Part shown: one piece after another, positions 1 to 64,000 of the stretch
How positions within the stretch are numbered: position 1 is the stretch's first letter
Layout of the letters: the number at the start of each line of letters is the position of its first letter
Assembly (NCBI GenBank): GCA_947165025.1
Contig: CAMUYQ010000003.1
Location: 54,747-118,746 of the forward strand
Length of the DNA: 64,000 nt
Direction of reading: 5' to 3'
Source of the DNA: an uncultured Lachnospiraceae bacterium
GTDB taxonomy: Bacteria; Bacillota; Clostridia; Lachnospirales; Lachnospiraceae
The notes under the pieces: model-generated
What the model saw: only the letters and a program-made list of their open reading frames with translations
Databases searched by the model: none
What the model was told of the DNA's origin: nothing
Position numbers and translations under genes: made by a program

Positions 1-70
1 GTTCATAATGGACCGCATCGAGAGATCGATGGATTATTATTCGTAAACAGGAAAAGGAAGAGGTTTTCAT

Positions 71-832
71 ATGATCCTTGAGATGAAAAATATAGTCAAG
101 CACTTTGATGACTGCAATGTGCTTCATGACATATCGTTATCCGTTGACAGCGGTGAGGTTGTATCGATAATAGGACGATCGGGCTCGGGTAAGTCAACGC
201 TCCTTCGCTGCGCGACTTTTCTCGAGAAGATCGATGGCGGATCGATAAGCTATAAAGGCGAGACGGTCGCACACACACCTGAAGGCGGTCGGGCAGTTTA
301 CGCAAACAAAAAAGACATCGCAAGAGCCAAAAACTATTTCGGGCTTGTGTTCCAGAACTTTAACCTGTTCCCGCACTATTCGGTCATCAAAAATGTATAT
401 GACGCACCCGTGAACGTTCAGAAGACGGACAGAAAGGCCGCTGAAGAAGAGGCGCTTGAGATACTTGATAAGATGGGACTTCGTGATAAGGCGGATGCGT
501 ATCCGTGCCAGCTGTCGGGAGGACAGAAGCAGCGTGTTGCGATAGCGCGTGCACTTGCGATGCATCCCGATATCCTTTTCTTTGACGAGCCGACGAGTGC
601 TCTTGATCCCGAGCTTACCGGAGAGGTATTAAAGATAATCAGAAAGCTCGCTCAGGAAAAGATGACGATGGTCATAGTCACTCACGAGATGAACTTTGCG
701 CGCGCCGTGTCAAACCGCGTGATATTTATGGACGGCGGATACATCGTCGAGGAGGGCGATCCCGAAGAAGTATTCGGCAATCCGAAACAGGAAAGGACCA
801 GACAGTTCCTCAGGAACTATTCGGATGACTGA
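71..832 (+). CDS. ABC transporter ATP-binding subunit (polar amino-acid uptake type)
   Basis: Walker A GRSGSGKST, ABC signature LSGGQKQR, Walker B ILFFDEPTSALD, H-loop VTHEM; complete 253-aa ORF. Confidence 0.9.
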   Translation: MILEMKNIVKHFDDCNVLHDISLSVDSGEVVSIIGRSGSGKSTLLRCATFLEKIDGGSISYKGETVAHTPEGGRAVYANKKDIARAKNYFGLVFQNFNLFPHYSVIKNVYDAPVNVQKTDRKAAEEEALEILDKMGLRDKADAYPCQLSGGQKQRVAIARALAMHPDILFFDEPTSALDPELTGEVLKIIRKLAQEKMTMVIVTHEMNFARAVSNRVIFMDGGYIVEEGDPEEVFGNPKQERTRQFLRNYSDD

Positions 833-1791
833 TGGCTAAGATCACTGATTATTCATTCAGGTCACATGACGACCGGCAGACACCTATCCACGCCGTAAAA
901 TGGGAACCCGACAACGGTGAAGTTACCGCATGTATTCAGATAGTTCACGGAATGAGAGAGTACATCGAAAGATACTCCGGGTTTGCCGAATTCCTGACCG
1001 CAAAGCAGTTTGCCGTATTCGGACACGATCATATAGGACACGGATATTCTGTTGAACGCACAGAGGACAGAGGCATAATGCACTGCAAAAAGCCGGATGT
1101 CGTCATGGTCGAGGATATTTATTCCAACTATGAGATCATGAAACGTGAGTATCCCGGCAGGCCTTGCTTTATCCTCGGACACAGTATGGGATCGTATCTT
1201 TTAAGAGAATTTCTCGCTGAAAAGGCTGAGTCTCTTTCGGCTCTGTCAGGTGCCGTGATCATGGGAACGGGATGCGAGAACAATGCGGCGCTGTTTTTCG
1301 GAAACATCCTTTGTCGCCTGATGATGCTGTTTAAGGGAAGAGACGGACATACGATGCTTCTGCCGGCTCTTATGTTCAGCGGCAGTTACAAAAAGTTTGA
1401 CAGAACGGGGAAGCATCCCGAAAACAGCTGGCTGTCAAAGAATGTCGATAATGTGAAGAAATACTTCGACCCTTCTGATCCGCGAAATCATTGTGTTTTT
1501 TCGGTCAACGGATATAACATTCTTCTTCGTTCGACCTGGTATGACAACAGGAAGAAGAACATAAGGAAGATGAATATGGATATCCCGGTGATTTTTGTCT
1601 CCGGCGATCAGGATCCTGTAGGCGCGATGGGAGAGGGTGTCAGAAAATCATATTCCATGTTTATGGAAGCCGGTGTTAAGGATGTTTCGATCAAACTTTA
1701 CGAGGGTGACCGGCATGAGATACTGAATGAACTCGACCGGGACAGGGTCTATGAAGACCTTTATGAGTGGATGAAAGAGAGAATGCAGTAA
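832..1791 (+). CDS. Alpha/beta hydrolase (lysophospholipase / monoacylglycerol-lipase-like)
   Basis: HG oxyanion region IVHGMREY, nucleophile elbow GHSMGS, C-terminal GDQD...DRHE acid/His; start overlaps the upstream stop (TGATG). Confidence 0.75.
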   Translation: MAKITDYSFRSHDDRQTPIHAVKWEPDNGEVTACIQIVHGMREYIERYSGFAEFLTAKQFAVFGHDHIGHGYSVERTEDRGIMHCKKPDVVMVEDIYSNYEIMKREYPGRPCFILGHSMGSYLLREFLAEKAESLSALSGAVIMGTGCENNAALFFGNILCRLMMLFKGRDGHTMLLPALMFSGSYKKFDRTGKHPENSWLSKNVDNVKKYFDPSDPRNHCVFSVNGYNILLRSTWYDNRKKNIRKMNMDIPVIFVSGDQDPVGAMGEGVRKSYSMFMEAGVKDVSIKLYEGDRHEILNELDRDRVYEDLYEWMKERMQ

Positions 1792-1796
1792 AGACC

Positions 1797-2624
1797 ATGA
1801 AGAAAGAACTTGACGGAATTGTATATGACTTCATTTCACCCACGGGAAATATGACTATACTCGTGGAATCGGATGTTGATAAAAATGATTATGCCGATGT
1901 TGCAAAACGCCTTATGAAAGAGGAGAAGCGATGTGAACAGGTCGGATTCGTGATGAAGTCGGATAAGGCTGATATAAAGCTCTGCATGGCTGCAGGAGAG
2001 TTCTGCGGGAATGCCACGATGTCGGCTGCCGCACTGTTTGCTGATAAAATGGGTTTTGAGAGGGAAGTTGAAGGCTGCGTAAATGTTGAAACCGATGTTT
2101 TTGACGACCCGGTACCGGTTTACATAACTCTTGCGTTTGAGGATGACGGAAAGGTTTTCAGAGGACGGATCAAAATGCCCCTGCCCGGCAGCATCACAGA
2201 GCATTCTTTATCGTACGCCGGCAGGACATACAAACTTCCGGTCGTAAGCTTTGACGGTATATCGCATATAATCGCTTCTTCCGATGAACTCGGACTGGAA
2301 TATGAGCAGATCGAGGAAGCACTCAGGGCGTGGTCCGGTGATATCGGGTCCGCATGCGTCGGTATCATGGTTGTCGAGAAGTTTGAAGACAAGCATAACG
2401 GCGAGATATCAACGGTCATCAGACCGCTCGTTTACGCCCCCGATGTTGAAACGCTTTACTGGGAGAGTTCGTGCGCCAGCGGAACGACGGCTCTTGGCGC
2501 TTATTATAAAAGATCACTTGATATGAAGACACTCAGACTTATGGCCATCCAGCCCGGAGGTTATCTGACGGCCGTTTGCGATGCGGACGGAACGATCAGT
2601 CTTGAGGGAAGGGTCAGGTTATAA
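1797..2624 (+). CDS. DapF-fold (diaminopimelate epimerase-like) protein, function unknown
   Basis: Two pseudo-symmetric halves, each with a Cys motif placed as in DapF (EFCGNATMSAA and ESSCASGTTALGAY), plus a GNxxxLVE N-terminus. Start moved to the ATG at 1797 because the track ORF start at 1767 lies inside the upstream gene. Confidence 0.45.
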   Translation: MKKELDGIVYDFISPTGNMTILVESDVDKNDYADVAKRLMKEEKRCEQVGFVMKSDKADIKLCMAAGEFCGNATMSAAALFADKMGFEREVEGCVNVETDVFDDPVPVYITLAFEDDGKVFRGRIKMPLPGSITEHSLSYAGRTYKLPVVSFDGISHIIASSDELGLEYEQIEEALRAWSGDIGSACVGIMVVEKFEDKHNGEISTVIRPLVYAPDVETLYWESSCASGTTALGAYYKRSLDMKTLRLMAIQPGGYLTAVCDADGTISLEGRVRL

Positions 2625-2653
2625 CAGATATCGGAGGATGATATCGGAAAGAG

Positions 2654-5600
2654 GTGTGTATGGATTTTCAGGCTGTAGTAGACAAAATGACCGCAATGAC
2701 ATGTGTTGTCTCGGTGGAGCATTTTCCGGACGGAAGATACGGCAAATTCCGAATTGTCACGGGAAACCGCGCGTACATCGATTCGATTGAGCATCCTGCA
2801 CCCGGAACTCAGATGCTTACCAGTAAATTTACTCCGAACTCGGAATACACCGATTACCTGACAAGGGATCTGAACTTCGAGGATTTCTGCTACCGCGCAG
2901 CTGTCGGAAAGAAATGCCTTCACTCATACGCACATCCGGACAGGATGAATGTCTGGATCAACATGTCCTTCCTGCCGCTCGATGCTGATGAGGAAAACCT
3001 AAGCTACTGCCTTTACATGATGGAGATAAACTTCGAGGCAGATTCCGAGAACATGTCGGGTGTGGCATCTGATACTGCTGCCTCAGTACTTGAAACCTGT
3101 ATCAAGCTGAGCGGAACGACTGATTTTAAAGCTACGATCAAAGACGTGACTGAGGAAATACGGGATCTGTGTCATGCCGAACACTGCTGTATCCTTGTCA
3201 TGAATGAGTTTGACAGATCATGCTATGTACTCGGGGAGGCTTTTCAGGAGGGAACAAAGCTCCTTCCCATGGAGACATATGTTGACGATGCATTTTATGA
3301 CATTGCCGATTCATGGAAAGGCACGATCGCAGGAAGCAACTGCCTGATCGCAAAGAACGAGCAGGATATGGAGATCGTCAAAGAACGTAATCCGGTATGG
3401 TACGAGTCTCTTACAAGCGCAGGCGCATATAACATAGTCCTCTTCCCGTTAAAATCACGCAACCAGCTTCTCGGTTATATGTGGGCTCTTAATTTTGATT
3501 CGAAGCTTGCGGTTAAGATCAAGGAGACACTGGAGGTCACGACATTCATCGTAGGATCCGAACTTGGTAACTACCTTCTTGTTGACAGACTCCGCCTGAT
3601 GGGATCGATAGATATGCTTACCGGAGTCATGAACCGTAACGAGATGAACAATGTCGTTGACGAACTTGCACACGGTATAAAAGAGGATGTTTCGGTCGGC
3701 GTAATATTTGCGGATCTTAACGGCCTTAAGACCGTCAATGATGTTAACGGACACAATGCCGGCGATACGCTTCTTAAGAACGCATCGGCGGCACTTAGAA
3801 AAGTTTTTTCCGAGAAAGAGATATTCCGTGCCGGAGGCGATGAGTTCTCGATCATCGTTACCGGTATAACCGAAAAGGAACTCGATGAGAAGATAGAAAT
3901 GATCAGAAAGGTGAGTAAAGACTTTGATGATCTTTCATTCGCTCTCGGAGGCAGTGTTGAAAAGAACAGCACAAACGTCAGAATGGCTCTGCGCCGTGCT
4001 GATGAGAGGATGTACGAGGATAAGCAGAAATACTACAGCAAGCATCCGGGCCGCGCAGAGGAAAACAGAAGAAGCCGCGGTAATGTGAACAGTCCCGCAC
4101 CGGCCGGTCCGGAAGATGCCATGATAAGGGAACTGAACTACGATACACTGACGGGTCTTCCGAGTATGGCATACTTCTTCAGGCTTGCCGAGACAGGCAG
4201 AAAGAGCATGCATGATAATGAGGTGGAATCCGCACTTGTATTCATTAATCTTAACGGCCTCAGATTCTTCAACCAGAAGTACGGATTTGCTGAAGGCGAT
4301 CAGCTCATCAAAGAGTTCGGCCGGATCATATCTGAAATGTTCGGAAAGGATAACTGCAGTCACTTCGGCCAGGATCATTTTGCGCTTTTTACGGAAGCAT
4401 CCGGAGTGGAAGATAAACTGAAGAAGATCTTCAGGACAATGAAAAAGGCCAACGGAGGGAAAACGCTTTTTGTGCGTGCCGGGATATATCCGGATTCAAT
4501 GGGCATCGTCGAAACATCCGTTGCGATCGACAGAGCAAGGTATGCATGCGATTCTGTCAGGGATGATAACAGTTCGTATTTCAATTATTATGACAAGACC
4601 ATGCTCCAGCGGGAGATAAACAGGAAATACGTCATTGATAATCTTGACAGGGCGCTGGCTGAAAACTGGATAACCGCATTTTATCAGCCGATCGTCAGGG
4701 CAACGAGCAGAAAGATCTGTGATGAAGAGGCTCTGGCAAGATGGATAGATCCGGATAAGGGTATGTTTTCGCCGGCTGATTTTATCCCGATACTTGAAGA
4801 TTCAAAGCTGATATACAAGGTCGATCTTCATATTGTTGACGTTATCCTGGAGAAGATAAAGAAACAGAAGGCGGCCAATCAGTTTACCGTTCCTGTCAGT
4901 GTCAATCTCTCAAGAACCGACTTTGAGTGCTGTGACATAGTGGAAGAGATCAACAACCGTGTTGAGGCGGCCGGAGTGTCAAAAGATCTGATCACGATCG
5001 AGATAACCGAAAGCGTTGTCGGTGAGAATTTTGATTACATGAAGGAGCAGATCAGCCGTTTCCAGAATCTTGGTTTCAAGGTATGGATGGATGACTTCGG
5101 AAGCGGTTATTCATCACTTGATCTTCTTCAGGAACTTCAGTTTGACCTGATCAAATTTGATATGCGTTTCATGAGACAGTTTGAGACGACACCGAAGTCG
5201 AGAGTCATCCTGACAGAGCTTATGAGAATGGCAGCAAGCCTTAACATAGAAACGGTATGTGAAGGTGTTGAGACAGCCGAACAGGTTGAGTTCCTGTCGG
5301 AGATCGGATGTACGAAGATGCAGGGGTATTACTTCTGCAAACCAATCCCGTATGACCAGATCAAGGAGAGATACAAGAACGGTCTTCAGATCGGATTTGA
5401 GGATCCTGAAGAACATGGTTACCATAAGATGCTCAGTGCGATCAATCTTTATGATCTGGGTGCTATTTCAAGTGAAGAGTGCGAATCCGTAAAACATTAT
5501 TTTAATACGATCCCGATGGCGATCATTGAATCAAACGGCGATGATCTCAGCATATTAAGGTGTAACAAGACTTACCGTGAGTTTTCCGAACGGTATAAAG

Positions 5601-6586
5601 ACATAGAAGATGAGATGATTGATGGTATACGCCAGTGCGAGAATATAGGGCAGAGAACGTTCTTAAGTGAACCTTCGGCGGACGGCGATATGGTTAACAT
5701 CATGATCCGACGTGTCATTGATAATCCGGTCACGAATGTCGGGGCGTTTGCCGTGGCGGTTCTTGACATAACCGGAAAGAATGATCAGTCGCCTACTTAC
5801 ACCGGCGTCGCAAAAGCTCTTTCCGCCGATTTCATAGATATGTACTATGTTGATCTCGACACTGAAAGATTCACGCAGTATTCGTCGTCGGACAAGAATG
5901 GTATATCGGCAGAAAGAAGCGGAGAGGGATTCTTTACGACGAGCCGCAAAGATGCTCTCGAATACATATACTTCGATGACCAGGAGCCGTTCATAAGAGC
6001 CTTTACAAAAGAGAATGTCGAAAGATCTCTCAATGAGAACGGTGTTTTCACGCATATGTACAGGCTTCTTATAGATGGGGAGCCGCAGTATGTGAACATG
6101 AAAGCAGTCCGTATGGATAATGCCGGTAACCGGATCGTAATCGCCGTAAGTAACGTAGACGCTCAGATGAGACAGCAGGAAACACTGGAGCGCCTCAAGG
6201 AAGAGACGATCACATATTCAAGGATCTCCGTACTTATGGGTGACTTCATCGCGATCTATACGGTCGATCCGGAAACGGGCAGCTATATGCAGTACAGTTC
6301 ATCGGATGAATTCTCCAATCTGGGAACATCAAGGGCCGGAGTTGATTTCTTCGGAGATTCGCGCGAAGAGATACGCTCAAGTATCGTACCCGAAGACTAT
6401 GATATGTTCATGAAAGAGTTCACTAAAGAAAATGTTCTCGGCAAGACTCAAAGGGGTGAACTGTTTGTATTGAATTACAGACTTAAGCTCGGCAAAGAGC
6501 CCGTGCAGATAACATTAAGGGCAGGCATTGTCAGGGAGAAAGACGGCCCGCAGCTGATCGTCGGTGTAGCAAAGGGGAATTCTTGA
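2654..6586 (+). CDS. Multidomain c-di-GMP turnover protein: sensor(PAS/GAF-like)-GGDEF-degenerate GGDEF-EAL-2x C-terminal PAS-like repeats
   Basis: Intact RAGGDEFSII. The second cyclase-like domain has GQDHFALF in place of GGDEF. EAL domain motifs EALARW, EITES, DDFGSGYSSL, QGYYFCKP. Two related C-terminal repeats (YYVDLDTERFTQYSSSD / IYTVDPETGSYMQYSSSD). Confidence 0.9.
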   Translation: MCMDFQAVVDKMTAMTCVVSVEHFPDGRYGKFRIVTGNRAYIDSIEHPAPGTQMLTSKFTPNSEYTDYLTRDLNFEDFCYRAAVGKKCLHSYAHPDRMNVWINMSFLPLDADEENLSYCLYMMEINFEADSENMSGVASDTAASVLETCIKLSGTTDFKATIKDVTEEIRDLCHAEHCCILVMNEFDRSCYVLGEAFQEGTKLLPMETYVDDAFYDIADSWKGTIAGSNCLIAKNEQDMEIVKERNPVWYESLTSAGAYNIVLFPLKSRNQLLGYMWALNFDSKLAVKIKETLEVTTFIVGSELGNYLLVDRLRLMGSIDMLTGVMNRNEMNNVVDELAHGIKEDVSVGVIFADLNGLKTVNDVNGHNAGDTLLKNASAALRKVFSEKEIFRAGGDEFSIIVTGITEKELDEKIEMIRKVSKDFDDLSFALGGSVEKNSTNVRMALRRADERMYEDKQKYYSKHPGRAEENRRSRGNVNSPAPAGPEDAMIRELNYDTLTGLPSMAYFFRLAETGRKSMHDNEVESALVFINLNGLRFFNQKYGFAEGDQLIKEFGRIISEMFGKDNCSHFGQDHFALFTEASGVEDKLKKIFRTMKKANGGKTLFVRAGIYPDSMGIVETSVAIDRARYACDSVRDDNSSYFNYYDKTMLQREINRKYVIDNLDRALAENWITAFYQPIVRATSRKICDEEALARWIDPDKGMFSPADFIPILEDSKLIYKVDLHIVDVILEKIKKQKAANQFTVPVSVNLSRTDFECCDIVEEINNRVEAAGVSKDLITIEITESVVGENFDYMKEQISRFQNLGFKVWMDDFGSGYSSLDLLQELQFDLIKFDMRFMRQFETTPKSRVILTELMRMAASLNIETVCEGVETAEQVEFLSEIGCTKMQGYYFCKPIPYDQIKERYKNGLQIGFEDPEEHGYHKMLSAINLYDLGAISSEECESVKHYFNTIPMAIIESNGDDLSILRCNKTYREFSERYKDIEDEMIDGIRQCENIGQRTFLSEPSADGDMVNIMIRRVIDNPVTNVGAFAVAVLDITGKNDQSPTYTGVAKALSADFIDMYYVDLDTERFTQYSSSDKNGISAERSGEGFFTTSRKDALEYIYFDDQEPFIRAFTKENVERSLNENGVFTHMYRLLIDGEPQYVNMKAVRMDNAGNRIVIAVSNVDAQMRQQETLERLKEETITYSRISVLMGDFIAIYTVDPETGSYMQYSSSDEFSNLGTSRAGVDFFGDSREEIRSSIVPEDYDMFMKEFTKENVLGKTQRGELFVLNYRLKLGKEPVQITLRAGIVREKDGPQLIVGVAKGNS

Positions 6587-6617
6587 CAAATCGGTTAGGT
6601 TGATGCAAAATATGAAA

Positions 6618-6712
6618 GGCGTTCGCTGATAAGAATTCGACTGAAGGAGACTCGCGCATGAGGATCACCTTCGGTGATGGGCGCTCGTCGTGCAGGCAGG
6701 GTATCCCCTACC
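6618..6712. repeat. Structured intergenic repeat element, copy 1 (short form)
   Basis: A ~50-nt core (6646-6695) is the reverse complement of 58363-58411. The internal hairpin ATCACC-TTC-GGTGAT corresponds to ATTACC/GGTAAT in the other copy, a compensatory change. Confidence 0.6.
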
Positions 6713-6719
6713 AACATTT

Positions 6720-6803
6720 GCAGAAATGGCGGAATTGGCAGACGCGCACGGTTCAGGTCCGTGTGAGGTAACACTCATGAGGGTTCAAGTCCCTTTTTCT
6801 GCA
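6720..6803 (+). tRNA. tRNA-Leu (anticodon CAG), long variable arm, no encoded CCA
   Basis: Hand-folded cloverleaf. Acceptor GCAGAAA/TTTCTGC; D-stem GCG/CGC with a GG loop; anticodon stem CACGG/CCGTG with loop TTCAGGT; 17-nt variable arm; T-arm GAGGG-TTCAAGT-CCCTT; discriminator A. Confidence 0.85.
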
Positions 6804-6804
6804 C
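6788..6804 (+). repeat. att core copy 1 (AGTCCCTTTTTCTGCAC), 3' end of tRNA-Leu
   Basis: The same 17-mer recurs at 34529-34545 and 46617-46633 (identical) and at 44761-44777 (one mismatch), all in direct orientation. Confidence 0.8.
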
Positions 6805-6808
6805 TTAA

Positions 6809-6840
6809 TAGCATCTGATTTCATCAGGTGCTATTTTGTT
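6809..6840 (+). terminator. Intrinsic terminator after tRNA-Leu (supplied by the inserted element)
   Basis: Stem TAGCATCTGAT / ATCAGGTGCTA (one G-T pair), 3-nt loop, then TTTTGTT. Confidence 0.6.
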
Positions 6841-6924
6841 GCCTAAAAACGCTGTAACGGCGCGGGTTTAAAGGCTATCACTATGTTCGACATACGTCGT
6901 CTCTTTTTGTCTGATTTCGACAGT

Positions 6925-6982
6925 TTTCCCCCATCGATGGGGGAAAAAATGGGGGAAAAATTGGGGGAAAAATTGGGGGATA
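6925..6982 (+). repeat. GGGGGAAAA array (candidate arm-type recombinase sites), left end of segment 1
   Basis: Perfect palindrome TTTTCCCCC-ATCGAT-GGGGGAAAA, followed by three more GGGGGAAAA-like copies at a 12-bp period. A related array lies at 34455-34492. Confidence 0.5.
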
Positions 6983-6994
6983 AGACATGCTTCT

Positions 6995-7064
6995 TGCATT
7001 TCACGTCAAAAAAAGTGCGTTTCACGTATAATATATAATTATAAGTGGCAATCTTTCCGAAAAT
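6995..7064 (+). promoter_or_regulatory. Class-1 LytTR-type operator plus promoter of the RR/HK operon
   Basis: TGCATTTCACG (6995-7005) and TGCGTTTCACG (7016-7026), starting 21 bp apart. A TCCGAAAA box lies 42 bp after the proximal repeat; a TATAAT at 7027 is an alternative -10. Confidence 0.6.
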
Positions 7065-7099
7065 TAGAACGACATATTGGATTTAGAAGGAAGTCATAA

Positions 7100-7852
7100 A
7101 TGGATCATAAAATGAAGATCGCCATATGCGATGATGAAAAGCCCATAAGGGACTATATAGAAAAATGCGTGCGTGAAGTAAAGGCAGATGTTGAAGTTGT
7201 TCAATATCCGGATGCTTCAGAAATGGTTGCGGCAAGTTTTGATGCAGATATACTATTCCTGGATATCCAGATGCCGGGTATGGACGGGATGAAAGCAGCT
7301 CGGATACTTCGGACTATGGGTAACAAAACTATCATAGTTTTTGTTACTGCTGTTGAGGAGTATGTATTCCAAGCGTTTGATGTTGGGGCGGTGCAATACA
7401 TAGTAAAGCCGTTTGACAGAAACAAACTTATAGATACGATCAAAAAGACGATAGCTCTTGCCGAAGAGAGAAACAGCATAGATGCTGCCCTTTCAGATAT
7501 GAATGAGTCAAATGAAGCTAAAAGATCTATAACGATCAAGTCTGATGGCGTTAACAGACGGGTTATATTGACGGAAATAATGTATGCTGAAGTGTTTGAA
7601 CATCGCATAATACTCCATATGAATGATAAGGAGTGTATTAACTATTACGGGAAGATGTCTGATCTTGAAATGGTTGCCGGAAAAGACTTTTATCGGGTGC
7701 ACCGGGCGTATCTGATCAATCTTGCGTATGTTAAGTCATATGATTCGAAGAGCGTTTCGATTTCAGGAGAGGAGATCCCCGTGGCTCGGGGAAAATATCA
7801 GGAACTTGTAAAAGCATACTTGTCATACTACACACGTAAGGAGCATTTATGA
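7100..7852 (+). CDS. LytTR-family response regulator (REC + LytTR DNA-binding domain)
   Basis: REC motifs ICDDE, FLDIQMPGMDG, VTA, VKPF; C-terminal LytTR signature FYRVHRAYLINLAYV. Confidence 0.9.
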   Translation: MDHKMKIAICDDEKPIRDYIEKCVREVKADVEVVQYPDASEMVAASFDADILFLDIQMPGMDGMKAARILRTMGNKTIIVFVTAVEEYVFQAFDVGAVQYIVKPFDRNKLIDTIKKTIALAEERNSIDAALSDMNESNEAKRSITIKSDGVNRRVILTEIMYAEVFEHRIILHMNDKECINYYGKMSDLEMVAGKDFYRVHRAYLINLAYVKSYDSKSVSISGEEIPVARGKYQELVKAYLSYYTRKEHL

Positions 7853-9255
7853 TCGACTATATTGTTGCCAATTTTGCGTCATTCGCTGATGCTTTTACTC
7901 ATTGTCTGGTAGTCATATATATAATCTGTGTGTCTTTTCTGTTATCAGTCTGGATAAAACCGTTTGTTCAAATCCGCAGGGCGTCATCTCTTACCGCGAT
8001 CATATATTTCATTTTCAGATTTATATACTATTTGATACCTGTAGATAGTGATTTTATCAGGGGGATTGCGTTTGGGATCATACCCGTAGTATTCCTTGTT
8101 TCATGGCTTTTGGATAATAAAAGGAATCCGGTCCAGAAACTGTTCCTTTCAATTCTCTATTATCTGATAAGCTGGCTGACATATGAGATTTCAGTGGAGA
8201 TCGGTCTTTTTGAAAGAGATATCATGTACAGATTTGAATGGTATCATTCGGATGCCAATGCCATTGCGATCGAGTTTATCATATGGAATTTGATCGAATA
8301 TGCTTTTGCGGTAGTTATTCTGTATATTTCAGTGCGCCTTATTCAGAAGGCATATATAAGAAAAATGGAAGAATTGTCATGGAAAGAACTGTTGATGCTG
8401 CTAGCCCCGTTCTGGACTATTCTTTTGGTAAAACCAATTATGTTGGCGTATTTCACTCTCTGGATGGATGGTATAGCAAATGGGAGTATAAATGAAAACA
8501 TACCGTCAAGCATTTATCGCCTGGTGTTCTGTGTTCTGTCGCTACTGTCTGTAATTATCATTATTACGCTGTATCAGAGGATCAAAGAGGCCACGGATGA
8601 TAAATATGCAAGACAGTCCCTTGAGAATCAGATCGAGGATATCCGGCGACATATGGGGCAGATAGAGGATATGTATGAAAAGATGAGAGCGATGCGGCAT
8701 GACATGGGCAATCATATGGCTGTGATAGAGGGCCTTGCAGATAAGGGAGAGAAGGATGCCCTGAGTGAGTATATCGGACAGTGGAAAAAGAATTATGATG
8801 AGTCAGGAACACTGGTTAAGACCGGAAATCCGATCATCGATGTTGCAATTTCGGAGTTTGCCGCAAGATTTAAAGAGTCTGACATACCGTTTGAACAGTC
8901 ATTTCAGTATCCCGAACAGCTTACGATCAATCCATTCGATCTGTGTGTTGTGGTAACAAATGCGCTTCAGAATGCATATGAAGCATCTGTAAACACGAAA
9001 ACACCCTCAGTATCACTGACATCTGTTGTCCGTGATCAAACGTTTATCATCAGTCTGAGAAACCATACAGACAACAAAGTGTATATAAATTTCGAAGAAG
9101 ATATACCGGTTTCGTCAAAAAAGGAAGACGGTCATGGGTACGGACTAAAGAATATAAGGACAATCGCCCGTAAGTACAAGGGTGATATCGAAATACGTCA
9201 AGAAGTTGAAAAAGACGGGTATATGTTTGTTCTGAACGTCATGTTTATTGGCTGA
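7849..9255 (+). CDS. AgrC/HPK10-like membrane sensor histidine kinase (GHKL)
   Basis: About six N-terminal hydrophobic helices; H-box MRHDMGNHM; N-box NALQNAYEA; G-box GHGYGLKNI; start overlaps the RR stop (ATGA). Confidence 0.85.
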   Translation: MIDYIVANFASFADAFTHCLVVIYIICVSFLLSVWIKPFVQIRRASSLTAIIYFIFRFIYYLIPVDSDFIRGIAFGIIPVVFLVSWLLDNKRNPVQKLFLSILYYLISWLTYEISVEIGLFERDIMYRFEWYHSDANAIAIEFIIWNLIEYAFAVVILYISVRLIQKAYIRKMEELSWKELLMLLAPFWTILLVKPIMLAYFTLWMDGIANGSINENIPSSIYRLVFCVLSLLSVIIIITLYQRIKEATDDKYARQSLENQIEDIRRHMGQIEDMYEKMRAMRHDMGNHMAVIEGLADKGEKDALSEYIGQWKKNYDESGTLVKTGNPIIDVAISEFAARFKESDIPFEQSFQYPEQLTINPFDLCVVVTNALQNAYEASVNTKTPSVSLTSVVRDQTFIISLRNHTDNKVYINFEEDIPVSSKKEDGHGYGLKNIRTIARKYKGDIEIRQEVEKDGYMFVLNVMFIG

Positions 9256-9257
9256 AC

Positions 9258-9327
9258 CGCAATTCACGACTGAAAAAGTGCGCTTCACGTCGAATCTATT
9301 GTTTATTTCTACAATTTCCCGATACTA
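9258..9327 (+). promoter_or_regulatory. Class-1 LytTR-type operator, copy 2, plus CCCGATAC box
   Basis: CGCAATTCACG (9258-9268) and TGCGCTTCACG (9279-9289), 21 bp apart; CGATA at 9320, 41 bp after the proximal repeat. Confidence 0.55.
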
Positions 9328-9360
9328 AAAGCATAATATGAAATGGTTTTTTCGCGTGGG

Positions 9361-9429
9361 TGCAATTCACGTCGAAAAAAGTGCATTTCAAGTAATGTGG
9401 GTTTATTTGATGCTGTCCTATTACGATAG
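9361..9429 (+). promoter_or_regulatory. Class-1 LytTR-type operator, copy 3, plus TACGATAG box
   Basis: TGCAATTCACG (9361-9371) and TGCATTTCAAG (9382-9392), 21 bp apart; CGATA at 9424, 42 bp after the proximal repeat. Confidence 0.55.
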
Positions 9430-9574
9430 AACGATTAGATACAGCATCAAATGTGTCAAGTTCGCAGAACTTGACATGTAGCGTCGGCTCTTCGACGAAG
9501 TCGAATCAGGATGAGCCGACGTTCTCGGGTTGCAAGGAAACGGATTTCATAAGAAGAACAGGAGGTTCAGGAAG
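9406..9574 (+). promoter_or_regulatory. Inverted repeat around the putative -10, plus a multi-hairpin GGA-rich 5' leader for the first cluster gene
   Basis: 11-bp inverted repeat TTTGATGCTGT/ACAGCATCAAA (9406-9416 / 9441-9451). Hairpin 9454-9476 (10 bp). Nested hairpin 9482-9521 with unpaired TCAGGAT. Further GGA motifs run up to the SD AGGAGG. Confidence 0.5.
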
Positions 9575-10351
9575 ATGTCAACAATAAGACAAACAGCAGG
9601 CAGTAATTATTTTGATGAGACCTATGGCGGAGGTAGTTCAGGCTATTCCAATGATTTTCTGTCAGGGTTAAGTGTAAATACCAACAGTAATGGCGGCGGT
9701 TCATTCGATCTGGCGGATTATGCCATGATCAAGAACGGATCATACGGCAAGCTTATGAAGGCGTACTACGGACAGGAAAAAGCACAGAAGGCCGTAGAAT
9801 CCAAGGAGAGCACTTCCAAGCTTACACAGATGGCCGGTAATGCCGGAGGAATGGCAAATGCAGCAAAAGCCCTGATGGATGATTCATTATGGCAGAAGAA
9901 GACCATAACGGAGAAGGACGAAAAGACCGGAGAGGAAACGACTAAAGAAGATTATGACTGGAAGGCCATCACAAAGGCTGTTAAGGGATTCATCGAAAAC
10001 TATAACAACACAGTGGCTGGTGCAGGTGAATCCGATACAAAGGGTGTGTTGAGGAATGCTTCCTTCATGGTCAAGACAACGGCGGCATACAAGAAAACAC
10101 TTGAAAAGGCCGGCATCACGATCACAAGCGGAAATAAGCTCGAACTTAACGAGGAAGACCTTAAGAATGCGGACATTTCAACGCTTAAGACACTGTTTAC
10201 GGGTTACAACTCTTTTGCCGACAAGATGGCGACAAAGGGTAACACGATAGCAAACGAAGCTGCAAGTGCCGGCGGAACATATACGAGCAATGGAACGTAT
10301 TCCAAAGCACTGTCACAGATAGTATCGACCAAGATCGATACCAAAGAATAA
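9575..10351 (+). CDS. Short FliD (flagellar cap, HAP2)-like protein
   Basis: Start at ATG 9575 behind SD AGGAGG (the track ORF starts at an upstream TTG). By eye, FIENYNNTV, SLWQKK, GVLRNAS and LEKAGITITSGNKLELNEEDLKNADISTLKTLFTG resemble the Firmicute FliD motifs FVDxYN, LWEEKAK, GLLRND and GITT...GKLxxDExKL...LF. No signal peptide. Confidence 0.45.
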   Translation: MSTIRQTAGSNYFDETYGGGSSGYSNDFLSGLSVNTNSNGGGSFDLADYAMIKNGSYGKLMKAYYGQEKAQKAVESKESTSKLTQMAGNAGGMANAAKALMDDSLWQKKTITEKDEKTGEETTKEDYDWKAITKAVKGFIENYNNTVAGAGESDTKGVLRNASFMVKTTAAYKKTLEKAGITITSGNKLELNEEDLKNADISTLKTLFTGYNSFADKMATKGNTIANEAASAGGTYTSNGTYSKALSQIVSTKIDTKE

Positions 10352-10396
10352 CAAGGATGTTAACGATAATCACGGAAGATTAAGGAGGATTAGACC

Positions 10397-11044
10397 ATGT
10401 CAATGAATGTAGGAACAGATTATACGAATTACAAAACCGGATACACTAACACAGAAAATCAGAAAAAGGATGTCGATATTTCCGAAAAGACTGCAGATCA
10501 GGGCAAGACTGCGTATGTCAAGGAAGGTGTTGTTTATGATAAGTCCGGAGAAAAAGTAGACAACTCAACATATTCGATCAATAAGATGAGCGCAACTGAC
10601 AGGGCTGCGATCGTCGATCAGCTGAAGGAAGATGCAAGGCAGAGGGAACAGCAGCTTGTAAGCATCGTGCACAGAACAATAGCTGATCAGGCCGGAGCAT
10701 ATGGAAAAGCTACCGGAAATGATATCTGGACACTCCTTTCTGGCGGAAAGGTTACTGTAACTGCAGCCGAAAAGGCACAGGCACAGAGAGATATCAGTGA
10801 AGACGGGTATTACGGTGTTAAGCAGACATCCCAGAGATTGTTTGACTTTGCCTGTGCGCTTGCCGGGGATGACGTGGATAAGATGAAAGAAATGCAGAAG
10901 GCCATGGAGAAGGGTTTCAAGCTTGCTACAAAATCATGGGGTAAGGAACTTCCGGGCATATGCGGAGAAACATTTGATGCGGCTAACAAACTGTTTGAGG
11001 AATATTACAGGTCAAAAGATCCTGGAGCAGCATTGTCAGAATAG
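10397..11044 (+). CDS. Hypothetical protein (cluster gene 2)
   Basis: SD AAGGAGGA 6 nt upstream; conserved-looking C-terminal helical segment GYYGVKQTSQRLFDFACALAGDD...EKGFKLATKSWGKELPGI; no TM helix or signal peptide. Confidence 0.7.
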   Translation: MSMNVGTDYTNYKTGYTNTENQKKDVDISEKTADQGKTAYVKEGVVYDKSGEKVDNSTYSINKMSATDRAAIVDQLKEDARQREQQLVSIVHRTIADQAGAYGKATGNDIWTLLSGGKVTVTAAEKAQAQRDISEDGYYGVKQTSQRLFDFACALAGDDVDKMKEMQKAMEKGFKLATKSWGKELPGICGETFDAANKLFEEYYRSKDPGAALSE

Positions 11045-11148
11045 GTGGCGTAAAGTTTTCATAGAAAACTTTGCGGCACGTTGGCCACGACTTCCACGCA
11101 GTGGAATTGTTATGTCGTGGCTCTCAAGAGTAGGAGAGGACTAAAGCC

Positions 11149-11736
11149 ATGAACATAACCATGAAAGGTGCCGGCCTTCTCGGAATGGGTAATCCCGGTC
11201 TTAAAAGTACACAGGACCGTCTGGACAGAATGGTCAAAAGGGATAATAAAATAGCGTTCTTTGAGCAGCAGAAAGAGAATCTGAAGACTATGAAGACGGA
11301 TTCGCTTGAAGATATCTCAAGAAAACTGGAAATGCTTCATGGTTATGATGATCAGATCGCGCTTGCAAAGGTTGAGTTCAATAACAGTCAGGTTTTCCAT
11401 ATGCTTGATGAAGCAAGGGAACTTGGCGAGAAGATTGCTGAAGCAGCCGAGAAGAATGCTCCTAAGACTCCAGAAGAAAGACGCGAGGATATGATCGAGG
11501 AGGTTACAGGAGTAGATATGGACGGTGGAATACTTGGAGAAGTGATGGACGAACTCGAGGATATCACGGAAGAGATGACGGAGAAAGCCGCGGAAGAGCT
11601 TGAAGAAATGACAGAGGAGACTCTTTCGGAGCAGGATCTGAAACAGGCATTGTATCAGGAACCTTTAAGCACTGAGGATCCTGTGGAAGATGATCTGTTG
11701 CAGGATAAGTATAAACGGATCGATTACCGGGTATAG
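11149..11736 (+). CDS. Hypothetical acidic coiled-coil-like protein (cluster gene 3)
   Basis: Complete ORF with SD GGAGAGGA; E/D-rich C-terminal half; structured upstream intergenic region (hairpins within 11050-11130). Confidence 0.65.
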   Translation: MNITMKGAGLLGMGNPGLKSTQDRLDRMVKRDNKIAFFEQQKENLKTMKTDSLEDISRKLEMLHGYDDQIALAKVEFNNSQVFHMLDEARELGEKIAEAAEKNAPKTPEERREDMIEEVTGVDMDGGILGEVMDELEDITEEMTEKAAEELEEMTEETLSEQDLKQALYQEPLSTEDPVEDDLLQDKYKRIDYRV

Positions 11737-11778
11737 GAAACGGATTTCCTATCATAATAGTCAAAGGAGGACGAAATC

Positions 11779-12327
11779 ATGGCATTATCAGGTATCATGA
11801 CAACATCGCTGTTGTCGGCAAATAATTCAATGAAGATCGCAAGAGTACAACAGGGCGCCAAGAACCAGATGGACGGACACGCCGGTGTGCTTGATGCAGA
11901 GATAAAGCTAGACAGCGCCCGGGGCGGGGATGTTAAGAAAAAACAGGAAGAGCTTGAGGAGACAAAGAAAAAGGCTTCCGAACTTGAAGAATCCACTATG
12001 AATACGCTTTCGGCTACATCCGATGATCTGAAGAAGGCGGCTAAAGACGATCTTGAAGCCAGAAGGGCAGAGAAGGCTGAAGAGAAGAAGAAAGCCGAAA
12101 AAGCAGCAGAGAAAAAGAGGGTGGAGAAGAAGGCTACCGAAGAGAGGATCGAGAAGATCGGAGAAGCAGCAACATCTGAAACCGCAGAGATATCTGATGG
12201 TGATCATAGTGTATCGGTAGAGGGAACATTGTTTGAAGGCGCCACGATCAATGTCGTTGTTGACGGTGTAACTCCAAGCACAGGCGCAACCGGAACAATA
12301 GGCGTATCGATGGACGAAAAAGCCTGA
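11779..12327 (+). CDS. Hypothetical K/E-rich protein with weak flagellin-N-terminus-like start (cluster gene 4)
   Basis: SD AAGGAGGA. N-terminus SLLSANNSMKIARVQQG...DGHAGVLDAEIK loosely recalls flagellin LSANN...DDAAGLAISEKM; the rest is K/E-rich low complexity. Confidence 0.6.
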   Translation: MALSGIMTTSLLSANNSMKIARVQQGAKNQMDGHAGVLDAEIKLDSARGGDVKKKQEELEETKKKASELEESTMNTLSATSDDLKKAAKDDLEARRAEKAEEKKKAEKAAEKKRVEKKATEERIEKIGEAATSETAEISDGDHSVSVEGTLFEGATINVVVDGVTPSTGATGTIGVSMDEKA

Positions 12328-12341
12328 CAGAGGGTTATAAT

Positions 12342-12923
12342 ATGAAAATCACGGGATCATACAATCAATATGAGCTGAATAATATGGAATCAACAGGCAG
12401 TAAGCCCAAGGCAGAAAAGGAATACGCCAACTATCTGATGAAGAAGTATCCGTGCCTGTCTCCAGGAAAGAATTCTGTTGTATCTGTAACAAGTGGATTA
12501 TTGCGTAAAGCCATGTCCGATGAGAAGACCGGTGAGTGGCTTGAGAGAGAATTATCAAAGGCTCCCGATTATATCAAACAGGCTCAACAGTCTGCGATTG
12601 CCCATGGTTCAACCCTGAAGTTCTGTTCTATAGAGTTCGGAGAGGAGTATTCCACGATGTGTACGCTTACTGTAACAGACGGCGGAGGAACTGATCCGGA
12701 CATTGATGAATGGCTTGAGAAGGTTAAGAAGGAAAGGGCTGAGCGAAAAGCCGAGGAAAAGAAACAGGAAGAAGAACGCGCAGAGGTTCGCCGACAGGAA
12801 ACAGAAACATATAAGATGGAACTAAAGGGCAGGGATCTTGAAGATCTGACAAGACAGTTCGCCATGAATCTGACAACACAAGCCTCAACGCTTTCGAACG
12901 GTTCAATTGATATAAAAGCGTGA
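12342..12923 (+). CDS. Hypothetical protein, member of an in-cluster paralogue family (cluster gene 5)
   Basis: Shares the pattern VS[VIL][ST]xxG...M..D.....W ... [IF]xFGE with the products of 16684-17607 and 17619-18254. Confidence 0.65.
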   Translation: MKITGSYNQYELNNMESTGSKPKAEKEYANYLMKKYPCLSPGKNSVVSVTSGLLRKAMSDEKTGEWLERELSKAPDYIKQAQQSAIAHGSTLKFCSIEFGEEYSTMCTLTVTDGGGTDPDIDEWLEKVKKERAERKAEEKKQEEERAEVRRQETETYKMELKGRDLEDLTRQFAMNLTTQASTLSNGSIDIKA

Positions 12924-12934
12924 TCATTTCAATG

Positions 12935-13035
12935 TAAACAATTATCTTCAAAATGCCGATATATATTTAAGATAAGTGATAATGTCGCCTGATCAGAAAA
13001 GGAGTTCGGATCAGTATTGTCAAGGAGGATGACAC
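12935..13035 (+). promoter_or_regulatory. Sigma-D/sigma-28-type promoter plus hag-like leader (GGA hairpin + GGA-containing SD)
   Basis: TAAA (12935-12938), 16-nt spacer, GCCGATAT (12955-12962). Hairpin 12989-13014 presents AAGGAG in its loop. SD AAGGAGGA at 13023-13030. Confidence 0.6.
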
Positions 13036-13689
13036 ATGAGCGGGATAAATGCGGTTAATAACGGTAAATCCGGTGAATTTCTACAGGGAATTCAGACGAC
13101 AATAAAGGAAAAACTGAATAATGCTATTGAAGAAGGAGCATTCTCCAACGCATTTGATGAAGGAGTAGCTGCAACCCTTTCAATATCGTCATCCGGGATC
13201 GCTCAGGCTAGTCGGGCAGAAAGAGAAGATATCATTCGACAATCTATAGTCCAGCTGGATGGCGGGTATAGAAAGTTTAATCTTACAGATGAAGAAGCCT
13301 GTATTCTCAAGAGTTTCCGGTTGGAAGAATACTATGATATCCGGAATAGAATGAAGAATGAGGATATTAACGCCTATAATGATCTTTTAAAGTCTGAAGA
13401 GATCGCCGACAAGAACTCCGACCCGAGCGCAAAGTTTAAAGTATATTCAAAAGCATATAACTGGGCTTACGGGGACGTTTTTGACAGAATCCATAAGGAA
13501 AATCCGGAAGTTGATATTTATGTAAGATCACCGGGGACGGAGGAAAATCATAACTATCAAATGAGAAATAACAGAACCTCACTTATTATTTCCACGGATG
13601 AAATAAAACTCCTTCAGTCAAGAAATAACAACGATAAGAAAGCACAGGAAGAACTGTGGAATAGGATCCTGGAAAAGATCCGATCATGA
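13036..13689 (+). CDS. Hypothetical protein (cluster gene 6)
   Basis: Complete 217-aa ORF with a strong SD; no recognisable motif. Confidence 0.65.
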   Translation: MSGINAVNNGKSGEFLQGIQTTIKEKLNNAIEEGAFSNAFDEGVAATLSISSSGIAQASRAEREDIIRQSIVQLDGGYRKFNLTDEEACILKSFRLEEYYDIRNRMKNEDINAYNDLLKSEEIADKNSDPSAKFKVYSKAYNWAYGDVFDRIHKENPEVDIYVRSPGTEENHNYQMRNNRTSLIISTDEIKLLQSRNNNDKKAQEELWNRILEKIRS

Positions 13690-13707
13690 GTTTGATGAAA
13701 TGACAAG

Positions 13708-13787
13708 TCGGGATATATTAAAGGAAAGCATTAATATCGCTTGATCCGAAAAGGAGTTCGGATTCATATGATCAAGGAGGATATCAC
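13708..13787 (+). promoter_or_regulatory. Second copy of the hag-like leader (GGA hexaloop hairpin + SD)
   Basis: Hairpin ATCCGAA-AAGGAG-TTCGGAT (13744-13763). SD AAGGAGGA at 13774-13781. A degenerate TCGGGATAT box at 13708 has no convincing -35. Confidence 0.5.
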
Positions 13788-14756
13788 ATGAAGGTCAATA
13801 ACACATCCTTTTTTATGAATGATGGCGTATTTGGAACATCGAATACATCGGAGCGTTCAAACAATAATCCATCCAAATCATCCGGAATATCGATAAACGG
13901 CAGTTCTTTTGCCATGCAGAATGATCCCATTGCGGCCAAGCGGGAGGAAGCCCGTAAGAAAGCAATGAAGGTCATCGGGGATGCGTTTGCTAATGACCGG
14001 AAGATTGATGAAGACCTTGATGCAAGAAGCGAGCATATCCGAAAGCTGAAAACTGTTCAGAATGACGCAAATAAAGTGATCAACGAAATAGAATCAGACC
14101 GTGCTGCTCTTCGAGATGAGTATGGTATTGATACGGACAGTCAGGAAGAGAAAGATCTCCAGCTTCTTGAGAAGGAATTCAGGGCACGCCAAAAAGGTTC
14201 TGATGTTCAACTTACAAAGGAGGATATGGAGGAGATCGCTAAGATTAAGGCAAAGGGCCTTACGGAATATCAGAGCAGGTCGATGGAAATGCTTGATTAT
14301 GAGAAACCATATCTTGATGCAGCATATGAGGCTAAAGCCGGTATAGAAGAGGAAAATCTAACCATTGCAGCAATAAAGCGTGAACTTCCGAAGAATGACG
14401 CAATGTTGAAAGCCCAGGATAAAGCCGATGCCATAGAAGATGCTGCATCAAAAGAGATCATGGGGATGCTTGTCGATGAAGCGAAGGAACAAATCGACGA
14501 AGAGGCAAAGGAGGCCGAAGAAAAGGCCAAGGAGAAACAGGAGAAGGAAGAAGAACTCCAGGAGAAGATCGATGCCGCAAGGGAAAGACGTAAGGAAGAG
14601 GAAGAACTCACTGAAGACATCGTGGAATCTGCCCAGGATCTTAATGTTACAACAGCTAACATAAATGATGCACAGAAGGACATTAAGGATATGATGAACA
14701 AACTGGCACTCGTAGAAGAAGATATGAAGGGTGCCGCTGTGGATCAAAAATCATAA
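13788..14756 (+). CDS. Hypothetical coiled-coil-like protein (cluster gene 7)
   Basis: S/N-rich N-terminus, then a long K/E/D-rich helical-looking region; 322 aa. Confidence 0.65.
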   Translation: MKVNNTSFFMNDGVFGTSNTSERSNNNPSKSSGISINGSSFAMQNDPIAAKREEARKKAMKVIGDAFANDRKIDEDLDARSEHIRKLKTVQNDANKVINEIESDRAALRDEYGIDTDSQEEKDLQLLEKEFRARQKGSDVQLTKEDMEEIAKIKAKGLTEYQSRSMEMLDYEKPYLDAAYEAKAGIEEENLTIAAIKRELPKNDAMLKAQDKADAIEDAASKEIMGMLVDEAKEQIDEEAKEAEEKAKEKQEKEEELQEKIDAARERRKEEEELTEDIVESAQDLNVTTANINDAQKDIKDMMNKLALVEEDMKGAAVDQKS

Positions 14757-14793
14757 AGCATATTGATTGGTACTACCATTCAATATAGATCGG

Positions 14794-14824
14794 TCGGGTC
14801 ACGGAAAACGTGGCCCGATTTTTT
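14794..14824 (+). terminator. Intrinsic terminator ending the first transcription block of the cluster
   Basis: 10-bp stem TCGGGTCACG/CGTGGCCCGA (one G-U pair), loop GAAAA, followed by TTTTTT. Confidence 0.7.
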
Positions 14825-14829
14825 GTTTA

Positions 14830-15010
14830 TAGTCGTTTTATGTCATATGATAGTCGATTTTTGAAATATATATAAATATGGGATTAAATTGGTCGATAGA
14901 TATTTCAGATGATTTATTTCTATAAGTGTATAAAGAATTTGCTAAGGAAAGCACCCCAGAGGATCCATGGAGAGGATCGTAATTATAATGAGGTGCTTTT
15001 ACTTTTTTAA
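14830..15010 (+). promoter_or_regulatory. Regulatory cassette: class-2 LytTR-type operator + TAAA-N15-GTCGATAG promoter + GGA leader with terminator-like hairpin
   Basis: TAGTCGTTTTA (14830) and TAGTCGATTT (14851), 21 bp apart. TAAA at 14873-14876 and GTCGATAG at 14892-14899. GCTAAGGAAAGC at 14941. Hairpin AAAGCACC/GGTGCTTT (14948-14999) followed by a T-run. Confidence 0.55.
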
Positions 15011-15056
15011 CAGGGGGAGTAGTAAGCCGGCAAGGGGAAACCGGAAGAAAAAACTT

Positions 15057-15764
15057 ATGAAAATTTGGATCTGTGACGGAGAGAAAAGTGATATTGATGA
15101 GTTGAAGAGCCTTATCGATTGTTACAAAAAGAAAAAAGATATAGGGAATGTTGAAGTAAGAGTGTTTGGTGATGCTGCTGAACTTATACAGGAAATGATT
15201 GACGGTGATGCTGCAGATATTATTATTTTAGATGCAATGATAGCGGAAAATGGAACTGAGGATCTTCTTAAAAAAATACGAACTAGGAATTCAGATTCAA
15301 AAGTCATTCTGCTTATTTCGGAAATGAGACATGTACTTGACGGATATCAGATGAAAACAGATTGGATTCTTTTGAAAGAAAACCCCTCTGACAGATTTTT
15401 TGAATGTATGGATAGGCTGTGTTCAGACATCCGGGAGAAACGAAAAATCCTTTCCTTGTCGTGTGTAGAGGGAGATTATGTTTTCAGCCGATCGAAAATA
15501 CTGTTTATAGAGAGTGAAGGTCATCGCTGTACAATTCATGAATTGAATGGAGATTATCACATATACCGTCGCCTGGATGAACTCGAAGAGAGAATAGATT
15601 CGCCGTATTTTATACGAATTCATCAAAGCTATCTAGTCAATGTCAAATACATACAACGTATAAGCAATTACGAACTAACAATGGCAGACGGTTGTATCTT
15701 GCCAGTATCTAAGGCGAGATATAAACAGGTTCAGCGTGAATACGCAGAAAATAAAATGAATTGA
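15057..15764 (+). CDS. Orphan LytTR-family regulator with a divergent receiver-like N-terminal domain
   Basis: C-terminal LytTR signature FIRIHQSYLVNVKYI. The N-terminal REC-like fold has ICDGE in place of the DD/DE pocket, and IIILDAMI. Start moved to ATG 15057 because the track start 14967 lies inside the leader hairpin. Confidence 0.75.
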   Translation: MKIWICDGEKSDIDELKSLIDCYKKKKDIGNVEVRVFGDAAELIQEMIDGDAADIIILDAMIAENGTEDLLKKIRTRNSDSKVILLISEMRHVLDGYQMKTDWILLKENPSDRFFECMDRLCSDIREKRKILSLSCVEGDYVFSRSKILFIESEGHRCTIHELNGDYHIYRRLDELEERIDSPYFIRIHQSYLVNVKYIQRISNYELTMADGCILPVSKARYKQVQREYAENKMN

Positions 15765-15766
15765 TA

Positions 15767-15910
15767 TAGTCGTTTTATGCATTATATGATCGATTCAGGA
15801 CATTCCTATAATATGAATTGCGAAATGTGCCGATAACTATATCAGATAATTGTATAAGCTAAGGATAGCAGCTGTGGTCAAAGGAATGAACTTTGATGAC
15901 AGTCTTTTTT
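15767..15910 (+). promoter_or_regulatory. Regulatory cassette, copy 2 (class-2 operator, GCCGATAA box, GGA leader, terminator-like hairpin)
   Basis: TAGTCGTTTTA at 15767 and TGATCGATTCA at 15787. GCCGATAA at 15829-15836. GCTA-AGGA-TAGC at 15858-15869. Hairpin 15872-15902 with GGA at its apex, then TCTTTTTT. Confidence 0.55.
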
Positions 15911-15926
15911 ATAAGTGGGGGGTAGT

Positions 15927-16502
15927 ATGAACATTTTTTTTGAGAAACCTGAAGAACAGAAGATAACCAGCCAAAGGGAGCTGGTGGAGCATTTACTCAA
16001 TAATTCCGGTGATGTTGATGAGATGTCGGAGGAAAATCGCAGAGAGATGGACGCCCGGATAATGGCAAAGCTTAAATCCGGAAAAAAGCTTTCGCAAAAG
16101 GAACTGGATTATCTTAGGAGAACAAACCCCATACTTTATGCTCAGGCAATGAGAGTACAGAGAATGGCGGAGGCGCTCGAAGAACAGCTTAAGCATGCGA
16201 GAAGCAAGGAGGAAGTTAACCAGATCTTTACTACTGCGTTGTCCGGTATATCCAAGAATGATCCTGACCGTGAATACCTTGTGGCTTCTTTCAATCGTAT
16301 TTCTACAGAGTTTCGCAAATCTAAAATGTATAATAAGCTGCTGACCACCACTGAGGAAGCAAGGAAGAAAAAGAAACAGGTAGATCCGGATAAGGATCTG
16401 TTTAAGGAAGATAATGATGACAAAGACGGGTTTGATCTGAGCAGTTGGAGTCCTTTACGTGAGTTGTATGAACAGATGCCATCTTTTGTGGCCGGAGCGT
16501 GA
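15927..16502 (+). CDS. Hypothetical helical protein (cluster gene 9)
   Basis: ATG 15927 behind a GGGGGG SD (the track ORF starts at an upstream GTG inside the SD); K/E-rich, no motif recognised. Confidence 0.65.
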   Translation: MNIFFEKPEEQKITSQRELVEHLLNNSGDVDEMSEENRREMDARIMAKLKSGKKLSQKELDYLRRTNPILYAQAMRVQRMAEALEEQLKHARSKEEVNQIFTTALSGISKNDPDREYLVASFNRISTEFRKSKMYNKLLTTTEEARKKKKQVDPDKDLFKEDNDDKDGFDLSSWSPLRELYEQMPSFVAGA

Positions 16503-16518
16503 CGATTCTTTGCTATTC

Positions 16519-16660
16519 TTGATGATTTATATGGACGATAGTCGTTTCATGGCATTTATATAATACAGACTTATAACATGTCGATAATAGTATCAGACAA
16601 CTGAATAAGCAAGGGATTGCGGCTGTGTTCAAAGGATTGAATTTTGGAGACAGTTTTTTT
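16519..16660 (+). promoter_or_regulatory. Regulatory cassette, copy 3
   Basis: Half-sites TTGATGATTTA (16519, degenerate) and TAGTCGTTTCA (16539). GTCGATAA at 16580-16587. GCAA-GGGA-TTGC at 16609-16620, which covaries with GCTA...TAGC. Hairpin 16623-16653 followed by TTTTTTT. Confidence 0.55.
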
Positions 16661-16683
16661 ATACGAAATAAGGGGGATTAAGT

Positions 16684-17607
16684 ATGACAGGAACAGCAGT
16701 AGCATCATGTTTCAATTACAGCAGTTACGCAAGTTATCAGACTTCAAGTAAGAAGACGGGTGAGGTATTGTTTTCCGATAGTATTGATGTCAATAGTGAC
16801 AAGGTGAAAAAAGAGGAGTCCCAGAGGGGATCTGTTATGGAGGAATACTATGCAAGAAAGCCTCAGTACAAAGAAAGGGCAAAAGAACGAGTTGATGGCG
16901 GTTATGTTGTTCTAAAGTGTGCCGGGATTTCCACCGAGGACATGGAGAACATGTCCATGAATGAGTTTAAAGATGTGATGAGCAAGGTTATTGCCGGGAT
17001 TCCGCATCATGCCACAAGACCATATGATGAAGAAACGGTACTTATTTCCGAAGAAGGTTGGGAAAACATGAAGAAGGATCCTGATTATGCAGCATATGTG
17101 GTGGGTCTGCTTCAGGAAGACAGATCCTTTGCAAATCCGTTCTTTGCGCTGGGGGATAAAGGAAGTTATATTGTGCAGCATTTTGGCGCATCTCCGGAGG
17201 ACTATCATGGAGTCGGATTTAGCAAGATATACGGTGGTACTGCTGCGGGAGCACGTTCGATGTATAACTCGGCGAAGGCAGGAGGAATTGAGACGCGTGG
17301 CCCACAGGCGGATCTTCAGCCTCCGTCAGACTATAATCTTTGGGAAGAGAGAAGAAAAGCAAAGAGGCGTAAAAGAAAAGAGCAGCTTGATGAAGAAATC
17401 ATGTCTCAATATTATCAGAAGAAGCATTTGAACGATCTGTATGAAAAGAAACTTTACGAGAACAAGGAACTTGCACGATCTCGCAGTGTGGCTGAAATGA
17501 TAGGATCACGGAGCAATACATCACATGCGCCGAAGCTTTCTATGGCAAGCGGTACGGCGTTTTATGAAGCGGCGTTTATGACATCTGATATAACTGAAAT
17601 GTTTTAG
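16684..17607 (+). CDS. Hypothetical protein, paralogue family member (cluster gene 10)
   Basis: LISEEGWENMKKDPDYAAYVV ... IVQHFGASPED aligns by eye with the next gene and with 12342-12923; basic KRRKRK segment near the C-terminus. Confidence 0.65.
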   Translation: MTGTAVASCFNYSSYASYQTSSKKTGEVLFSDSIDVNSDKVKKEESQRGSVMEEYYARKPQYKERAKERVDGGYVVLKCAGISTEDMENMSMNEFKDVMSKVIAGIPHHATRPYDEETVLISEEGWENMKKDPDYAAYVVGLLQEDRSFANPFFALGDKGSYIVQHFGASPEDYHGVGFSKIYGGTAAGARSMYNSAKAGGIETRGPQADLQPPSDYNLWEERRKAKRRKRKEQLDEEIMSQYYQKKHLNDLYEKKLYENKELARSRSVAEMIGSRSNTSHAPKLSMASGTAFYEAAFMTSDITEMF

Positions 17608-17618
17608 GAGCATCTTGT

Positions 17619-18254
17619 ATGAACAATATGATCACAATCAGCAGTATGAGTCGCGCATTCCGACAGACACCGGTTCGCAGACCAAGTAAAAATGATGTAA
17701 GAGGAGCATCATTTGCGGACTGCGTTCAAAAAGAAGCGGATAAACAGAACATTCCGAATAACGAAACTATGCGTAGTGTAGACGAATATCGGACATACCT
17801 GAACGATAAGCTTCAGAATCTCTCATTTGATTCATCAAACAGAATGGACACCACGATGGTATCCTTATCGGATGCTGGTATTAATCGTATGATGAAGGAT
17901 CCCGAATATGAGAAATGGGTTATCTGTCAGGTTAGTTCCATGATTTCAACAGATGATCCGTTCAGCGGTATGGCAGGCGGAAAGTTTATCATAATGCGCT
18001 TTGGAGAGAGAGAATCAGATCTTAGTGTAACAATAGAGAGAGCCGGTTTTTCAAACGGACAGGACAGTATGATGCCAAAGACTCATAAAGATGAAGATGA
18101 GAATTTCTGGAACAGACGGCAAAACCGGCTTGAAGAGCAGATTGATGTAAGTGAGGAGATTCGTGAAAGAGAAGCGGAAGGTCTTTCAATAATGATCAAT
18201 CCGTTTTTGGATATAAGCGGGAAAAAAGCCATTGAGGGTAATACCGCCAACTGA
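17619..18254 (+). CDS. Hypothetical protein, paralogue family member (cluster gene 11)
   Basis: SLSDAGINRMMKDPEYEKWVI ... IIMRFGERESD; starts 11 nt after the upstream stop codon. Confidence 0.65.
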   Translation: MNNMITISSMSRAFRQTPVRRPSKNDVRGASFADCVQKEADKQNIPNNETMRSVDEYRTYLNDKLQNLSFDSSNRMDTTMVSLSDAGINRMMKDPEYEKWVICQVSSMISTDDPFSGMAGGKFIIMRFGERESDLSVTIERAGFSNGQDSMMPKTHKDEDENFWNRRQNRLEEQIDVSEEIREREAEGLSIMINPFLDISGKKAIEGNTAN

Positions 18255-18256
18255 AA

Positions 18257-18403
18257 TAGTCGTTTTATGTCATATTATAGTCAGTTTATGCAGAGGGTGT
18301 TTAGTGGTTATACAGACACGACGATAAAACTTTCAGATCAATATAAGAGCTAAGGATAGCGGCTGTGTTCAAAGGAGTGAACCTTGATCACGGTCGTTTT
18401 TTT
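18257..18403 (+). promoter_or_regulatory. Regulatory cassette, copy 4
   Basis: TAGTCGTTTTA (18257) and TAGTCAGTTTA (18278), 21 bp apart. GACGATAA at 18320-18327. GCTAAGGATAGC at 18349-18360. Imperfect hairpin 18359-18395 followed by TTTTTTT. Confidence 0.55.
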
Positions 18404-18488
18404 GTAATCAAAAATAAGATACCGCTCGGACCTTTCCGGAGAGCGGTGCGGCTCTGACTGACAGATGAGTCGCGGAAAGGGGGACAAT

Positions 18489-20678
18489 ATGTCATTTGCA
18501 GTACAAACAAGTTTTAATCAAACGTATCAGTATGGGAGCTTTGGCTCTAAATCTAATCGTGGAGAGGATTCTATAGGAAGAGAATTCATGGGAAGCGCTA
18601 CTTCACGAACCACTTCATCTGATAAGGGTGAAAATATCGGCGTTATGACGATTGGTAACATAGGGTATATTGCCAAATATGCGGACTCATCGACAGAAGA
18701 AGATCCTATCATCAAAGTCGGAGATTATGAGGTCAGGGTAAATGATGTTGATCCGCATAATGCTACTAAGGTAGAGATGTTTGCGCTGATGAGCTATATG
18801 GATGATAAAGGTCTCATCGAGAACACCGGCATGAAATCATTTGGAAAAATGACAGCGTATGGGGCACAGGCGGAATATAACGGATTTTGTAGTGATCTAT
18901 CCGATCCTGAGCTGGCATGGACAAAGAACAGAGACTGGACAGCGATACTGCAAAACGCAAAAGAAACATTTTTTGGTATTCCGCAGGCATATAATCAAGG
19001 GCTTAACTGCGAGAACATTGTTGCCGGACTTGAGCGTTGGGCAGAGACAAGGTGTGATAAAGGCGAGAATATAATTACAGAGGTATCCGGTGAGAGTGAA
19101 GTGTCAAGTGATATGGATGCCACATGTATTCCGGTTGTCGGCAAAGGATATGGCGATCCGGCCGCATACACCAGGTGTATTACAGCTAATATCAAGACCA
19201 AGGAAGCCTATGTACAGCAGAATTCCAACGGAGAAGTGATTTATTCGTACAGGGAGACGGAGCAGTCATTCAATATCATCATCAATTCTGACGGTAAGGA
19301 TAAAACATACACGATAACCGGTATTGACGAAAACGGCGAGGAGTTTGAAAGAGCGTTTGATCCATATGATCTGGATCCTAAAGATATGGATTATCCCGAG
19401 TTCGCTGCGATGTGCATGTACATCAGACAGACGGATGAAACAGCTGATCTGATAGCTAGCAGCTATTTTACGGATACAAGCTATTTCGACGGGATATTTG
19501 ACAGAGGTGATCGTGTCAGCCTGCTGGGACAGTATGCTGAAGAGTATGGTAATTCTGAGCCGTCCCTTGCAAGCCTTGCGAATAAGATATTTGAAGCTAT
19601 AAGTACATTTTTCGACAGAGCAATGAGGGGAAACGGATTCTCTGAAGAAGCATTCTCACTCCTGTTTGCGGACCTTGATGATATCGAGACGCAGGAAAAG
19701 ATCAGTGCGCTCAAAAACGGATATACCTATTCTGACAACACAACCGATCCGGTATCCGAAACAATTGTTTCAAAACACAATCAGTACACGGATCCTGATA
19801 CCGGTGAGATTGTTCCGGTGAATATCAGATATATCACAGCCTATACTGATGAGGGGATCTCCTGTAAGGAAATAAAAGATGAAGGGGGAAAAATATCACA
19901 GAGAGATTTATGGAGTCTATCTTATGATTCTCCGGACAGTTATGAAAAGGTTCAGGAGTTCTTAAAGAGTTTTTCGAAGGATCAGAATCTTACATTTGCT
20001 CCACAGGAGAAGTTTTGGAAGGATTTCATGAAGGATGATTTTGATATTGACGGATTCCGTGCATATTACGATTCCACCGATAACGGAAAGATAAATGTAG
20101 AGAAGGGATTACAGGAGGGCAAGAATCTGGGAGATCTCTTGACCGAGCCTTTTGCCGAATATATCAACAACACTCATTTTATCGGCAAGGTATTTACGGA
20201 GCAGGAAATGTGGGATAACTGGAATGCCCAAATAGAAGCAAACCAGAGGACTTTGGGCTTAAACTGTACAGGAGATATAGCATCCACAGATTCCAGGGAT
20301 AAGGTCCGTGAAATGAGAGAACAGGCATTTTTGGGGATTGGAAAGAATGCTTCGGAGAACGTAAAAAAAGCCTGGCTGGAGGCTGCAGATGAAATTGGAA
20401 TGGACGGACAGGGATTATCGGCTACCGGAACACTTGATCATATCCCGCAGTTTATGATACAGCGATTTATCCGCCAGTATAACGGATATGATCCGGATGA
20501 TGTTCTGGGGAGTACGGTAAGCTCGGCCATCCAGGCGGCTCAGGACGCTATTTATGCTCTTGACCATCCTCTCGAGCCTGATACAACAAGGAGTTCGAAA
20601 GTACTTGCGGCGAGGGAGAAAGAGAGAGCTTTCTATGAGCGTTTTATAGAAAAACTCATGGGAATGAGAGCGCTCTAA
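18489..20678 (+). CDS. Large hypothetical protein (729 aa from ATG 18489; cluster gene 12)
   Basis: ATG 18489 behind SD AAAGGGGGA (the track ORF starts 24 nt upstream); no TM helix, signal peptide or catalytic motif recognised. Confidence 0.65.
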   Translation: MSFAVQTSFNQTYQYGSFGSKSNRGEDSIGREFMGSATSRTTSSDKGENIGVMTIGNIGYIAKYADSSTEEDPIIKVGDYEVRVNDVDPHNATKVEMFALMSYMDDKGLIENTGMKSFGKMTAYGAQAEYNGFCSDLSDPELAWTKNRDWTAILQNAKETFFGIPQAYNQGLNCENIVAGLERWAETRCDKGENIITEVSGESEVSSDMDATCIPVVGKGYGDPAAYTRCITANIKTKEAYVQQNSNGEVIYSYRETEQSFNIIINSDGKDKTYTITGIDENGEEFERAFDPYDLDPKDMDYPEFAAMCMYIRQTDETADLIASSYFTDTSYFDGIFDRGDRVSLLGQYAEEYGNSEPSLASLANKIFEAISTFFDRAMRGNGFSEEAFSLLFADLDDIETQEKISALKNGYTYSDNTTDPVSETIVSKHNQYTDPDTGEIVPVNIRYITAYTDEGISCKEIKDEGGKISQRDLWSLSYDSPDSYEKVQEFLKSFSKDQNLTFAPQEKFWKDFMKDDFDIDGFRAYYDSTDNGKINVEKGLQEGKNLGDLLTEPFAEYINNTHFIGKVFTEQEMWDNWNAQIEANQRTLGLNCTGDIASTDSRDKVREMREQAFLGIGKNASENVKKAWLEAADEIGMDGQGLSATGTLDHIPQFMIQRFIRQYNGYDPDDVLGSTVSSAIQAAQDAIYALDHPLEPDTTRSSKVLAAREKERAFYERFIEKLMGMRAL

Positions 20679-20684
20679 AACTTC

Positions 20685-20766
20685 GCCAATATATTCAAGT
20701 CGAAATTTAATAAGAGTTATGGAAAGTGGCTGTGTTCAAAGGATTGAACTTTGGACACAGCTTTTT
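20685..20766 (+). promoter_or_regulatory. Partial regulatory cassette, copy 5 (GCCAATAT box, GGA-apex terminator-like hairpin)
   Basis: GCCAATAT at 20685-20692 with no TAAA at the proper spacing and no clear LytTR repeats. Hairpin GCTGTGTTCAAAGG/CTTTGGACACAGC (20729-20761) followed by TTTTT. Confidence 0.4.
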
Positions 20767-20821
20767 CGTACCAAACAAAGCATAAACAGACAGGAAAACA
20801 AGGACTGGAGGGTAGTGATTA

Positions 20822-22135
20822 ATGAAAATTGCAGACAGTACAGTAAACATGATGTCGGGGAGAAACTATACTCAGACCGGGATGAAGAACGGGGTGGCCG
20901 GTTATGAAAGCAGCTTCACGGGAATGATCAACAGATATAACACCCATAGGGATAATGCTCTTGCAAAGGACACTTATCAATCCGGCAAGGATAATGGTGG
21001 GATGGGTTCTTACAATATGGATGATATCGGGTATTTCAAGGGACTCGGAAAAATCACATCTGGAAGCCTATTTGGAGCGGGAGCAGGTGCGTCAGCTTTT
21101 CAAAACAACACTCTGGCCGCGATGTTTAAGAGATTCGCATCTTTTGGAATGATAGGCGGCGCGGCTATTGGCGGATACTCCTCGAGTATGGTCACGTATT
21201 CCGAAACCGAAGAGACAGGGTTTCATGCGTGCGGTAAGGCATGTACAGAGGACGGCCGGACGATCGATTTTAATGTAAATATCCTGATGAGCAGGAGCTA
21301 TATGGAATATATGAACGTAAGGATCCCGACTATGGCTGATGCCCTGTTTGATCCGCTTATTGTCAATATAGGATCTGATACAGCGGATGTGCGGGATCAG
21401 ACTTTTAAGTTTGATCTTGATGCCGACGGGTGTGAGGATGAAATATCCATGCTTGGTAAGTGCTCGGGATTTCTTGCTTTGGATAAAGACGGAAACGGAA
21501 AAATCGATGACGGCAATGAATTGTTCGGAACAAAGAGCGGTGACGGATTCGGTGAGCTTCGGGAATATGACAGTGATGGTAATGGATGGATCGATGAGAA
21601 CGACGAGATATTCTCAAAACTTAAGGTATGGTGCAAGGATGAGAACGGTAATGACGTACTCATGGATCTGAAGGAGGCAGACATCGGAGCTATATATCTG
21701 GGAGAACAGCGGACGGAGTTTACACTTGGCGGGGCAGACGGTTACAGAGACGGAGTGATCAGATCCACAGGGGTATTTCTTCGCGAGAGTGGAGGCGCAG
21801 GTACAATACAGCATGTGGACTTGTCCATGAAACAAAACGGTCTGGGTACAAAGGTCAGCGGTGATGATACAGTTATGGATGTAAGTACATCCGACAACCG
21901 AAATCAGAGCAATGCCACCAGGAGACAGGAAGAAAGACGGCGGCAGGAAGCAAAGGCAAGAAGGAGAAAAGCTGATGATAAGGCAGCTGCGGATGCCATG
22001 TACAGAAGACAGATGGAAAATAGGAAATACATGAATAAGCTTCAGGAGAGGCGATTTATGGAGAGAAAGGAATACCATGAGGAACTGAGCGAGGAGCAGA
22101 TGGAGAAACTGCTTGAAGATCAGGAAGCAGTATAA
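20822..22135 (+). CDS. Hypothetical protein with EF-hand-like DxDxDG calcium-binding repeats and a basic C-terminal tail (cluster gene 13)
   Basis: DLDADGCEDEI, LDKDGNGKIDDGNELFG, YDSDGNGWIDENDEIF, CKDENGNDVL; C-terminal RRQEERRRQEAKARRRK; no signal peptide. Confidence 0.7.
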   Translation: MKIADSTVNMMSGRNYTQTGMKNGVAGYESSFTGMINRYNTHRDNALAKDTYQSGKDNGGMGSYNMDDIGYFKGLGKITSGSLFGAGAGASAFQNNTLAAMFKRFASFGMIGGAAIGGYSSSMVTYSETEETGFHACGKACTEDGRTIDFNVNILMSRSYMEYMNVRIPTMADALFDPLIVNIGSDTADVRDQTFKFDLDADGCEDEISMLGKCSGFLALDKDGNGKIDDGNELFGTKSGDGFGELREYDSDGNGWIDENDEIFSKLKVWCKDENGNDVLMDLKEADIGAIYLGEQRTEFTLGGADGYRDGVIRSTGVFLRESGGAGTIQHVDLSMKQNGLGTKVSGDDTVMDVSTSDNRNQSNATRRQEERRRQEAKARRRKADDKAAADAMYRRQMENRKYMNKLQERRFMERKEYHEELSEEQMEKLLEDQEAV

Positions 22136-22231
22136 CAATCCGGTTTTAAATAATCCCTTCTTCATATATGCCGACTTCGTCAAAAGGCGGAGCCGGCATA
22201 GCTTTATATGGGAATAAGGATTATTTCGATA

Positions 22232-24625
22232 TCAATGCCCTATATCGTCAAACAAATCATATACCGGTGTGCGTGTAGGCTCCGGATCGTAATCGTAGTC
22301 ATAATCATAATCAGTACGGTCATCGGCTGAGTGCGAGGCAGTATAATCCCTTTCGGTTATTCCTGCATCAGATCTCGAGAGCGTCTCCTCTTTAACCGGA
22401 GTCTTCGGTTCAAGAGCCTTAAGAGCTGCTATATACGGTTCTTGCGTAAAGCTTCGATCCATTGCAAGTTTAGAGTCACGGTCGATCATTTTGATATTTC
22501 GATATTCGCCTGTAACGCAGTTCAAGTTAACGGAAGCTGCCTTCAACAAGCCTTCCAGAATACGGAGCTGATGCAGATAATCATCGTAATTGTTCTCTGA
22601 CAGCCCAAGATTAAGAGCCTTCTGCTTCAGCTCTTTGTATCTTAGGATCTGCATTGTTGTTTCCATATCGACAGACTGAATTATCTCACTAAGAGCATTT
22701 GTTTTTTCTTCCTCAGTCAGTTGGGGGTCCTGCTCGCTGTCTTTGTTGTGAAGATGTCTGTATTTTGCTTCGAGATAACGTTCCTCTTTATTTTTCTCAT
22801 ATTCAGCATAGGATATAAGAACTTCCGGCCTTTGAAGGTCCTTGTTACTTAAGAATCTGATGATCTGCTCGGCTTCAGCAAACGTAAGCTCATTATACGG
22901 ACAGGTGAGTTTCCATCTGTCAGAGTTAGTGTTTAACAAGTTGTAAAGATCGACTTTCTGCTTGCTTGTCATAGGCTCCAGCAGTGCATGCTCATGGCGT
23001 ATTGTCGACTTATCGGGGTATGTGAGCAGTCGATCGATCTGAGAAAGATCAAAGCCTTTAAGTACACGCTCTAAGCTTTGAAGACCCCTGATCACAGATT
23101 CTTTTTCCTGATAGCACTTTACCGAACCCTCCAGTTTATCGATATACTTCTTAAGATTACTCCAGGTCTTGCCTATTTCCCGGAATCGACTTCTGATATC
23201 AGCATGAGTGTATAAACCAAGAAGGTTTGCCGCATACATGGATCGCTGCATCCTCAGGATCTTCTTGTCTATATCAGAGATCACAGGATGAGATCTGAGG
23301 AGTTCCTCGCGATCTTTATCTTTAAATAGGGACATGATTGTATCAATGATCAGCTCTTTGAAGTATTTAAGAACTTTGATGGCATAAAGAAATACTATCT
23401 CCAGATTCGATCTCCGGCAGCCGTTTTCATTGTATCTGCTTATATTCATGTTGAATTCGTTTGTGCGTGGATCTTTTGATATATAATCGATGCGATCGAT
23501 CCTGTACTGCTGTTCAGCCCTCTTTTCCTCCTGAAGAACCTGTCTTTCAGGAATCGGTTTGCCGCCATTATCAAATCCTATGCCGGAATCCCAGCCCATT
23601 CGCTGGCATATGGCTTTTCTCATATATTTTTCACCAAGTGCTATATCCCTTACCTGGAACGGCAAAATGCTGTCTTTCATATGAAGATCATGGCATATGA
23701 ACAGAACATGATCAGGTGTCTGCGAAATGTCATATCTGCTGATCCCGGTTTTCGGATCCGTGTATTGCTCCGACATGAACTCCATAAATCCCTGCCAGCT
23801 TGTAACACCGTGTTCCTTGCATTCCGCTAGAGCGCTATCAATATCTTGTCTGATGCGGTCTTTATTGCTCGTACCGTCATGACTCTTTGCTCTTACATAT
23901 TCTTCAGCCACATCCGGGACATCCGGCGTATGATTTTTATGATCGATATCCGCATCAAGCAGTATGGGAAGATCATGTGCGAGGCTTATCTCGTCATTGA
24001 GATTGCGGAGCTTACGTCGTAGTGCTTTGTTCATGCATATTTTATGAGTGCCGTCCATAGAGAATGCACAGACAACGATATGGTTATGGACATGATCCGT
24101 ATTCATGTGTGTTGATACAACACATTGAAATCCGGGAAAAGCTCTTTTGGCATATTCAACCCCGATCCTGTGAACAAGAAGCGGATCCGGAGGTGTCCCG
24201 CCATGTTCTTTACCGGGAAATGACTGTATAAAGTGTTCAGCATCTATCGGTTTCTTTTCGACGGTAATGCGTCTGCCAGTCTTCTTGTCTGTATATGTAG
24301 CGTACTTGGCGCTTCCTCTGCGCCTTCTGCCATTACCGTTTTCTTCATACTTATACTTGGACGCTGCAAAGTCAACAGAGGCCATTTCTTCGATACAGTT
24401 GATGCCGGTAACAAGGACTGTCTTATCACCGTCAAGTTCCATAACCGTCTTTTCGAGATTTTTAGCATACTTAAGAACAACATCGAAGTTGTCATCTTCG
24501 ACTACGGTGTCCTTCGCTTCATATGACTTATCCGTCAAAGTGTTCTTCGTTTCATCGTTAACGTAGTTGATGCATGAAGCAACGCCTTTGGAACTATGTA
24601 TTGGGATGTTTTTAAGTATAGCCAT
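22232..24625 (-). CDS. Relaxase/mobilisation nuclease-domain protein (MobA/VirD2 superfamily) with a long C-terminal extension
   Basis: N-terminal relaxase region with His triad HMNTDHVHNHIVV; 797 aa; convergent with the unknown-function cluster. Confidence 0.8.
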   Translation of the reverse strand: MAILKNIPIHSSKGVASCINYVNDETKNTLTDKSYEAKDTVVEDDNFDVVLKYAKNLEKTVMELDGDKTVLVTGINCIEEMASVDFAASKYKYEENGNGRRRRGSAKYATYTDKKTGRRITVEKKPIDAEHFIQSFPGKEHGGTPPDPLLVHRIGVEYAKRAFPGFQCVVSTHMNTDHVHNHIVVCAFSMDGTHKICMNKALRRKLRNLNDEISLAHDLPILLDADIDHKNHTPDVPDVAEEYVRAKSHDGTSNKDRIRQDIDSALAECKEHGVTSWQGFMEFMSEQYTDPKTGISRYDISQTPDHVLFICHDLHMKDSILPFQVRDIALGEKYMRKAICQRMGWDSGIGFDNGGKPIPERQVLQEEKRAEQQYRIDRIDYISKDPRTNEFNMNISRYNENGCRRSNLEIVFLYAIKVLKYFKELIIDTIMSLFKDKDREELLRSHPVISDIDKKILRMQRSMYAANLLGLYTHADIRSRFREIGKTWSNLKKYIDKLEGSVKCYQEKESVIRGLQSLERVLKGFDLSQIDRLLTYPDKSTIRHEHALLEPMTSKQKVDLYNLLNTNSDRWKLTCPYNELTFAEAEQIIRFLSNKDLQRPEVLISYAEYEKNKEERYLEAKYRHLHNKDSEQDPQLTEEEKTNALSEIIQSVDMETTMQILRYKELKQKALNLGLSENNYDDYLHQLRILEGLLKAASVNLNCVTGEYRNIKMIDRDSKLAMDRSFTQEPYIAALKALEPKTPVKEETLSRSDAGITERDYTASHSADDRTDYDYDYDYDPEPTRTPVYDLFDDIGH

Positions 24626-25056
24626 ATCACTTTATCCTCCTTTACAGCCTGATTGTTATTTGTGTCGCAACTTCGGACATATTCAGCCGAAGGCTGCCTA
24701 TTTCACGCCCCGGCGTGAAGGGTACGGGCTTGCCTGTCGGGTGCAGGGTGGTAATCCTGCCAAGCGATAATCTGGGCCCACCAGGGACCGGATTATCTCT
24801 GCTTGCTATGTCTGAGATCAGGCAAGTTCATCTACCTAATACAGATTTTTTGGAAGATTTAAGACATGATCCGTACCCCCGGGAACATAAATAATCAGGC
24901 TAACGTCTCCTGCCCGTTAGCCTGTAAATGCCGTCATTTGAAATGTCCATTTGGGGGCAAATGTCTCGGAATGAAAAAATTTTATGTCTTAAAATCGGCG
25001 AAATCTTTGTATTAGAGAACTAAGCAACAGAAAAACTTCGAAAGGAGCGATGCAAG
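24626..25056. promoter_or_regulatory. Candidate oriT / divergent promoter region
   Basis: Lies directly upstream of the relaxase. Several inverted repeats: CACGCC-CC-GGCGTG (~24706), GATAATCTGG...CCGGATTATC (~24766-24797), AGGCTAACG...CGTTAGCCT (~24897-24923), TTTAAGACAT...ATGTCTTAAA (~24857/24984). Confidence 0.35.
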
Positions 25057-25410
25057 ATGCAAAAACAGTTTACTTTCACCCGAACCGATAACCTGACCGA
25101 GTATCAGGAACTGATCTACAACCTGTTTGAGGCATGGGGTCATATGAGATTTCAGATGCTCACAGCTTTGTTTCAGTGTCTGTTCACTGAAGAAGAACTA
25201 AGGAATCCCACATATGTTACTGCAAAGCTGGCTTCGATGGTGCAGCAGGGTCCTGCGACGATGCAGGCAGACAGGGTAACAAATCAACCGATATCTACGG
25301 TCGAGACAAATCGGTCGGTGCAGGAACCGGAACAGGTGGACGCTCAGGATGAAGAGAAAACTGATTACCTGAGCATTTTTGATAGCGACATGGATAAAGC
25401 AGGTATATAA
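25057..25410 (+). CDS. Hypothetical protein
   Basis: 117-aa ORF with SD AAAGGAG; no motif recognised. Confidence 0.55.
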   Translation: MQKQFTFTRTDNLTEYQELIYNLFEAWGHMRFQMLTALFQCLFTEEELRNPTYVTAKLASMVQQGPATMQADRVTNQPISTVETNRSVQEPEQVDAQDEEKTDYLSIFDSDMDKAGI

Positions 25411-25428
25411 GAAAGGACGGCGATTAAT

Positions 25429-26490
25429 ATGATGAATGTAACAAGTAATATGTCAAAGGATGATCTGAGTAGGATAAGGATTGCGATCGATACCGGAAAG
25501 GCTTATACGAAGTTCTGCTACAGGGATAAGGAAGGTAACGATGTATGCGACAAGTTCGTATCAGCCATCGGGCTGGTATCGAAGAACCCCATGCAGGCCA
25601 CAGATAATAAGGTGTTCAGATGTGATCTGTTAAAGGATCCTTACTATATCGATATTCCGGAACTGTGTGATATAACCACGACAAGCGATAACGAGAAGAA
25701 CGGGACCGGGTTGTCGGTAAGTGATAACAACCATGACAGGGAGATCGTAACACTCGGGGCCTGCCTGTCGATCGTAAAGGTGATGAAAAAACACGGAGTA
25801 AACCGTGCATGCGTTTATGTTGCGATCGGTGCGCCTATCACGGAATATGAAAAGATCCGGAAGGAAAGAAATGCATACTTCAACAGTATCCTTCCGACAG
25901 ACAGGTGGGTGGAATGCAGATATGAAGGCAGGATATATCAGTTCATTGTCAAAAGAAGTGTTGTGTGTCCTGAAACTGTTGCGGCGTTTGTTTATAACAC
26001 CGGCAATGACAAGGGAAACATGCTCCTTGTCGATATCGGAGGGAATAACATCCAGTATGTCTGCTCCACAAACGGTGTGATCAATTTTGACCGTGCAAAG
26101 ACGTTTACGGCAAAAGGCGGAGTTAACACATTTGCCCGTCGGATCCGTATGTTGATGGAACAGAATCAGATCGAACCGGTCGGTACCGTTGTTGAGATCA
26201 CCGAGTGGCTTGCCAATCCCAAATCAATCCCCGGAAAGTACGGAAACAACTGGAAAGAGCGCTTCAAGGAACTTGTTGATGCGGAGAAGAAAACATATTT
26301 TTCGCAGATCACGGGGATATTGGATACAGTGACCGGAAACTTCAGGGAAGAAATGCTACGGGGCTATAAGGTCTGCTATACCGGCGGTGGTTCGGTTCTC
26401 TTTAAGAGTGAGATCAAGGTCAGCGGTGGGATCACGTTTGAAGGGAACGAATACGCAAACGTATTGGGATTTTACAAGATGCTCTCGTAA
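25429..26490 (+). CDS. parM: ParM/StbA-like actin-fold segregation ATPase
   Basis: Actin-fold phosphate and adenosine motifs: IAIDTGKAYTKF, VDIGGNNIQY, YTGGGS. Confidence 0.65.
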   Translation: MMNVTSNMSKDDLSRIRIAIDTGKAYTKFCYRDKEGNDVCDKFVSAIGLVSKNPMQATDNKVFRCDLLKDPYYIDIPELCDITTTSDNEKNGTGLSVSDNNHDREIVTLGACLSIVKVMKKHGVNRACVYVAIGAPITEYEKIRKERNAYFNSILPTDRWVECRYEGRIYQFIVKRSVVCPETVAAFVYNTGNDKGNMLLVDIGGNNIQYVCSTNGVINFDRAKTFTAKGGVNTFARRIRMLMEQNQIEPVGTVVEITEWLANPKSIPGKYGNNWKERFKELVDAEKKTYFSQITGILDTVTGNFREEMLRGYKVCYTGGGSVLFKSEIKVSGGITFEGNEYANVLGFYKMLS

Positions 26491-26547
26491 CTGATGAGCA
26501 GAAGAGTATGCAGTGGGCTGAGTATAAAGAAAGCGAGGTCGGATACT

Positions 26548-26733
26548 ATGAATAAACCGGATAGAAATATAGATGCTAAGTATATACCGATAGATGTAGC
26601 GATCAAGAAATATAACATGTGCCGGAACACTCTTATGAAGATATCGGATGAGGCAAAAGCAACGGTTCGTCTTGGCCGAATTGTTCGGATCAATGCTGAG
26701 AAGTTTGAAGAGTATCTGGATTCATCTTCATAA
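26548..26733 (+). CDS. xis: Excisionase-type helix-turn-helix DNA-binding protein
   Basis: Small protein with YIPIDVAIKKYNMCRNTLMKI...GRIVRINAEKFEEYL, the typical MerR-like excisionase HTH. ATG 26548 has SD GAGGT; located upstream of the integrase. Confidence 0.6.
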   Translation: MNKPDRNIDAKYIPIDVAIKKYNMCRNTLMKISDEAKATVRLGRIVRINAEKFEEYLDSSS

Positions 26734-26851
26734 AAGGGAATACTGTTATGATGAAGGGCAGGGATAGTGACTTGCATGTATTGACACTGATTGAGCGGAC
26801 TTTTATATTATACTTAACGGAACTCAAAAAGTCGAAAGGAGGAAATGATAA

Positions 26852-27025
26852 ATGGGTTCGAAAATGGGAAGACCGTATGCTGAACATCCGTTGAATCATG
26901 ATCTGAAAGTCCGTATTGATGATGATACCTATGTTTTGCTTGAAAGGTATTGTGAAAAGAATCAGACCAACAAGGCGGAGGTCATTCGTAGCCTTCTGAT
27001 GAAGTTTTTAAGTAAACAAAGGTAA
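26852..27025 (+). CDS. Ribbon-helix-helix (CopG-like) small protein (57 aa; below the ORF-track cutoff)
   Basis: SD AAAGGAGGA at 26836. Hand translation MGSKMGRPYAEHPLNHDLKVRIDDDTYVLLERYCEKNQTNKAEVIRSLLMKFLSKQR shows a beta-strand plus two helices, the RHH pattern. Confidence 0.55.
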   Translation: MGSKMGRPYAEHPLNHDLKVRIDDDTYVLLERYCEKNQTNKAEVIRSLLMKFLSKQR

Positions 27026-27151
27026 CAAAAAGGGAGCCCTCCCCGACCAAAGTTTGGACTCCCTTAAGTGCAACAGACACAGAGTGCCTGCATGGTTATA
27101 ATACTCTACCTTGCAGCACTCTGTAAATAGCCGAGATTGAGAGGTGAGAGT

Positions 27152-28270
27152 ATGGCAAAGAAGTATAAAGGAAAGTATGAGCGAACACGTATAACACTGA
27201 AAAGTGGCAAGACTAAAGACATCTACTATAAAAACAAAGATGAGATGGTAGAAAAACTGAAAGAGGCTCGTGAAAAGGATTCGGAAGAGTATCAGCTGCT
27301 TTATAATCCGACATTGAATCAGTATTATCAACATTTTACTGAGATAAGGAGAACAGAAGTAAAGGAGTCTACACTCAGATCGCAAAAATCCCAGTTCAAA
27401 CAGATAACGGATGTCGAAATGGCAAAGGGTATCAAGTTCGGTGATATGCATATCAAAGATATCACGAGACGGAATATTGAAGACGCACGGCAAAAGCTTT
27501 TGGACCAGGGGAAAAGTCCACAGGGGCTTAATATAGCATTTGCACACCTTAATCATGTTCTTAACACGGCTACGATTGATGAAACAATAAAACGGAACCC
27601 CTGCAAGGCGCTTAAACAGTTGAAGAGAGACGATACTCCGGTAGTGTCTGATACAACGCACAGGGCATTATCGGAAGAGGAAACCATAAGGTTCTTTGAA
27701 GCGGCAAAAGAATGCAACAGTTATTACTACAATGTTTTTCGGTTCATGATAAAGACCGGCATGCGTATCGGTGAGGTGGGCGCTTTGTATCCGACAGATA
27801 TAGACCGGCATAAGGGTTTTATTCATGTGAGAAGGACTGTCAGACGCAACGAAGCAGGAAGATTTTATATCGGTGATGATGTAAAGACATCAAGCGGAAA
27901 AAGAGATATACCACTGACCGATGATATTCTTCAGGTGATTAGAGATCAGGAAAAGAATAATCATACAATGTTCGGCCTTTCCAAGGACGGATTGATCTTC
28001 AGATCTGTAGAAGGGAATATCATGAGAGACTACAGCGTTGATCGTGAAATCGCGAGGATATGCAGGAAAGCCGACATTGAGTATTTCTCGAGCCACGCAT
28101 TTCGTAATACGTACGCGACACGCTTTATGGAGCAGCGTCCCCAGGACTTCAAAATCCTTTCGGAGATTCTTGGGCATAAGGATGTATCGATCACGCTGAA
28201 CCTGTATACGCACGTGATGACCGAGAAGAAGGTTAATGCTATGAAGGATGTTGTTATAAGGATTGGATGA
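27152..28270 (+). CDS. int: Tyrosine recombinase / phage-type integrase
   Basis: C-terminal catalytic motifs TGMRIGE (Arg), HAFRNTYATR (His-x-x-Arg), LGHKDVSITLNLYTH (His...Tyr); ATG 27152 behind SD GAGGTGAG. Confidence 0.9.
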   Translation: MAKKYKGKYERTRITLKSGKTKDIYYKNKDEMVEKLKEAREKDSEEYQLLYNPTLNQYYQHFTEIRRTEVKESTLRSQKSQFKQITDVEMAKGIKFGDMHIKDITRRNIEDARQKLLDQGKSPQGLNIAFAHLNHVLNTATIDETIKRNPCKALKQLKRDDTPVVSDTTHRALSEEETIRFFEAAKECNSYYYNVFRFMIKTGMRIGEVGALYPTDIDRHKGFIHVRRTVRRNEAGRFYIGDDVKTSSGKRDIPLTDDILQVIRDQEKNNHTMFGLSKDGLIFRSVEGNIMRDYSVDREIARICRKADIEYFSSHAFRNTYATRFMEQRPQDFKILSEILGHKDVSITLNLYTHVMTEKKVNAMKDVVIRIG

Positions 28271-28342
28271 AGGCAACAGAACAGATCGAGAATTAATTGA
28301 AAAACCTTAATCAATAAGGTATAACGGTATAAGTTAAGCGGG

Positions 28343-29187
28343 GTGAGAGCTATTCCTAATTACATAAAAAATAAACGACAGAAAATCGACAAGTGTAATA
28401 TATGTGGGAACAAAACTGAGTTGACTTGGGATCATATTCCCCCTCGTTCGGTGTGCTTTGAGAGTGATTATATAGCCAATACTGTCATGGAGGGGATTCC
28501 GGAAGATAATAATCATATGATTCGTTACCGAAGTGGAATAAAGTATAGATCAATCTGTCAACGCTGTAATGGGGAGTTACTTGGAACATATGATACTGCG
28601 TATAAGGAATTCGTTCACTCAATTGCCCAGAAACTACACATTCAACGAGATAATCCGGCTGATAGTATAGTTGTTTCGGCTCAAATCAACAGGGTGTGTC
28701 GGGCAATGATAGGTCACGTTTTGGCAGCAAGAAGCAAATTCGAACCTGAACCTATTCCCGAGAACGAGATGAGAGCATATTTTCTAAATGACAAAAAGAA
28801 AATGGAGGGTATACGACTATACACATGGATATACCCATATTCAACCATTCTTATACTTCGAGATTATGTTGCAACGGGATATTCTAATGGGACACACCCA
28901 TATGTGGGGTTATAAGCCATGTTTCATCATATCCACTAGCTTATTTAGTGGCTGCTGAAGAACAGGATTGTTGGTTGGACGATTTAGGGGGTTATACTAC
29001 AGAGAACATAGATGATTTGGTTGAGGTGACTTTACATTCTAAAACTTTGTGTTTGAAAGATACTGGTATTTTTAAAGGCTTTAGTTGGCCGTGTAATATT
29101 GGCGATGAGAATTATGGAGATGCTATGATGATTTTAAGTAACAGCACATCATTGGAAGATTCAAGGTTGGCGATAGGAAAAAGATAA
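28343..29187 (+). pseudogene. HNH/zinc-ribbon-like nuclease gene interrupted by a frameshift near 28890-28900
   Basis: CNICGNK...TWDHIPPRS...CQRCNGE motifs. The reading frame continues in a second frame that is open from 28888 (WDTPICGVISHV...AAEEQDCWLDD) into the track ORF 28948-29187. Confidence 0.5.
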
Positions 29188-29362
29188 TACAGAAATAACG
29201 TGAAAGTGATAGCTCTTGACCGTCATAGAGCAAATGATATACTTGAAGAAAATTGAGTTAGTACTGGAAACGATATGTTCATAAAGGTGTTGAATGAGTA
29301 ATTGCTCAATAATTCAGAATGAATTATGTGTGAAAACATAATAGAGATTGTGATATTAATGA

Positions 29363-30784
29363 GTGATACTCGGAGGAATACAGTTGGAAGTTTTTAACAT
29401 CGGCAAGGAAAACGAACAGGTTGAATATAAAAAGAGTACTGCCGAACTCAAAGAAGGCGTGATCTCTATGGCGGCTATACTCAACAAGCACGGCTCTGGA
29501 GAGCTGTATTTTGGCGTAAAGAACAATGGTGATGTTGTTGGTCAACAGATTACGGATAAGACTCTACGGGATATAAGCCAGGAGATAAGCAATCATATCA
29601 GACCTGTAATATACCCTGAAGTGGTTAAAAAGGACTACGGAGATAAAGAAGTAGCCTACGTTAAGTTTGATGGGAAAAGAAAGCCTTACCTGGCATATCA
29701 CATTCCGCGTATTCGTGTTGCAGATGAAGATAAGGTTATGGACCAGGATACCTATAACGACATGCTAAAGGAGAGGGATTCGTCAAAAGCATGGGAGCTG
29801 CAGGAATCAAAATATACGGTTGAAGATATTATTGGATCTGATTTTCGTACTTATCTTAACAGAGCCAAGGAGGCAAATCGGATCACCTTTGACTCAGATG
29901 AGCCTGCGATAGTTCTTGAAAAACTGGAACTTTTGGCTGAAGATGGAATCCATCTTTTGAATGCTGGGGCTGTACTGTTCTGCAATTCTTCTATGAATGA
30001 TGTTCAGATGGCTAAATTTGCCACAGATGTAAAGGCAACCTTTACCGATATTCGCAGGGAGGATCGTGGGTCTATCATAGGATTGAGCAAAACCTGTGAG
30101 CAGTATATTATTGACGCAATGGATTGGAAGGCGGATATCATAGGACTTAAGCGGGTAGAGACACCGGAAATTCCCGTGGAAGCCGTCCGTGAGGCGATCA
30201 TCAATTCCTACGGACATAGGCTCTATGACAATAATCAATGCAATGAGATAGATGTTTTTAAGAACAGAATTGAAATCCATACGACAGGAGGCTTCCCTAA
30301 AGGGCACACTCCTGAAGAATTCCTAGATGGTAATAAAAAGGCTATTCGGAGAAACAAACTTATCACCGGAGTTTTGTATTATTCTGATGATATGGAGACA
30401 TTTGCAACCGGACTTAAGCGCATAAAGGATCTATGTGATGAAGCCGGGTGTAAAGTTGAGTTCCGTATGGAACAGGATGACTTCGTTGTGGTGTTTTACC
30501 GAAATCTCAGGGAAGAGTGGAATCAGGCAAAGAGCGCTGAGAGTAGCTCCCTTGATAGCACTACCAAGAGACTACCAAGAGACTACCAAGAGACTACCAA
30601 GACAAGCGCAGAGGCTATCAAAGATATTATGCGAAATAATCCGACCATCTCTGCGGCCGAAATAGCAAAATTGGTGGGGTTATCTGTTAGTGGAGTTCAG
30701 TATCATATTAAAAAGTTGAAGGCATCTGGGGAGATTGAAAGAGAAGGCGGAGATTTTGGTGGCAGATGGATAGTAAATACATAA
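29363..30784 (+). CDS. AlbA_2 (Schlafen-like) domain / ATPase-like / C-terminal winged-HTH protein (RecG-like putative regulator family)
   Basis: N-terminal ENEQVEYKKS...LNKHGSGELYFGV (AlbA_2 signature); C-terminal wHTH AAEIAKLVGLSVSGVQYHIKKLKASGEIERE. The true start may be TTG 29384, behind GGAGGA. Confidence 0.7.
   Translation: MILGGIQLEVFNIGKENEQVEYKKSTAELKEGVISMAAILNKHGSGELYFGVKNNGDVVGQQITDKTLRDISQEISNHIRPVIYPEVVKKDYGDKEVAYVKFDGKRKPYLAYHIPRIRVADEDKVMDQDTYNDMLKERDSSKAWELQESKYTVEDIIGSDFRTYLNRAKEANRITFDSDEPAIVLEKLELLAEDGIHLLNAGAVLFCNSSMNDVQMAKFATDVKATFTDIRREDRGSIIGLSKTCEQYIIDAMDWKADIIGLKRVETPEIPVEAVREAIINSYGHRLYDNNQCNEIDVFKNRIEIHTTGGFPKGHTPEEFLDGNKKAIRRNKLITGVLYYSDDMETFATGLKRIKDLCDEAGCKVEFRMEQDDFVVVFYRNLREEWNQAKSAESSSLDSTTKRLPRDYQETTKTSAEAIKDIMRNNPTISAAEIAKLVGLSVSGVQYHIKKLKASGEIEREGGDFGGRWIVNT
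30561..30604 (+). repeat. Four tandem copies of an 11-nt unit (CTACCAAGAGA) inside the coding sequence
   Basis: Copies at 30561, 30572, 30583 and 30594 (the last has one mismatch). The unit length is not a multiple of 3. Confidence 0.9.
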
Positions 30785-31067
30785 TCTGTATTATACATAA
30801 GAGATTTATCTTTCATAGCCATATATTGTTCTGTGGAGATAAAAAATACGGGATACTAGATATGCTGAATTAGAAACATGTTGTAATTCATGTCTAATAG
30901 AATCAATTCTCAATATGTTTTGTTCCGACGGAATGCGAATATGTGTTTTATATGTTCGAAAACAGAAAGATGAGAGAAGCATAAATGTGAATGAAAAGCT
31001 ATAAAATCCTGAGGTTGTGCTTTGAAAACTCAAAGAAACTGAAGGTGGATTGAATAAAGGGGTGGCG

Positions 31068-32702
31068 ATGGGCTCGCTTGGATTATTTGAGATTCGAAAT
31101 TTTTGGGATAAAATGGAGATTCCATACAAAAATAAGAAGGAGATATTTGAGAAATTCTATGGGAAATCAAATCTAAAAATAAATAACGCTGATGAGGCAA
31201 TTTCGTATTTGCGAGTTGTTTTGGACAAGCTTCAAGCAGTGATGGTAAGTATTATTACGACTGGAAATAGCAAAAGGGTTATATTTGAGTTGCTTAAAAT
31301 ACAAGATAAGTGCTTTAATCACTATTGCTTTGAAAAAGAAGAGAGAAGAGAAATAATAGATAGAAAAGTGGATAGTTCACATCTTCAAGAAATATATGGG
31401 GTTAATAGAAATATCGCACTGGATTTATTATATGGAATAAATATATGGTTGGAAAATGCTGTTTTACTGCAACAAAAGCTAGAAGAGAAATACGATGTTC
31501 ATATAATGAACATTGATGTTGAGCTTTGTCTTTTGGTATATGTATATGGAACGGTATCACGGTCCTTATCTTTTCTTACACTAAGCAAAAATCTAAACAG
31601 TACTAAACTGTATTATGGATTAGAAATCACTCCTCAAAGCAATATGCCAATAAATGTATTACGGTATCATCCGGTGATTTATTATAATCCGCTAATGGCT
31701 GGGAACCAAAATGTATTTAACATGAAAACAGAGGATTTTAGGAGTTTAGATAATACAGAATTTGGAAGAGGTTTTGCAAACGAGTATAATATAAGCCTTT
31801 TAGATTCATTGAGAGTGTTAAAAACATTTCAAAAAAATGAATTAGAAGATGGAAGAATTGCATGCATGGCTTATGAGAAAAAATTCTTCATAGCTAGAGT
31901 AAATGAGGTGGTAGCTAAATCGGGAATGGGAGAGAGGTTTTTGGCGGCATTTTCTATTGATAAAGAGAAGATGGTTGCTAATTGCTCAAATAATGATCCT
32001 ATTATATGGAAGGGCGGTGTACATAAATATCGTTTTGAATTAAGGCCTATTGTTTTGATGGAAGATGATACAGTATGCATTTCGTACCAAGCGTTTGAAC
32101 AGACAATTCAAATATGGATGTCATATTATTCTAATGGCGGAGTTGCATATAGTGATATTGAAGATTTGTTTACTGAAGGCGAAGAAAGACGCAATAGAGA
32201 ATTGTCCCATGAGTTGTTGAAAAGTATTGTTCAAATTTTGAAAGAAAAGTATCCAGATTATTATTGTGATACAAATGTGAAATATGAAAGGATTTTCGGC
32301 TCAAAAGACATTGATTATGGAGATTATGACATTGTTTTTTTTGCAAAAGACAAACGGGAATTGTTTTTAATTGAATCCAAGTATTTCTCGGATTCACTTA
32401 ATATTAGTGGTCATATAAATGATTTTGTGAAATTAATTAAAAAAAATGGATATTATGAGCATTGTAGAAAAAGATATGACTTGGTGTTGGAAAATACTTA
32501 TGATATTAAGAGATTTATAGGAGTTAGCGGGAATATAAACATGCATTGCCTTTTTATACCATCTAAGCCTTTAGAGATTGAATTCCAAGATGATGATAAG
32601 GTAGTTACTTTTGTTCCTTTTGGTATTTTGGAACAGTATTTAGATGGAAAGATTGTTTCAGAGGATGGATCTGAAATTATTAGACCAACGATTCTTATCT
32701 GA
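31068..32702 (+). CDS. Large hypothetical protein with a C-terminal PD-(D/E)xK-type nuclease motif
   Basis: GDYDIVFFAKDKRELFLIESKYF (D...ExK spacing typical of restriction-endonuclease-like/NERD folds). The ~420-aa N-terminal region has no recognisable motif. Start uncertain (TTG 31050, ATG 31068 or ATG 31113). Visibly AT-rich. Confidence 0.6.
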   Translation: MGSLGLFEIRNFWDKMEIPYKNKKEIFEKFYGKSNLKINNADEAISYLRVVLDKLQAVMVSIITTGNSKRVIFELLKIQDKCFNHYCFEKEERREIIDRKVDSSHLQEIYGVNRNIALDLLYGINIWLENAVLLQQKLEEKYDVHIMNIDVELCLLVYVYGTVSRSLSFLTLSKNLNSTKLYYGLEITPQSNMPINVLRYHPVIYYNPLMAGNQNVFNMKTEDFRSLDNTEFGRGFANEYNISLLDSLRVLKTFQKNELEDGRIACMAYEKKFFIARVNEVVAKSGMGERFLAAFSIDKEKMVANCSNNDPIIWKGGVHKYRFELRPIVLMEDDTVCISYQAFEQTIQIWMSYYSNGGVAYSDIEDLFTEGEERRNRELSHELLKSIVQILKEKYPDYYCDTNVKYERIFGSKDIDYGDYDIVFFAKDKRELFLIESKYFSDSLNISGHINDFVKLIKKNGYYEHCRKRYDLVLENTYDIKRFIGVSGNINMHCLFIPSKPLEIEFQDDDKVVTFVPFGILEQYLDGKIVSEDGSEIIRPTILI

Positions 32703-32963
32703 AAAAGCTGTTTATTGATCTATTATAAACTATATTACTATTGGGTTTTGTTTTATACTCAACGCGTGTCTACCTTGGGAATGAATGAGACACTATGAAT
32801 GTAGCTTCCTTTTACGTGTATTTTCCGGGCGTGTTATAAATCAATATGCTGATCAATTGTATTCTGGGATGTAGTTAGTAGGTCCTTAGTTTTGATAAAC
32901 GATAGATAACGGGACATAGAAATATGAAAACGGATACCCTGGAGAATTAATCTGGGAGGAAAA

Positions 32964-33746
32964 ATGAATTTTTTATTCTGGAATACACATAAGAATACGG
33001 GGATTAATAAATATGTGGCTGACATAGTTAACGAGAAAAAAGTCGATACTATTATCCTATGTGAATATAAAGCGATCCCGGAGGAGTTGATTTCGTTACT
33101 TCCAAAGAAATACTTGATGGCCGAAGACGTTGGGTGTGGAGACATCCGGGTATTTAGTAATCATAATGATATTGTGCAGGGGGTACAGGAAAGCCATTAT
33201 TCTATTCATATAATTGATCATAGTTTTATACTTTGTGCTATGCATTTGCCAAGCAGACGTCATCACTTTGGATCAAATAATCGTAAGATTATCGCACAAA
33301 GGGCAGTTTCAGAATTGGAGATAATTGAGAAGGAGTTGGGTTGTGTGAACAGTATAGTTGTAGGTGATTTGAATGATAATCCATATGATGAAACTTGTTT
33401 GGCAGCCGAATCGTTACATGGACTATCTTCGATTCGTGAGGCTGAACGAAAATCACGAATAATAGATGGTGTTAAGTTTAATATGTTCTATAATCCGATG
33501 TGGAGTTTGCTTGGAGATAATAAATTTCCGCCTGGAACATATTATTATTCTAGTAATGATGCCATGTGCTCGTTTTGGTATATGTTTGACCAGGTCTTAA
33601 TCAGGCCGCAATTAAAAGAACTATTGTCGTTCGATGATATTGAGATAATGTGTGGTACAGAGAGTTATAGTTTGTTAGATAATAAGGGACATCCCGATAT
33701 AACAATAAGTGATCATTTGCCACTTTTTTTTAGGATAGGAATATAA
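32964..33746 (+). CDS. Endonuclease/exonuclease/phosphatase (EEP) family protein
   Basis: N-terminal FWNT...ILCEY (Asn/Glu), internal VGDLN, C-terminal SDHLPLF, the hallmark EEP catalytic motifs. Confidence 0.75.
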   Translation: MNFLFWNTHKNTGINKYVADIVNEKKVDTIILCEYKAIPEELISLLPKKYLMAEDVGCGDIRVFSNHNDIVQGVQESHYSIHIIDHSFILCAMHLPSRRHHFGSNNRKIIAQRAVSELEIIEKELGCVNSIVVGDLNDNPYDETCLAAESLHGLSSIREAERKSRIIDGVKFNMFYNPMWSLLGDNKFPPGTYYYSSNDAMCSFWYMFDQVLIRPQLKELLSFDDIEIMCGTESYSLLDNKGHPDITISDHLPLFFRIGI

Positions 33747-33760
33747 GGAGGAATAGATGA

Positions 33761-34318
33761 ATGAGAATTCCTACTAAGTTTGATTTTTCAACAAAATCAG
33801 GTGAGTTCCCTATTGATATTATAAAGGAGGAAATCGAGGGGATAAACAAACAGTTAAAAGGAATTGTAAAGATTTCTGTAGAGGAATATGATGGGCCAGT
33901 GGAGTCATATGACAAGATGAATGCGCTAGCTGCTCTTGCGTCAAATCTATATGGGAATACACATGTAGATATTCAAGATGAACTAGGTGAATTAGTAGAA
34001 GAAGATTTCAAGTATGAAATTATTATCACATCAGATTATTTGGAGTTTTACAAATATCGTTTGATGTTTCTCAGAAATGGATTATCAGGGTATCCGGCCG
34101 AAATAATTCTGGATAAAGATGTATCTGATGAGATTAATAAAAACGTTGATGAAGACTACCATTATTTTATAGATTCTGAAAGTGGTTTTAGAGCCGCAAT
34201 AAAGAGTATATTCTTGACAAGAAGAGTATCAGAAGTTATTCAGAATATTATTTATGCTGTCCAGAGAACAGAAGAATACAAGAAGGTTAATACAAAAACG
34301 AAAAATAATGAGACATAA
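33761..34318 (+). CDS. Hypothetical acidic protein, closely following the EEP gene
   Basis: SD AAGGAGGA overlaps the EEP stop codon; 185 aa; no motif recognised. Confidence 0.6.
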   Translation: MRIPTKFDFSTKSGEFPIDIIKEEIEGINKQLKGIVKISVEEYDGPVESYDKMNALAALASNLYGNTHVDIQDELGELVEEDFKYEIIITSDYLEFYKYRLMFLRNGLSGYPAEIILDKDVSDEINKNVDEDYHYFIDSESGFRAAIKSIFLTRRVSEVIQNIIYAVQRTEEYKKVNTKTKNNET

Positions 34319-34454
34319 ATGTGGGAGGATATATTAAGAGACATAAAGAAAATCGATATAAAAGAGGTCCAACAGTTTAATATAATGTTCATTTACTAAA
34401 TAAAAGAAAAAGGCGAAAACAATCTGCAAGGTAATGGAAGATACTAGAAATGAA

Positions 34455-34492
34455 ATGGGGAAATGTGCAAGGGGGAAACCATGGGGGAAAAT
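34455..34492 (+). repeat. GGGG(G)AAA array, right end of segment 1
   Basis: GGGGAAA (34457), GGGGGAAA (34471) and GGGGGAAAA (34483), in the same orientation as the array at 6939-6982, 37-72 bp before att copy 2. Confidence 0.5.
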
Positions 34493-34528
34493 GTTCATAA
34501 ACGTTGAAAAACCGTACCCAGAGGTTTC

Positions 34529-34733
34529 AGTCCCTTTTTCTGCACTATCATTTGTACGTATTTATGGGCAGCCGTCAATGTGGCGGAAATGCTGATGAAT
34601 ACGTACTTTTTTTATCCCACACATCGTTCGTCATATTGCACAACACAAGATATTGATAGATGAATATTATAGTTTTTCTCCCTTTTTACATTTGTGTTGC
34701 TCATGATAGAATAATTCAAATCGGCATTTGCGG
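34529..34733 (+). repeat. att copy 2 plus a ~190-bp duplicate of the native tRNA-downstream region
   Basis: Aligns by eye with 46617-46816. The 17-mer core is identical. The terminator hairpin is partly degenerate here, and the following ~125 nt differ at about 4 positions. Confidence 0.85.
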
Positions 34734-34744
34734 AGGTCTTAAAA

Positions 34745-35440
34745 GTGAAGAATGTGAAATATCCGGATCCAAATGTGATCCATCCAATTGTCGGATATGA
34801 TAAAGAAATCTATGTAAAACCAACAATAACGACCCCGAATATAATTGTTGGGGATTTTACTTATATTGCAGATTCAGAGTTTGAAAGCCATGTGACAAAC
34901 TTTTATCCCTGGAGCAGGGATAAGCTTATAATCGGCAAATTCTGCCAGATTGCAGCCGGAGTTGAGTTTGTAATGAATGATGCAAATCATCAGATGAATA
35001 CAGTGACAACATTTCCTTTTTACACGCTTGAGGGATGGGAAATGAATGCTCCCGCTCCATCTGAAATGCCATTCAAAGGAGATACTGTGATTGGCAATGA
35101 CGTGTGGATCGGGCAAAATGCGGTTATTCTTCCCGGCGTTCATATAGGTGACGGAGCAATCATTGGAGCAAACAGCATTGTAGGAAGTGATGTCGATTCT
35201 TATACGATCGTTGTTGGAAATCCGGCAAAACCTTTGAGGAAACGCTTTGACGAAGAGCTTATCGGTTTGCTGCTAAAAATCAAGTGGTGGGATAAAAGTG
35301 TTGAAGAAATCAACAGTATGATCCCGATACTTACCTGCAACGATTTGTCAAAGGTTAAAGCAGAATTAGAGAAACGACTGAATGCAGACTCAGATGACTA
35401 TGAGGACATACATGATCCGTGCCTGCGTTTCCAGAGGTAA
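34745..35440 (+). CDS. vat: Vat-family streptogramin A / xenobiotic O-acetyltransferase (hexapeptide repeat)
   Basis: GKFCQIAAGVEFVMNDANHQMNTVTTFPF, PFKGDTVIGNDVWIGQNAVILPGVHIGDGAIIGANS and IKWWDK match the Vat/SatA architecture; GTG start with SD GGAGG. Confidence 0.75.
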   Translation: MKNVKYPDPNVIHPIVGYDKEIYVKPTITTPNIIVGDFTYIADSEFESHVTNFYPWSRDKLIIGKFCQIAAGVEFVMNDANHQMNTVTTFPFYTLEGWEMNAPAPSEMPFKGDTVIGNDVWIGQNAVILPGVHIGDGAIIGANSIVGSDVDSYTIVVGNPAKPLRKRFDEELIGLLLKIKWWDKSVEEINSMIPILTCNDLSKVKAELEKRLNADSDDYEDIHDPCLRFQR

Positions 35441-35443
35441 AAA

Positions 35444-35965
35444 ATGGTAATAATTATAACTGGGGCATCCCATGTTGGGAAAACACTTCTGGCACAAAAG
35501 ATGCTGGAGAGATACAAGTTTCCATATCTGTCAATTGACCATCTGAAGATGGGGCTTATTCGCAGTGGAAACACTGATCTTACACCCGAAGACGATGACG
35601 AGCTTACGGAATACTTGTGGCCGATAATCAGAGAAATCATTAAGACAGCCACTGAGAATGAGCAGAACCTTATTGTTGAAGGCTGCTATATACCTTTTGA
35701 TTGGAGGAATAGTTTTGGTGAGCAGTATCTTCAGTCGATAAGATTCATCTGCCTTGCTATGTCAGATGAATATATAGATTCGCATTTTGAAGAAATAAAA
35801 TCACATGGCTCTGATATCGAAACAAGGCTTGATGATTCTAATTGTTCAGCTGAGCAACTGAAACAAGATAACCACCAAATCATAGATGGGTACCAATCTA
35901 ACGGAGAACATATCACTCTAATCACAGAAAGCTTCGATGATTCGATAAGGGGAGTATTGGATTAG
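35444..35965 (+). CDS. P-loop kinase-like protein
   Basis: Walker A GASHVGKT at the N-terminus; 173 aa; substrate unknown. Confidence 0.55.
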   Translation: MVIIITGASHVGKTLLAQKMLERYKFPYLSIDHLKMGLIRSGNTDLTPEDDDELTEYLWPIIREIIKTATENEQNLIVEGCYIPFDWRNSFGEQYLQSIRFICLAMSDEYIDSHFEEIKSHGSDIETRLDDSNCSAEQLKQDNHQIIDGYQSNGEHITLITESFDDSIRGVLD

Positions 35966-36022
35966 CAAATTCAGATTTGTAGAGAAGCGAAAAACTTTTG
36001 AGGGACGTTTACACGAATAGAC

Positions 36023-36883
36023 ATGAAAACAATTTACAGAAGTGAAGAAGGAAAAAACAGAATATTGGAGTTATATGACGCTCAACTTTCCAGATTACCC
36101 ATACCATGGAAAGATGTTTATACTGAGACATCTTTTGGCAGAACACATATAGTTGAGACCGGTAACTTCGATGGTGAGCCATTGCTTGTTTTTCACGGGG
36201 GCAATGCCACAAGTGCTTATAACCTCCTTGACTGCGGTTTTCTTTTTAAGGATTTCCATATATACGCGGTAGATACAATCGGACATCCGGGCAAAAGCGC
36301 GGAGAGGAGCTTGTCAGCGATCAATTATGATTATGGAAAATGGACCGGCGAGGTAATAGATGCGCTTGGATTTGAAAAGATCAGTTTGTTTGGCGGTTCC
36401 TTTGGTGGTGGCATAATAGCAAAGACCATGTGTGAAGTGCCTGATAAGATAAAGCGCGTTGTGATTTATATCCCGTCAGGAATTAAGAATGCTTTTCAGC
36501 TTAAAAACGCCACCATGATGTTCCCCATGATCTTGTATTGGGTTACGGGAAAGGATGAGTGGCTTAAAAAGACCATGATGCCCATGGCAATAACTGAAGA
36601 AAATATTACACAGGATATATATGAGACTGCGAAACTCAGCATAGATCATGTGAAGGTTAAAACAGCCATGCCCACAAATGTTGCCGCTTCAAGAATGGCA
36701 AAATGCAAAGCGCCGACGCTTGTTATGGGTGCTGAAAAAGATTGTCTCTTTCCGGGGGCAAAAGTTCTTGAGAGAGCAAAACGGATTATTCCGAATTGTC
36801 AAACCTATCTTCTGCGAGACCGGGGACATATGCATTTTCTGACTGAGGAAGAAAAGAAAATGATTGTCGATTTTCTGAAATAA
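36023..36883 (+). CDS. Alpha/beta hydrolase
   Basis: HGG oxyanion motif (VFHGGNA), nucleophile elbow GGSFGG, C-terminal DRGHM. Confidence 0.7.
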   Translation: MKTIYRSEEGKNRILELYDAQLSRLPIPWKDVYTETSFGRTHIVETGNFDGEPLLVFHGGNATSAYNLLDCGFLFKDFHIYAVDTIGHPGKSAERSLSAINYDYGKWTGEVIDALGFEKISLFGGSFGGGIIAKTMCEVPDKIKRVVIYIPSGIKNAFQLKNATMMFPMILYWVTGKDEWLKKTMMPMAITEENITQDIYETAKLSIDHVKVKTAMPTNVAASRMAKCKAPTLVMGAEKDCLFPGAKVLERAKRIIPNCQTYLLRDRGHMHFLTEEEKKMIVDFLK

Positions 36884-36990
36884 CTTAAATAATAAATGAA
36901 AGAGATAAATTCGAGTTTGTCGGCATGAACGTTGGAACATAAAATTGGAAGATAACTTTTTGATTTAATATACATGGAAATGGATCAACT

Positions 36991-37815
36991 ATGGGACAAG
37001 AATTACATCATAATGGGGAATATGTTATCGTAAAAAATCATAGGATTCATATTTTCCGCGCCGGGAACGGGAATGGACCTAAACTCGTTTTTTTGTCAGG
37101 CTCAGGCACAGTGGCCCCGGTATATGATTTCAAAATTTTATATCAGAAACTTCTTAATGATTTTGAGATAATTGTTATCGAGAAATTCGGATATGGTTAC
37201 TCGGATTTATACGACGCACCAACCGACATTGATTCATTGATTTTTTATCATAGAGAAGCGTTATCGAAAATAGGCGAGGAGGGACCATTTATTCTCCTGC
37301 CGCATTCAATGTCCGGGCTTGAGGCAATACGCTGGAAACAGACATATCCGGAGGAGATTAAAGCTATTATAGGACTTGATATGGCAGTTCCTGTGCAGTA
37401 CTTAAGCTGGGGACAGGAAGATCTTGATAAGCGGACCGACCGGATAATTAAACTGCAGAAGCTCCATAAGAAAGGTCTATTATTCTGGTATCCTTTGAAT
37501 AAGCGAGGACTTAGTAAAGATGACATTAAACAACAAAAACTTCTGTGGAAAAGAAACGGAATGAATGACTGTTATATCGGTGAAGCAAAAACTGTGTTGG
37601 CCAATGCAAAGCTTGTTGACAAAACCGGCGAAATAGATTGTCCGATTCTGATGTTTGTTTCTGATGGTAAGCAGGTATCCGCGAATTGGATTCAGTATCA
37701 GAACGAGTTCGCAAAACGTAACAATGCAAAGATCATTCAATTAAACTGCGGACACTATGTGCATTATTATGAGAGTGATCGCATCAGTGAAGAAATCAAG
37801 AGGTTTATTGAATAA
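36991..37815 (+). CDS. Alpha/beta hydrolase
   Basis: LSGSGT oxyanion region, nucleophile elbow HSMSG, C-terminal CGHYVH. Confidence 0.7.
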   Translation: MGQELHHNGEYVIVKNHRIHIFRAGNGNGPKLVFLSGSGTVAPVYDFKILYQKLLNDFEIIVIEKFGYGYSDLYDAPTDIDSLIFYHREALSKIGEEGPFILLPHSMSGLEAIRWKQTYPEEIKAIIGLDMAVPVQYLSWGQEDLDKRTDRIIKLQKLHKKGLLFWYPLNKRGLSKDDIKQQKLLWKRNGMNDCYIGEAKTVLANAKLVDKTGEIDCPILMFVSDGKQVSANWIQYQNEFAKRNNAKIIQLNCGHYVHYYESDRISEEIKRFIE

Positions 37816-38061
37816 AATCGGAAGATAAAGCTGTATGAGATTGGAATGCATGTGAGATATGGATATGCGTGGTCATTGACTTCCATATGGTTCTCTGATA
37901 GTATGAAGAAGTCAAAGGGAGTAGCTTGCATATCAAGGTATATGTAACATGCTTTCGTCAGTACGGGAAAGCTTTTCCCCGGAACGTGTTGTTAAAAGCG
38001 AGACTTTGCCACGATCACTTTCGTGGTGAAGTTTTTTATTTTCTATGAACGGAGGACTATT

Positions 38062-38517
38062 ATGATCGTTGTTTTTGAAGGACTAATCCTTAGTTTTTGG
38101 CTCTTGCTCATATGTGTGGTCGGCATGGCGAAAGAAGGTCCGGTTGGGCTTGTTCTTTTCTATGAGCAGGAAGTACAGGATCGGGTTATTGAATTGGGGC
38201 TGACTTCGAAAGAAAGGATAAAGAAGACCAGCATCATTTCAGGTCTGGCGATGTGGATTCCAATGCTGATAGTGATTCCTACAATCGTACATTTTTATAA
38301 TGGCGCAAGCGGATTCCTTGATCATTTCATTCAACTGACGATCATTTATCTGATAGAGGGATTGTTTGACCGTCTGTTTATCGACTGGTGGTGGGTAGGA
38401 CAGACCAAGGCATGGATCATTCCCGGGACTGAAGAGTTTATCCCTTATATATACGGAAAAACGCTTGTGACAAAATGGGTTGGAACACTTGTCGGTTTCC
38501 GGTATTGGCAGCAATAG
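38062..38517 (+). CDS. Small integral membrane protein
   Basis: Three to four hydrophobic helices; ATG 38062 behind SD CGGAGGA. Confidence 0.55.
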   Translation: MIVVFEGLILSFWLLLICVVGMAKEGPVGLVLFYEQEVQDRVIELGLTSKERIKKTSIISGLAMWIPMLIVIPTIVHFYNGASGFLDHFIQLTIIYLIEGLFDRLFIDWWWVGQTKAWIIPGTEEFIPYIYGKTLVTKWVGTLVGFRYWQQ

Positions 38518-38564
38518 TTTCCGGTGTTATAACTCTTTTGACGTAGCAGGGTTTTTATGGGTAT

Positions 38565-39446
38565 ATGAAAATGAATGGAACAATTTCAACAACTGTAGCC
38601 GTGAACGGATTTGAAGGAGTTTTGTACTCAGGTGACGGAACAAAGAATAGAGTGATGATCGTCATGTCGGGATCTAACGGAGGGATGAAGCTTACAAAAG
38701 CTGAGGCCTTGTTCTATCATAAAAACGGCATTCCTGCACTGGCGCTTGCCTTATTCAAGACGAAGCAGACTGGTAAATTTCTTGATCGAGTTCCTGTTGA
38801 ATATGTTGAAAATGCCATAAAGTGGCTTAAAGAACAAGGTTATCAAAACATCGGAATAGATGGCATGTCAAAAGGAAGCGAAATGGCATTACTGTCGGCA
38901 TCCATGTTTTCCGAAATATCCTGTGTGATAGCAAGAGTGCCTTCATACTTTGTAAGTGAAGGGTTGTCCGGGAAGGGCAAGAGCAAAGGTCCGTCAGGAA
39001 CATCGTGCTGGAGCTATAAGGGAGAAGAGATCCCGTATGCTCCGTATAATAAAAGGTCCTTCGATATTCTTAAGATGTTCCGGGAGGAAAAGGAACTGCA
39101 TATTATCAGGTTTAACCGGGATAAAAATGTCACACCTGAGACAGTCATCCCGGTGGAAAAGATCAAAGCCCCTATACTTTTGCTGTCTTCAAAAAGGGAT
39201 GAGGTATGGCCGTCATATGACAGCTCGTTATATATAGAAAAAAGACTGCGCGAGAGTGGCTTTAACTATCCTGTAAAACATATATCATATGAATCAATGA
39301 GTCATGCAATGATAACCAGGATCCCGTTTGGGATCAGGCTTGTCTTTAAAACGGAACGTCAGAATGCAAAAGTATGTGAACTTGAACGTAAAAAAATGGG
39401 CAAGGAACTGATTGAATGGGTAGATACATGTTTTCAGCAAAGCTGA
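38565..39446 (+). CDS. BAAT/acyl-CoA thioesterase C-terminal-like (dienelactone hydrolase fold) protein
   Basis: GIDGMSKGSEMAL nucleophile region, later D and H (SMSHAM); 293 aa. Confidence 0.6.
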   Translation: MKMNGTISTTVAVNGFEGVLYSGDGTKNRVMIVMSGSNGGMKLTKAEALFYHKNGIPALALALFKTKQTGKFLDRVPVEYVENAIKWLKEQGYQNIGIDGMSKGSEMALLSASMFSEISCVIARVPSYFVSEGLSGKGKSKGPSGTSCWSYKGEEIPYAPYNKRSFDILKMFREEKELHIIRFNRDKNVTPETVIPVEKIKAPILLLSSKRDEVWPSYDSSLYIEKRLRESGFNYPVKHISYESMSHAMITRIPFGIRLVFKTERQNAKVCELERKKMGKELIEWVDTCFQQS

Positions 39447-39590
39447 TGGTGTATTATATTGGAAGATAAATTGCCACGGAGGAGACAGAGTTTTAAAAGC
39501 CCTGTCTCCTTTTTGAAATAATACATTGACGAATATCTATGTATATGCTATTATCAACACATAGATAAACATCTATATAAGGAGGAGATT

Positions 39591-39893
39591 ATGGCCAAAT
39601 TAGACGAAGTGCTGATATGTAAGGCTCTTGGAGATCCCAACAGAATGGAAATCGTTAAGATGCTTTCTGATCAGGAGAAGTGCGGATGCAAGCTTCTTGA
39701 AAAGTTCGATATTACACAGCCGACTCTTTCTCATCACATGAAGATACTGGTAGATTCGGGACTGGTTAACGACAGAAAAGAAGGCAAGTGGCACTACTAT
39801 TCAATAAACACGGACATCATGAAAGAATTCTGTGGATTTATTAAAACTCTCTGTAATGAAACCACCGGCAAATGCTGTAAGGGGAAAGCATGA
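39591..39893 (+). CDS. ArsR/SmtB-family metalloregulator
   Basis: wHTH ITQPTLSHHMKILVDSGLV, Cys pair EKCGCKLL at the ELCVCDL position, Cys-rich tail CNETTGKCCKG. Confidence 0.85.
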   Translation: MAKLDEVLICKALGDPNRMEIVKMLSDQEKCGCKLLEKFDITQPTLSHHMKILVDSGLVNDRKEGKWHYYSINTDIMKEFCGFIKTLCNETTGKCCKGKA

Positions 39894-40891
39894 TGTGGGA
39901 CTTTATTCAGACACAGATCCTGGGGATGAAGTGGCTGAACATTTTGATCGGGGAACTCCTGTCTGCATTAGGATTGGATATAGATAGCAGGATAGGCTCC
40001 GGCATACACTTTTTTATCTATGATGTTATAAAGATCACGATCCTTCTTTGTTTGCTGATCTTTGTGATCTCATATATCCAGAGTTTCTTTCCACCGGAGC
40101 GTAGCAGGAAGATAATGGGCAGATTTCACGGAATCGGAGCAAATATCGTAGGAGCCTTGCTTGGAACCGTGACACCATTCTGCTCGTGCTCATCCATCCC
40201 GATATTTATGGGATTTACGAGTGCCGGATTACCGCTTGGAGTAACATTCTCTTTTTTGATCTCATCACCGATGGTGGATCTGGGGAGCCTCGTACTGCTT
40301 ATGAGCATCTTTGGGGCAAGGATAGCCATCGTTTATGTTGTGATGGGACTTATGATCGCTGTTGCAGGTGGTACATTGATCGAGAGACTTCATATGGAAG
40401 ATCAGGTCGCGGATTTTATCAGGAATGCAAACAGCAGCGTTGAAATAGAAACTCCGAGCCTCCCTGTTAAAGAGCGTTTAATATACGCAAAGGACCAAGT
40501 AGTATCTACATTTAAGAAAGTGTTTCCATACATTCTGATAGGAGTCGGGATTGGGGCTGTGATACATAACTGGATTCCGGAAAGCTGGATCAGGGCAGTG
40601 CTTGGGGGAAGAAATCCCTTTGGAGTGATACTTGCAACAATCCTGGGTATTCCGATGTATGCTGATATCTTTGGTGTGATCCCTATAGCCGAGGCACTCT
40701 TGTCCAAAGGAGCTTTGCTTGGTACGATCTTAAGCTTTATGATGGCAGTGACTACACTCAGTCTTCCGTCGCTCATTATGCTGAAGAAAGCTATCAAGCC
40801 AAAACTGTTAGGAACATTTATAGCCATCTGTACAGTGGGTATCATCATTGTCGGGTATGGTTTCAACTTATTTCAATATTTATTCATCTGA
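39890..40891 (+). CDS. Permease of the DUF318/ArsP-like family
   Basis: About 8-10 TM helices; conserved TPFCSCSSIP motif; start overlaps the arsR-like stop (ATGA). Confidence 0.7.
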   Translation: MMWDFIQTQILGMKWLNILIGELLSALGLDIDSRIGSGIHFFIYDVIKITILLCLLIFVISYIQSFFPPERSRKIMGRFHGIGANIVGALLGTVTPFCSCSSIPIFMGFTSAGLPLGVTFSFLISSPMVDLGSLVLLMSIFGARIAIVYVVMGLMIAVAGGTLIERLHMEDQVADFIRNANSSVEIETPSLPVKERLIYAKDQVVSTFKKVFPYILIGVGIGAVIHNWIPESWIRAVLGGRNPFGVILATILGIPMYADIFGVIPIAEALLSKGALLGTILSFMMAVTTLSLPSLIMLKKAIKPKLLGTFIAICTVGIIIVGYGFNLFQYLFI

Positions 40892-40905
40892 AGGAGGATA
40901 TGGTC

Positions 40906-41133
40906 ATGAATATCAAGGTATTAGGCGGAGGATGCAAAAGCTGTGAGGCTCTCCTTGCATCTGCAAAAGAAGCAGTAGCGAAAAAAGGGATCGATGCGGA
41001 GATAGAGTATATCACGGATATGGAAAAGATCATGGGTTTCGGAGTGATGAGTATGCCGGCTCTTATGATCGACGGAAAAGTTGTTTCAGCCGGAAAGGTT
41101 CTTAAGGCTAAGGAAGTTGAAAAATTCTTATAG
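40906..41133 (+). CDS. Thioredoxin-fold redox-active disulfide protein (CxxC)
   Basis: MNIKVLGGGCKSCE N-terminal CxxC; ~76 aa. This small protein commonly follows such permeases. Confidence 0.7.
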   Translation: MNIKVLGGGCKSCEALLASAKEAVAKKGIDAEIEYITDMEKIMGFGVMSMPALMIDGKVVSAGKVLKAKEVEKFL

Positions 41134-41147
41134 GAGATGTCAGGGAT

Positions 41148-41675
41148 ATGGATAATATGGAAAGAGAACTGTTTATAAGGGACGCTGATCCCGAAGATGC
41201 TAAAAAACTGGTGGAGATATATTCATATTATGTTCTGAATACCGCTGTTTCTTTTGAATATGAAGTTCCGTCAGTTGCAGATTTTGAAAACAGGATCAAG
41301 ACAACAAAAGAAAAATATCCATATATGGTGTGCTTATTAAAAGACAGGATCGTCGGCTATGCGTATGCGGGACCATATAGTTCTAGAGAAGCTTATAACT
41401 GGACAGCAACAACATCTATCTATGTTGATAAGGATTATCGCAGACAGGGTATCGGTTCGTTGCTGTACAAAGAGCTGGAAAAAAGGCTTAAAGAACAGGG
41501 CATAGTCAACCTGCTTGCAGGAGCCGCCTATAGTGATGAAGAGGATGAATATCTCACACATGACAGCTATAAGTTTCATATACGATCGGGATATACAAAA
41601 GCAGCTCACATGAAGACTATAGGTAAGAAATTTGACAGATGGTATGATCTGTTATGGATGCAGAAAAAACTATAG
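41148..41675 (+). CDS. GNAT N-acetyltransferase of the phosphinothricin-acetyltransferase (PAT/ArsN1-like) type
   Basis: IRDADPEDA...SFEYEVPS...RRQGIGSLLYKELE acetyl-CoA motif; 175 aa. Confidence 0.7.
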   Translation: MDNMERELFIRDADPEDAKKLVEIYSYYVLNTAVSFEYEVPSVADFENRIKTTKEKYPYMVCLLKDRIVGYAYAGPYSSREAYNWTATTSIYVDKDYRRQGIGSLLYKELEKRLKEQGIVNLLAGAAYSDEEDEYLTHDSYKFHIRSGYTKAAHMKTIGKKFDRWYDLLWMQKKL

Positions 41676-41693
41676 TAAGCGGAGGGAAGATCT

Positions 41694-42116
41694 ATGACAC
41701 ACAAAGAAAAAGCAATGAAGATATTTTATGAAAAATTCAATTGCTCGCAGGCAGTTCTTGGAGCATACGCGGATGATTATGGGCTGACGGTAGATCAGGC
41801 TATGAAAGTGGCAGCATGTTTCAGCGGGGGCGTGAGAAAAGGTGAAGTGTGTGGTGCTGTATCCGGGGCAATCATGGTGATCGGGTTGAAATACGGAGAC
41901 GGCCCCGACTATAAAGCAACTGCTTATCCCAAGGCTGCTGAGTTTATGGAAAGATTCAAAGAAAAGAATGCTTCATATATCTGCAAGGATATACTTGGCT
42001 GTGACATATCCTCCGAAGCGGGGATGCTCTATGCCCGGGAGAATGGACTTTTTAAGGATATTTGTCCGAGAATGGTAGAATCCGCGGTTGATATTCTGGA
42101 AGATATGGAAATATAA
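41694..42116 (+). CDS. C_GCAxxG_C_C family redox-like protein
   Basis: FNCSQAVLGAY, GEVCGAVSGA, ICKDILGC, CPRMV, the eponymous Cys pattern. Confidence 0.75.
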   Translation: MTHKEKAMKIFYEKFNCSQAVLGAYADDYGLTVDQAMKVAACFSGGVRKGEVCGAVSGAIMVIGLKYGDGPDYKATAYPKAAEFMERFKEKNASYICKDILGCDISSEAGMLYARENGLFKDICPRMVESAVDILEDMEI

Positions 42117-42165
42117 GCAATTGGTACAGAGGAGAAATACGGAATTTTGATGGAGGAAAAGCAAG

Positions 42166-42291
42166 GTGAATGAATTTAATGAATGTGTTCATGAAGTTTT
42201 TTCTGCAGCCGGTGATATTATCATAAAATCAATGATGGGCGGATATCTTGTATACCTCAATGGTAAACTGATCGAAGTTACTTGCGGGTAG
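42166..42291 (+). pseudogene. Possible truncated TfoX-N-like gene remnant
   Basis: 41-aa GTG ORF ending ...KSMMGGYLVYLNGKLIEVTCG recalls the MFGGYGLYxxGKxF core of the TfoX N-terminal domain. Too short to be intact. Confidence 0.25.
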
Positions 42292-42335
42292 GATAAGATT
42301 AGCCGTGGGAAGATTATCTTGTATAATGCACATTT

Positions 42336-42367
42336 AAGCTTCGGTTAAATCCCGAAGCTTTTTCTTT
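42336..42367 (+). terminator. Intrinsic terminator
   Basis: AAGCTTCGG / CCGAAGCTT 9-bp stem, 7-nt loop, T-rich tail. Confidence 0.7.
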
Positions 42368-42376
42368 GGAATTGTG

Positions 42377-42430
42377 TTGACAAAAAATATGTAATATATT
42401 ACATTGTTTCGTGTAGGTAATATATTACAT
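42377..42430 (+). promoter_or_regulatory. Promoter with two palindromic MarR-type operator sites
   Basis: TTGACA at 42377-42382. Perfect palindrome TGTAATATATTACA at 42390-42403 overlaps the -10 region. Second palindrome GTAATATATTAC at 42417-42428. Confidence 0.6.
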
Positions 42431-42449
42431 AATATAAAAAGGAGCTCAC

Positions 42450-42929
42450 ATGAATTACGATGAAGTAATGAATATCGAAAAAGTAACGTTTGGAGATATG
42501 CCACCACAGCCTTTTTTACTCGGATTACTCAGTGCATTTGATAACAGATATCAGGCTGCAGCCGATGCATATTTCAAGGAGATTACCTGGAAACAATTCT
42601 TTGCAATAATCTGTATCAACCTATGCAAGAAACCTCCGACGTTAAATGAGCTTTCTGATGTAATGGGAAGTTCTCATCAGAATGTGAAGCAGATTTTACT
42701 TAAGCTTGAGAAAAAGGGGTTTGTCTCTGCAGTTCCTGATGATAAAGACAAGCGAAAGCAACGGATCTTTGTCACAGATAAATGCAGGACTTTTTTGGAA
42801 CAGAATGACAATAACGGCCAACAGAGCCAATATGTCATCGGAAGAATATTTGATGGAATCGATGAAAAGAGCCTTCAAACTACCATACAAACTATCATGA
42901 AAATGGAAAGGAATTTGAGCGAGTTATGA
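42450..42929 (+). CDS. MarR-family transcriptional regulator
   Basis: wHTH LNELSDVMGSSHQNVKQILLKLEKKGFV...DKRKQRIFVT. Confidence 0.8.
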   Translation: MNYDEVMNIEKVTFGDMPPQPFLLGLLSAFDNRYQAAADAYFKEITWKQFFAIICINLCKKPPTLNELSDVMGSSHQNVKQILLKLEKKGFVSAVPDDKDKRKQRIFVTDKCRTFLEQNDNNGQQSQYVIGRIFDGIDEKSLQTTIQTIMKMERNLSEL

Positions 42930-43477
42930 AAACACTGATCATTTACACATCACAGACAGGATTTACTAAAAGATATGCAGAGTGGATTGCAGAGAAAACG
43001 GGCGGAGATTTACTTGAACTTAAGGATGCTCAGAAGAAGAGTGATGATTACTTCAAGGATTTTGATGCAATCTGCTATGGCGGTTGGCTTATGGCAGCGA
43101 ATGTTGTTAAGGTTAAATGGTTCTTTGAAAAGGCCAATAACTGGAAGAATAAACGTCTTGTTTTGTTCTGTGTAGGAGGCAGCCCTAATGACAATCCTGA
43201 TATAGATACTTTTCTTCAGAATGCCCTTACTAAGGAGCAGCATAAGTATATTAAAATATTCTACTGTCAGGGCGGTTTTAACTATGAAAAGATGAAGACA
43301 CCATCCAGACTTGCAATGAAGATGTTTGTATCAACTCTCAGGAATAAAAAAGATGCTACTGAGAAAGAAAAGGTCATGGCCGAGAAGATGGCTTCATCCT
43401 ATGATATTTCTGATGTCAAATATATAGAACCTATAGTGGCTTATCTGTTGGAGAAAGATAATGAAAAGGCTGTTTAA
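42926..43477 (+). CDS. Flavodoxin-domain protein
   Basis: MKTLIIYTSQTGFTKRYAEWI FMN-phosphate loop; overlaps the marR stop. Confidence 0.75.
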   Translation: MKTLIIYTSQTGFTKRYAEWIAEKTGGDLLELKDAQKKSDDYFKDFDAICYGGWLMAANVVKVKWFFEKANNWKNKRLVLFCVGGSPNDNPDIDTFLQNALTKEQHKYIKIFYCQGGFNYEKMKTPSRLAMKMFVSTLRNKKDATEKEKVMAEKMASSYDISDVKYIEPIVAYLLEKDNEKAV

Positions 43478-43853
43478 AACCCTGCTTGCAATAGTAATCG
43501 TAATTGCGGTGATCCTCATATCTGCAGTCGCAATTGTTAGTGTCAGGATGAGTGGACAGGTCAAGGCTTTCGACAAATCAGGAATTGATCTGTCCCATGT
43601 TGCTGATGGTGTATATAATGGTCATAGTGAGACGGATCTGGTCAAGGTTGATGTTCAAGTAACAGTAGCTGATGGGAGAATAGAAGATATTGAAATCCTA
43701 AAGCACGAGTGTGGCAAGGGGCATCCTGCTGATGTGATTATTAGTGATATGATCAAAGATAATACAGTAGAGGTTGATGCGGTTTCGGGTGCAACGATGT
43801 CCAGTGAAGTAATAAAAGACGCAGTCAGGGATGCGTTAAGATCGGGGCTTTAA
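43461..43853 (+). CDS. Membrane-anchored FMN-binding domain protein
   Basis: N-terminal TM helix; C-terminal VDAVSGATMSS motif (the FMN attachment Ser/Thr context). Confidence 0.7.
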   Translation: MKRLFKTLLAIVIVIAVILISAVAIVSVRMSGQVKAFDKSGIDLSHVADGVYNGHSETDLVKVDVQVTVADGRIEDIEILKHECGKGHPADVIISDMIKDNTVEVDAVSGATMSSEVIKDAVRDALRSGL

Positions 43854-44084
43854 CTTCAGTATAAACGGTTAAGCAAATCGCAGTTTGTCGAGATGAAGCG
43901 ATAGTATGTTATCTTGGATAATTACACAAAGGGGATTCAGTCCAAGCAGGACTGAAGTTCATATTTTTATTCTGGAAGTCTTACTTCATACAGTTTTATG
44001 GACGAGCATGAGCACATATTCAAGCAATTGGAGTTGTGATATAATAATCTTGAACAAGTAGTTTATGATTATAGGAGATCCTTC

Positions 44085-44352
44085 ATGCCTGCTTTATCAA
44101 TGTTTTATGGAATAATAAGTGCGTATGCAGAGCGAAAAAGGCGGTAAACACAATAAACCGCACATTCATGCAATTTACGGAGAAAATGAGATTGTAATTG
44201 CATTGGATGGTGAAGTGCTCGAAGGAAACTTTCCGACAAAGCAGTTTAAGATGCTTGAAGGTTGGATGGCGATTCATGAAGATGAGTTAAAAGCAAATTG
44301 GCAAATGCTGAGTGATGGTGAAGGATATTTTAAGATAGAGCCTTTAAAATAG
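44085..44352 (+). pseudogene. DUF4160-family gene with an apparent +1 frameshift near 44117
   Basis: ATG 44085 encodes MPALSMFYGII, the typical DUF4160 N-terminus, then hits a stop. The family continues in the next frame (RMQSEKGGKHNKPHIHAIYG...). Confidence 0.55.
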
Positions 44353-44364
44353 GAGTGATTATTC

Positions 44365-44607
44365 ATGTTAAGACCTACTGCAACAAAGGTTTTACCTCAA
44401 CAGGATTATCAAATCAGTGTGACATTCGATAATGGTGAAAACAGGTTATTTGATGTCAAACCGTACATTAAGGGATCGTGGTACGGGATGTTGAAAGATG
44501 AAAACTATTTCCGCCGTGTCAGTACAGACGGATTTACGGTTGTATGGCCTGAAGGGCAGGATATCTGTCCGGATGAATTGTATGAGTGCTCGCAAATCAT
44601 AGATTAA
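44365..44607 (+). CDS. DUF2442-family protein
   Basis: VTFDNGENRLFDVKPY...VVWPEGQDICPDELY, the typical DUF2442 pattern, paired with the DUF4160 gene. Confidence 0.7.
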   Translation: MLRPTATKVLPQQDYQISVTFDNGENRLFDVKPYIKGSWYGMLKDENYFRRVSTDGFTVVWPEGQDICPDELYECSQIID

Positions 44608-44760
44608 TTATGGCGGAGCAGGTTTATTTACCTCCTTCAAGCCCAATCCCCATTACCTGACAAAAACCCGGTAAGATTCATTATCTGCCGGTTTTTTTGT
44701 TGTAGTCAGACCTGTAGTCAAAACCCCGCAAATGGCGTAAATACAGGGCTTTACAATAAG

Positions 44761-44777
44761 AGTTCCTTTTTCTGCAC
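44761..44777 (+). repeat. att core copy 3 (AGTTCCTTTTTCTGCAC, one mismatch)
   Basis: Direct repeat of the tRNA-Leu 3' end, followed by TATCTATTTGTAG, which resembles the native downstream TAAGATTTGTACG. Confidence 0.7.
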
Positions 44778-44810
44778 TATCTATTTGTAGTCTTAAAAAT
44801 CGTCATTTTC

Positions 44811-44842
44811 GGGGTCAACTGTGGTCAAAAATGTGGTCAAAA
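44811..44842 (+). repeat. G(G/T)GGTCAA(A/C) triple direct repeat next to att copy 3
   Basis: GGTCAA at 44813, 44823 and 44835 (10-12 bp period). Confidence 0.5.
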
Positions 44843-45055
44843 CGTAGAACAAGCAGTATATGGACTGTTCTCCGCGCGAATACAGGAGAAAAGCCGCTGC
44901 CTTGGAATAACTGAGAGAAAACGACCGGGTCAAAAGGCCGCCGTGACAGACTTTTTGGCAGATATGATCAATTTGATTCGAAAAGTGATATAATGCACAT
45001 ATGGTTGTCGATCATATCGAAGAACAAATAATAAAACATACATACAGCGAAAACA

Positions 45056-46516
45056 ATGGAAAAGAATGAAAAAGCAGAAAGCATAGACCATGGTGTAGGA
45101 CAGTTTGCCGCAGAGGCGAGTGCTGCGGTGGATGATGTGTCGCTTTTGTTTGATGTCAAAGATTATCCGGAGGAGATGCATGAACTTATAATCGAGTGCA
45201 ACCGGAGGATCGATGAGGCAAACAGTAAATATCGGATTGCCAAGTTCCGAGAGGATATGTTCGCCAAAGGAATGAAAGCGGGCATGTATTTTTGCACGTT
45301 TGATCGAGATGAGAACATGTTGAGCTTTGAGTTCAATGAAGAGACCAGACAGATGCTTGGCTACGATGGACTTGAGGATCTGCCTAACGAATTTGAAAGT
45401 TGGGTGAAGACTCTTGTCCCGGAAGAGCGCGACGCAATCGTAAAACTGTTCTGGGATTCGGTCCGAATACACCGGGATCTGCCGGATATCACTCATGCCA
45501 CATATCGTATGCAGAAGAAGGACGGCAGCATCATTTGGGTTACGGGAGCAGGAAGATTTATCAGACGTCCCGATGATGGCTCTTTGGAGATATACATGGG
45601 CTGCTATCGCGATATCACTGCACAGCAGGAACGGGAGGAATACTTAAAGATCATTGAGGCTTTAGGCAAGGTCTTCAATTTCTCCTTGTTTATAGATGTA
45701 ACCGATATGAGTTACCGCATGATCAGTACCAATGAGTATGTGGAGACAGTTCCGAAGGATCCGGACGCCATTGTCTTTCTTAGAAATATTGTTGCCGCAT
45801 CAGTGGCTGAGAGCTTCCGCCCAATGTTATATGACTGGCTTGACAAGGATGCCATTCTTGCTTCTATTGAAGAGCATGGATCGACAAGCATGGAGTTTTA
45901 CAGTGAGAGCGCACATAGGTGGTTTGACGGGATCTTTATGGTCGGTGACCGGAACGAAGACGGAAGCATCGCACACATCGTTTACGGCTGCCAGGATACA
46001 ACTGATGCAAAACTCCAGAGTCTGGCGCAGCAGAAAAAGATTTCGGAATTTGAGACTGAGATATATATAGATTCTCTTTCGCAGATCCACAACAGAAAGT
46101 TCCTGGATGAAAAACTCGTATATGAACCATGCCAGGCTGTTGTTATGGCCGATATCGATGTGTTTAAGGATATCAACGACACCGTCGGTCACCAGGGAGG
46201 TGACGAAGCGATCCAAAAAGTAGCCAAGCTGCTTGAACAGTCGGTTCGTAAGGATGATGTGGTAATTCGCTACGGCGGAGATGAGTTCATGATAGTGTTC
46301 TTCGCTATAACAAGAGAAGATCTGGAAGGAAAACTATCATTCTTAAAGTCTGAGCTTGGAAAGATCACCCTGGAAAACAATCCCGAGATCAGAATAACCA
46401 TGAGCTTCGGTGCCGCATTCGGAACGGAGCTTGTTAATAATCTGATAGGAACTGCTGATAAGGCACTTTATGAATCCAAGAAAATAAGGGATACATATAC
46501 AGTGATAGAAATCTGA
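45056..46516 (+). CDS. PAS-domain diguanylate cyclase (GGDEF) with I-site
   Basis: RYGGDEFMIVF active site preceded by RKDD (RxxD) five residues upstream; PAS-like regions in the N-terminal 300 aa. Confidence 0.85.
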   Translation: MEKNEKAESIDHGVGQFAAEASAAVDDVSLLFDVKDYPEEMHELIIECNRRIDEANSKYRIAKFREDMFAKGMKAGMYFCTFDRDENMLSFEFNEETRQMLGYDGLEDLPNEFESWVKTLVPEERDAIVKLFWDSVRIHRDLPDITHATYRMQKKDGSIIWVTGAGRFIRRPDDGSLEIYMGCYRDITAQQEREEYLKIIEALGKVFNFSLFIDVTDMSYRMISTNEYVETVPKDPDAIVFLRNIVAASVAESFRPMLYDWLDKDAILASIEEHGSTSMEFYSESAHRWFDGIFMVGDRNEDGSIAHIVYGCQDTTDAKLQSLAQQKKISEFETEIYIDSLSQIHNRKFLDEKLVYEPCQAVVMADIDVFKDINDTVGHQGGDEAIQKVAKLLEQSVRKDDVVIRYGGDEFMIVFFAITREDLEGKLSFLKSELGKITLENNPEIRITMSFGAAFGTELVNNLIGTADKALYESKKIRDTYTVIEI

Positions 46517-46616
46517 CCGACTTTCGGGAACTGTTTAAATAAGAGGATAGAGATTCAGAAGGGAAAATCGAAGGGAAAAGCTAGTAAGGGATTGCCAGCA
46601 CAATATCACAGGCATC

Positions 46617-46827
46617 AGTCCCTTTTTCTGCACTAAGATTTGTACGTATTTATCAGTAACCGTCAAAAAGAGCGGAAACGCTGATAAATACGTACTTTTT
46701 TTATCCCACACATCGTTCGTCATTTTGCACAACACAAGATATTGATAGATGAATATTATAGTTTTTCTTCCTTTTTACATTTGTGTTGCTCATGATAGAA
46801 TAATTCAAATCGCAATTTGTCGAGATG
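46617..46827 (+). repeat. att core copy 4 plus the native tRNA-downstream region (partner of 34529-34733)
   Basis: See 34529-34733. Also contains the 22-mer CAAATCGCAATTTGTCGAGATG (46806-46827), which recurs at 43874-43895. Confidence 0.85.
46642..46702 (+). terminator. Probable ancestral tRNA-Leu terminator
   Basis: 15-bp stem GTACGTATTTATCAG / CTGATAAATACGTAC followed by TTTTTTT. Confidence 0.65.
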
Positions 46828-46894
46828 TTTGACAGGAATAATGCTCGATAAATTGGCAAGTATCTATTCAAAAGGAAATAACGAGGTGAATAAC

Positions 46895-47374
46895 ATGGAT
46901 ATTATATATGATATAGCGAACCTGAACGATATACCGGAACTTGTACGTCTTAGAATTCTGTATATGATCGATGATTTTGACTCTATAACCGATGAAGAAA
47001 GAGTGGGAATGGAAAAGCAGCTTCCCGGATATTTCGAGAGAGAACTAGGGAAAAAACTGATCGCATTTGTTGCAAGAGCAGAAGGAAGACTTGTTGCAGC
47101 AGCGTATCTCCTTATTATCGAGAAACCTGCGAATCCTTTTTTCCTAAATGGACTTGATTCGGAGGTTTTGAGTGTATATACGGAAGAGGGATATCGTGGA
47201 AAAGGGATTTGTACAAACCTTATGAGGAACATGATTGAATATGCGCAGGAACATAAGATCAGCCGTATTGATCTTATGGCCACAGATGAGGGTTATCCGA
47301 TTTATAAAAAATTAGGATTTGAAGATAAAGTGCAAAAATACAAGGATATGAGATTAGTAATGGTTAATCAATGA
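46895..47374 (+). CDS. GNAT-family N-acetyltransferase
   Basis: EGYRGKGICTNLMRNMIEYA acetyl-CoA motif; ATG 46895 behind SD GAGGTG (the track ORF starts upstream at 46817). Confidence 0.75.
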   Translation: MDIIYDIANLNDIPELVRLRILYMIDDFDSITDEERVGMEKQLPGYFERELGKKLIAFVARAEGRLVAAAYLLIIEKPANPFFLNGLDSEVLSVYTEEGYRGKGICTNLMRNMIEYAQEHKISRIDLMATDEGYPIYKKLGFEDKVQKYKDMRLVMVNQ

Positions 47375-47582
47375 AACTACAGTCGAGACTGTCTGCTTGC
47401 TGACGAAGAAATAGCGTATTTACAGGCTTTATCGGCGTTTTAGAAGGGGATTCCGGAGCATTGAAAAATCGATTTATATTTTGACAGGGTGATTTATGAA
47501 AAAACATCGTCAAAACCGGCAGATAAAGGGATGGTAACGGATTAGAGACAGTGAACCGATACAGGGAAGCGAGGAGGTCCAA

Positions 47583-48431
47583 TTGAAAATACAATGCGAT
47601 TTTTGCCAAAACACATATGAGGATTATCTGGAAAAGTGCCCCTCGTGCGGTGCACCCAATCCCTCTCACCATGATGGCGACAAACAGCCCCGCACCATAG
47701 AAGAACTGAAAAAATGGTACGAAGACAGGCAGCTTCCGCCTCCCGAGACCACGAGGTTTTTTATCGGAGTCGATTATAAAGAGCCAAGGGCTTTTGGTAT
47801 CTATAAAAATGACAATAATGAGTTTGTCATATACAAAAACAAAGCCGACGGCAGCCGTGTGATCAGGTATCAGGGAAAGGATGAGACATATGCCGTTGAC
47901 GAACTGTTTCAAAAGCTCAAGGATGAAATAGTCCATCAGAAAGCAAGAAGCACCTCCCGGGGCAGGCAGACAAAATCGGATAACAGGCTGAAACAGATCA
48001 GATCGATTATTTACATGATCTTTGCTTTGGCATTTATTGTCATATTTGTATTTGAAAGTGTCTCCGGCAAACGCCACAACGGTTATTACAATTATGAAGA
48101 TATAGTCTATTATAACGATGCCGGCAACTGGTATTATTTCGATGATGATGACGATGAGTGGTATACTGTCACAACGCCCACACAGTATGATCCCAACAAT
48201 ACAGACCCGTATTTTATGGGCAGGTCATACGAAGATGTGGACTGGGAATCAACAGATCAGGACCTTAATGAAAATTCTGACGAAGGTTTCAGAACGGTTC
48301 CGGACGTAACAGACAGTTCGGCATACCGGGATAACCATTCATCCGACTCCGATTCCGATTCGGATTATGACTGGGATTCCGGTTCGGATTCATGGGACTC
48401 TGACGACTCGGATTGGGACAGCGACTGGTGA
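47583..48431 (+). CDS. Zinc-ribbon / single-TM protein with an extremely acidic D/S/W-rich tail
   Basis: CDFCQN...CPSCGAP zinc ribbon; hydrophobic helix IIYMIFALAFIVIFVF; tail SDSDSDSDYDWDSGSDSWDSDDSDWDSDW; TTG start behind GAGGAGG. Confidence 0.65.
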   Translation: MKIQCDFCQNTYEDYLEKCPSCGAPNPSHHDGDKQPRTIEELKKWYEDRQLPPPETTRFFIGVDYKEPRAFGIYKNDNNEFVIYKNKADGSRVIRYQGKDETYAVDELFQKLKDEIVHQKARSTSRGRQTKSDNRLKQIRSIIYMIFALAFIVIFVFESVSGKRHNGYYNYEDIVYYNDAGNWYYFDDDDDEWYTVTTPTQYDPNNTDPYFMGRSYEDVDWESTDQDLNENSDEGFRTVPDVTDSSAYRDNHSSDSDSDSDYDWDSGSDSWDSDDSDWDSDW

Positions 48432-48541
48432 ACATAGCCAAGTAGTGTGACATATCTGTGACGGGCTGGGTGCTAAAACATAATTAACAAAAGGAACCGG
48501 ACCCGATCGCCCGGACAGCAACTTGAAAGAAGGCGATTTAA

Positions 48542-48778
48542 ATGTCAGCAATCAGAGAAGAAGAACTGAATATGGTAAACGGTGGGAATGCACTTGAAGA
48601 GCTTTTCAGCGGACCGAAGTTTTCTGTAGGTGACCGGGTAATGTCGTTATCAAGACCGGAACTTGGAGTCGGATTGGTAATAGATACAAAATATGATAAA
48701 GGATGGATCTATTCCGTAGAAATGTATAGCGGAGTAATCTATGCAACCCAGGAAGATCTGGAGTTCGCTATCAAATAA
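48542..48778 (+). CDS. Small protein with a double-glycine-type leader-like N-terminus
   Basis: MSAIREEELNMVNGG resembles the LSxxELxxIxGG leader; 63-aa remainder without Cys. Confidence 0.5.
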   Translation: MSAIREEELNMVNGGNALEELFSGPKFSVGDRVMSLSRPELGVGLVIDTKYDKGWIYSVEMYSGVIYATQEDLEFAIK

Positions 48779-48849
48779 ACAGCAGGTTAACGACAAACTT
48801 TTTCATACAACCTCCCTTGAAGAATCTCTTTTCTCCTTCTCAGCCTGTA

Positions 48850-49392
48850 TTAAAGCTGAGATGACTTCTGGAGACTGCTGTTTTCATGTTCTGTTTCATA
48901 TTCATCAACTATCGTATATATCATACCGTTTTTGCCTCTGTCCGAGCGCATCAGCGAGATCAGCTCAACATCCATTCCGGCTGGAAACGGTGCATCCGTT
49001 GGAAAGCCTTTTTCATATTCGATCTTTCTGACGAGTGTCATATGGGGCATGAATTTCTTTTTGTCAAAAGGTATCCCGTTATCCGCAAGTGCTTTTCTTA
49101 TCCGCTTTACGTTGGTTTGAAGTCCACGGTCTTCTTTTATCCCTATCCAGAACGTATCGCCAAAGCTTCCGAAGCCGTCTATCACAAGTCTCATCGGTTC
49201 AAAAGTCACTTCCCGGAGTATTTCCGAAATGAATCCGGGGTCATTGTACTCGCCGATGAAAGCAAGAGTCAGATGCATGTTCCCGCGTGGGGTGAAATTG
49301 CCTTTCACGCCCTGAAGCTGCAGCCGCTTCTGAACAAAACAGAGTTCATCCAGTATTCCGTTGTCCGGTAATATCGCCAAAAAAAGTCTCAT
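48850..49392 (-). CDS. thpR: RNA 2',3'-cyclic phosphodiesterase (2H phosphoesterase, LigT/ThpR)
   Basis: Two HxT motifs: MHLTLAF and PHMTLVR. Confidence 0.85.
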   Translation of the reverse strand: MRLFLAILPDNGILDELCFVQKRLQLQGVKGNFTPRGNMHLTLAFIGEYNDPGFISEILREVTFEPMRLVIDGFGSFGDTFWIGIKEDRGLQTNVKRIRKALADNGIPFDKKKFMPHMTLVRKIEYEKGFPTDAPFPAGMDVELISLMRSDRGKNGMIYTIVDEYETEHENSSLQKSSQL

Positions 49393-49575
49393 ATCACTGC
49401 CTGTACATATCTTTTACGATAGTTTATCATATATAGCGATATTTCGCGACTTTTCGCTGCATATGTGGTATAATTTTTTCTGTTTTTTCAATTATAATAC
49501 GTCCCGGGATCACATATCGGGTTGACGGTCTTTAGGGGTTTGAAAATGATCATCCTATAAGAAAGAGAGCAAACT

Positions 49576-52500
49576 ATGAGATTGAAAAAGATCTTCACAC
49601 TTGCCATAACTGTCGCACTTTCGTTTTCTGTTCAGGCATTTGCGAACGTTGAGGCGCTGCCTGAAGTGTCAGAGGAGATGCTTTCGCCTGATTACTGGAC
49701 GAAAGGCATGAAGGAAGCGGATAAGGTACTTGCCGATGAGGATGAGATAAAACGGCTCAATGAATCGTATCTGTCATGCAAGGACTGTTGCATGAACGAC
49801 CTTGAGGCTTTTGAGGAAACGTTTGACGGTGAGAAGGAGAACCTGGCCAGGTGGAAAGGTTCGATGACCGATCTGGCAAAGTTCCTTGACGGAAAGCATT
49901 ATGATAAATCCGATAATATCATATCGGGCAGGTATGTAATGGACATACTTAACAACCTTGATGATCCCGATGCGTCAAAAACGCAGCAGGTAAGATATGG
50001 TATCGTCGTACACCGCTCGAACGTGAGAGTATATCCGACTGATCTTATAATAGCCGATGATCCCGGGGACAGTGATTTTGACAACGTTCAGAATTCTTCG
50101 ATTAGGATCGGAGAGCCTGTCGTTATTCATTCATCCTCAACGGATGGAAACTATTATTACTGCTATACGTCATGTGTGTCGGGATGGATACCGGCAGAGG
50201 ATATCGCGGTATGCAGGGACAGGAATGAATGGCTTGCGGCATGGCATATCCCTGACGATGAGGTCATGGTGGTGACAGACTCGAAGATCACACTTGAGGA
50301 TTCAAATACGAATCCGGAGTTTACCGGTCTGATGCTCACCATGGGAACTGTACTTGAAAAGGTTCAGCCGTATGAATACGGCAAAATGATCGCCAACAGG
50401 AGCGCATACTACAATTATCCCGTATGGATCCCCGTAAGGGATGAGAACGGAATGTATGCAAGAAAGCGTGCACTCGTCTCGGTACATCACGGTCTGTCCG
50501 ACGGATATCTCCCGCTCACGAGCGAAAATATCATAAAGCAGGCGTATACAAAGCTCGGTGATACATACGGCTGGGGCGGCATGCTCACGTCCGTTGACTG
50601 TTCGGGCTATGTAAGAGATGTGTATAAATGCTTCGGACTGGAGCTTCCGAGGAATACGACATGGCAGTCGGCAATGCCGGTTGAGAAATATGATCTCTCC
50701 CTTGCGGATGATGATGACAAGAAGGAGCTGTTTGACAGTCTTCCTCCAGGGTCGATACTATTCTTCAAAGGCCATGAGATGCTGTATCTAGGACATGATG
50801 AAGACAGGTATTATGTCATAAGTGCCACAAGCTCGATGATGTACCCGGGAACTCAGGACAAGGCAAGAGTCCGCTCCGTGATCATCAATACGCTTGATGT
50901 AAAACGTGCAAACGGAAATACATGGCTTACTGACCTGTATGAGGCGGCTGTTCCATATGTCGCAAATGAAGATAACATTATGGAGCCGGTGTTCAAGGTT
51001 AAGGAAACGTCCGGCTCATCAAAGAAAGCGCCTGTAACCGAAGGTGAGGAAGAAGAGGATGAAGACGGTCAGCCTTATGAAGAGATAGCATTTGATAAGA
51101 CCTGGGAATTCGCGGATTCCTCAAAGATAAATGACGGTATCGCAAGACTTTACAGATCGGAAGAAGCGGACAGGAAAGATCTTACGATATGCATTAATGC
51201 GGGACACGGAACTAAAGGCGGTGCGGATGTCAAAACACCGTGCCATCCCGACGGAAGTCCGAAGATCGTATCGGGATCGACGGCAGCGGGCGCTACTGAG
51301 GCCACGGCAATAGCCAGGGGATGCATCATGGCAAACGGTGACCTTGAGGCAGATGCAACGCTTAAAGCCGCCATGGTCACGAAAGAGGAGCTTCTTAAGG
51401 CCGGATATGATGTTCTGATGATAAGGGAGACCGATGATGTTCAGCTTGATAACATCGCCCGTACACTTATCGCGAACAACTGTGCCGATGCACATATCGC
51501 CCTTCATTATGATTCGACGGCAACAGGCAAGGGTGTGTTCTTCTGCAGCGTTCCGGATGATGAGAACTATAAGAACATGGAACCCGTAAGATCGTACTGG
51601 GAGCTTCATGACAAGCTCGGAAAGAGTCTTGTATACGGTCTTAACAGTGTGGGATTCCCTAAATGGAATAACGGGGAGCTCGAGATGGATCTGACGCAGA
51701 CATCGTTCTCGACTGTTCCTTCCGTGGATCTTGAGATAGGAGATACATCATCGGATTATTCTTATAAGGAGCTTGTAAGGGTTGCCGAAGGAATAAGGAA
51801 AGGACTGGACTTGTTCTATGACAGGACAGTGTTCAACGAAAAAGATGTCATGGTCAAAGGCGACAACCATGATATCCCTGCGACCGTATGCATTCCGAAA
51901 GGCGACGGACCTTTCGCGGCGGTAGTGATGCTTCACGGCACCGGTTCAGACCGTGATGAGGCAGGCGATACGTATGTTATGGCTGCACACAGTATGGCAG
52001 CCGATCACGGCATAGCAACGATACGTATTGATTTTCCGGGGTGCGGCGACAGTAAAGCCGACAGTACTGAGTACGACTATGGATCGGCTGTTGAAGACGC
52101 TGTCGCGGCAGCAGGCTATCTGGAAAAACTCGGAAACATCGACATGAAAAGGATCGGAGTGATGGGCTGGAGCCAGGGCGGAACGGATGCGCTTCTTGCC
52201 TGCGCAAGACATCCCGGGATATTCAGTTCTGTCGTTACATGGGCCGGGGCTCCTGACCTTGAGGCCGTCGGACTGTTTACGGACGAAGATTATAAAGAGG
52301 CCGAGAAAACAGGCTCGTTTGAAATGAAGTTTGAGTTCAGGGACAGCCTGAAGACAAGCAAACAATGGTGTGATGACGTTAAAAATACGAAAGTACTTGA
52401 GGAATTTGCCGATAACTACACCGGTCCGGTCCTTGCGATCGCGGGAACGAACGATGAAACGGTCGATCCGAAGCAGAGTGAGGATATAACCGCATCAAGC

Positions 52501-52638
52501 AAAAACACGCAGTCGCGGCTGTATCTTATTGATGATATGGATCATACATTTAATGTCTTTTCGGAAAATGACCTGCATTCGATGAAAGATGCGATAAACG
52601 AGACGGGAGAATTCTTTGCCGATACACTGAAAAAATGA
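49576..52638 (+). CDS. Secreted multidomain cell-wall hydrolase: SH3-like + NlpC/P60 + MurNAc-L-Ala amidase (Amidase_3) + alpha/beta hydrolase
   Basis: Signal peptide MRLKKIFTLAITVALSFSVQAFA. NlpC/P60 DCSGYVRDVY...GHEMLYLGH. Amidase ICINAGHGTKGG...HIALHYDS. Hydrolase VMLHGTGSD...GWSQGG...DH. Confidence 0.8.
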   Translation: MRLKKIFTLAITVALSFSVQAFANVEALPEVSEEMLSPDYWTKGMKEADKVLADEDEIKRLNESYLSCKDCCMNDLEAFEETFDGEKENLARWKGSMTDLAKFLDGKHYDKSDNIISGRYVMDILNNLDDPDASKTQQVRYGIVVHRSNVRVYPTDLIIADDPGDSDFDNVQNSSIRIGEPVVIHSSSTDGNYYYCYTSCVSGWIPAEDIAVCRDRNEWLAAWHIPDDEVMVVTDSKITLEDSNTNPEFTGLMLTMGTVLEKVQPYEYGKMIANRSAYYNYPVWIPVRDENGMYARKRALVSVHHGLSDGYLPLTSENIIKQAYTKLGDTYGWGGMLTSVDCSGYVRDVYKCFGLELPRNTTWQSAMPVEKYDLSLADDDDKKELFDSLPPGSILFFKGHEMLYLGHDEDRYYVISATSSMMYPGTQDKARVRSVIINTLDVKRANGNTWLTDLYEAAVPYVANEDNIMEPVFKVKETSGSSKKAPVTEGEEEEDEDGQPYEEIAFDKTWEFADSSKINDGIARLYRSEEADRKDLTICINAGHGTKGGADVKTPCHPDGSPKIVSGSTAAGATEATAIARGCIMANGDLEADATLKAAMVTKEELLKAGYDVLMIRETDDVQLDNIARTLIANNCADAHIALHYDSTATGKGVFFCSVPDDENYKNMEPVRSYWELHDKLGKSLVYGLNSVGFPKWNNGELEMDLTQTSFSTVPSVDLEIGDTSSDYSYKELVRVAEGIRKGLDLFYDRTVFNEKDVMVKGDNHDIPATVCIPKGDGPFAAVVMLHGTGSDRDEAGDTYVMAAHSMAADHGIATIRIDFPGCGDSKADSTEYDYGSAVEDAVAAAGYLEKLGNIDMKRIGVMGWSQGGTDALLACARHPGIFSSVVTWAGAPDLEAVGLFTDEDYKEAEKTGSFEMKFEFRDSLKTSKQWCDDVKNTKVLEEFADNYTGPVLAIAGTNDETVDPKQSEDITASSKNTQSRLYLIDDMDHTFNVFSENDLHSMKDAINETGEFFADTLKK

Positions 52639-52761
52639 ATGAAAAAAAATAAACGTATGCGTGCAAATCAAAAAAAAGTGTGATAAAATCGTTGATGTGA
52701 AACGTTTGTGCTCCGTAAGGAATACCGACGGACTAAATTTTGGAAAGGTGGTACACAACTG

Positions 52762-53727
52762 ATGACAGAGAAGCAGTTTAAGAAGGGTGACGTGATTTTT
52801 CGTGAAGGGGATACAGGAGATACTCTGTATCAGATAAAGGATGGCGTTGTGTCCATATATGCGGCATACGGTGAGAGCGATCAGCAGCTTCTTGTAGAAC
52901 TTGGCAAGGACCAGTTCTTCGGCGAGATGGCAGTTATCGAAGCATATCCCAGAAGTGCAACCGCTGTTGCAAAAGAGGATGTTAATGCGATCGAGATCGG
53001 CTGCGGTCAGATAAGTGATTATTTCAAGAATGAACCCGACAGGATCATAGATATCATGAAGAGCCTCGGCGGACGCCTTCGTGACCTTACCGCTGACTAC
53101 AGCGATGTAAGTGCGACGATCAAAGAACTCGGTGCAAGCGAGGGTCAGGAGAAGAGTGCAGGACTTGTTGATAAGATCAAGAAGTTTGCAGGTGTTTACA
53201 AGAGAAGCAAAGCAGCTGATACGATCAGCCAGGAGACGCTTCGCAAGCTTTCACAGAGCGGACATGCTGACGGTTATACAACGAAGGTTGAGAAGTACAA
53301 AAAGGGAACCGTTATCTTCAAAGAAGGCGAGATCGGTGACTGCATGTACGACATTCACTTCGGAACGATCGGAATATACAAGGGCTACGGAACGGCAGAT
53401 GAGAAGCTTCTTGCCAAGCTTTCTACCGATGAGTTCTTCGGTGAACTCGGAATGATAGATAACGTTAAGAGAAGCGGAACAGCAGTTGTTCTTGATGATG
53501 ATACAACGCTTGAGACCATCACCGTTTCGGATCTTAAGAACCTGTTCACACAGAATCCTCCCAAGGTTGAGATGATCCTTGAGCACGTATCATACAGACT
53601 CAGGAAGCTCACGAAGGAATACATGGCAGCATGCGGTATCGTATCACGCGTTTCAGATGCCGGCGGCAATGTCAGTGATGATCTGAAGAACACTGTAAAG
53701 GGTTACACACAGAATCTTTATGACTGA
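52762..53727 (+). CDS. Tandem cyclic-nucleotide-binding (CAP_ED x2) protein without an output domain
   Basis: FFGEMAVIE..PRSATAVA and FFGELGMID..KRSGTAVV; ATG 52762 behind SD AAAGGTGG. Confidence 0.85.
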   Translation: MTEKQFKKGDVIFREGDTGDTLYQIKDGVVSIYAAYGESDQQLLVELGKDQFFGEMAVIEAYPRSATAVAKEDVNAIEIGCGQISDYFKNEPDRIIDIMKSLGGRLRDLTADYSDVSATIKELGASEGQEKSAGLVDKIKKFAGVYKRSKAADTISQETLRKLSQSGHADGYTTKVEKYKKGTVIFKEGEIGDCMYDIHFGTIGIYKGYGTADEKLLAKLSTDEFFGELGMIDNVKRSGTAVVLDDDTTLETITVSDLKNLFTQNPPKVEMILEHVSYRLRKLTKEYMAACGIVSRVSDAGGNVSDDLKNTVKGYTQNLYD

Positions 53728-54502
53728 TAAGCATAGAACTGTTATACAGGTTCAACCGAGGTATGATTTTCGTGAAGAATGGGAAGTACTTGCGGATAAA
53801 GAGAACCTGAAATATGAAGCATTGGATTTTTCAACACAGCCTGCTCTTAATGAGAGCGGGCTGTTTGAAGAATACAGCAAATGGTACGGCTCATGCAACA
53901 GGACCACGTCTATACACGGATTCTTCATCGATGTCAACCCGGCAAGCGGGGATCCCGATTTCAAAAAGCTGTCGCAGGACAAATGCATAAAAAGCTGTGA
54001 GACGGCAAAGATCATAGGAGCAAAGAATGTCGTGTTCCATTCGAGCTGTTTTCCTTTTCTTCGCGGAGTATATCTTGATGTATGGTCGAAACGCTGCGCG
54101 GATTTTTATCAGGAGATCGCATCAAAGTTTGACCTTAACATTTTTATCGAGAACAGTCCGGATATAGACCCCGGACCGATCGCCGCACTTATGTGCCGGA
54201 TTGAGGACAAGCGGGTCGGAGTATGCCTTGATGTAGGACACGCAAACTATTCATCGGCTCCGATCAGACAGTGGTTTGAAGAACTCGGAGAATGGATAGG
54301 ATATCTGCACCTGTCCGATAATAACGGTACATATGATGATCATCTGCCGCTCGGCGAGGGCAGTGTAAACTGGCAGGAAACCGATGAACTGTGGAGAAAG
54401 CTTGACAGAGACACGTACATAACTCTTGAGATCAACGGACTTGTAGCGGCGGGACGCGCCGTGAACTTCCTTAAAGAGAACGGATATTTCGGATATGAGT
54501 AA
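53720..54502 (+). CDS. Xylose-isomerase-like TIM-barrel (sugar phosphate isomerase/epimerase family) protein
   Basis: VVFHS, IENS, CLDVGHANY and HLSDNNG metal-ligand pattern; overlaps both neighbours. Confidence 0.7.
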   Translation: MTDKHRTVIQVQPRYDFREEWEVLADKENLKYEALDFSTQPALNESGLFEEYSKWYGSCNRTTSIHGFFIDVNPASGDPDFKKLSQDKCIKSCETAKIIGAKNVVFHSSCFPFLRGVYLDVWSKRCADFYQEIASKFDLNIFIENSPDIDPGPIAALMCRIEDKRVGVCLDVGHANYSSAPIRQWFEELGEWIGYLHLSDNNGTYDDHLPLGEGSVNWQETDELWRKLDRDTYITLEINGLVAAGRAVNFLKENGYFGYE

Positions 54503-55913
54503 AGAAGGCAAGGTAAAGACCGACGAATCACTTGAGGTCATCAGAAAAAGAATACTGACTGATATTTCCGAGGGCATCATGCTCATCGGATTTAACGGTT
54601 ACATACTGTACGCAAATACTACTGCTTCAAAGATACTCGGTATTTCCGAGGAAGAGATGGCGGGGCAGAGTTTTGCGTCGCTGTTTTTTGACAAGCCTGA
54701 GAATGACGAATTCTGCCAGGCAGTCATCGACAGTATATATGACAGGAACAGGCAGCACGATACGATACTGACATACAAAAACGGCGAGGATACGCTGACT
54801 CTCAGAGTGATGACTTCATTCTATATCGATGGTGAAGAGAGAAAAGGTATTATCGCGGTATTTTCGGATGTCAGCGAGATGATGGAACTTCGTGATGCCG
54901 TCAAATCGATGAAGAAGATACAGGCGCTCAATGACAAGCTTGAGCTGCGTAATAAACTTCTGTCCGAGACGTTCGGCCGTTTCCTTTCGGATGAGATTGT
55001 AAAGAAGCTTCTTGATACCCCCGACGGATTAAAGCTTGGAGGAGAGAAGCGTACGCTTACGATGATGATGAGCGATATAAGAGGTTTTACGGCTCTTTCG
55101 GAGAGAATGGATGCAGCAGACCTTATAGCGATGTTAAACCACTATCTCGAGGAGATGACAGAGGCCATACAGGATCACGGCGGTACGATCATCGAGTTTA
55201 TCGGTGACGGAATACTTGCTATCTACGGTGCTCCCGACTATTATGACGATCATGCCGCAAGAGCTGTTGCCGCGGCGATAGATATGCAGTCGAGGATGAC
55301 TGCGATCAATAAATGGAACGAAAAGAGAGGATATCCTCCGCTTGAGATGGGTATCGGTATCAATACGGGTGAAGTCATCGTAGGAAACATCGGATCGGAA
55401 AAACGTACGAAGTACGGTGTGGCCGGTCCCGCAGTCAATCTGTGCGGCCGTATCGAGAGCTATACGATAGGCGGACAGATACTGATCCCGCCTTCGACAA
55501 AGGATGCCATAGATGCCGAACTTGAGATCACAAAGGAAATGACCGTATATCCGAAGGGGGCAAAGGGAGAACTGCTTCTGTCCCAGATCACGGGTATCGG
55601 AAAGCCTTATGATGTGCATTTCAGTCAGGAGATCAGGAAACCGCTTCCTCTCACAAAGCCTGCCCCGGTATGCTTCTACCGGCTTGAAGGAAAGCACAAG
55701 CTTGAAGGCATGCTGTTCGGAGGTATCACCGCCGTTACCGATGACCGTGCGATGTTTGCAACCGATACAAAGATGGAGATACTTGACAATATCCAGATAG
55801 ATGCAGGTGGAGACCTGTACTGCAAAGTGCTTGAGGAACAGCCCGAAGGTTACCTTCTTCAGTTCACTGCGATCCCCGCAGGCTACAGCGACTGGATTGA
55901 ACAGTTCAAGTGA
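54495..55913 (+). CDS. PAS-domain class III adenylate/guanylate cyclase
   Basis: TLTMMMSDIRGFTALSE, EFIGDGILAIYGAP, GINTGEVIVGNIGSEKRTKYGVAGPAVNLCGRIES. Confidence 0.85.
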   Translation: MSKEGKVKTDESLEVIRKRILTDISEGIMLIGFNGYILYANTTASKILGISEEEMAGQSFASLFFDKPENDEFCQAVIDSIYDRNRQHDTILTYKNGEDTLTLRVMTSFYIDGEERKGIIAVFSDVSEMMELRDAVKSMKKIQALNDKLELRNKLLSETFGRFLSDEIVKKLLDTPDGLKLGGEKRTLTMMMSDIRGFTALSERMDAADLIAMLNHYLEEMTEAIQDHGGTIIEFIGDGILAIYGAPDYYDDHAARAVAAAIDMQSRMTAINKWNEKRGYPPLEMGIGINTGEVIVGNIGSEKRTKYGVAGPAVNLCGRIESYTIGGQILIPPSTKDAIDAELEITKEMTVYPKGAKGELLLSQITGIGKPYDVHFSQEIRKPLPLTKPAPVCFYRLEGKHKLEGMLFGGITAVTDDRAMFATDTKMEILDNIQIDAGGDLYCKVLEEQPEGYLLQFTAIPAGYSDWIEQFK

Positions 55914-55997
55914 AAACGGGTCATTATCACAACGCCTTCAAACGCCGACCGTTTTCTTGACTATGCATTACGCCGTATAATATAATCTTTTTCGGTT

Positions 55998-57221
55998 ATG
56001 TATGCTATAAGATTGGAACTTGGCCGCGAGCTGGAGGACATGCTTTTCTGCAAAATGCAGGCAAAGCGTGATGAAGAAGAGCTCGCAGTTGCAAGATATA
56101 GAGCAAAGAGGGCATGGTATCTCAAAAAAATAGGGATACTTACGGCGAACACAGGGTTCCTGATAGGGATCCTTGTTTTTGCGTTCATGGATATTTCCAA
56201 GTACCATGAACTCAGTGATCTGAGAGAGATGCTGTCGCACAGGCCTGTTTTCTATGCCGCTCATCCGATAGTTGACGTTACCGAGATAGAGGAAAAGCGT
56301 GAACGGATCCGTATGGAGGAGGAGCTGAAGAGTACAAGCTATTTTGCCGAAGCAAACGAACAGACCGAGCAGTTCCCGCAGTCCGTTGTAAGTGAATACG
56401 GAATAGTCATAGATATAAACAGCAATACGATACTGGCATCGCGTGAAGGCAGGACAAGGATCAATCCGGCATCGATGACGAAGATCATGACCGTTCTCGT
56501 TGCGGCCGAAAACCTTGCCGAGGACAGCCTTGAGGACACTTTCACGGTAACGCCCGAGATCAACTACTACAGCTATCGGCATGGATGCAGCACCGTCGGG
56601 TTTGCCGACAATGAGACGGTTACCGTTAAGGACCTGTTCTACGGGACGATCCTTCCTTCGGGAGGGGATGCCGCTGTGTCACTCGCAACATACATAGCAG
56701 GCGATCAGGATGCGTTTGTCGAGCTTATGAACAAAAAACTTGAGACGCTCGGACTGTCGGATACAGCGCACTTTACGAACTGTGTCGGACTGTTTGACAA
56801 CGACCATTACTGCACGTGCTATGATATGGCTATGATACTGAGAGCTGCGATAGCAAATCCATTATGTAAGGAAGTTCTTTCGACGAGAACATATACGACA
56901 ACGCCGACGGACATACATCCGAACGGTATCGAGATATCAAACTGGTTTTTGAGAAGATCCGAGGATAAGCCGATCGGAGCCGAGATGACATGCGCCAAGA
57001 CCGGTTACGTCAAGGAATCAGGCAACTGTGCAGCCAGCTATGCCACGGACAACAACGGCCGCGACATAATAGTCGTTACCGGAAAGTCAACAAGCAGCTG
57101 GAGATGCATATACGATCATGTTGACCTGTACAGGAAGTATATGCCGTCCTATGATCCTTCAGACACCGATACGGCAGAGGAGTCCCTCGAGGCCGCAAAC
57201 GGCGCAGCCATAGATGAATAA
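55998..57221 (+). CDS. Serine-type D-Ala-D-Ala carboxypeptidase (PBP5-like), membrane-anchored
   Basis: SxxK (PASMTKIMT), LPSGGDAA, KTG (CAKTGYV); N-terminal TM helix. Start uncertain, as several in-frame ATGs precede the helix. Confidence 0.8.
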   Translation: MYAIRLELGRELEDMLFCKMQAKRDEEELAVARYRAKRAWYLKKIGILTANTGFLIGILVFAFMDISKYHELSDLREMLSHRPVFYAAHPIVDVTEIEEKRERIRMEEELKSTSYFAEANEQTEQFPQSVVSEYGIVIDINSNTILASREGRTRINPASMTKIMTVLVAAENLAEDSLEDTFTVTPEINYYSYRHGCSTVGFADNETVTVKDLFYGTILPSGGDAAVSLATYIAGDQDAFVELMNKKLETLGLSDTAHFTNCVGLFDNDHYCTCYDMAMILRAAIANPLCKEVLSTRTYTTTPTDIHPNGIEISNWFLRRSEDKPIGAEMTCAKTGYVKESGNCAASYATDNNGRDIIVVTGKSTSSWRCIYDHVDLYRKYMPSYDPSDTDTAEESLEAANGAAIDE

Positions 57222-57310
57222 TGTGATAAATCACAATTTTTAAAAAAAATCACAAAAAAATAAAGGAAAAGAAAGGTCTTCACGTAATATTACAAGTGGA
57301 GACTTTTTTT

Positions 57311-58321
57311 ATGAGAATCAGGGAAGAAATAGAACAGTGGGAAGATAAGTATCTGTCCCCCTATGCATCCAAGAGCATGAATTCAAAGGGCAGGGATGTC
57401 GCCGAAGAGGAATGCGACATAAGGCCCGTATATCAGAGAGACAGGGACAGGATCCTTCACAGCAATTCCTTCAGAAGACTCAAGGACAAGACTCAGGTTT
57501 TTCTGGCACCCGAAGGTGATCATTACAGGACACGTCTGACACATACCCTGGAAGTATCACAAAACGCAAGAACGATAGCCAAGGCCCTTCGCCTTAATGA
57601 GGACCTTACGGAGGCGATCGCGCTCGGACATGACATAGGACACACACCGTTCGGTCATGCAGGTGAAAGGGCGCTTGCGCGTGTCTGCCCCGGGGGTTTT
57701 GAACATAACGTCCAGTCGGTCCGTGTCGTTGAAGTGCTCGAAAAGCGCGGAGCAGGCCTCAATCTGACCTGGGAAGTGCGTGACGGTATCAGGAACCACA
57801 AGACAAAAGGTATGCCGTCAACACTCGAAGGCAGGATAGTCAGATATTCCGACAAGATCGCCTATATACACCACGACATGGATGATGCCATAAGAGGCAG
57901 GATCCTGTGCGAGGAAGATATCCCCAAAGAGCTCAGGAATACGCTCGGTGACACGACAACAAAGCGTTTTGACTGTTTTACGCATGATATTATCAGGAAC
58001 TCGGCCGATAAGAACGATATCTGCATGTCGGATGAGATTTCACAGGCGATGAGCGAACTTCGGCAGTTCATGTTTGACAACGTATATACGAATCCGAAGG
58101 TCAAGAGTGAGGAAGTAAAGGCGGAGCGCCTTGTGGAGTTTCTGTACGAGCATTTCCTTCACAATCACGAGAAGCTTCCGGAAGAGTACATGGTGCTCGT
58201 AAATGAGCGCGGTACGAGCCTTGAAAGAGCTGTTTGTGACTACGTTTCTTCAATGTCTGACAGATATGCGGTCGCAGTGTTCAATGATATGTTCCTGCCA
58301 AGCTCCTGGAAGGAGATGTGA
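57311..58321 (+). CDS. dgt: dGTP triphosphohydrolase-like HD-domain protein
   Basis: RTRLTHTLEVSQ, GHDIGHTPFGHAGE, DKIAYIHHDMDD; positioned upstream of dnaG, as is common in Clostridia. Confidence 0.85.
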   Translation: MRIREEIEQWEDKYLSPYASKSMNSKGRDVAEEECDIRPVYQRDRDRILHSNSFRRLKDKTQVFLAPEGDHYRTRLTHTLEVSQNARTIAKALRLNEDLTEAIALGHDIGHTPFGHAGERALARVCPGGFEHNVQSVRVVEVLEKRGAGLNLTWEVRDGIRNHKTKGMPSTLEGRIVRYSDKIAYIHHDMDDAIRGRILCEEDIPKELRNTLGDTTTKRFDCFTHDIIRNSADKNDICMSDEISQAMSELRQFMFDNVYTNPKVKSEEVKAERLVEFLYEHFLHNHEKLPEEYMVLVNERGTSLERAVCDYVSSMSDRYAVAVFNDMFLPSSWKEM

Positions 58322-58330
58322 ACGGCAGAA

Positions 58331-58469
58331 AGGAGGGACCCGCGAAGCGGGAGGATTCCTTACTGCACGACGAGCGCCATTACCGAAGGTAATTCTCATG
58401 CGCGAGTCTCCGATACCGCGAGCCCCATTCTGCGAAGCAGAATTTAAATGGCGAGCGTCCGATAAGAGG
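58331..58469. repeat. Structured intergenic repeat element, copy 2 (long form, inverted relative to copy 1)
   Basis: Three short hairpins with CGAAG-type loops (CCCGC-GAA-GCGGG, ATTACC-GAA-GGTAAT, TTCTGC-GAA-GCAGAA). The core 58363-58411 is the reverse complement of 6646-6695. Confidence 0.6.
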
Positions 58470-58474
58470 TTAAT

Positions 58475-60277
58475 ATGTACTACCCCGACGAAATTGTGGA
58501 AGAAGTCCGACAGCGCAACGATATAGTCGATGTTATTTCTTCTTACGTACGTTTAAATAAAAAGGGCAGCAATTATTTCGGATTGTGCCCGTTTCATAAC
58601 GAAAAGACCGGATCGTTCTCGGTAACGCCCTCAAAGCAGATGTACTACTGCTTCGGATGCGGTAAGGGCGGTAACGTCATAACGTTCATTCAGGATTATG
58701 AGAACATGACATTTACCGAGGCCGTCAGGATGCTTGCTGACCGCGCAGGGATGACACTTCCCGAGACCCGCTCCGATGAAGCCCGTGAGCGTGAGAACAA
58801 AAGGGCACAGCTGCTTGCCGTCAACAGGGAAGCAGGCAAGTATTATTACGCACAGCTTCGCAGTCCTGCCGGAGAGAGAGGACTTGAATATTTCAGGAAG
58901 AGAGGCCTCTCGGATGAGACGATGCAGCGTTTCGGTCTCGGATTTGCCAGATCCTCAAGGGATGAGACGTTCAGATATCTGAAGAGTAAAGGCTTTTCGG
59001 ATGAGGTATTAAGAGAGAGCGGTCTGTTCAACCACAGAGAAAATCAAGGGATGACGGACAAATTCTGGAACCGTGTCATCTTCCCGATAATGGATACGGG
59101 TCAGAGGATCATCGGATTCGGCGGAAGAGTGATGGGTGACGGAGAACCGAAATACCTGAACTCCCCGGAGACACCGGTATTTGACAAGAGTCGGAACCTT
59201 TACGGACTTAACATCGCAAAGTCCACGAAGGCTAAAAATATGATCATCTGCGAAGGATACATGGATGTCATCGCACTGCATCAGGCAGGATTCGATCAGG
59301 CGGTTGCTTCACTCGGAACCGCATTTACTTCCGGACACGCAAACCTGATAGCCAGATACGCAAAAGAGAATGTAAGGCCCGGTGAGATAGCAAGATACAA
59401 AGATATCCTTCTTTGCTATGACTCTGACGGTGCGGGAGTTGAGGCGGCAAAAAGGGCGCTTACGACACTTCGAACGGCAGGTCTTTCGGCAAAGGTCATC
59501 GACATGAAACCGTACAAGGATCCCGACGAGTTCATCAAAAACCTCGGAGCCGAAGAGTTTGCAAAGCGTATCGAAAACGCCGAAAACGGATTCATGTATG
59601 AGATAAGGCAGCTCGAGAGTGAGTATGACCTTAAGGATCCTTCAAAAAAAAGCCGTTTTATCACGGATGTGGCGACAAGGCTGCTCCGTTTTGAAGACCC
59701 CGTCGAACGCGACGGATATGCCGGAAATATCGCATACAAATATGACGTTTCGCCTGACTCGTTAAACGAGGTCATCAGGAAGCAGGCGGTAGAGATGGGT
59801 GGCATCACCATCGCACCAAAACCGATGCCGACAAGAGGCGAAAAGGGAAGCCTTGACGATGCGACCCGGCTCCCTCAGTCACGACTTCTGTCATGGATAT
59901 GTGACGCCCCTGAAGTTTACGGGATCGTCAGCCGATATATAAGCGCGGATGATTTTTCCGATCCGCTGTACCGTAAGGTAGCCACGATACTGTTCGACCA
60001 GCTCGATAATGACCGGTTTGATCCGGCGAACGTTGTAAGCATGTTCACTGAAGAGGAGGAGCAGCGGCAGATCGCGGAGGCTTTTCACCAGAATATCGGA
60101 CATCTGGAAAGCGTTCAGATGAGAGAAAATGCACTGAAGGATCTGATGCTGAACGTAAAAAGGCTCTCACTCATGAGAGATGACCGCAAGGACAATGATT
60201 TTAACAGGATCATCACGATCCGCAAAGAGCTCGAAGAGCTTGAACGCGCCCATATCAGCCTGGGTGATAATGAATAG
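58475..60277 (+). CDS. dnaG: DNA primase
   Basis: Zinc-ribbon CPFHNEKTGSFSV...YCFGCG, TOPRIM EGYMDV...DSDGAG; 600 aa. Confidence 0.95.
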   Translation: MYYPDEIVEEVRQRNDIVDVISSYVRLNKKGSNYFGLCPFHNEKTGSFSVTPSKQMYYCFGCGKGGNVITFIQDYENMTFTEAVRMLADRAGMTLPETRSDEARERENKRAQLLAVNREAGKYYYAQLRSPAGERGLEYFRKRGLSDETMQRFGLGFARSSRDETFRYLKSKGFSDEVLRESGLFNHRENQGMTDKFWNRVIFPIMDTGQRIIGFGGRVMGDGEPKYLNSPETPVFDKSRNLYGLNIAKSTKAKNMIICEGYMDVIALHQAGFDQAVASLGTAFTSGHANLIARYAKENVRPGEIARYKDILLCYDSDGAGVEAAKRALTTLRTAGLSAKVIDMKPYKDPDEFIKNLGAEEFAKRIENAENGFMYEIRQLESEYDLKDPSKKSRFITDVATRLLRFEDPVERDGYAGNIAYKYDVSPDSLNEVIRKQAVEMGGITIAPKPMPTRGEKGSLDDATRLPQSRLLSWICDAPEVYGIVSRYISADDFSDPLYRKVATILFDQLDNDRFDPANVVSMFTEEEEQRQIAEAFHQNIGHLESVQMRENALKDLMLNVKRLSLMRDDRKDNDFNRIITIRKELEELERAHISLGDNE

Positions 60278-60286
60278 CAGAGGAGA

Positions 60287-61411
60287 ATGAAAATGGAAGA
60301 CGAAATGCAGAAAAAATTTGAGGAACGGCTGCTCGAACTCAAAGCTTTTGCGAAGAAGAAAAAGAATGTGCTCGAGCCGGGTGAGATCGCTGATTTCTTC
60401 AGTGAATTCGAACTCGACGACGACAACTTCGACAGGATCTATGAGTTTATGGAGCAGAACAGCATCGATCTTCTCCGTATCGTTGAAGAGGAGGAAGAAG
60501 ATGTTCCCGATGATGAGATCGACCTTTCCGAAGAGGAAGAGGTTGATGTCGAGAATATCGATCTGTCGGTTCCCGACGGTGTGTCCATCGAAGACCCTGT
60601 CAGAATGTATCTGAAGGAGATAGGTAAGGTACCGCTCCTTAGCGCGGAAGAGGAGATCGAACTTGCAAAGCGAATGGAAGAGGGCGACGAGGAAGCCAAG
60701 AAGAGACTGGCAGAGGCCAATCTGAGACTCGTCGTTTCGATCGCCAAGCGTTATGTGGGCCGCGGAATGCTGTTCCTTGATCTGATCCAGGAAGGCAATC
60801 TCGGACTTATCAAAGCCGTTGAAAAGTTTGATTACACAAAGGGATACAAGTTCAGTACATATGCAACATGGTGGATCCGTCAGGCCATCACGCGCGCCAT
60901 CGCGGATCAGGCAAGGACTATCAGGATCCCGGTACATATGGTCGAGACGATCAATAAGCTCATCAGAGTGAGCCGTCAGCTCCTTCAGGAGCTCGGAAGG
61001 GAACCAACCCCTGAGGAGATCGCTGCGGAGATGAACCTTCCGGTTGAGCGTGTCAGGGAGATACTCAAGATATCACAGGAGCCTGTTTCGCTCGAGACTC
61101 CGATCGGTGAGGAAGAAGACAGTCATCTCGGTGATTTTATACAGGACGATAATGTTCCGGTGCCTGCAGAGGCCGCTGCGTTCACGCTTCTTAAAGAGCA
61201 GCTCGTCGAGGTTCTCGAAACGCTCACCGACAGAGAGCAGAAGGTGCTTCGTCTCCGCTTCGGACTTGATGACGGAAGAGCACGCACACTCGAGGAAGTA
61301 GGTAAGGAGTTTAAGGTAACACGTGAGCGTATCAGACAGATCGAGGCAAAGGCTTTAAGAAAGCTTCGTCATCCGTCGCGCTCCAAGAAGCTTAAGGATT
61401 ATCTGGATTAA
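60287..61411 (+). CDS. sigA: Primary RNA polymerase sigma factor (sigma-70/SigA)
   Basis: Region 2 [37 protein letters not shown], region 4 [29 protein letters not shown]. The start could be the third codon, ATG 60293. Confidence 0.95.
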
Positions 61412-61414
61412 TAT

Positions 61415-62149
61415 ATGGCAGTACTGTCCGACAGGTTAAAAGCCGTTGCAAAAATGATCACGCCGGGAATACCGGTCGCAGACATAGGATGCGATCATGC
61501 GTACCTGCCGATCCGGCTTATAGAAGAGGACATAAGCCCGCGCGTTATCGCGTGCGACATCAACTCCGGGCCGGTCAGAACGGCTAAGGAAAATATCAGC
61601 GATGCCGAGCTTTCCTCAAAGATCGAGGTGCGTCAGGGTGACGGACTGTCTGTACTGTCGCCGGGAGAGGTCGGATGCATCGTGATGGCCGGCATGGGCG
61701 GAAGGCTGATGATAAAGATACTCAGTGAAGGCACGGATGTGCTTGAGAGCGTATCGGAGATCATCATGGAGCCGCAGTCGGAGGTCGCTGAACTCAGACA
61801 TTTTCTTCAGGACTCCGGCTACAGGATAATCAGCGAGAACATGGTCTGTGATAACAACAAGTTCTATCCGCTTATCAAGGCCGTTCATGGCAGCATGAAC
61901 TGGGACAAGGAAGTATATTTCAGGTATGGCAAGATACTTCTTCGGGAAGAAAATCCTGTGCTGCATGAATTTCTGCTGATCGAAAAAGAGTACTGCTCCG
62001 ATCTTTTAAAGGAACTGGCGCAGAATGAAGATGTACCGCATATTTTTGTGCGGATGGAAGAGGTAAAAACGGACCTGGCGCTCAATGCGGATGCGCTTCA
62101 GCTCGTATCCGAGCCGGGACTGTTTGAGGATACAAGAATACTATCCTAA
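61415..62149 (+). CDS. trmK: tRNA (adenine22-N1)-methyltransferase
   Basis: DIGCDHAYLPI, ACDINSGP, GMGG; conserved position after sigA. Confidence 0.8.
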   Translation: MAVLSDRLKAVAKMITPGIPVADIGCDHAYLPIRLIEEDISPRVIACDINSGPVRTAKENISDAELSSKIEVRQGDGLSVLSPGEVGCIVMAGMGGRLMIKILSEGTDVLESVSEIIMEPQSEVAELRHFLQDSGYRIISENMVCDNNKFYPLIKAVHGSMNWDKEVYFRYGKILLREENPVLHEFLLIEKEYCSDLLKELAQNEDVPHIFVRMEEVKTDLALNADALQLVSEPGLFEDTRILS

Positions 62150-62163
62150 GGAGGGGAAGTTAC

Positions 62164-63822
62164 ATGAGAAAGGTTACAGTCACTGTCCAGAACAAAGAGT
62201 ATCAGTATGATGCGGGTACGAGCTATGAGCAGATAGCGAAGGACTTCGCCGACAAGTATGACGCGAAGATCGTTCTCGTATCGGCTGACGGCCGTCTTCG
62301 TGAACTTCACAAGATACTGTCAAACGACTGCACGCTTGAATTTATCACTCTTTCCGAAAAGATAGGAATGGAGACTTACAGAAGAAGTGCTACTTTCCTT
62401 CTTGTCAAGGCAGTGCATGATGTTATCGGAGACGACAGGAAAAATCATGTTGTCGCGCAGTACACTGTAGGAAGAGGCCTTCTTTGCAAGATAATAGGCA
62501 CACAGATCACGGACCAGTTTGTCAGAAGCGTCCATGCAAGGATGGATGAACTTATCTCACAGAACATACCGATATGGAAGACTTCGTATTCCGTTGAAGA
62601 AGCAAGACGTATATTTGCCGAGGCCGGTATGGAAGATAAGGTCAAGCTCTTCAAGTTCAGAAGAGCATCAAAGGTCAATGTTTATTCGATCGGTGAATAC
62701 AGGGATTACTATTACGGCTACATGGTACCGTCAACGGGTTATATCACTCACTATGATCTGTTCCCGTATGACGAGGGACTTATCCTTCAGCTTCCTTCGA
62801 GGCATTCACCGAATGTCGTTCCCCCGAGGAGTGATTCACCGAAGCTTCAGAAGACTCTCGAAGAGACGAGCAACTGGGGCGAGAGCATAGGCATCAAGGA
62901 TGTCGGTGATCTTAACGAGATGATATGTAACGAAGGCGTACAGGATGTTGTACTTCTCCAGGAAGCATACATGGAGAGCAGGATCGCGGAGATAGCAAAG
63001 GATATCGTTAAGCGCGGCGGACGTAAGTTCATTATGATAGCCGGCCCGTCATCTTCGGGTAAGACATCGTTTTCATACAGACTGTCGATACAGCTGAGGG
63101 CTCTCGGAATGCGTCCTCATCCGATCGCACTTGATAATTATTTCAAGAACAGGGAAGATACACCGAAGGATGAGAACGGTGATTATGATTTTGAATGTCT
63201 TGAAGCTATCGATGTTGAGCAGTTCAACAAGGATATGTTAAACCTCCTGTCCGGTGAGACCGTTGAGATACCGTCGTTCAATTTCAAGACCGGACAGCGT
63301 GAATATAAAGGTGATTATAAGAGACTCAACGAAAATGACATACTCGTTATAGAAGGTATCCACGGTCTGAATGAGAAGATGTCACACGCCCTTCCGGCTG
63401 AGAGCAAATACAAGATATACATTTCGGCCCTTACAGCGCTCAACGTTGACGAGCATAACAGGATCGCAACGACCGATGTCCGTCTGATCAGAAGAATGGT
63501 CAGGGACAACAGGACGCGAGGAACATCTGCGTCGGGTACGCTTAATATGTGGCACAGTGTAAGGCGCGGAGAAGAGAAGAATATATTCCCGTTCCAGGAA
63601 AGTGCGGATGCGGTGTTCAATTCGGCACTCATTTATGAACTGTCGGTATTAAAGCTTTATGCCGAGCCGCTTCTGTTTGGTATCAGCAAAGAAGATCCGC
63701 AGTATTACGAGGCAAAGAGACTTCTCAAGTTCCTCGATTATTTCCTCGGCTTTACGAGCGAGGGACTGCCGAACAATTCGCTTATCAGGGAATTTGTCGG
63801 TGGAAGCATATTTAACGTGTGA
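62164..63822 (+). CDS. TGS-like domain / uridine-kinase-family nucleoside kinase fusion
   Basis: P-loop IAGPSSSGKTS, VIEGIHGLN; the N-terminal ~250 aa resemble a ThrRS-type TGS/second-additional-domain region. Confidence 0.7.
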   Translation: MRKVTVTVQNKEYQYDAGTSYEQIAKDFADKYDAKIVLVSADGRLRELHKILSNDCTLEFITLSEKIGMETYRRSATFLLVKAVHDVIGDDRKNHVVAQYTVGRGLLCKIIGTQITDQFVRSVHARMDELISQNIPIWKTSYSVEEARRIFAEAGMEDKVKLFKFRRASKVNVYSIGEYRDYYYGYMVPSTGYITHYDLFPYDEGLILQLPSRHSPNVVPPRSDSPKLQKTLEETSNWGESIGIKDVGDLNEMICNEGVQDVVLLQEAYMESRIAEIAKDIVKRGGRKFIMIAGPSSSGKTSFSYRLSIQLRALGMRPHPIALDNYFKNREDTPKDENGDYDFECLEAIDVEQFNKDMLNLLSGETVEIPSFNFKTGQREYKGDYKRLNENDILVIEGIHGLNEKMSHALPAESKYKIYISALTALNVDEHNRIATTDVRLIRRMVRDNRTRGTSASGTLNMWHSVRRGEEKNIFPFQESADAVFNSALIYELSVLKLYAEPLLFGISKEDPQYYEAKRLLKFLDYFLGFTSEGLPNNSLIREFVGGSIFNV

Positions 63823-63825
63823 TCA

Positions 63826-64000
63826 AACAGTTCCCGGAACATCAGGGAGTCGAACAGACAATCGCTTGAAATACAGAGGAAAGTCCGGGCTTCACAGGGC
63901 AGGATGCCGGATAACGTCCGGTGGAGGCAACTCTAAGGAAAGTGCAACAGAAAATATACCGCTGAATGAAGATAGGAGGGGCCCACGAAGTGGGAGGAAC
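63826..64000 (+). ncRNA. rnpB: RNase P RNA, 5' portion (runs off the window)
   Basis: Universally conserved P4 segment GAGGAAAGTCCGGGC (63876), then ACAGGGCAGGATGCCGGATAACGTCCGG and GGAAAGTGCAACAGAAAATATACCGC. The exact 5' end was not determined. Confidence 0.85.

Follow-up and report, generated by a model that had tools for sequence, protein, structure and literature searches.

Tandem repeats as probable operators of a LytTR response-regulator family with an orphan member in a Lachnospiraceae gene cluster

Introduction

Which protein reads the tandem direct repeats that recur in front of the genes of an uncharacterised Lachnospiraceae gene cluster, and does one regulatory system of this cluster command another? 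Within the window—the whole 64-kb stretch of DNA analysed—a complete LytTR two-component system (regulator 7100–7852, kinase 7849–9255; + strand) lies among class-1 operators on the same strand at 6996–7028, 9259–9291, and 9362–9394 (context 6996–9394). Further downstream, a second LytTR response regulator, RR2 (15057–15764, + strand, 235 aa), follows a different set of repeats, referred to here as class 2. A sequence-only reading of this DNA had joined the two into a two-tier cascade, with the first system at the top and RR2 as an orphan regulator below it. Direct repeats bound by LytTR proteins together with autoregulation are a textbook mechanism. The class-2 repeats and the autoregulation predicted to go with them constitute an ordinary type of switch, and it is the surroundings, namely an uncharacterised cluster and a new leader RNA, that hold the surprise.

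Class-2 repeats and their core promoters

Exact matches to TAGTCGTTTYA occur in the 64-kb window at 14830, 15767, 16539, and 18257 only, all of them intergenic and on the + strand; 0.04 matches are expected by chance, and four were reached in none of 100 shuffles. Each copy is accompanied by a weaker partner half-site at a distance of 20–21 bp, which yields four candidate operators on the + strand. Operator A (14830–14861), preceding the orphan regulator gene, consists of TAGTCGTTTTA, 10 nt, and TAGTCGATTTT (14851) in 21-bp phase; the site is identical in loci L004–L006. Operator B (15767–15797) combines TAGTCGTTTTA with TGATCGATTCA (15787) in 20-bp phase, operator C (16519–16549) combines TTGATGATTTA (16519) with TAGTCGTTTCA, likewise in 20-bp phase, and operator D (18257–18288) returns to the 21-bp phase with TAGTCGTTTTA and TAGTCAGTTTA (18278). 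A pattern search thus bears out the positions and phases given in the sequence-only reading for 14830/14851, 15767/15787, 16519/16539, and 18257/18278. The degenerate distal half it ascribed to both 20-bp pairs is found at 16519/16539, whereas at 15767/15787 it is the promoter-proximal half that has degenerated; the two weak half-sites (15787, proximal; 16519, distal) match at 7 of 11 positions each. When tandem pairs with at most 3 mismatches in 18 are counted, the window holds four as against 0.08 in Markov simulations. Three of these are within the cluster, the 16519/16539 pair with its 4 mismatches falling just beyond the cut-off, and the fourth, at 35400 on the − strand and outside the cluster, is probably due to chance.

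Behind each repeat pair lies a conserved G(C/T/A)CGATA(A/G) block, whose distance, counted from where the proximal repeat starts, is 43–44 nt at all four sites. These −10-like blocks, all on the + strand, are GTCGATAG at 14892–14899 (43 nt after the proximal-repeat start and with TAAA 15 nt upstream), GCCGATAA at 15829–15836, GTCGATAA at 16580–16587, and GACGATAA at 18320–18327. At this fixed distance they agree in 6–8 of 8 positions with the −10 element (GCCGATAA/T) recognized by sigma-D/sigma-28 (FliA). A candidate −35 element of the TAAA type occurs as TAAA-N15 behind the 14830 repeat and as TAAT-N15/16 behind those at 15767 and 16539, and is absent at 18257. Distant autoregulatory promoters of the regulator family are sigma-A-like (TTGATA-N18-TATAAT). 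The flagellin promoter in the related locus L018 reads TAAA-N16-GCCGATAT, its −10 element being the same type of 8-mer as in the class-2 promoters. The only sigma factor encoded in the window is the housekeeping one adjoining dnaG, and no flagellar genes were found in the 64 kb. The leader of the flagellin gene in L018 contains a GUGC[AAGGAA]GCGC hairpin.

The orphan regulator

The LytTR domain of RR2 is intact (Pfam PF04397, E = 4.1e-21; score 75.5 bits, cut-off 22.6), and a PDB sequence search matched it to the LytTR domain 3d6w. Its receiver is degenerate, with a Response_reg score of 21.5 bits, below the Pfam cut-off of 30.2. As had been noticed from the sequence, ICDGE stands in place of the usual acidic pair and no kinase gene flanks 15057–15764; none was found next to the orphan either in the window or in L004–L006. 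The receiver carries D7-G8-E9 and the stretch LDAMIAENGTE, has Ile at the position of the conserved Thr, and retains the phospho-acceptor D54 and K107. The acidic pocket reads D-G-E in the window copy, D-R-E in L004–L006, and D-D-D in relatives. RR2 is, in short, a true orphan with a degenerate receiver. Relatives at 29–43% identity belong to complete two-component systems, the regulator gene being followed by a GHKL kinase gene. The orphan appears to descend from a family whose members are normally paired with a kinase, and to have lost this kinase together with the second Asp of the acidic pocket and the conserved Thr. Because of these losses, its activity probably depends on how much of the protein is present, or on a partner, and is predicted to be independent of ordinary phosphorylation.

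The probable operator of a regulator family

The same type of repeat—T(A/G)GTCG(T/A)TT in tandem and in 20–21-bp phase—lies 80–230 bp 5′ of the start codons of related regulators in Butyrivibrio, Lachnospira, Roseburia, Agathobacter, Blautia, and other genera. With up to 4 of 18 mismatches allowed between −250 and −30 of the regulator start codon, a tandem pair was found upstream of the regulator's own gene in 59 of 75 (79%) non-orthologous family loci, whose regulators are 29–43% identical to the orphan, as compared with 1.3% of 1500 control windows. Virtually all tandem pairs (80 of 81 in 1.25 Mb searched) are on the strand of the regulator, and a further site occurs behind the kinase gene in L001, L009, L013, L020/L021, L023, L035, L041, L046, L048, L056, and L060. 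Even at 30–40% protein identity, where the flanking DNA can no longer be aligned, the half-sites keep their motif, their tandem 20–21-bp phase, their orientation, and their spacing from the regulator gene; such conservation amid unalignable flanks bears the signature of a binding site, as far as can be judged from sequence comparison. Since the same repeats precede related regulator genes in dozens of Lachnospiraceae genomes, the TAGTCGTTT repeats are very probably the binding sites of the adjoining kinase-less regulator.

A less likely alternative is that a complete paralogous two-component system encoded elsewhere in the genome is the main driver of the class-2 promoters, with the orphan as a co-regulator or competitor on the same operators, e.g., as a brake or primer that needs no phosphorylation. 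Of the three closest genomes, two, RUG13397 (L004 plus L021) and SRR873597_bin.12 (L006 plus L020), encode both an orphan 95–96% identical to that of the window and a full regulator–kinase pair, and their operators (TAGTCGTTTTATGTCATTTTATAGTCGTTTCA) are nearly identical to those of the window down to the spacer. The full pair of L021 is located exactly between the homologues of g17619 and g18489, with a class-2 site on either side. However, the window contains neither a second regulator of the orphan family nor a second kinase, and only one operator is present between g17619 and g18489, where the relatives hold the pair. Because two of the three closest genomes encode a complete paralogous system with near-identical operators, the orphan may share its class-2 sites with such a system. 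The arrangement would resemble that of Lactobacillus plantarum, in which PlnC and PlnD have one operator in common.

Predicted insulation from the class-1 system

Homologues of the first regulator (28–40% identity) have the class-1 motif conserved in front of their genes, and where a locus contains both systems, only the operator class proper to each regulator precedes its gene. Because the class-1 repeats accompany the other regulator family just as the class-2 repeats accompany that of the orphan, each operator class seems to belong to its own LytTR family. The LytTR domain of the orphan is 41% identical to that of the paralogous class-2 regulator and 24% identical to that of the class-1 regulator.

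In the proposed cascade, the first system would turn on the orphan by class-1 read-through or by phosphorylation through its kinase, and the orphan would then turn on the later units. It is true that the orphan lies directly downstream of the class-1 operon in gene order, that it retains Asp54 and Lys107, and that both regulator families occur in the same type of cluster in several genera. Nevertheless, the orphan promoter carries its own class-2 site only, no cross-class site was found, and a class-1 site is absent before the orphan and before its family in every locus examined. Between the class-1 operon and this promoter lies a strong terminator-like hairpin (14792–14820, + strand; 12 pairs, 7 of them G-C, and a T-run), which ends the class-1 operon and is predicted to insulate it from the orphan promoter. 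Moreover, efficient phosphotransfer is made doubtful by the Gly or Arg at the position equivalent to Asp13 and by the loss of the Thr, and other genomes, e.g., at L017 and L019, have the two systems in the opposite order. The cascade put forward in the sequence-only reading is therefore distinctly unlikely.

Predicted target genes and cluster architecture

The proposal that the orphan controls itself and the later genes stands in so far as the class-2 repeats are very probably the operator class of its family; the accompanying claim that the downstream units are all single genes had to be given up. The first target unit is g15927 (15927–16502, 191 aa). It is followed by g16684 (307 aa) and g17619 (211 aa), distant paralogues in one transcription unit (16684–18254), and by g18489 (18489–20678, 729 aa, PF27009), which represents the most widely shared target family of the regulator clade. 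The next gene, g20822 (20822–22135, 437 aa), has a leader without an operator and is probably transcribed by read-through from the 18257 promoter. All of these genes are on the + strand, and no peptide-pheromone genes were recognized.

The g16684–g17619 unit is missing from L005 and L006. In L005 it was lost with a crossover inside ATAGTCGTTT. Gene units are gained or lost through recombination within the operator. This crossover and the repetition of the entire intergenic module (operator, −10-like block, and leader) would also suit a view that denies the repeats any function as operators and takes them chiefly for recombination or cassette-boundary sequences, or for remnants of intergenic modules that were duplicated. 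Such a reading is very improbable, as motif, phase, orientation, and distance are conserved at 30–40% protein identity; recombination at the repeats would rather be a side effect.

A structured leader RNA

The three class-2 transcripts of downstream genes share a conserved leader with two ANGGAN hairpin loops and a terminator-like stem. Copy 1 (15853–15915) comprises P1, GCUA[AGGA]UAGC, and a terminator-like P2 with a UCAAAGGAAUGA apex and a U-run. In copy 2 (16604–16666), P1 is GCAA[GGGA]UUGC and differs from that of copy 1 by a compensatory change. Copy 3 is located at 18344–18406, and copy 4 (20711–20773), between g18489 and g20822, has no operator upstream; all copies are on the + strand. 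The window copies read GCU[AAGGAU]AGC, an 8-nt linker, and UCA[AAGGAN]UGA. GGA is invariant in the P1 loop and the P2 apex, about 21–25 nt apart, as are G3 and A5 of the hexaloops, which are replaced by an AGGA tetraloop in some relatives. Ribosome-binding sites (GGGGG or GGAGG) follow 10–90 nt downstream. A leader model gave 36 matches, with 92.5% of cells paired as compared with 76.8% in shuffles, and both-sided changes in 11 of 16 pairs, a count taken from the alignment fitted to that model; an independent MAFFT and RNAalifold run returned the same helices with compensatory changes in 8 of 14 pairs. The leader has no Rfam entry and is a previously undescribed structured mRNA leader. This leader, interposed between every promoter and the gene behind it, did not figure in the sequence-only reading.

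The orphan's own leader (14941–15009, + strand) is arranged analogously, with a GCU[AAGGAA]AGC hairpin (14941–14952) overlapping the 5′ arm of a terminator-like hairpin (14948–14999) that precedes a T-run; it does not match the leader model and folds no better than shuffles (z = −0.35). Because conserved structured leaders follow the promoters and the orphan's own leader is analogous, a second, post-initiation checkpoint by an RNA-binding factor is suggested.

Proposed mechanism

Taken together, the class-2 repeats are likely to be the operator of one LytTR response-regulator family, with 15057–15764 encoding its orphan member, and to work as follows. Two regulator molecules would bind the two TAGTCG(T/A)TTT half-sites at a spacing of 20–21 bp. 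Bound at a constant distance of about 11 bp on the upstream side of the −35 region, the regulator would probably activate four promoters: its own (positive autoregulation) and those of g15927, g16684–g17619, and g18489 with g20822. Activation rather than repression is inferred here from the position of the sites only. The complete system (7100–9255) would act likewise through the unrelated class-1 repeats on itself and on the operon 9530–14756, the two regulons being insulated from each other and not forming a cascade. Least probable of all is that one protein binds both operator classes: the 21-bp phase and the equal distance to the CGATA block are common to both, but the half-sites are unrelated (TTTCACGT versus TAGTCGTTT), in keeping with the difference noted in the sequence-only reading, each class goes with a protein family of its own in all genera, even in genomes with both, and the two LytTR domains are only 24% identical.

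A more speculative and unlikely picture would see in the cluster a mobile regulon of motile Lachnospiraceae, assembled from cassettes, whose products are exported independently of Sec and may be substrates of the flagellar export apparatus. A LytTR activator would act with sigma-D-type core promoters, an attenuator RNA with dual ANGGAN loops would form a second gate read by a CsrA-like or other RNA-binding protein, and the orphan would serve as a kinase-free memory or bistability element on operators common with a signal-responsive paralogue.

The analysis assigns a specific and testable DNA motif to a large unstudied LytTR family of gut and rumen Lachnospiraceae (among them Roseburia, Agathobacter, Butyrivibrio, and Lachnospira). 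It also presents two LytTR families with different motifs maintained side by side in one gene cluster, and a natural case of an operator kept after its regulator lost the kinase and part of the phosphorylation pocket. The conserved leader RNA, absent from Rfam, offers a point of entry to a widespread, uncharacterised gene cluster of the Lachnospiraceae.

Comparison with known systems

Regulators of the AgrA, ComE, BlpR, and PlnC/PlnD type in Firmicutes combine a receiver with a LytTR domain and use sites of two direct repeats of about 9–11 bp, about 21 bp apart and just upstream of the −35 element; these regulators control their own genes, and the same repeat pair is found at several operons. 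The window regulator resembles this class in its receiver–LytTR architecture and in the direct repeats of about 21-bp phase before its own and its target promoters. To our knowledge, the half-site TAGTCGTTT is not among the described AgrA/ComE-type LytTR half-sites. In contrast to this class, the window copy lacks a cognate kinase and its acidic pocket is degenerate, and in the class-2 core promoter a conserved CGATA block takes the place of a plain TATAAT. HP1043, ChxR, and the actinomycete GlnR are atypical or orphan regulators of the OmpR/NarL type that have degenerate receiver pockets and act without phosphorylation. The orphan shares with them the missing partner kinase, the loss of a metal-binding Asp and the Thr, and the retained fold and output domain, but it is of the LytTR type and still has the phospho-acceptor Asp and the Lys.

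On the RNA side, ANTAR targets consist of two hairpins, each with a stem of 3 bp or more and a hexaloop bearing A1 and G4, and a linker of 5–12 nt, the second hairpin being formed from the 5′ base of a terminator so that the two structures are mutually exclusive (PMC3369931). The leader has such hairpins and hexaloops (A1, G4) and an 8-nt linker, and its second hairpin competes with an intrinsic terminator. It differs from an ANTAR target in that the second hairpin overlaps only the terminator apex and not the 5′ base, G3 and A5 of the loops are invariant as well, and tetraloop variants exist. Because this hairpin uses the apex, the lower 6–7 bp of the terminator could still form. No ANTAR-domain protein was found among the window ORFs scanned, and neither csrA nor fliW in the window or the fetched loci. 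In flagellin control by CsrA–FliW, GGA motifs lie in hairpin loops of the 5′ leader (PMC6529632, PMC4894983). The leader described here likewise presents two GGA motifs in hairpin loops about 20–25 nt apart, within a range of 10–60 nt; unlike the flagellin paradigm, it ends in a terminator-like hairpin.

Class-2 repeats and the orphan's regulator family

The class-2 half-site TAGTCGTTTYA occurs in four exact copies in the 64-kb window (14830, 15767, 16539, and 18257), compared with 0.04 expected, and all four are located on the + strand and in intergenic regions. Each copy is accompanied by a weaker partner half-site 20 or 21 bp away (14851, 15787, 16519, and 18278, respectively), and the window contains four tandem pairs when up to 3 mismatches in 18 are allowed, versus 0.08 in simulations. 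A 32-bp weight matrix derived from 14 sites was overfitted and was replaced by mismatch counts with controls. The positions and the 20/21-bp phases described in the sequence-only reading are confirmed. The sole slip of that reading concerns the 20-bp-phase pairs, the distal half of which had been called degenerate: at 15767/15787, the degenerate half is the promoter-proximal one.

Relatives of the orphan, a kinase-less LytTR response regulator encoded at 15057–15764 (+), are few: rumen Lachnospiraceae assemblies contain near-identical copies, and the next relatives form a clade at 29–43% identity. Since a GHKL kinase gene comes after the regulator gene in this clade, the orphan's family normally constitutes a complete two-component system. 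Scanning 83 loci (80 genome loci and three metagenome contigs; 1.25 Mb) for the class-2 half-site revealed 81 class-2 tandem pairs, 80 of them on the strand of the regulator gene. With up to 4 mismatches in 18 allowed, a pair is positioned at −250 to −30 of the regulator start codon in 59 of 75 non-orthologous loci versus 1.3% of 1500 control windows. Spacing is strikingly regular in the clade at 35–43% identity, with half-sites at −102 and −81, and many loci harbor a second class-2 pair 3′ of the kinase gene, preceding the next gene. A repeat pair in front of the regulator's own gene together with a pair after the kinase gene is the classical arrangement for an autoregulated LytTR system.

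Homologues (28–40% identity) of the first regulator, which belongs to the class-1 system, have (A/C)C(C/G)(A/T)TTCA(C/T) repeats with a 21-bp phase upstream of their own gene. Several Butyrivibrio, Lachnospira, and Pseudobutyrivibrio loci contain both systems in one cluster, and each regulator gene is preceded there by its own repeat class only. The LytTR domain of the orphan shares 41% identity with the domain of a paralogous class-2 regulator, compared with 24% for the class-1 regulator. The proposal that class-2 repeats serve as operators of the orphan's family is strongly supported by comparative evidence. We consider the assignment of the class-2 repeats to this family well supported, with binding itself inferred.

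Two probable regulons in one cluster

The cluster begins after a tRNA-Leu(CAG) gene (6720–6804) with a complete LytTR two-component system, comprising the first regulator (7100–7852) and a GHKL kinase (7849–9255). The class-1 operon comprises seven genes without solid family assignment (9530–14756) and ends in a strong terminator-like hairpin (14792–14820). The orphan gene is followed by five further genes without family assignment, ending at 22135. A two-tier cascade, in which the class-1 system controls the first operon and the orphan controls itself and the later units, had been suggested. This view is not supported, as the strong terminator closes the class-1 operon and the orphan promoter bears class-2 repeats only. 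Cross-class sites were found in none of the loci examined, and the order of the two systems varies from genome to genome. Two insulated regulons within one cluster are better supported than a cascade.

Two of the three closest genomes, RUG13397 (loci L004 and L021, which share a contig) and SRR873597_bin.12 (L006 and L020), each encode the orphan as well as a complete paralogous regulator–kinase pair, the regulator of which is 38% identical to the orphan. Their class-2 operators are near-identical to those of the window, the spacer ATGTCAT included, and the orphan probably shares its operator with the complete paralogue. In RUG13397, the pair (L021 9898–11993) resides between homologues of the window genes g17619 and g18489, named by their start coordinates, with a class-2 site on either side, whereas the window has a single class-2 site at this position. 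The pair may therefore have been lost from the window's genome or be located elsewhere in it.

The orphan protein

No kinase gene flanks the orphan in the window or in the three closest genomes, and its receiver domain scores below the Pfam threshold. The acidic pocket reads D-G-E in the window orphan, D-R-E in its orthologues at L004–L006, and D-D-D in relatives; since Gly and Arg replace each other among orthologues, this suggests that the Asp13-equivalent position is no longer constrained. Furthermore, the LDINMxxMDG segment has become LDAMIAENGTE and Ile takes the place of the conserved Thr, with the phospho-acceptor Asp54 and Lys107 retained. Both the orphan status and the divergent receiver noted from the sequence are borne out by the missing kinase gene, the D-G-E pocket, and the sub-threshold Pfam score. 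Loss of the Asp13-type metal ligand and of the Thr from a receiver domain speaks against normal phosphorylation control, and by analogy with other receiver domains the orphan would not be expected to be under such control. Public gene calls for the orphan begin at upstream ATGs (265, 258, or 288 aa; 14967–15056); the 235-aa protein defined by alignment with relatives starts at 15057. What the public calls add at the N-terminus is probably leader RNA rather than protein.

A conserved core promoter

The motif CGA(T/C)A recurs 43–44 nt past the start of the proximal repeat in 56 of the 77 distinct sites. The corresponding window blocks are GTCGATAG, GCCGATAA, GTCGATAA, and GACGATAA (at 14892, 15829, 16580, and 18320). 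Class-1 sites are followed by a comparable block with identical spacing (9422 and 7056–7063), and the type G(C/T)CGATA(A/T) at a fixed distance is common to both operator classes. The 8-mer blocks of the window match the −10 element of sigma-D/sigma-28 promoters. A flagellin gene promoter in the related locus L018 (L018:3358–3385) reads TAAA-N16-GCCGATAT, its −10 being of the same type as the window blocks. TAAA or TAAT is found 15–16 nt upstream of the block in three of the four window promoters, and T at −7, which a sigma-A promoter needs, is absent in all four. TATAAT ~41 nt after the distal repeat was considered as a −10 element and dropped; the block conserved throughout the family lies ~22 nt further downstream, which places TATAAT at the −35 position. 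Distant autoregulatory promoters have TTGATA-N18-TATAAT with CCGA immediately 5′, and promoters 3′ of the kinase gene in the clade at 30% identity read GGTTGGAAAA-N13-GCCGACAG. A tblastn search of the window for csrA, fliW, flagellin, and sigD returned the housekeeping sigma factor only.

The sequence TAAA-N16-GCCGATAT also precedes g13036 within the class-1 operon (12935–12962). Both g13036 and g13788 are preceded by a 79-nt repeat (12961–13039 and 13713–13791; 80% identical) containing a CUGAUC...AAGGAG...GAUCAG hairpin immediately 5′ of the ribosome-binding site.

Regulated genes and their gain or loss

In many Lachnospiraceae, one or the other regulator family, or both, is found together with homologues of the window cluster genes, the g18489 family (PF27009) being the most widespread target. 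All cluster products lack a signal peptide, and their N-termini are polar, with abundant Ser, Thr, Asn, and Tyr residues. Pfam searches with the cluster proteins returned sub-threshold FliD_C and FapA matches and DUF6033 only, NCBIfam, PHROGs, and PADLOC searches with ten of them gave nothing meaningful, and no match to g9530 or g18489 was obtained in a PDB sequence search. An AlphaFold2 model of g18489 (45 homologues) was poor (pLDDT 62, pTM 0.31) and had no match in a PDB fold search at E ≤ 0.001; a literature search on DUF6033, PF27009, and LytTR in Lachnospiraceae found nothing relevant. The −10 block, the GGA loops of the leader RNA, and the motile host genera have led us to speculate that the regulated genes are linked to flagellar export.

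Two adjacent genes, g16684 (16684–17607) and g17619 (17619–18254), encode distant paralogues (24% identity over ~94 residues), and Roseburia-type loci feature a single homologue of these immediately 3′ of the kinase gene. The g20822 product (20822–22135) shows, by eye, tandem D-x-D-G-N-G-x-I-D segments resembling the calcium-binding repeats of secreted proteins, with no Pfam match.

The units after the orphan vary among close relatives: g16684–g17619 are missing from L005, and L006 lacks g18489 as well. The L005 junction (L005:11425–11560) corresponds on its left to window 16485–16540 and on its right to window 18257 onward (18257–18335). As the crossover falls within the operator half-site ATAGTCGTTT, the repeated regulatory modules also serve as recombination substrates, and recombination between them adds or removes gene units.

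Beyond the cluster lie genes for a relaxase (− strand), an actin-like segregation protein, and a tyrosine integrase (22232–28270). With these on one side and tRNA-Leu on the other, the cluster may be part of an integrated mobilisable element. Tandem TGGGGGAAAA repeats are present at 6938–6983 on the tRNA-Leu side; comparison of the tRNA side with the integrase side revealed no att-type repeats of at least 12 nt, and a distant DNA search of a plasmid collection with the whole region as query gave no match. Genes for cyclic-nucleotide signalling surround the element, encoding GGDEF-EAL and PAS-GGDEF proteins, a protein with two cNMP-binding domains, and a PAS-adenylate/guanylate cyclase (2654–6586, 45056–46516, and 52708–55913). 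In two unrelated genomes, a sigma-factor gene and a second gene are located immediately 5′ of the LytTR systems (L014:4378–5476 and L001:224–1452). The L014 products resemble a 160-aa sigma factor of the ECF type and a 208-aa membrane protein of the anti-sigma kind, and the first L001 gene has only a weak Sigma70_r2 match. No counterpart of such a gene pair was found within the window, and a relationship of g15927 to the sigma-like gene adjoining the L001 cluster was dropped, as the two show no similarity.

A structured leader and its relation to known systems

A conserved element of ~63 nt (family D1) is located between the promoter of each downstream gene and the ribosome-binding site of that gene. 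Copies are located at 15853–15915, 16604–16666, 18344–18406, and 20711–20773, the fourth lying upstream of g20822 without an operator. The leader comprises a small hairpin, GCUA[AGGA]UAGC or alternatively GCU[AAGGAU]AGC, a linker of 8 nt, and a 12–13-bp stem with the conserved UCAA(A/G/U)GGAnUGA at its apex, followed by a U-run. A covariance model identified 36 leader copies, counting those of the window together with those of related loci (e.g., L021:12081–12143, L013:2323–2389, and L003:2426–2488). All inspected sense-strand copies lie immediately 5′ of cluster genes, and three weak matches are reverse complements of the palindromic stem P2, one of the two leader helices. Pair-forming cells make up 92.5% of the covariance-model alignment, which is fitted to the model, versus 76.8% in shuffles, with both-side changes in 11 of 16 pairs. 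An independent MAFFT and RNAalifold analysis of 15 divergent copies yielded the same helices, 8 of 14 pairs being compensatory. No match for the leaders was found in Rfam at gathering or E-value thresholds. An alternative fold of the apex, UCA[ANGGAN]UGA, is possible and competes with the upper portion of this terminator-like stem. An analogous arrangement is present in the orphan's own leader, where the hairpin GCU[AAGGAA]AGC overlaps a terminator-like hairpin along its 5′ arm (14941–15009); this fold is not better than shuffles and has no covariance-model match.

With its two hexaloops bearing A1 and G4 and its 8-nt linker, the leader conforms to the ANTAR-target definition given in PMC3369931. 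Three features speak against this reading: the overlap involves the apex of the terminator instead of its base, invariance extends to G3 and A5, and an AGGA tetraloop occurs in some relatives. CsrA-type GGA-loop sites match these features more closely (PMC4894983, PMC6529632). No csrA was found in the window by tblastn, and no ANTAR protein among the window ORFs scanned. With low confidence, we propose that the leader might act as a checkpoint after initiation, at which an RNA-binding protein reads it. The mechanism as such is of a well-known kind, LytTR direct-repeat control; its less ordinary features are three, namely the regulator, which lacks a kinase, has a degenerate receiver, and probably shares its operator with a complete paralogue; the CGATA-type core promoter, which is conserved; and the structured leader, which is new.

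Follow-up and report, generated by a model that had tools for sequence, protein, structure and literature searches.

The two genes at the attR end of a mobile island form a real, essentially obligate pair. The first encodes a 260-aa protein with a predicted EEP fold and the second a 185-aa acidic partner. The pair is accessory and horizontally mobile across bacteria, phages and restriction-modification (R-M) operons. Because it moves between these settings, we take it to be, most likely, a defence module that is undescribed in the catalogues and literature searched. Our best explanation, for which we see an even chance, is an autonomous mobile two-gene conflict module. Its likeliest role is anti-phage or anti-plasmid defence of the abortive-infection or toxin-antitoxin type. 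We infer the defensive role from context.

The pair as cargo of a tRNA-Leu island

The window is the whole stretch of DNA that was analysed, 64,000 nt in length. It contains an 18-nt exact att core, AGTCCCTTTTTCTGCACT, at 6788-6805 and again at 34529-34546, for which 0 matches are expected by chance. The first copy lies inside tRNA-Leu(CAG) (6720-6804). The second lies in attR, a repeat of the tRNA-Leu 3' end (34520-34546, forward strand) that closes the island 200 nt past the stop codon of the partner gene. The island is 27.7 kb long, has AT-rich ends and is integrated in tRNA-Leu. Its tyrosine integrase (27137-28270, forward strand; Pfam Phage_integrase, E 1.2e-24) is context and lies outside the module.

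The EEP gene (P0001, the predicted effector; 32964-33746) and the partner gene (P0002; 33761-34318) are the final genes of the island. Both were confirmed as ORFs on the forward strand. The partner is predicted to be a regulator (inhibitor or sensor) or a specificity subunit. A sequence-only reading had placed the two genes in an AT-rich block between the integrase and the second att copy, and both parts of this description hold: the GC content is 0.32-0.36 at 31-35 kb compared to 0.40-0.50 around it. Here, the pair rides next to attR as cargo of a mobilisable island that is integrated in tRNA-Leu.

The claim that other nuclease-type genes lie nearby fared less well. It is weakly supported, by a sub-threshold HNH match (E 1.4e-3) in an HNH-like neighbour protein of the island and by a putative PD-(D/E)xK motif in a 550-aa neighbour. 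The HNH-like protein, the 550-aa protein and a Schlafen/AlbA_2 ATPase, the other cargo of the island, never occur with the pair at other loci. We therefore dropped the idea of a third protein component drawn from the island cargo.

Read from the sequence, an SD-like GGGAGG (32954-32959, forward strand) lies 4 nt 5' of the start codon of the EEP gene. The putative SD of the partner gene, GGAGG (33747-33751, forward strand), had been described as overlapping the EEP stop codon. It is indeed located right at the stop, but because GGAGG lies directly 3' of TAA (33744-33746), 9 nt before the partner ATG, it abuts the stop codon and starts directly after it. A promoter scan of the 261-nt gap 5' of the EEP gene found no convincing promoter (14 promoter-like sites against 10.6 expected). 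The sequencing runs that hold the region are a few ruminant-gut DNA runs; no RNA run holds it.

A divergent EEP fold with an apparently intact active site

The AF2 model of the EEP protein (pLDDT 89, pTM 0.90) has 269 Foldseek matches in the PDB at E<=1e-3. The top matches are TDP2, ExoIII/ExoA/APE1, Mth0212 and DNase I, with E values of 1e-10 to 1e-9, a probability of 1.0, TM scores of 0.55-0.61 and sequence identities of 11-17%. The best 50 of the 269 matches are all EEP enzymes of DNA repair or DNases, and none is of the CCR4/PDE12 type. Judged by the modelled fold, the assignment to the EEP superfamily holds.

In sequence searches the protein scores 20.1 bits against Pfam PF19580, below the cut-off of 27. 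Because of this sub-threshold score we regard it as a divergent branch that is recognised by structure. PF03372 does not match the protein, and only few of its relatives have precomputed PF19580 or PF03372 matches. Searches of the PDB with the single sequence and with the profile gave no significant sequence match to any chain, and the NCBIfam search gave no match. The sole match in PHROGs is phrog_24714, an unannotated phage family (E 2.9e-7). When the family profile is compared with E. coli ExoIII by hhalign, the alignment is limited to the GDxN motif, where GDLN aligns to GDMN (D151/N153).

The hallmark motifs that had been pointed out in the sequence (WN, E, GDLN, SDHLP) are all present, and Foldseek confirms the fold that they suggested. 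They occur as FWNT (N7), E34, VVGDLNDNP (D135, N137) and ISDHLP (D250, H251). About 105 intact relatives all share eight residues: N7, E34, H94, D135, N137, D209, D250 and H251. These catalytic residues are conserved in 110-114 of 119 aligned pieces, and the exceptions are truncations, save one. The family also has invariant motifs of its own: FWNT, YNPMW, PxGTYY and WxxxDQV. Its residues suggest a catalytically intact and active enzyme. The first strand of the EEP fold begins at residue 2, with neither an N-terminal extension nor a signal peptide ahead of it.

An acidic partner from an unannotated family

The partner is acidic, as had been noted (pI 4.7; 35 D/E vs 23 K/R). Its acidity is weak evidence for DNA mimicry because a mild acidity is also seen in the EEP protein (median pI 5.4). 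The AF2 model of the partner is confident (pLDDT 86, pTM 0.75) and finds no match in the PDB (best E 0.18) or in BFVD (best TM 0.2-0.35). Pfam, PADLOC, NCBIfam and PHROGs contain no match to its sequence (noise only in NCBIfam and PHROGs), and single-sequence and profile searches of the PDB returned nothing significant. Among 52 partners, none matches any Pfam family and none carries an antitoxin-type domain (HTH, RHH or AbrB). The family profile nevertheless collects 3140 representatives at 50% clustering, none of them annotated. The family lacks any stretch that is conserved strongly enough to search metagenome contigs with. For the 376-380-aa partners of two loci (L063, L109) a tandem duplication was considered and rejected, with an hhalign probability of 0.7% for the second half against the family.

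Pairing, joint divergence and decay

A homologue of the partner lies directly 3' of the EEP gene at 102 of the 104 fetched loci with room for it. With tblastn alone the partner is found directly downstream in 76 of 82 loci. The family HMM finds it at every locus with room except L075, where the EEP gene is a pseudogene, and L108. The gene order, EEP then partner, is constant. The intergenic gap ranges from -23 to +31 nt, and overlap is common in relatives; such short gaps and overlaps fit translational coupling. Five partner-first look-ups (8 loci), taken from representatives of the partner profile, recovered EEP sequence upstream or fused at all loci. The co-occurrence of the two families, which the sequence-only reading had proposed to check, is near-exceptionless in both search directions.

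The pairwise identities of the EEP proteins and of the partners are correlated (r = 0.876; permutation maximum 0.10). On average, the EEP proteins are 40% identical and the partners 29%. The partner evolves together with the EEP enzyme, but faster. As in type II toxin-antitoxin systems, the two genes are adjacent, co-oriented, tightly coupled and inherited as a unit.

Some copies of the pair are decaying. The EEP gene is broken or deleted and the partner sequence retained at L030, L060, L061, L111/112 and L113, a pattern that fits a costly effector. At L036, known from one MAG, the partner has a nonsense codon and the EEP gene is apparently intact. If real, this locus speaks against a toxin so lethal that it must be neutralised at all times.

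Distribution across bacteria, phages and R-M operons

The pair is present in 241 of 185,579 species genomes (~0.13%). These genomes span at least 10 phyla, among them Bacillota, Chloroflexota, Planctomycetota, Gemmatimonadota, Myxococcota and KSB1. Further copies occur in 20 IMG/VR contigs, one phage-plasmid and one B. cereus megaplasmid, and an integrase lies within 8 kb at 8 further loci. The EEP protein could have turned out to match a housekeeping family, which would have spoken against defence; instead we find this sparse spread over mobile elements and many phyla. Neither its sequence membership nor its distribution is that of the housekeeping ExoIII/AP endonucleases (XthA/ExoA), which are near-universal and core chromosomal.

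On the tree, the pair has moved independently into or out of viral contigs at least nine times. Most copies of the pair lie outside phages, and 50,697 GenBank phage genomes contain no match. The prophage and phage copies adjoin CI-type repressors or Ant, or lie just 5' of the terminase small and large subunit genes. Slots beside repressors or Ant and upstream of terminase are typical positions for phage accessory genes.

In the window the pair is island cargo; elsewhere it is embedded in R-M systems on the same strand, at eight species loci as well as at L004/5 and the decayed L111-113. It lies between hsdS and hsdR at L004/5, L017, L023, L025, L027, L028, L054 and L066, where the arrangement of the genes makes it probable that the pair and the R-M system share a transcript. 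L023 comes from Ruminococcus flavefaciens ATCC 19208, a strain in culture. About 5-45 nt separate the pair from hsdS and from hsdR, and we rejected a hidden small RNA at these loci, since such gaps leave no space for one. In the EEP tree the embedding is limited to a single subclade of 25 rows and reflects 1 to 6 events; hence it does not amount to many independent observations.

About 20% of the immediate neighbours are R-M genes. Upstream these are type I S subunits (6/70) and also MmeI, Eco57I, C5 and N4/N6 methylases; downstream they include HsdR (8/65). Among the second neighbours are HsdM, Mrr, DpnII, a NACHT-associated REase, Schlafen/AlbA_2 and Bro-N. About 80% of the loci have ordinary metabolic neighbours. 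Relatives of the pair do occupy the defence-type setting that had been suspected: some are embedded in type I R-M operons, some adjoin further R-M genes and others use the accessory-gene slots of prophages.

No family in PADLOC-DB v2.0.0 is matched by either protein at E<=0.01. This absence is neutral on novelty and gives no positive support. The literature that we searched on EEP, Exo_endo_phos, PF19580 or DNase I-like proteins in phage defence describes no such system. That these searches matched the pair to no named defence system agrees with the sequence-only reading, which recognised none.

Discussion

We propose that the 260-aa protein would be the effector, a cytoplasmic metal-dependent phosphodiesterase of the EEP fold that acts on DNA, a substrate that we infer. 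The 185-aa acidic protein would be its dedicated partner, made in roughly 1:1 amounts through translational coupling. It may bind the enzyme and keep it inactive or gated until an infection cue frees it. The freed nuclease would then degrade invading DNA, host DNA or both. Within this explanation about half of the weight falls on the partner as an inhibitor or sensor and the remainder on an activating or targeting subunit. As an insert between hsdS and hsdR, the pair would serve as a second line of defence. The defence reading draws on published precedents for cassettes in R-M or Hma operons (TgvAB, PMC11411939; HEC, 10.1101/2024.01.29.577857). Against it stand the ordinary metabolic neighbours of about 80% of loci, the lack of an HTH or RHH in the partner and the confinement of R-M embedding to one subclade.

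Alternatively, the two proteins may form an obligate two-subunit restriction-type nuclease. The partner would target or activate the enzyme by reading a DNA modification, end or structure, and foreign DNA would be attacked directly, without killing of the cell, as by TgvAB. We consider this rather unlikely. It accounts for the strict pairing, the co-evolution, the coupling that suggests 1:1 amounts and a partner without an antitoxin-type DNA-binding domain, and, like the two-protein type IV system TgvAB, the pair is embedded and apparently co-transcribed in type I R-M operons. The broken partner beside an intact EEP gene at L036 would also be tolerable if the EEP protein alone were inactive. 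However, we recognise in the partner no domain that would bind DNA, act as an NTPase or read modifications. That the EEP core was lost repeatedly while the partner sequence stayed is more typical of toxin decay. EEP enzymes are, moreover, usually monomeric; ExoIII, APE1 and DNase I are normally monomers. A pure addiction (toxin-antitoxin) module, which would stabilise its mobile elements or operons and have no anti-phage or anti-plasmid role, is distinctly improbable in our view. For such a module the R-M association is unexpected, many loci lie amid housekeeping genes with no mobile element visible, and no autoregulatory DNA-binding domain was found. Yet the toxin-first arrangement and tight coupling, the patchy, selfish-looking spread and the presence on islands, plasmids, a phage-plasmid and prophages, in the window at the edge of an integrative element, are in its favour. 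Many toxin-antitoxin modules have proved defensive.

The shifts into and out of viral contigs, at least nine of them independent, and the several copies directly 5' of the terminase small and large subunit genes could also mean that the pair serves the phage or mobile element, in counter-defence or DNA metabolism. The EEP protein might then break down the DNA of the host or a nucleotide used in immune signalling, or else aid DNA packaging beside terminase. PDE12, for example, is an EEP enzyme that degrades 2'-5' oligoadenylate. We give this little credence: none of the best 50 of 269 structural matches, all DNA repair enzymes or DNases, is of the CCR4/PDE12 type, the pair shares operons with type I R-M systems of the chromosome, and phages account for a minority of the copies, with no match in the GenBank phage genomes. 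If the EEP protein were a housekeeping enzyme of DNA repair, ExoIII/AP-endonuclease-like or TDP2-like, and the partner an accessory factor, this would explain why the nearest structures are repair enzymes. Such a reading is very hard to reconcile with a pair that is scattered over phyla in about 0.13% of species genomes and is AT-rich island cargo in the window, and with an EEP protein that is frequently pseudogenised and falls under the threshold of all curated EEP and ExoIII models. We deem it extremely improbable.

A bolder version of the defence reading is a long shot. The module would be the first defence system on an EEP-fold effector, and this effector would be a TDP2-like 'unlinkase' or end-processing enzyme and not a bulk DNase. 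Its targets would be ends of invader DNA that are capped by protein or marked in some other way, which it would recognise and destroy. Candidates are the terminal-protein-primed genomes of phages and, in conjugating plasmids, the relaxase-5'-phosphotyrosyl-ssDNA intermediates. The partner, with its new fold, would act as the sensor and license the enzyme. We consider this version because the top structural matches are TDP2 chains and because of H94, a position that is presumably a tyrosine in ExoIII/APE1. Beyond these two observations, nothing discriminates an unlinkase from an ordinary DNase.

If the pair is defensive, it would add EEP as an active effector fold, which we found in none of the catalogues and papers searched. 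It would also contribute a partner family of about 3,100 cluster representatives without relatives in sequence or structure. At 1.35 kb the module is compact; it is autonomous and ranges from gut Clostridia to Planctomycetota and phages. Hence it is readily testable and might serve as a regulated DNase. It also joins a lengthening list of cassettes found inside type I R-M operons.

Comparison with known systems

The EEP enzymes that act on DNA (TDP2, ExoIII/ExoA/APE1/Mth0212 and DNase I) share the fold and the constellation N/E/H/D-x-N/D/D-H with P0001. P0001 departs from them in the invariant motifs of its family, in its obligate partner gene and in its spread as a mobile accessory gene.

RnlAB and LsoAB are toxin-first type II toxin-antitoxin pairs with anti-phage roles; colicin DNase-Im and barnase-barstar are nuclease-immunity pairs. 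All of them resemble our pair in that a nuclease gene is followed by a small acidic cognate gene with tight coupling, the two diverge jointly and the second gene evolves faster. They differ in that both of their folds are unrelated to P0001 and P0002, and in our pair no DNA-binding antitoxin, secretion or delivery domain was found. The EEP protein is also not the C-terminal toxin domain of a secreted or delivered protein that defines polymorphic toxin-immunity systems.

In the defence-system literature searched, the EEP domain is mentioned only in the ARMADA type II YprA helicases (PMC12458937). There it is fused to the helicase and predicted to be inactivated (PMC12458937), whereas P0001 is standalone and its active site is intact.

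HEC systems are defence cassettes embedded in Hma operons, found through 'guilt by embedding' (10.1101/2024.01.29.577857). The domains of HEC-01 to HEC-09 are TOPRIM, NERD, PIN, GmrSD, RelE, HEPN or NYN, and EEP is in none of them (10.1101/2024.01.29.577857). With these systems and with PrrC-EcoprrI the pair has in common a latent nuclease gene nested in a restriction operon, with defence inferred from the embedding. PrrC differs as an ABC-ATPase-fused anticodon RNase.

TgvAB is a two-gene type IV restriction system inside the type I R-M operon of V. cholerae VPI-2 (PMC11411939). Both of its genes are needed, and the cassette complements the surrounding R-M system (PMC11411939). The TgvAB proteins are GmrSD-like (DUF262/DUF1524), whereas the pair combines an EEP-fold effector with a partner without known relatives, and in the window it lies outside any R-M operon. 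Relatives of the pair nevertheless fill the same slot between hsdS and hsdR, as a two-gene cassette amid type I R-M genes.

The pair closes a tRNA-Leu island

Both open reading frames lie on the forward strand exactly where the sequence-only reading had placed them: the EEP gene (P0001, 260 aa) at 32964-33746 and its partner (P0002, 185 aa) at 33761-34318. The SD sequence of the partner, GGAGG (33747-33751), abuts the EEP stop codon TAA (33744-33746) and leaves 9 nt to the partner ATG. The AT-rich block described around the pair is real as well; the region from 31 to 35 kb has the lowest GC content of the window (0.32-0.36 vs 0.40-0.50 elsewhere).

The only tRNA gene in the window, tRNA-Leu(CAG) at 6720-6804, has a duplicated 3' end. 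Its 18-nt core AGTCCCTTTTTCTGCACT occurs exactly at 6788-6805 and 34529-34546 of the window. Two more copies are found at 46617-46634 (exact) and 44761-44778 (one mismatch). All four have the same orientation, and the number of such repeats expected by chance in the window is none. Hence, the pair forms the final two genes of a 27.7-kb island (~6806-34546) and sits, as proposed, between the integrase (27137-28270) and the second att copy (34529-34546). The four copies also imply that at least two or three elements are stacked in tandem at tRNA-Leu; the pair falls within the first segment.

Besides this tyrosine integrase, the island carries a MobA/VirD2 relaxase (22232-24625, reverse strand) and a LytTR two-component system. 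Runs of an (A)TGGGGGAAAA-type repeat lie at 6925-6980, just inside the tRNA-Leu end (attL), and a similar GGGGAAA-rich stretch lies at 34462-34492, just before attR. These repeats could serve the island as arm-type sites for its recombinase or as Xis binding sites.

Three cargo genes separate the integrase from the pair: a weak HNH-like ORF, a gene for a Schlafen/AlbA_2-HATPase_c_4-wHTH protein, and a gene for a 550-aa protein (31050-32702) whose large family is unannotated. None of them accompanies the pair in any other locus, and thus the module consists of the two genes alone. The 550-aa family (226 matches among 8000 scored candidates, mostly 40-70% identity) lacks a Pfam domain and matches Upx and PDC-S02 only faintly. 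Its absence from every other EEP-pair locus makes it probable that this gene is a separate piece of defence-type cargo. The Schlafen/AlbA_2 gene contains an 11-nt tandem unit, ACTACCAAGAG, at 30560-30602; its period is not a multiple of three, so slippage would shift the frame ahead of the wHTH domain.

The two genes are one evolutionary unit

At 90% identity, the EEP family falls into over 1100 clusters. A survey that took a single genome from each of 185,579 species identified 241 relatives, and 80 loci were fetched, together with 20 IMG/VR contigs, two plasmids and six loci from look-ups. The two families co-occur across these genomes: single-sequence tblastn places a P0002 homologue directly 3' of the EEP gene at 76 of 82 loci, and a family HMM does so at 102 of the 104 loci with room. 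The exceptions are an EEP pseudogene (L075) and a divergent EEP gene followed by an unmatched 228-aa ORF (L108). Gene order is constant, EEP before partner, with gaps of -23 to +31 nt and often overlapping stop and start codons. Starting from the partner gives the same picture, as five partner-profile representatives (eight loci) all have EEP sequence directly upstream or fused.

In the fused cases (L111:2079-2648, L112:2037-2606, L113:1900-2676), located between hsdS and the gene that follows, the reading frame runs from the N-terminal ~96 EEP residues straight into the C-terminal portion of the partner. They are deletion remnants, fossil pairs within type I restriction-modification (R-M) operons. 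Pairwise identities of the two proteins correlate strongly (r=0.876 over 87 pairs; maximum of 200 label permutations 0.10), with the partner diverging faster (mean identity 29% vs 40%). The EEP and partner genes are one evolutionary unit.

A predicted active nuclease and an acidic partner

By sequence, P0001 is barely recognisable as an EEP protein: Pfam PF19580 scores 20.1 bits, below its cut-off of 27, and NCBIfam, PADLOC and PDB give no sequence match, even with a 32-sequence profile. By predicted structure, the assignment to the EEP fold is unambiguous. The AF2 model (pLDDT 89, pTM 0.90) matches 269 PDB chains at E<=1e-3, and the best 50 of these are all DNA-directed EEP enzymes. The top matches (probability 1.0, TM 0.55-0.61) are mouse and human TDP2, archaeal and bacterial ExoIII/ExoA, APE1, Mth0212 and DNase I. 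N7, E34, H94, D135, N137, D209, D250 and H251 are invariant in the family alignment. Across 119 aligned pieces, they are kept in essentially all intact copies, the sole substitution being D250N in L017. In E. coli exonuclease III, the aligned counterpart of the GDLN motif is GDMN (D151/N153). The fold begins at residue 2, and P0001 has no signal peptide or delivery domain. P0001 is a cytoplasmic phosphodiesterase, predicted to be catalytically competent, and its substrate is most probably DNA.

P0002 is acidic (pI 4.7; family median 4.9), and neither it nor 51 aligned relatives match any profile library. Its confident model (pLDDT 86, pTM 0.75) shows an N-terminal helix, a small sheet and a long C-terminal helix; a low-confidence loop at ~50-80 is missing in the shorter forms outside Bacillota. 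Foldseek found no match to the model in the PDB (best E 0.18) or BFVD (best TM 0.2-0.35). The partner profile, searched against 1.84 billion cluster representatives, matches 3140 of them at E<=1e-3, of which 1282 also pass E<=1e-10; almost all stand alone as proteins of 140-200 aa. Strict invariance is limited to a few positions (P17, Y111 and P112, with Y97 close behind), which give no hint of catalysis.

In two loci (L063, 8515-9657; L109, 3838-4968) the partner reaches 376-380 aa through a ~190-aa C-terminal extension; hhalign lends no support to a tandem duplication of the partner domain (probability 0.7%). Just upstream, each of the two loci carries a 354-aa gene that matches SIR2_2 faintly.

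Distribution and genomic context

The pair is rare yet spread across phyla. It occurs mostly in gut and rumen Lachnospiraceae, Oscillospiraceae and other Clostridia, and also in Chloroflexota, Planctomycetota, Gemmatimonadota, Myxococcota, Thermodesulfobacteriota, KSB1, Poribacteria and Auribacterota. Viral contigs require nine label changes on the EEP tree, and therefore the pair has been exchanged with phages repeatedly. In phages, it neighbours either CI-type repressors, regulators and Ant, or lies just upstream of terminase small and large subunit, portal and head genes; we take both to be typical accessory-gene slots. In a cultured soil isolate of B. cereus, the pair (NZ_CP053657.2, 22344-23560) adjoins a DUF4365 protein and an integrase on the 500-kb megaplasmid p.1. 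Sutterella- and Verrucomicrobia-binned contigs carry EEP genes near-identical to Lachnospiraceae/Oscillospiraceae copies (L024 vs L021; L040 vs L073; branch lengths 0.01-0.03), reflecting very recent transfer or, alternatively, an error in MAG binning.

In eight species loci and in L004/5, the pair lies between hsdS and hsdR of a type I R-M operon; the shared strand and gaps of a few to ~45 nt indicate co-transcription with the R-M genes. Upstream flanks (70 genes) include type I S subunits (6), MmeI (2), Eco57I-type enzymes (3), a C5 methylase, an N4/N6 methylase and integrases (3), and downstream flanks (65 genes) include 7-8 HsdR. Second neighbours (121 genes) include HsdM (3-4), Mrr (2), DpnII (1), NACHT-associated REase (2), Schlafen/AlbA_2 (2), Bro-N (2) and Xre-type HTH (6). 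The remaining neighbours are unrelated metabolic genes. R-M-embedded copies are confined to one 25-row subclade of the EEP tree, so they do not count as many independent cases of embedding; parsimony gives six changes, and a single origin is also compatible. The order hsdM-hsdS-...-EEP-partner-hsdR is found in a cultured type-collection strain, Ruminococcus flavefaciens ATCC 19208, which is a practical experimental source of the R-M-embedded version.

What the pair may do

The strict two-gene unit, its mobility, the R-M and prophage contexts and a nuclease active site that is intact are in keeping with a conflict module, and overall we give an even chance to the reading of the pair as a defence module. 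The EEP enzyme would be the DNA-degrading effector, with the partner as its cognate regulator. Most likely, the partner would bind the enzyme as a stoichiometric inhibitor or sensor and be released upon infection, as in abortive-infection or toxin-antitoxin (TA) systems. Gene decay bears on this model. The EEP gene carries an interruption, truncation or internal deletion in L030, L060, L061, L111/112 and L113, all of which keep partner sequence, and this preferential loss fits a costly or dangerous effector. The converse occurs once, in a MAG (L036) with a nonsense codon in the partner and an intact EEP gene. Unless it is an assembly error, this locus speaks against a toxin that kills whenever its partner is missing.

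The main rival, itself unlikely, reverses the regulation: the partner would target or activate the EEP protein within an obligate heteromeric restriction-like nuclease. A plain addiction module we consider distinctly unlikely. A function serving the phage or element, for example counter-defence or packaging, is improbable, even with the pair found beside terminase genes. DNA repair, the work of several structural relatives of P0001, is the least probable role, and the distribution of the pair rules out housekeeping repair.

Comparison with known systems

The sequence-only reading did not recognise the combination as a named defence system, and neither protein is represented by a model in PADLOC-DB v2. 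Nor is there an EEP protein among the Hma-embedded candidates HEC-01 to HEC-09 (10.1101/2024.01.29.577857). In the defence literature searched, we found an EEP domain only in ARMADA type II helicases, where it is predicted to be inactive (PMC12458937). Closest in architecture is TgvAB, a two-gene system nested within a type I R-M operon (PMC11411939), but its sequence and fold are unrelated to those of the EEP pair. On these comparisons, we class the pair as an undescribed candidate within a known category, that of compact nuclease-based defence or TA modules.
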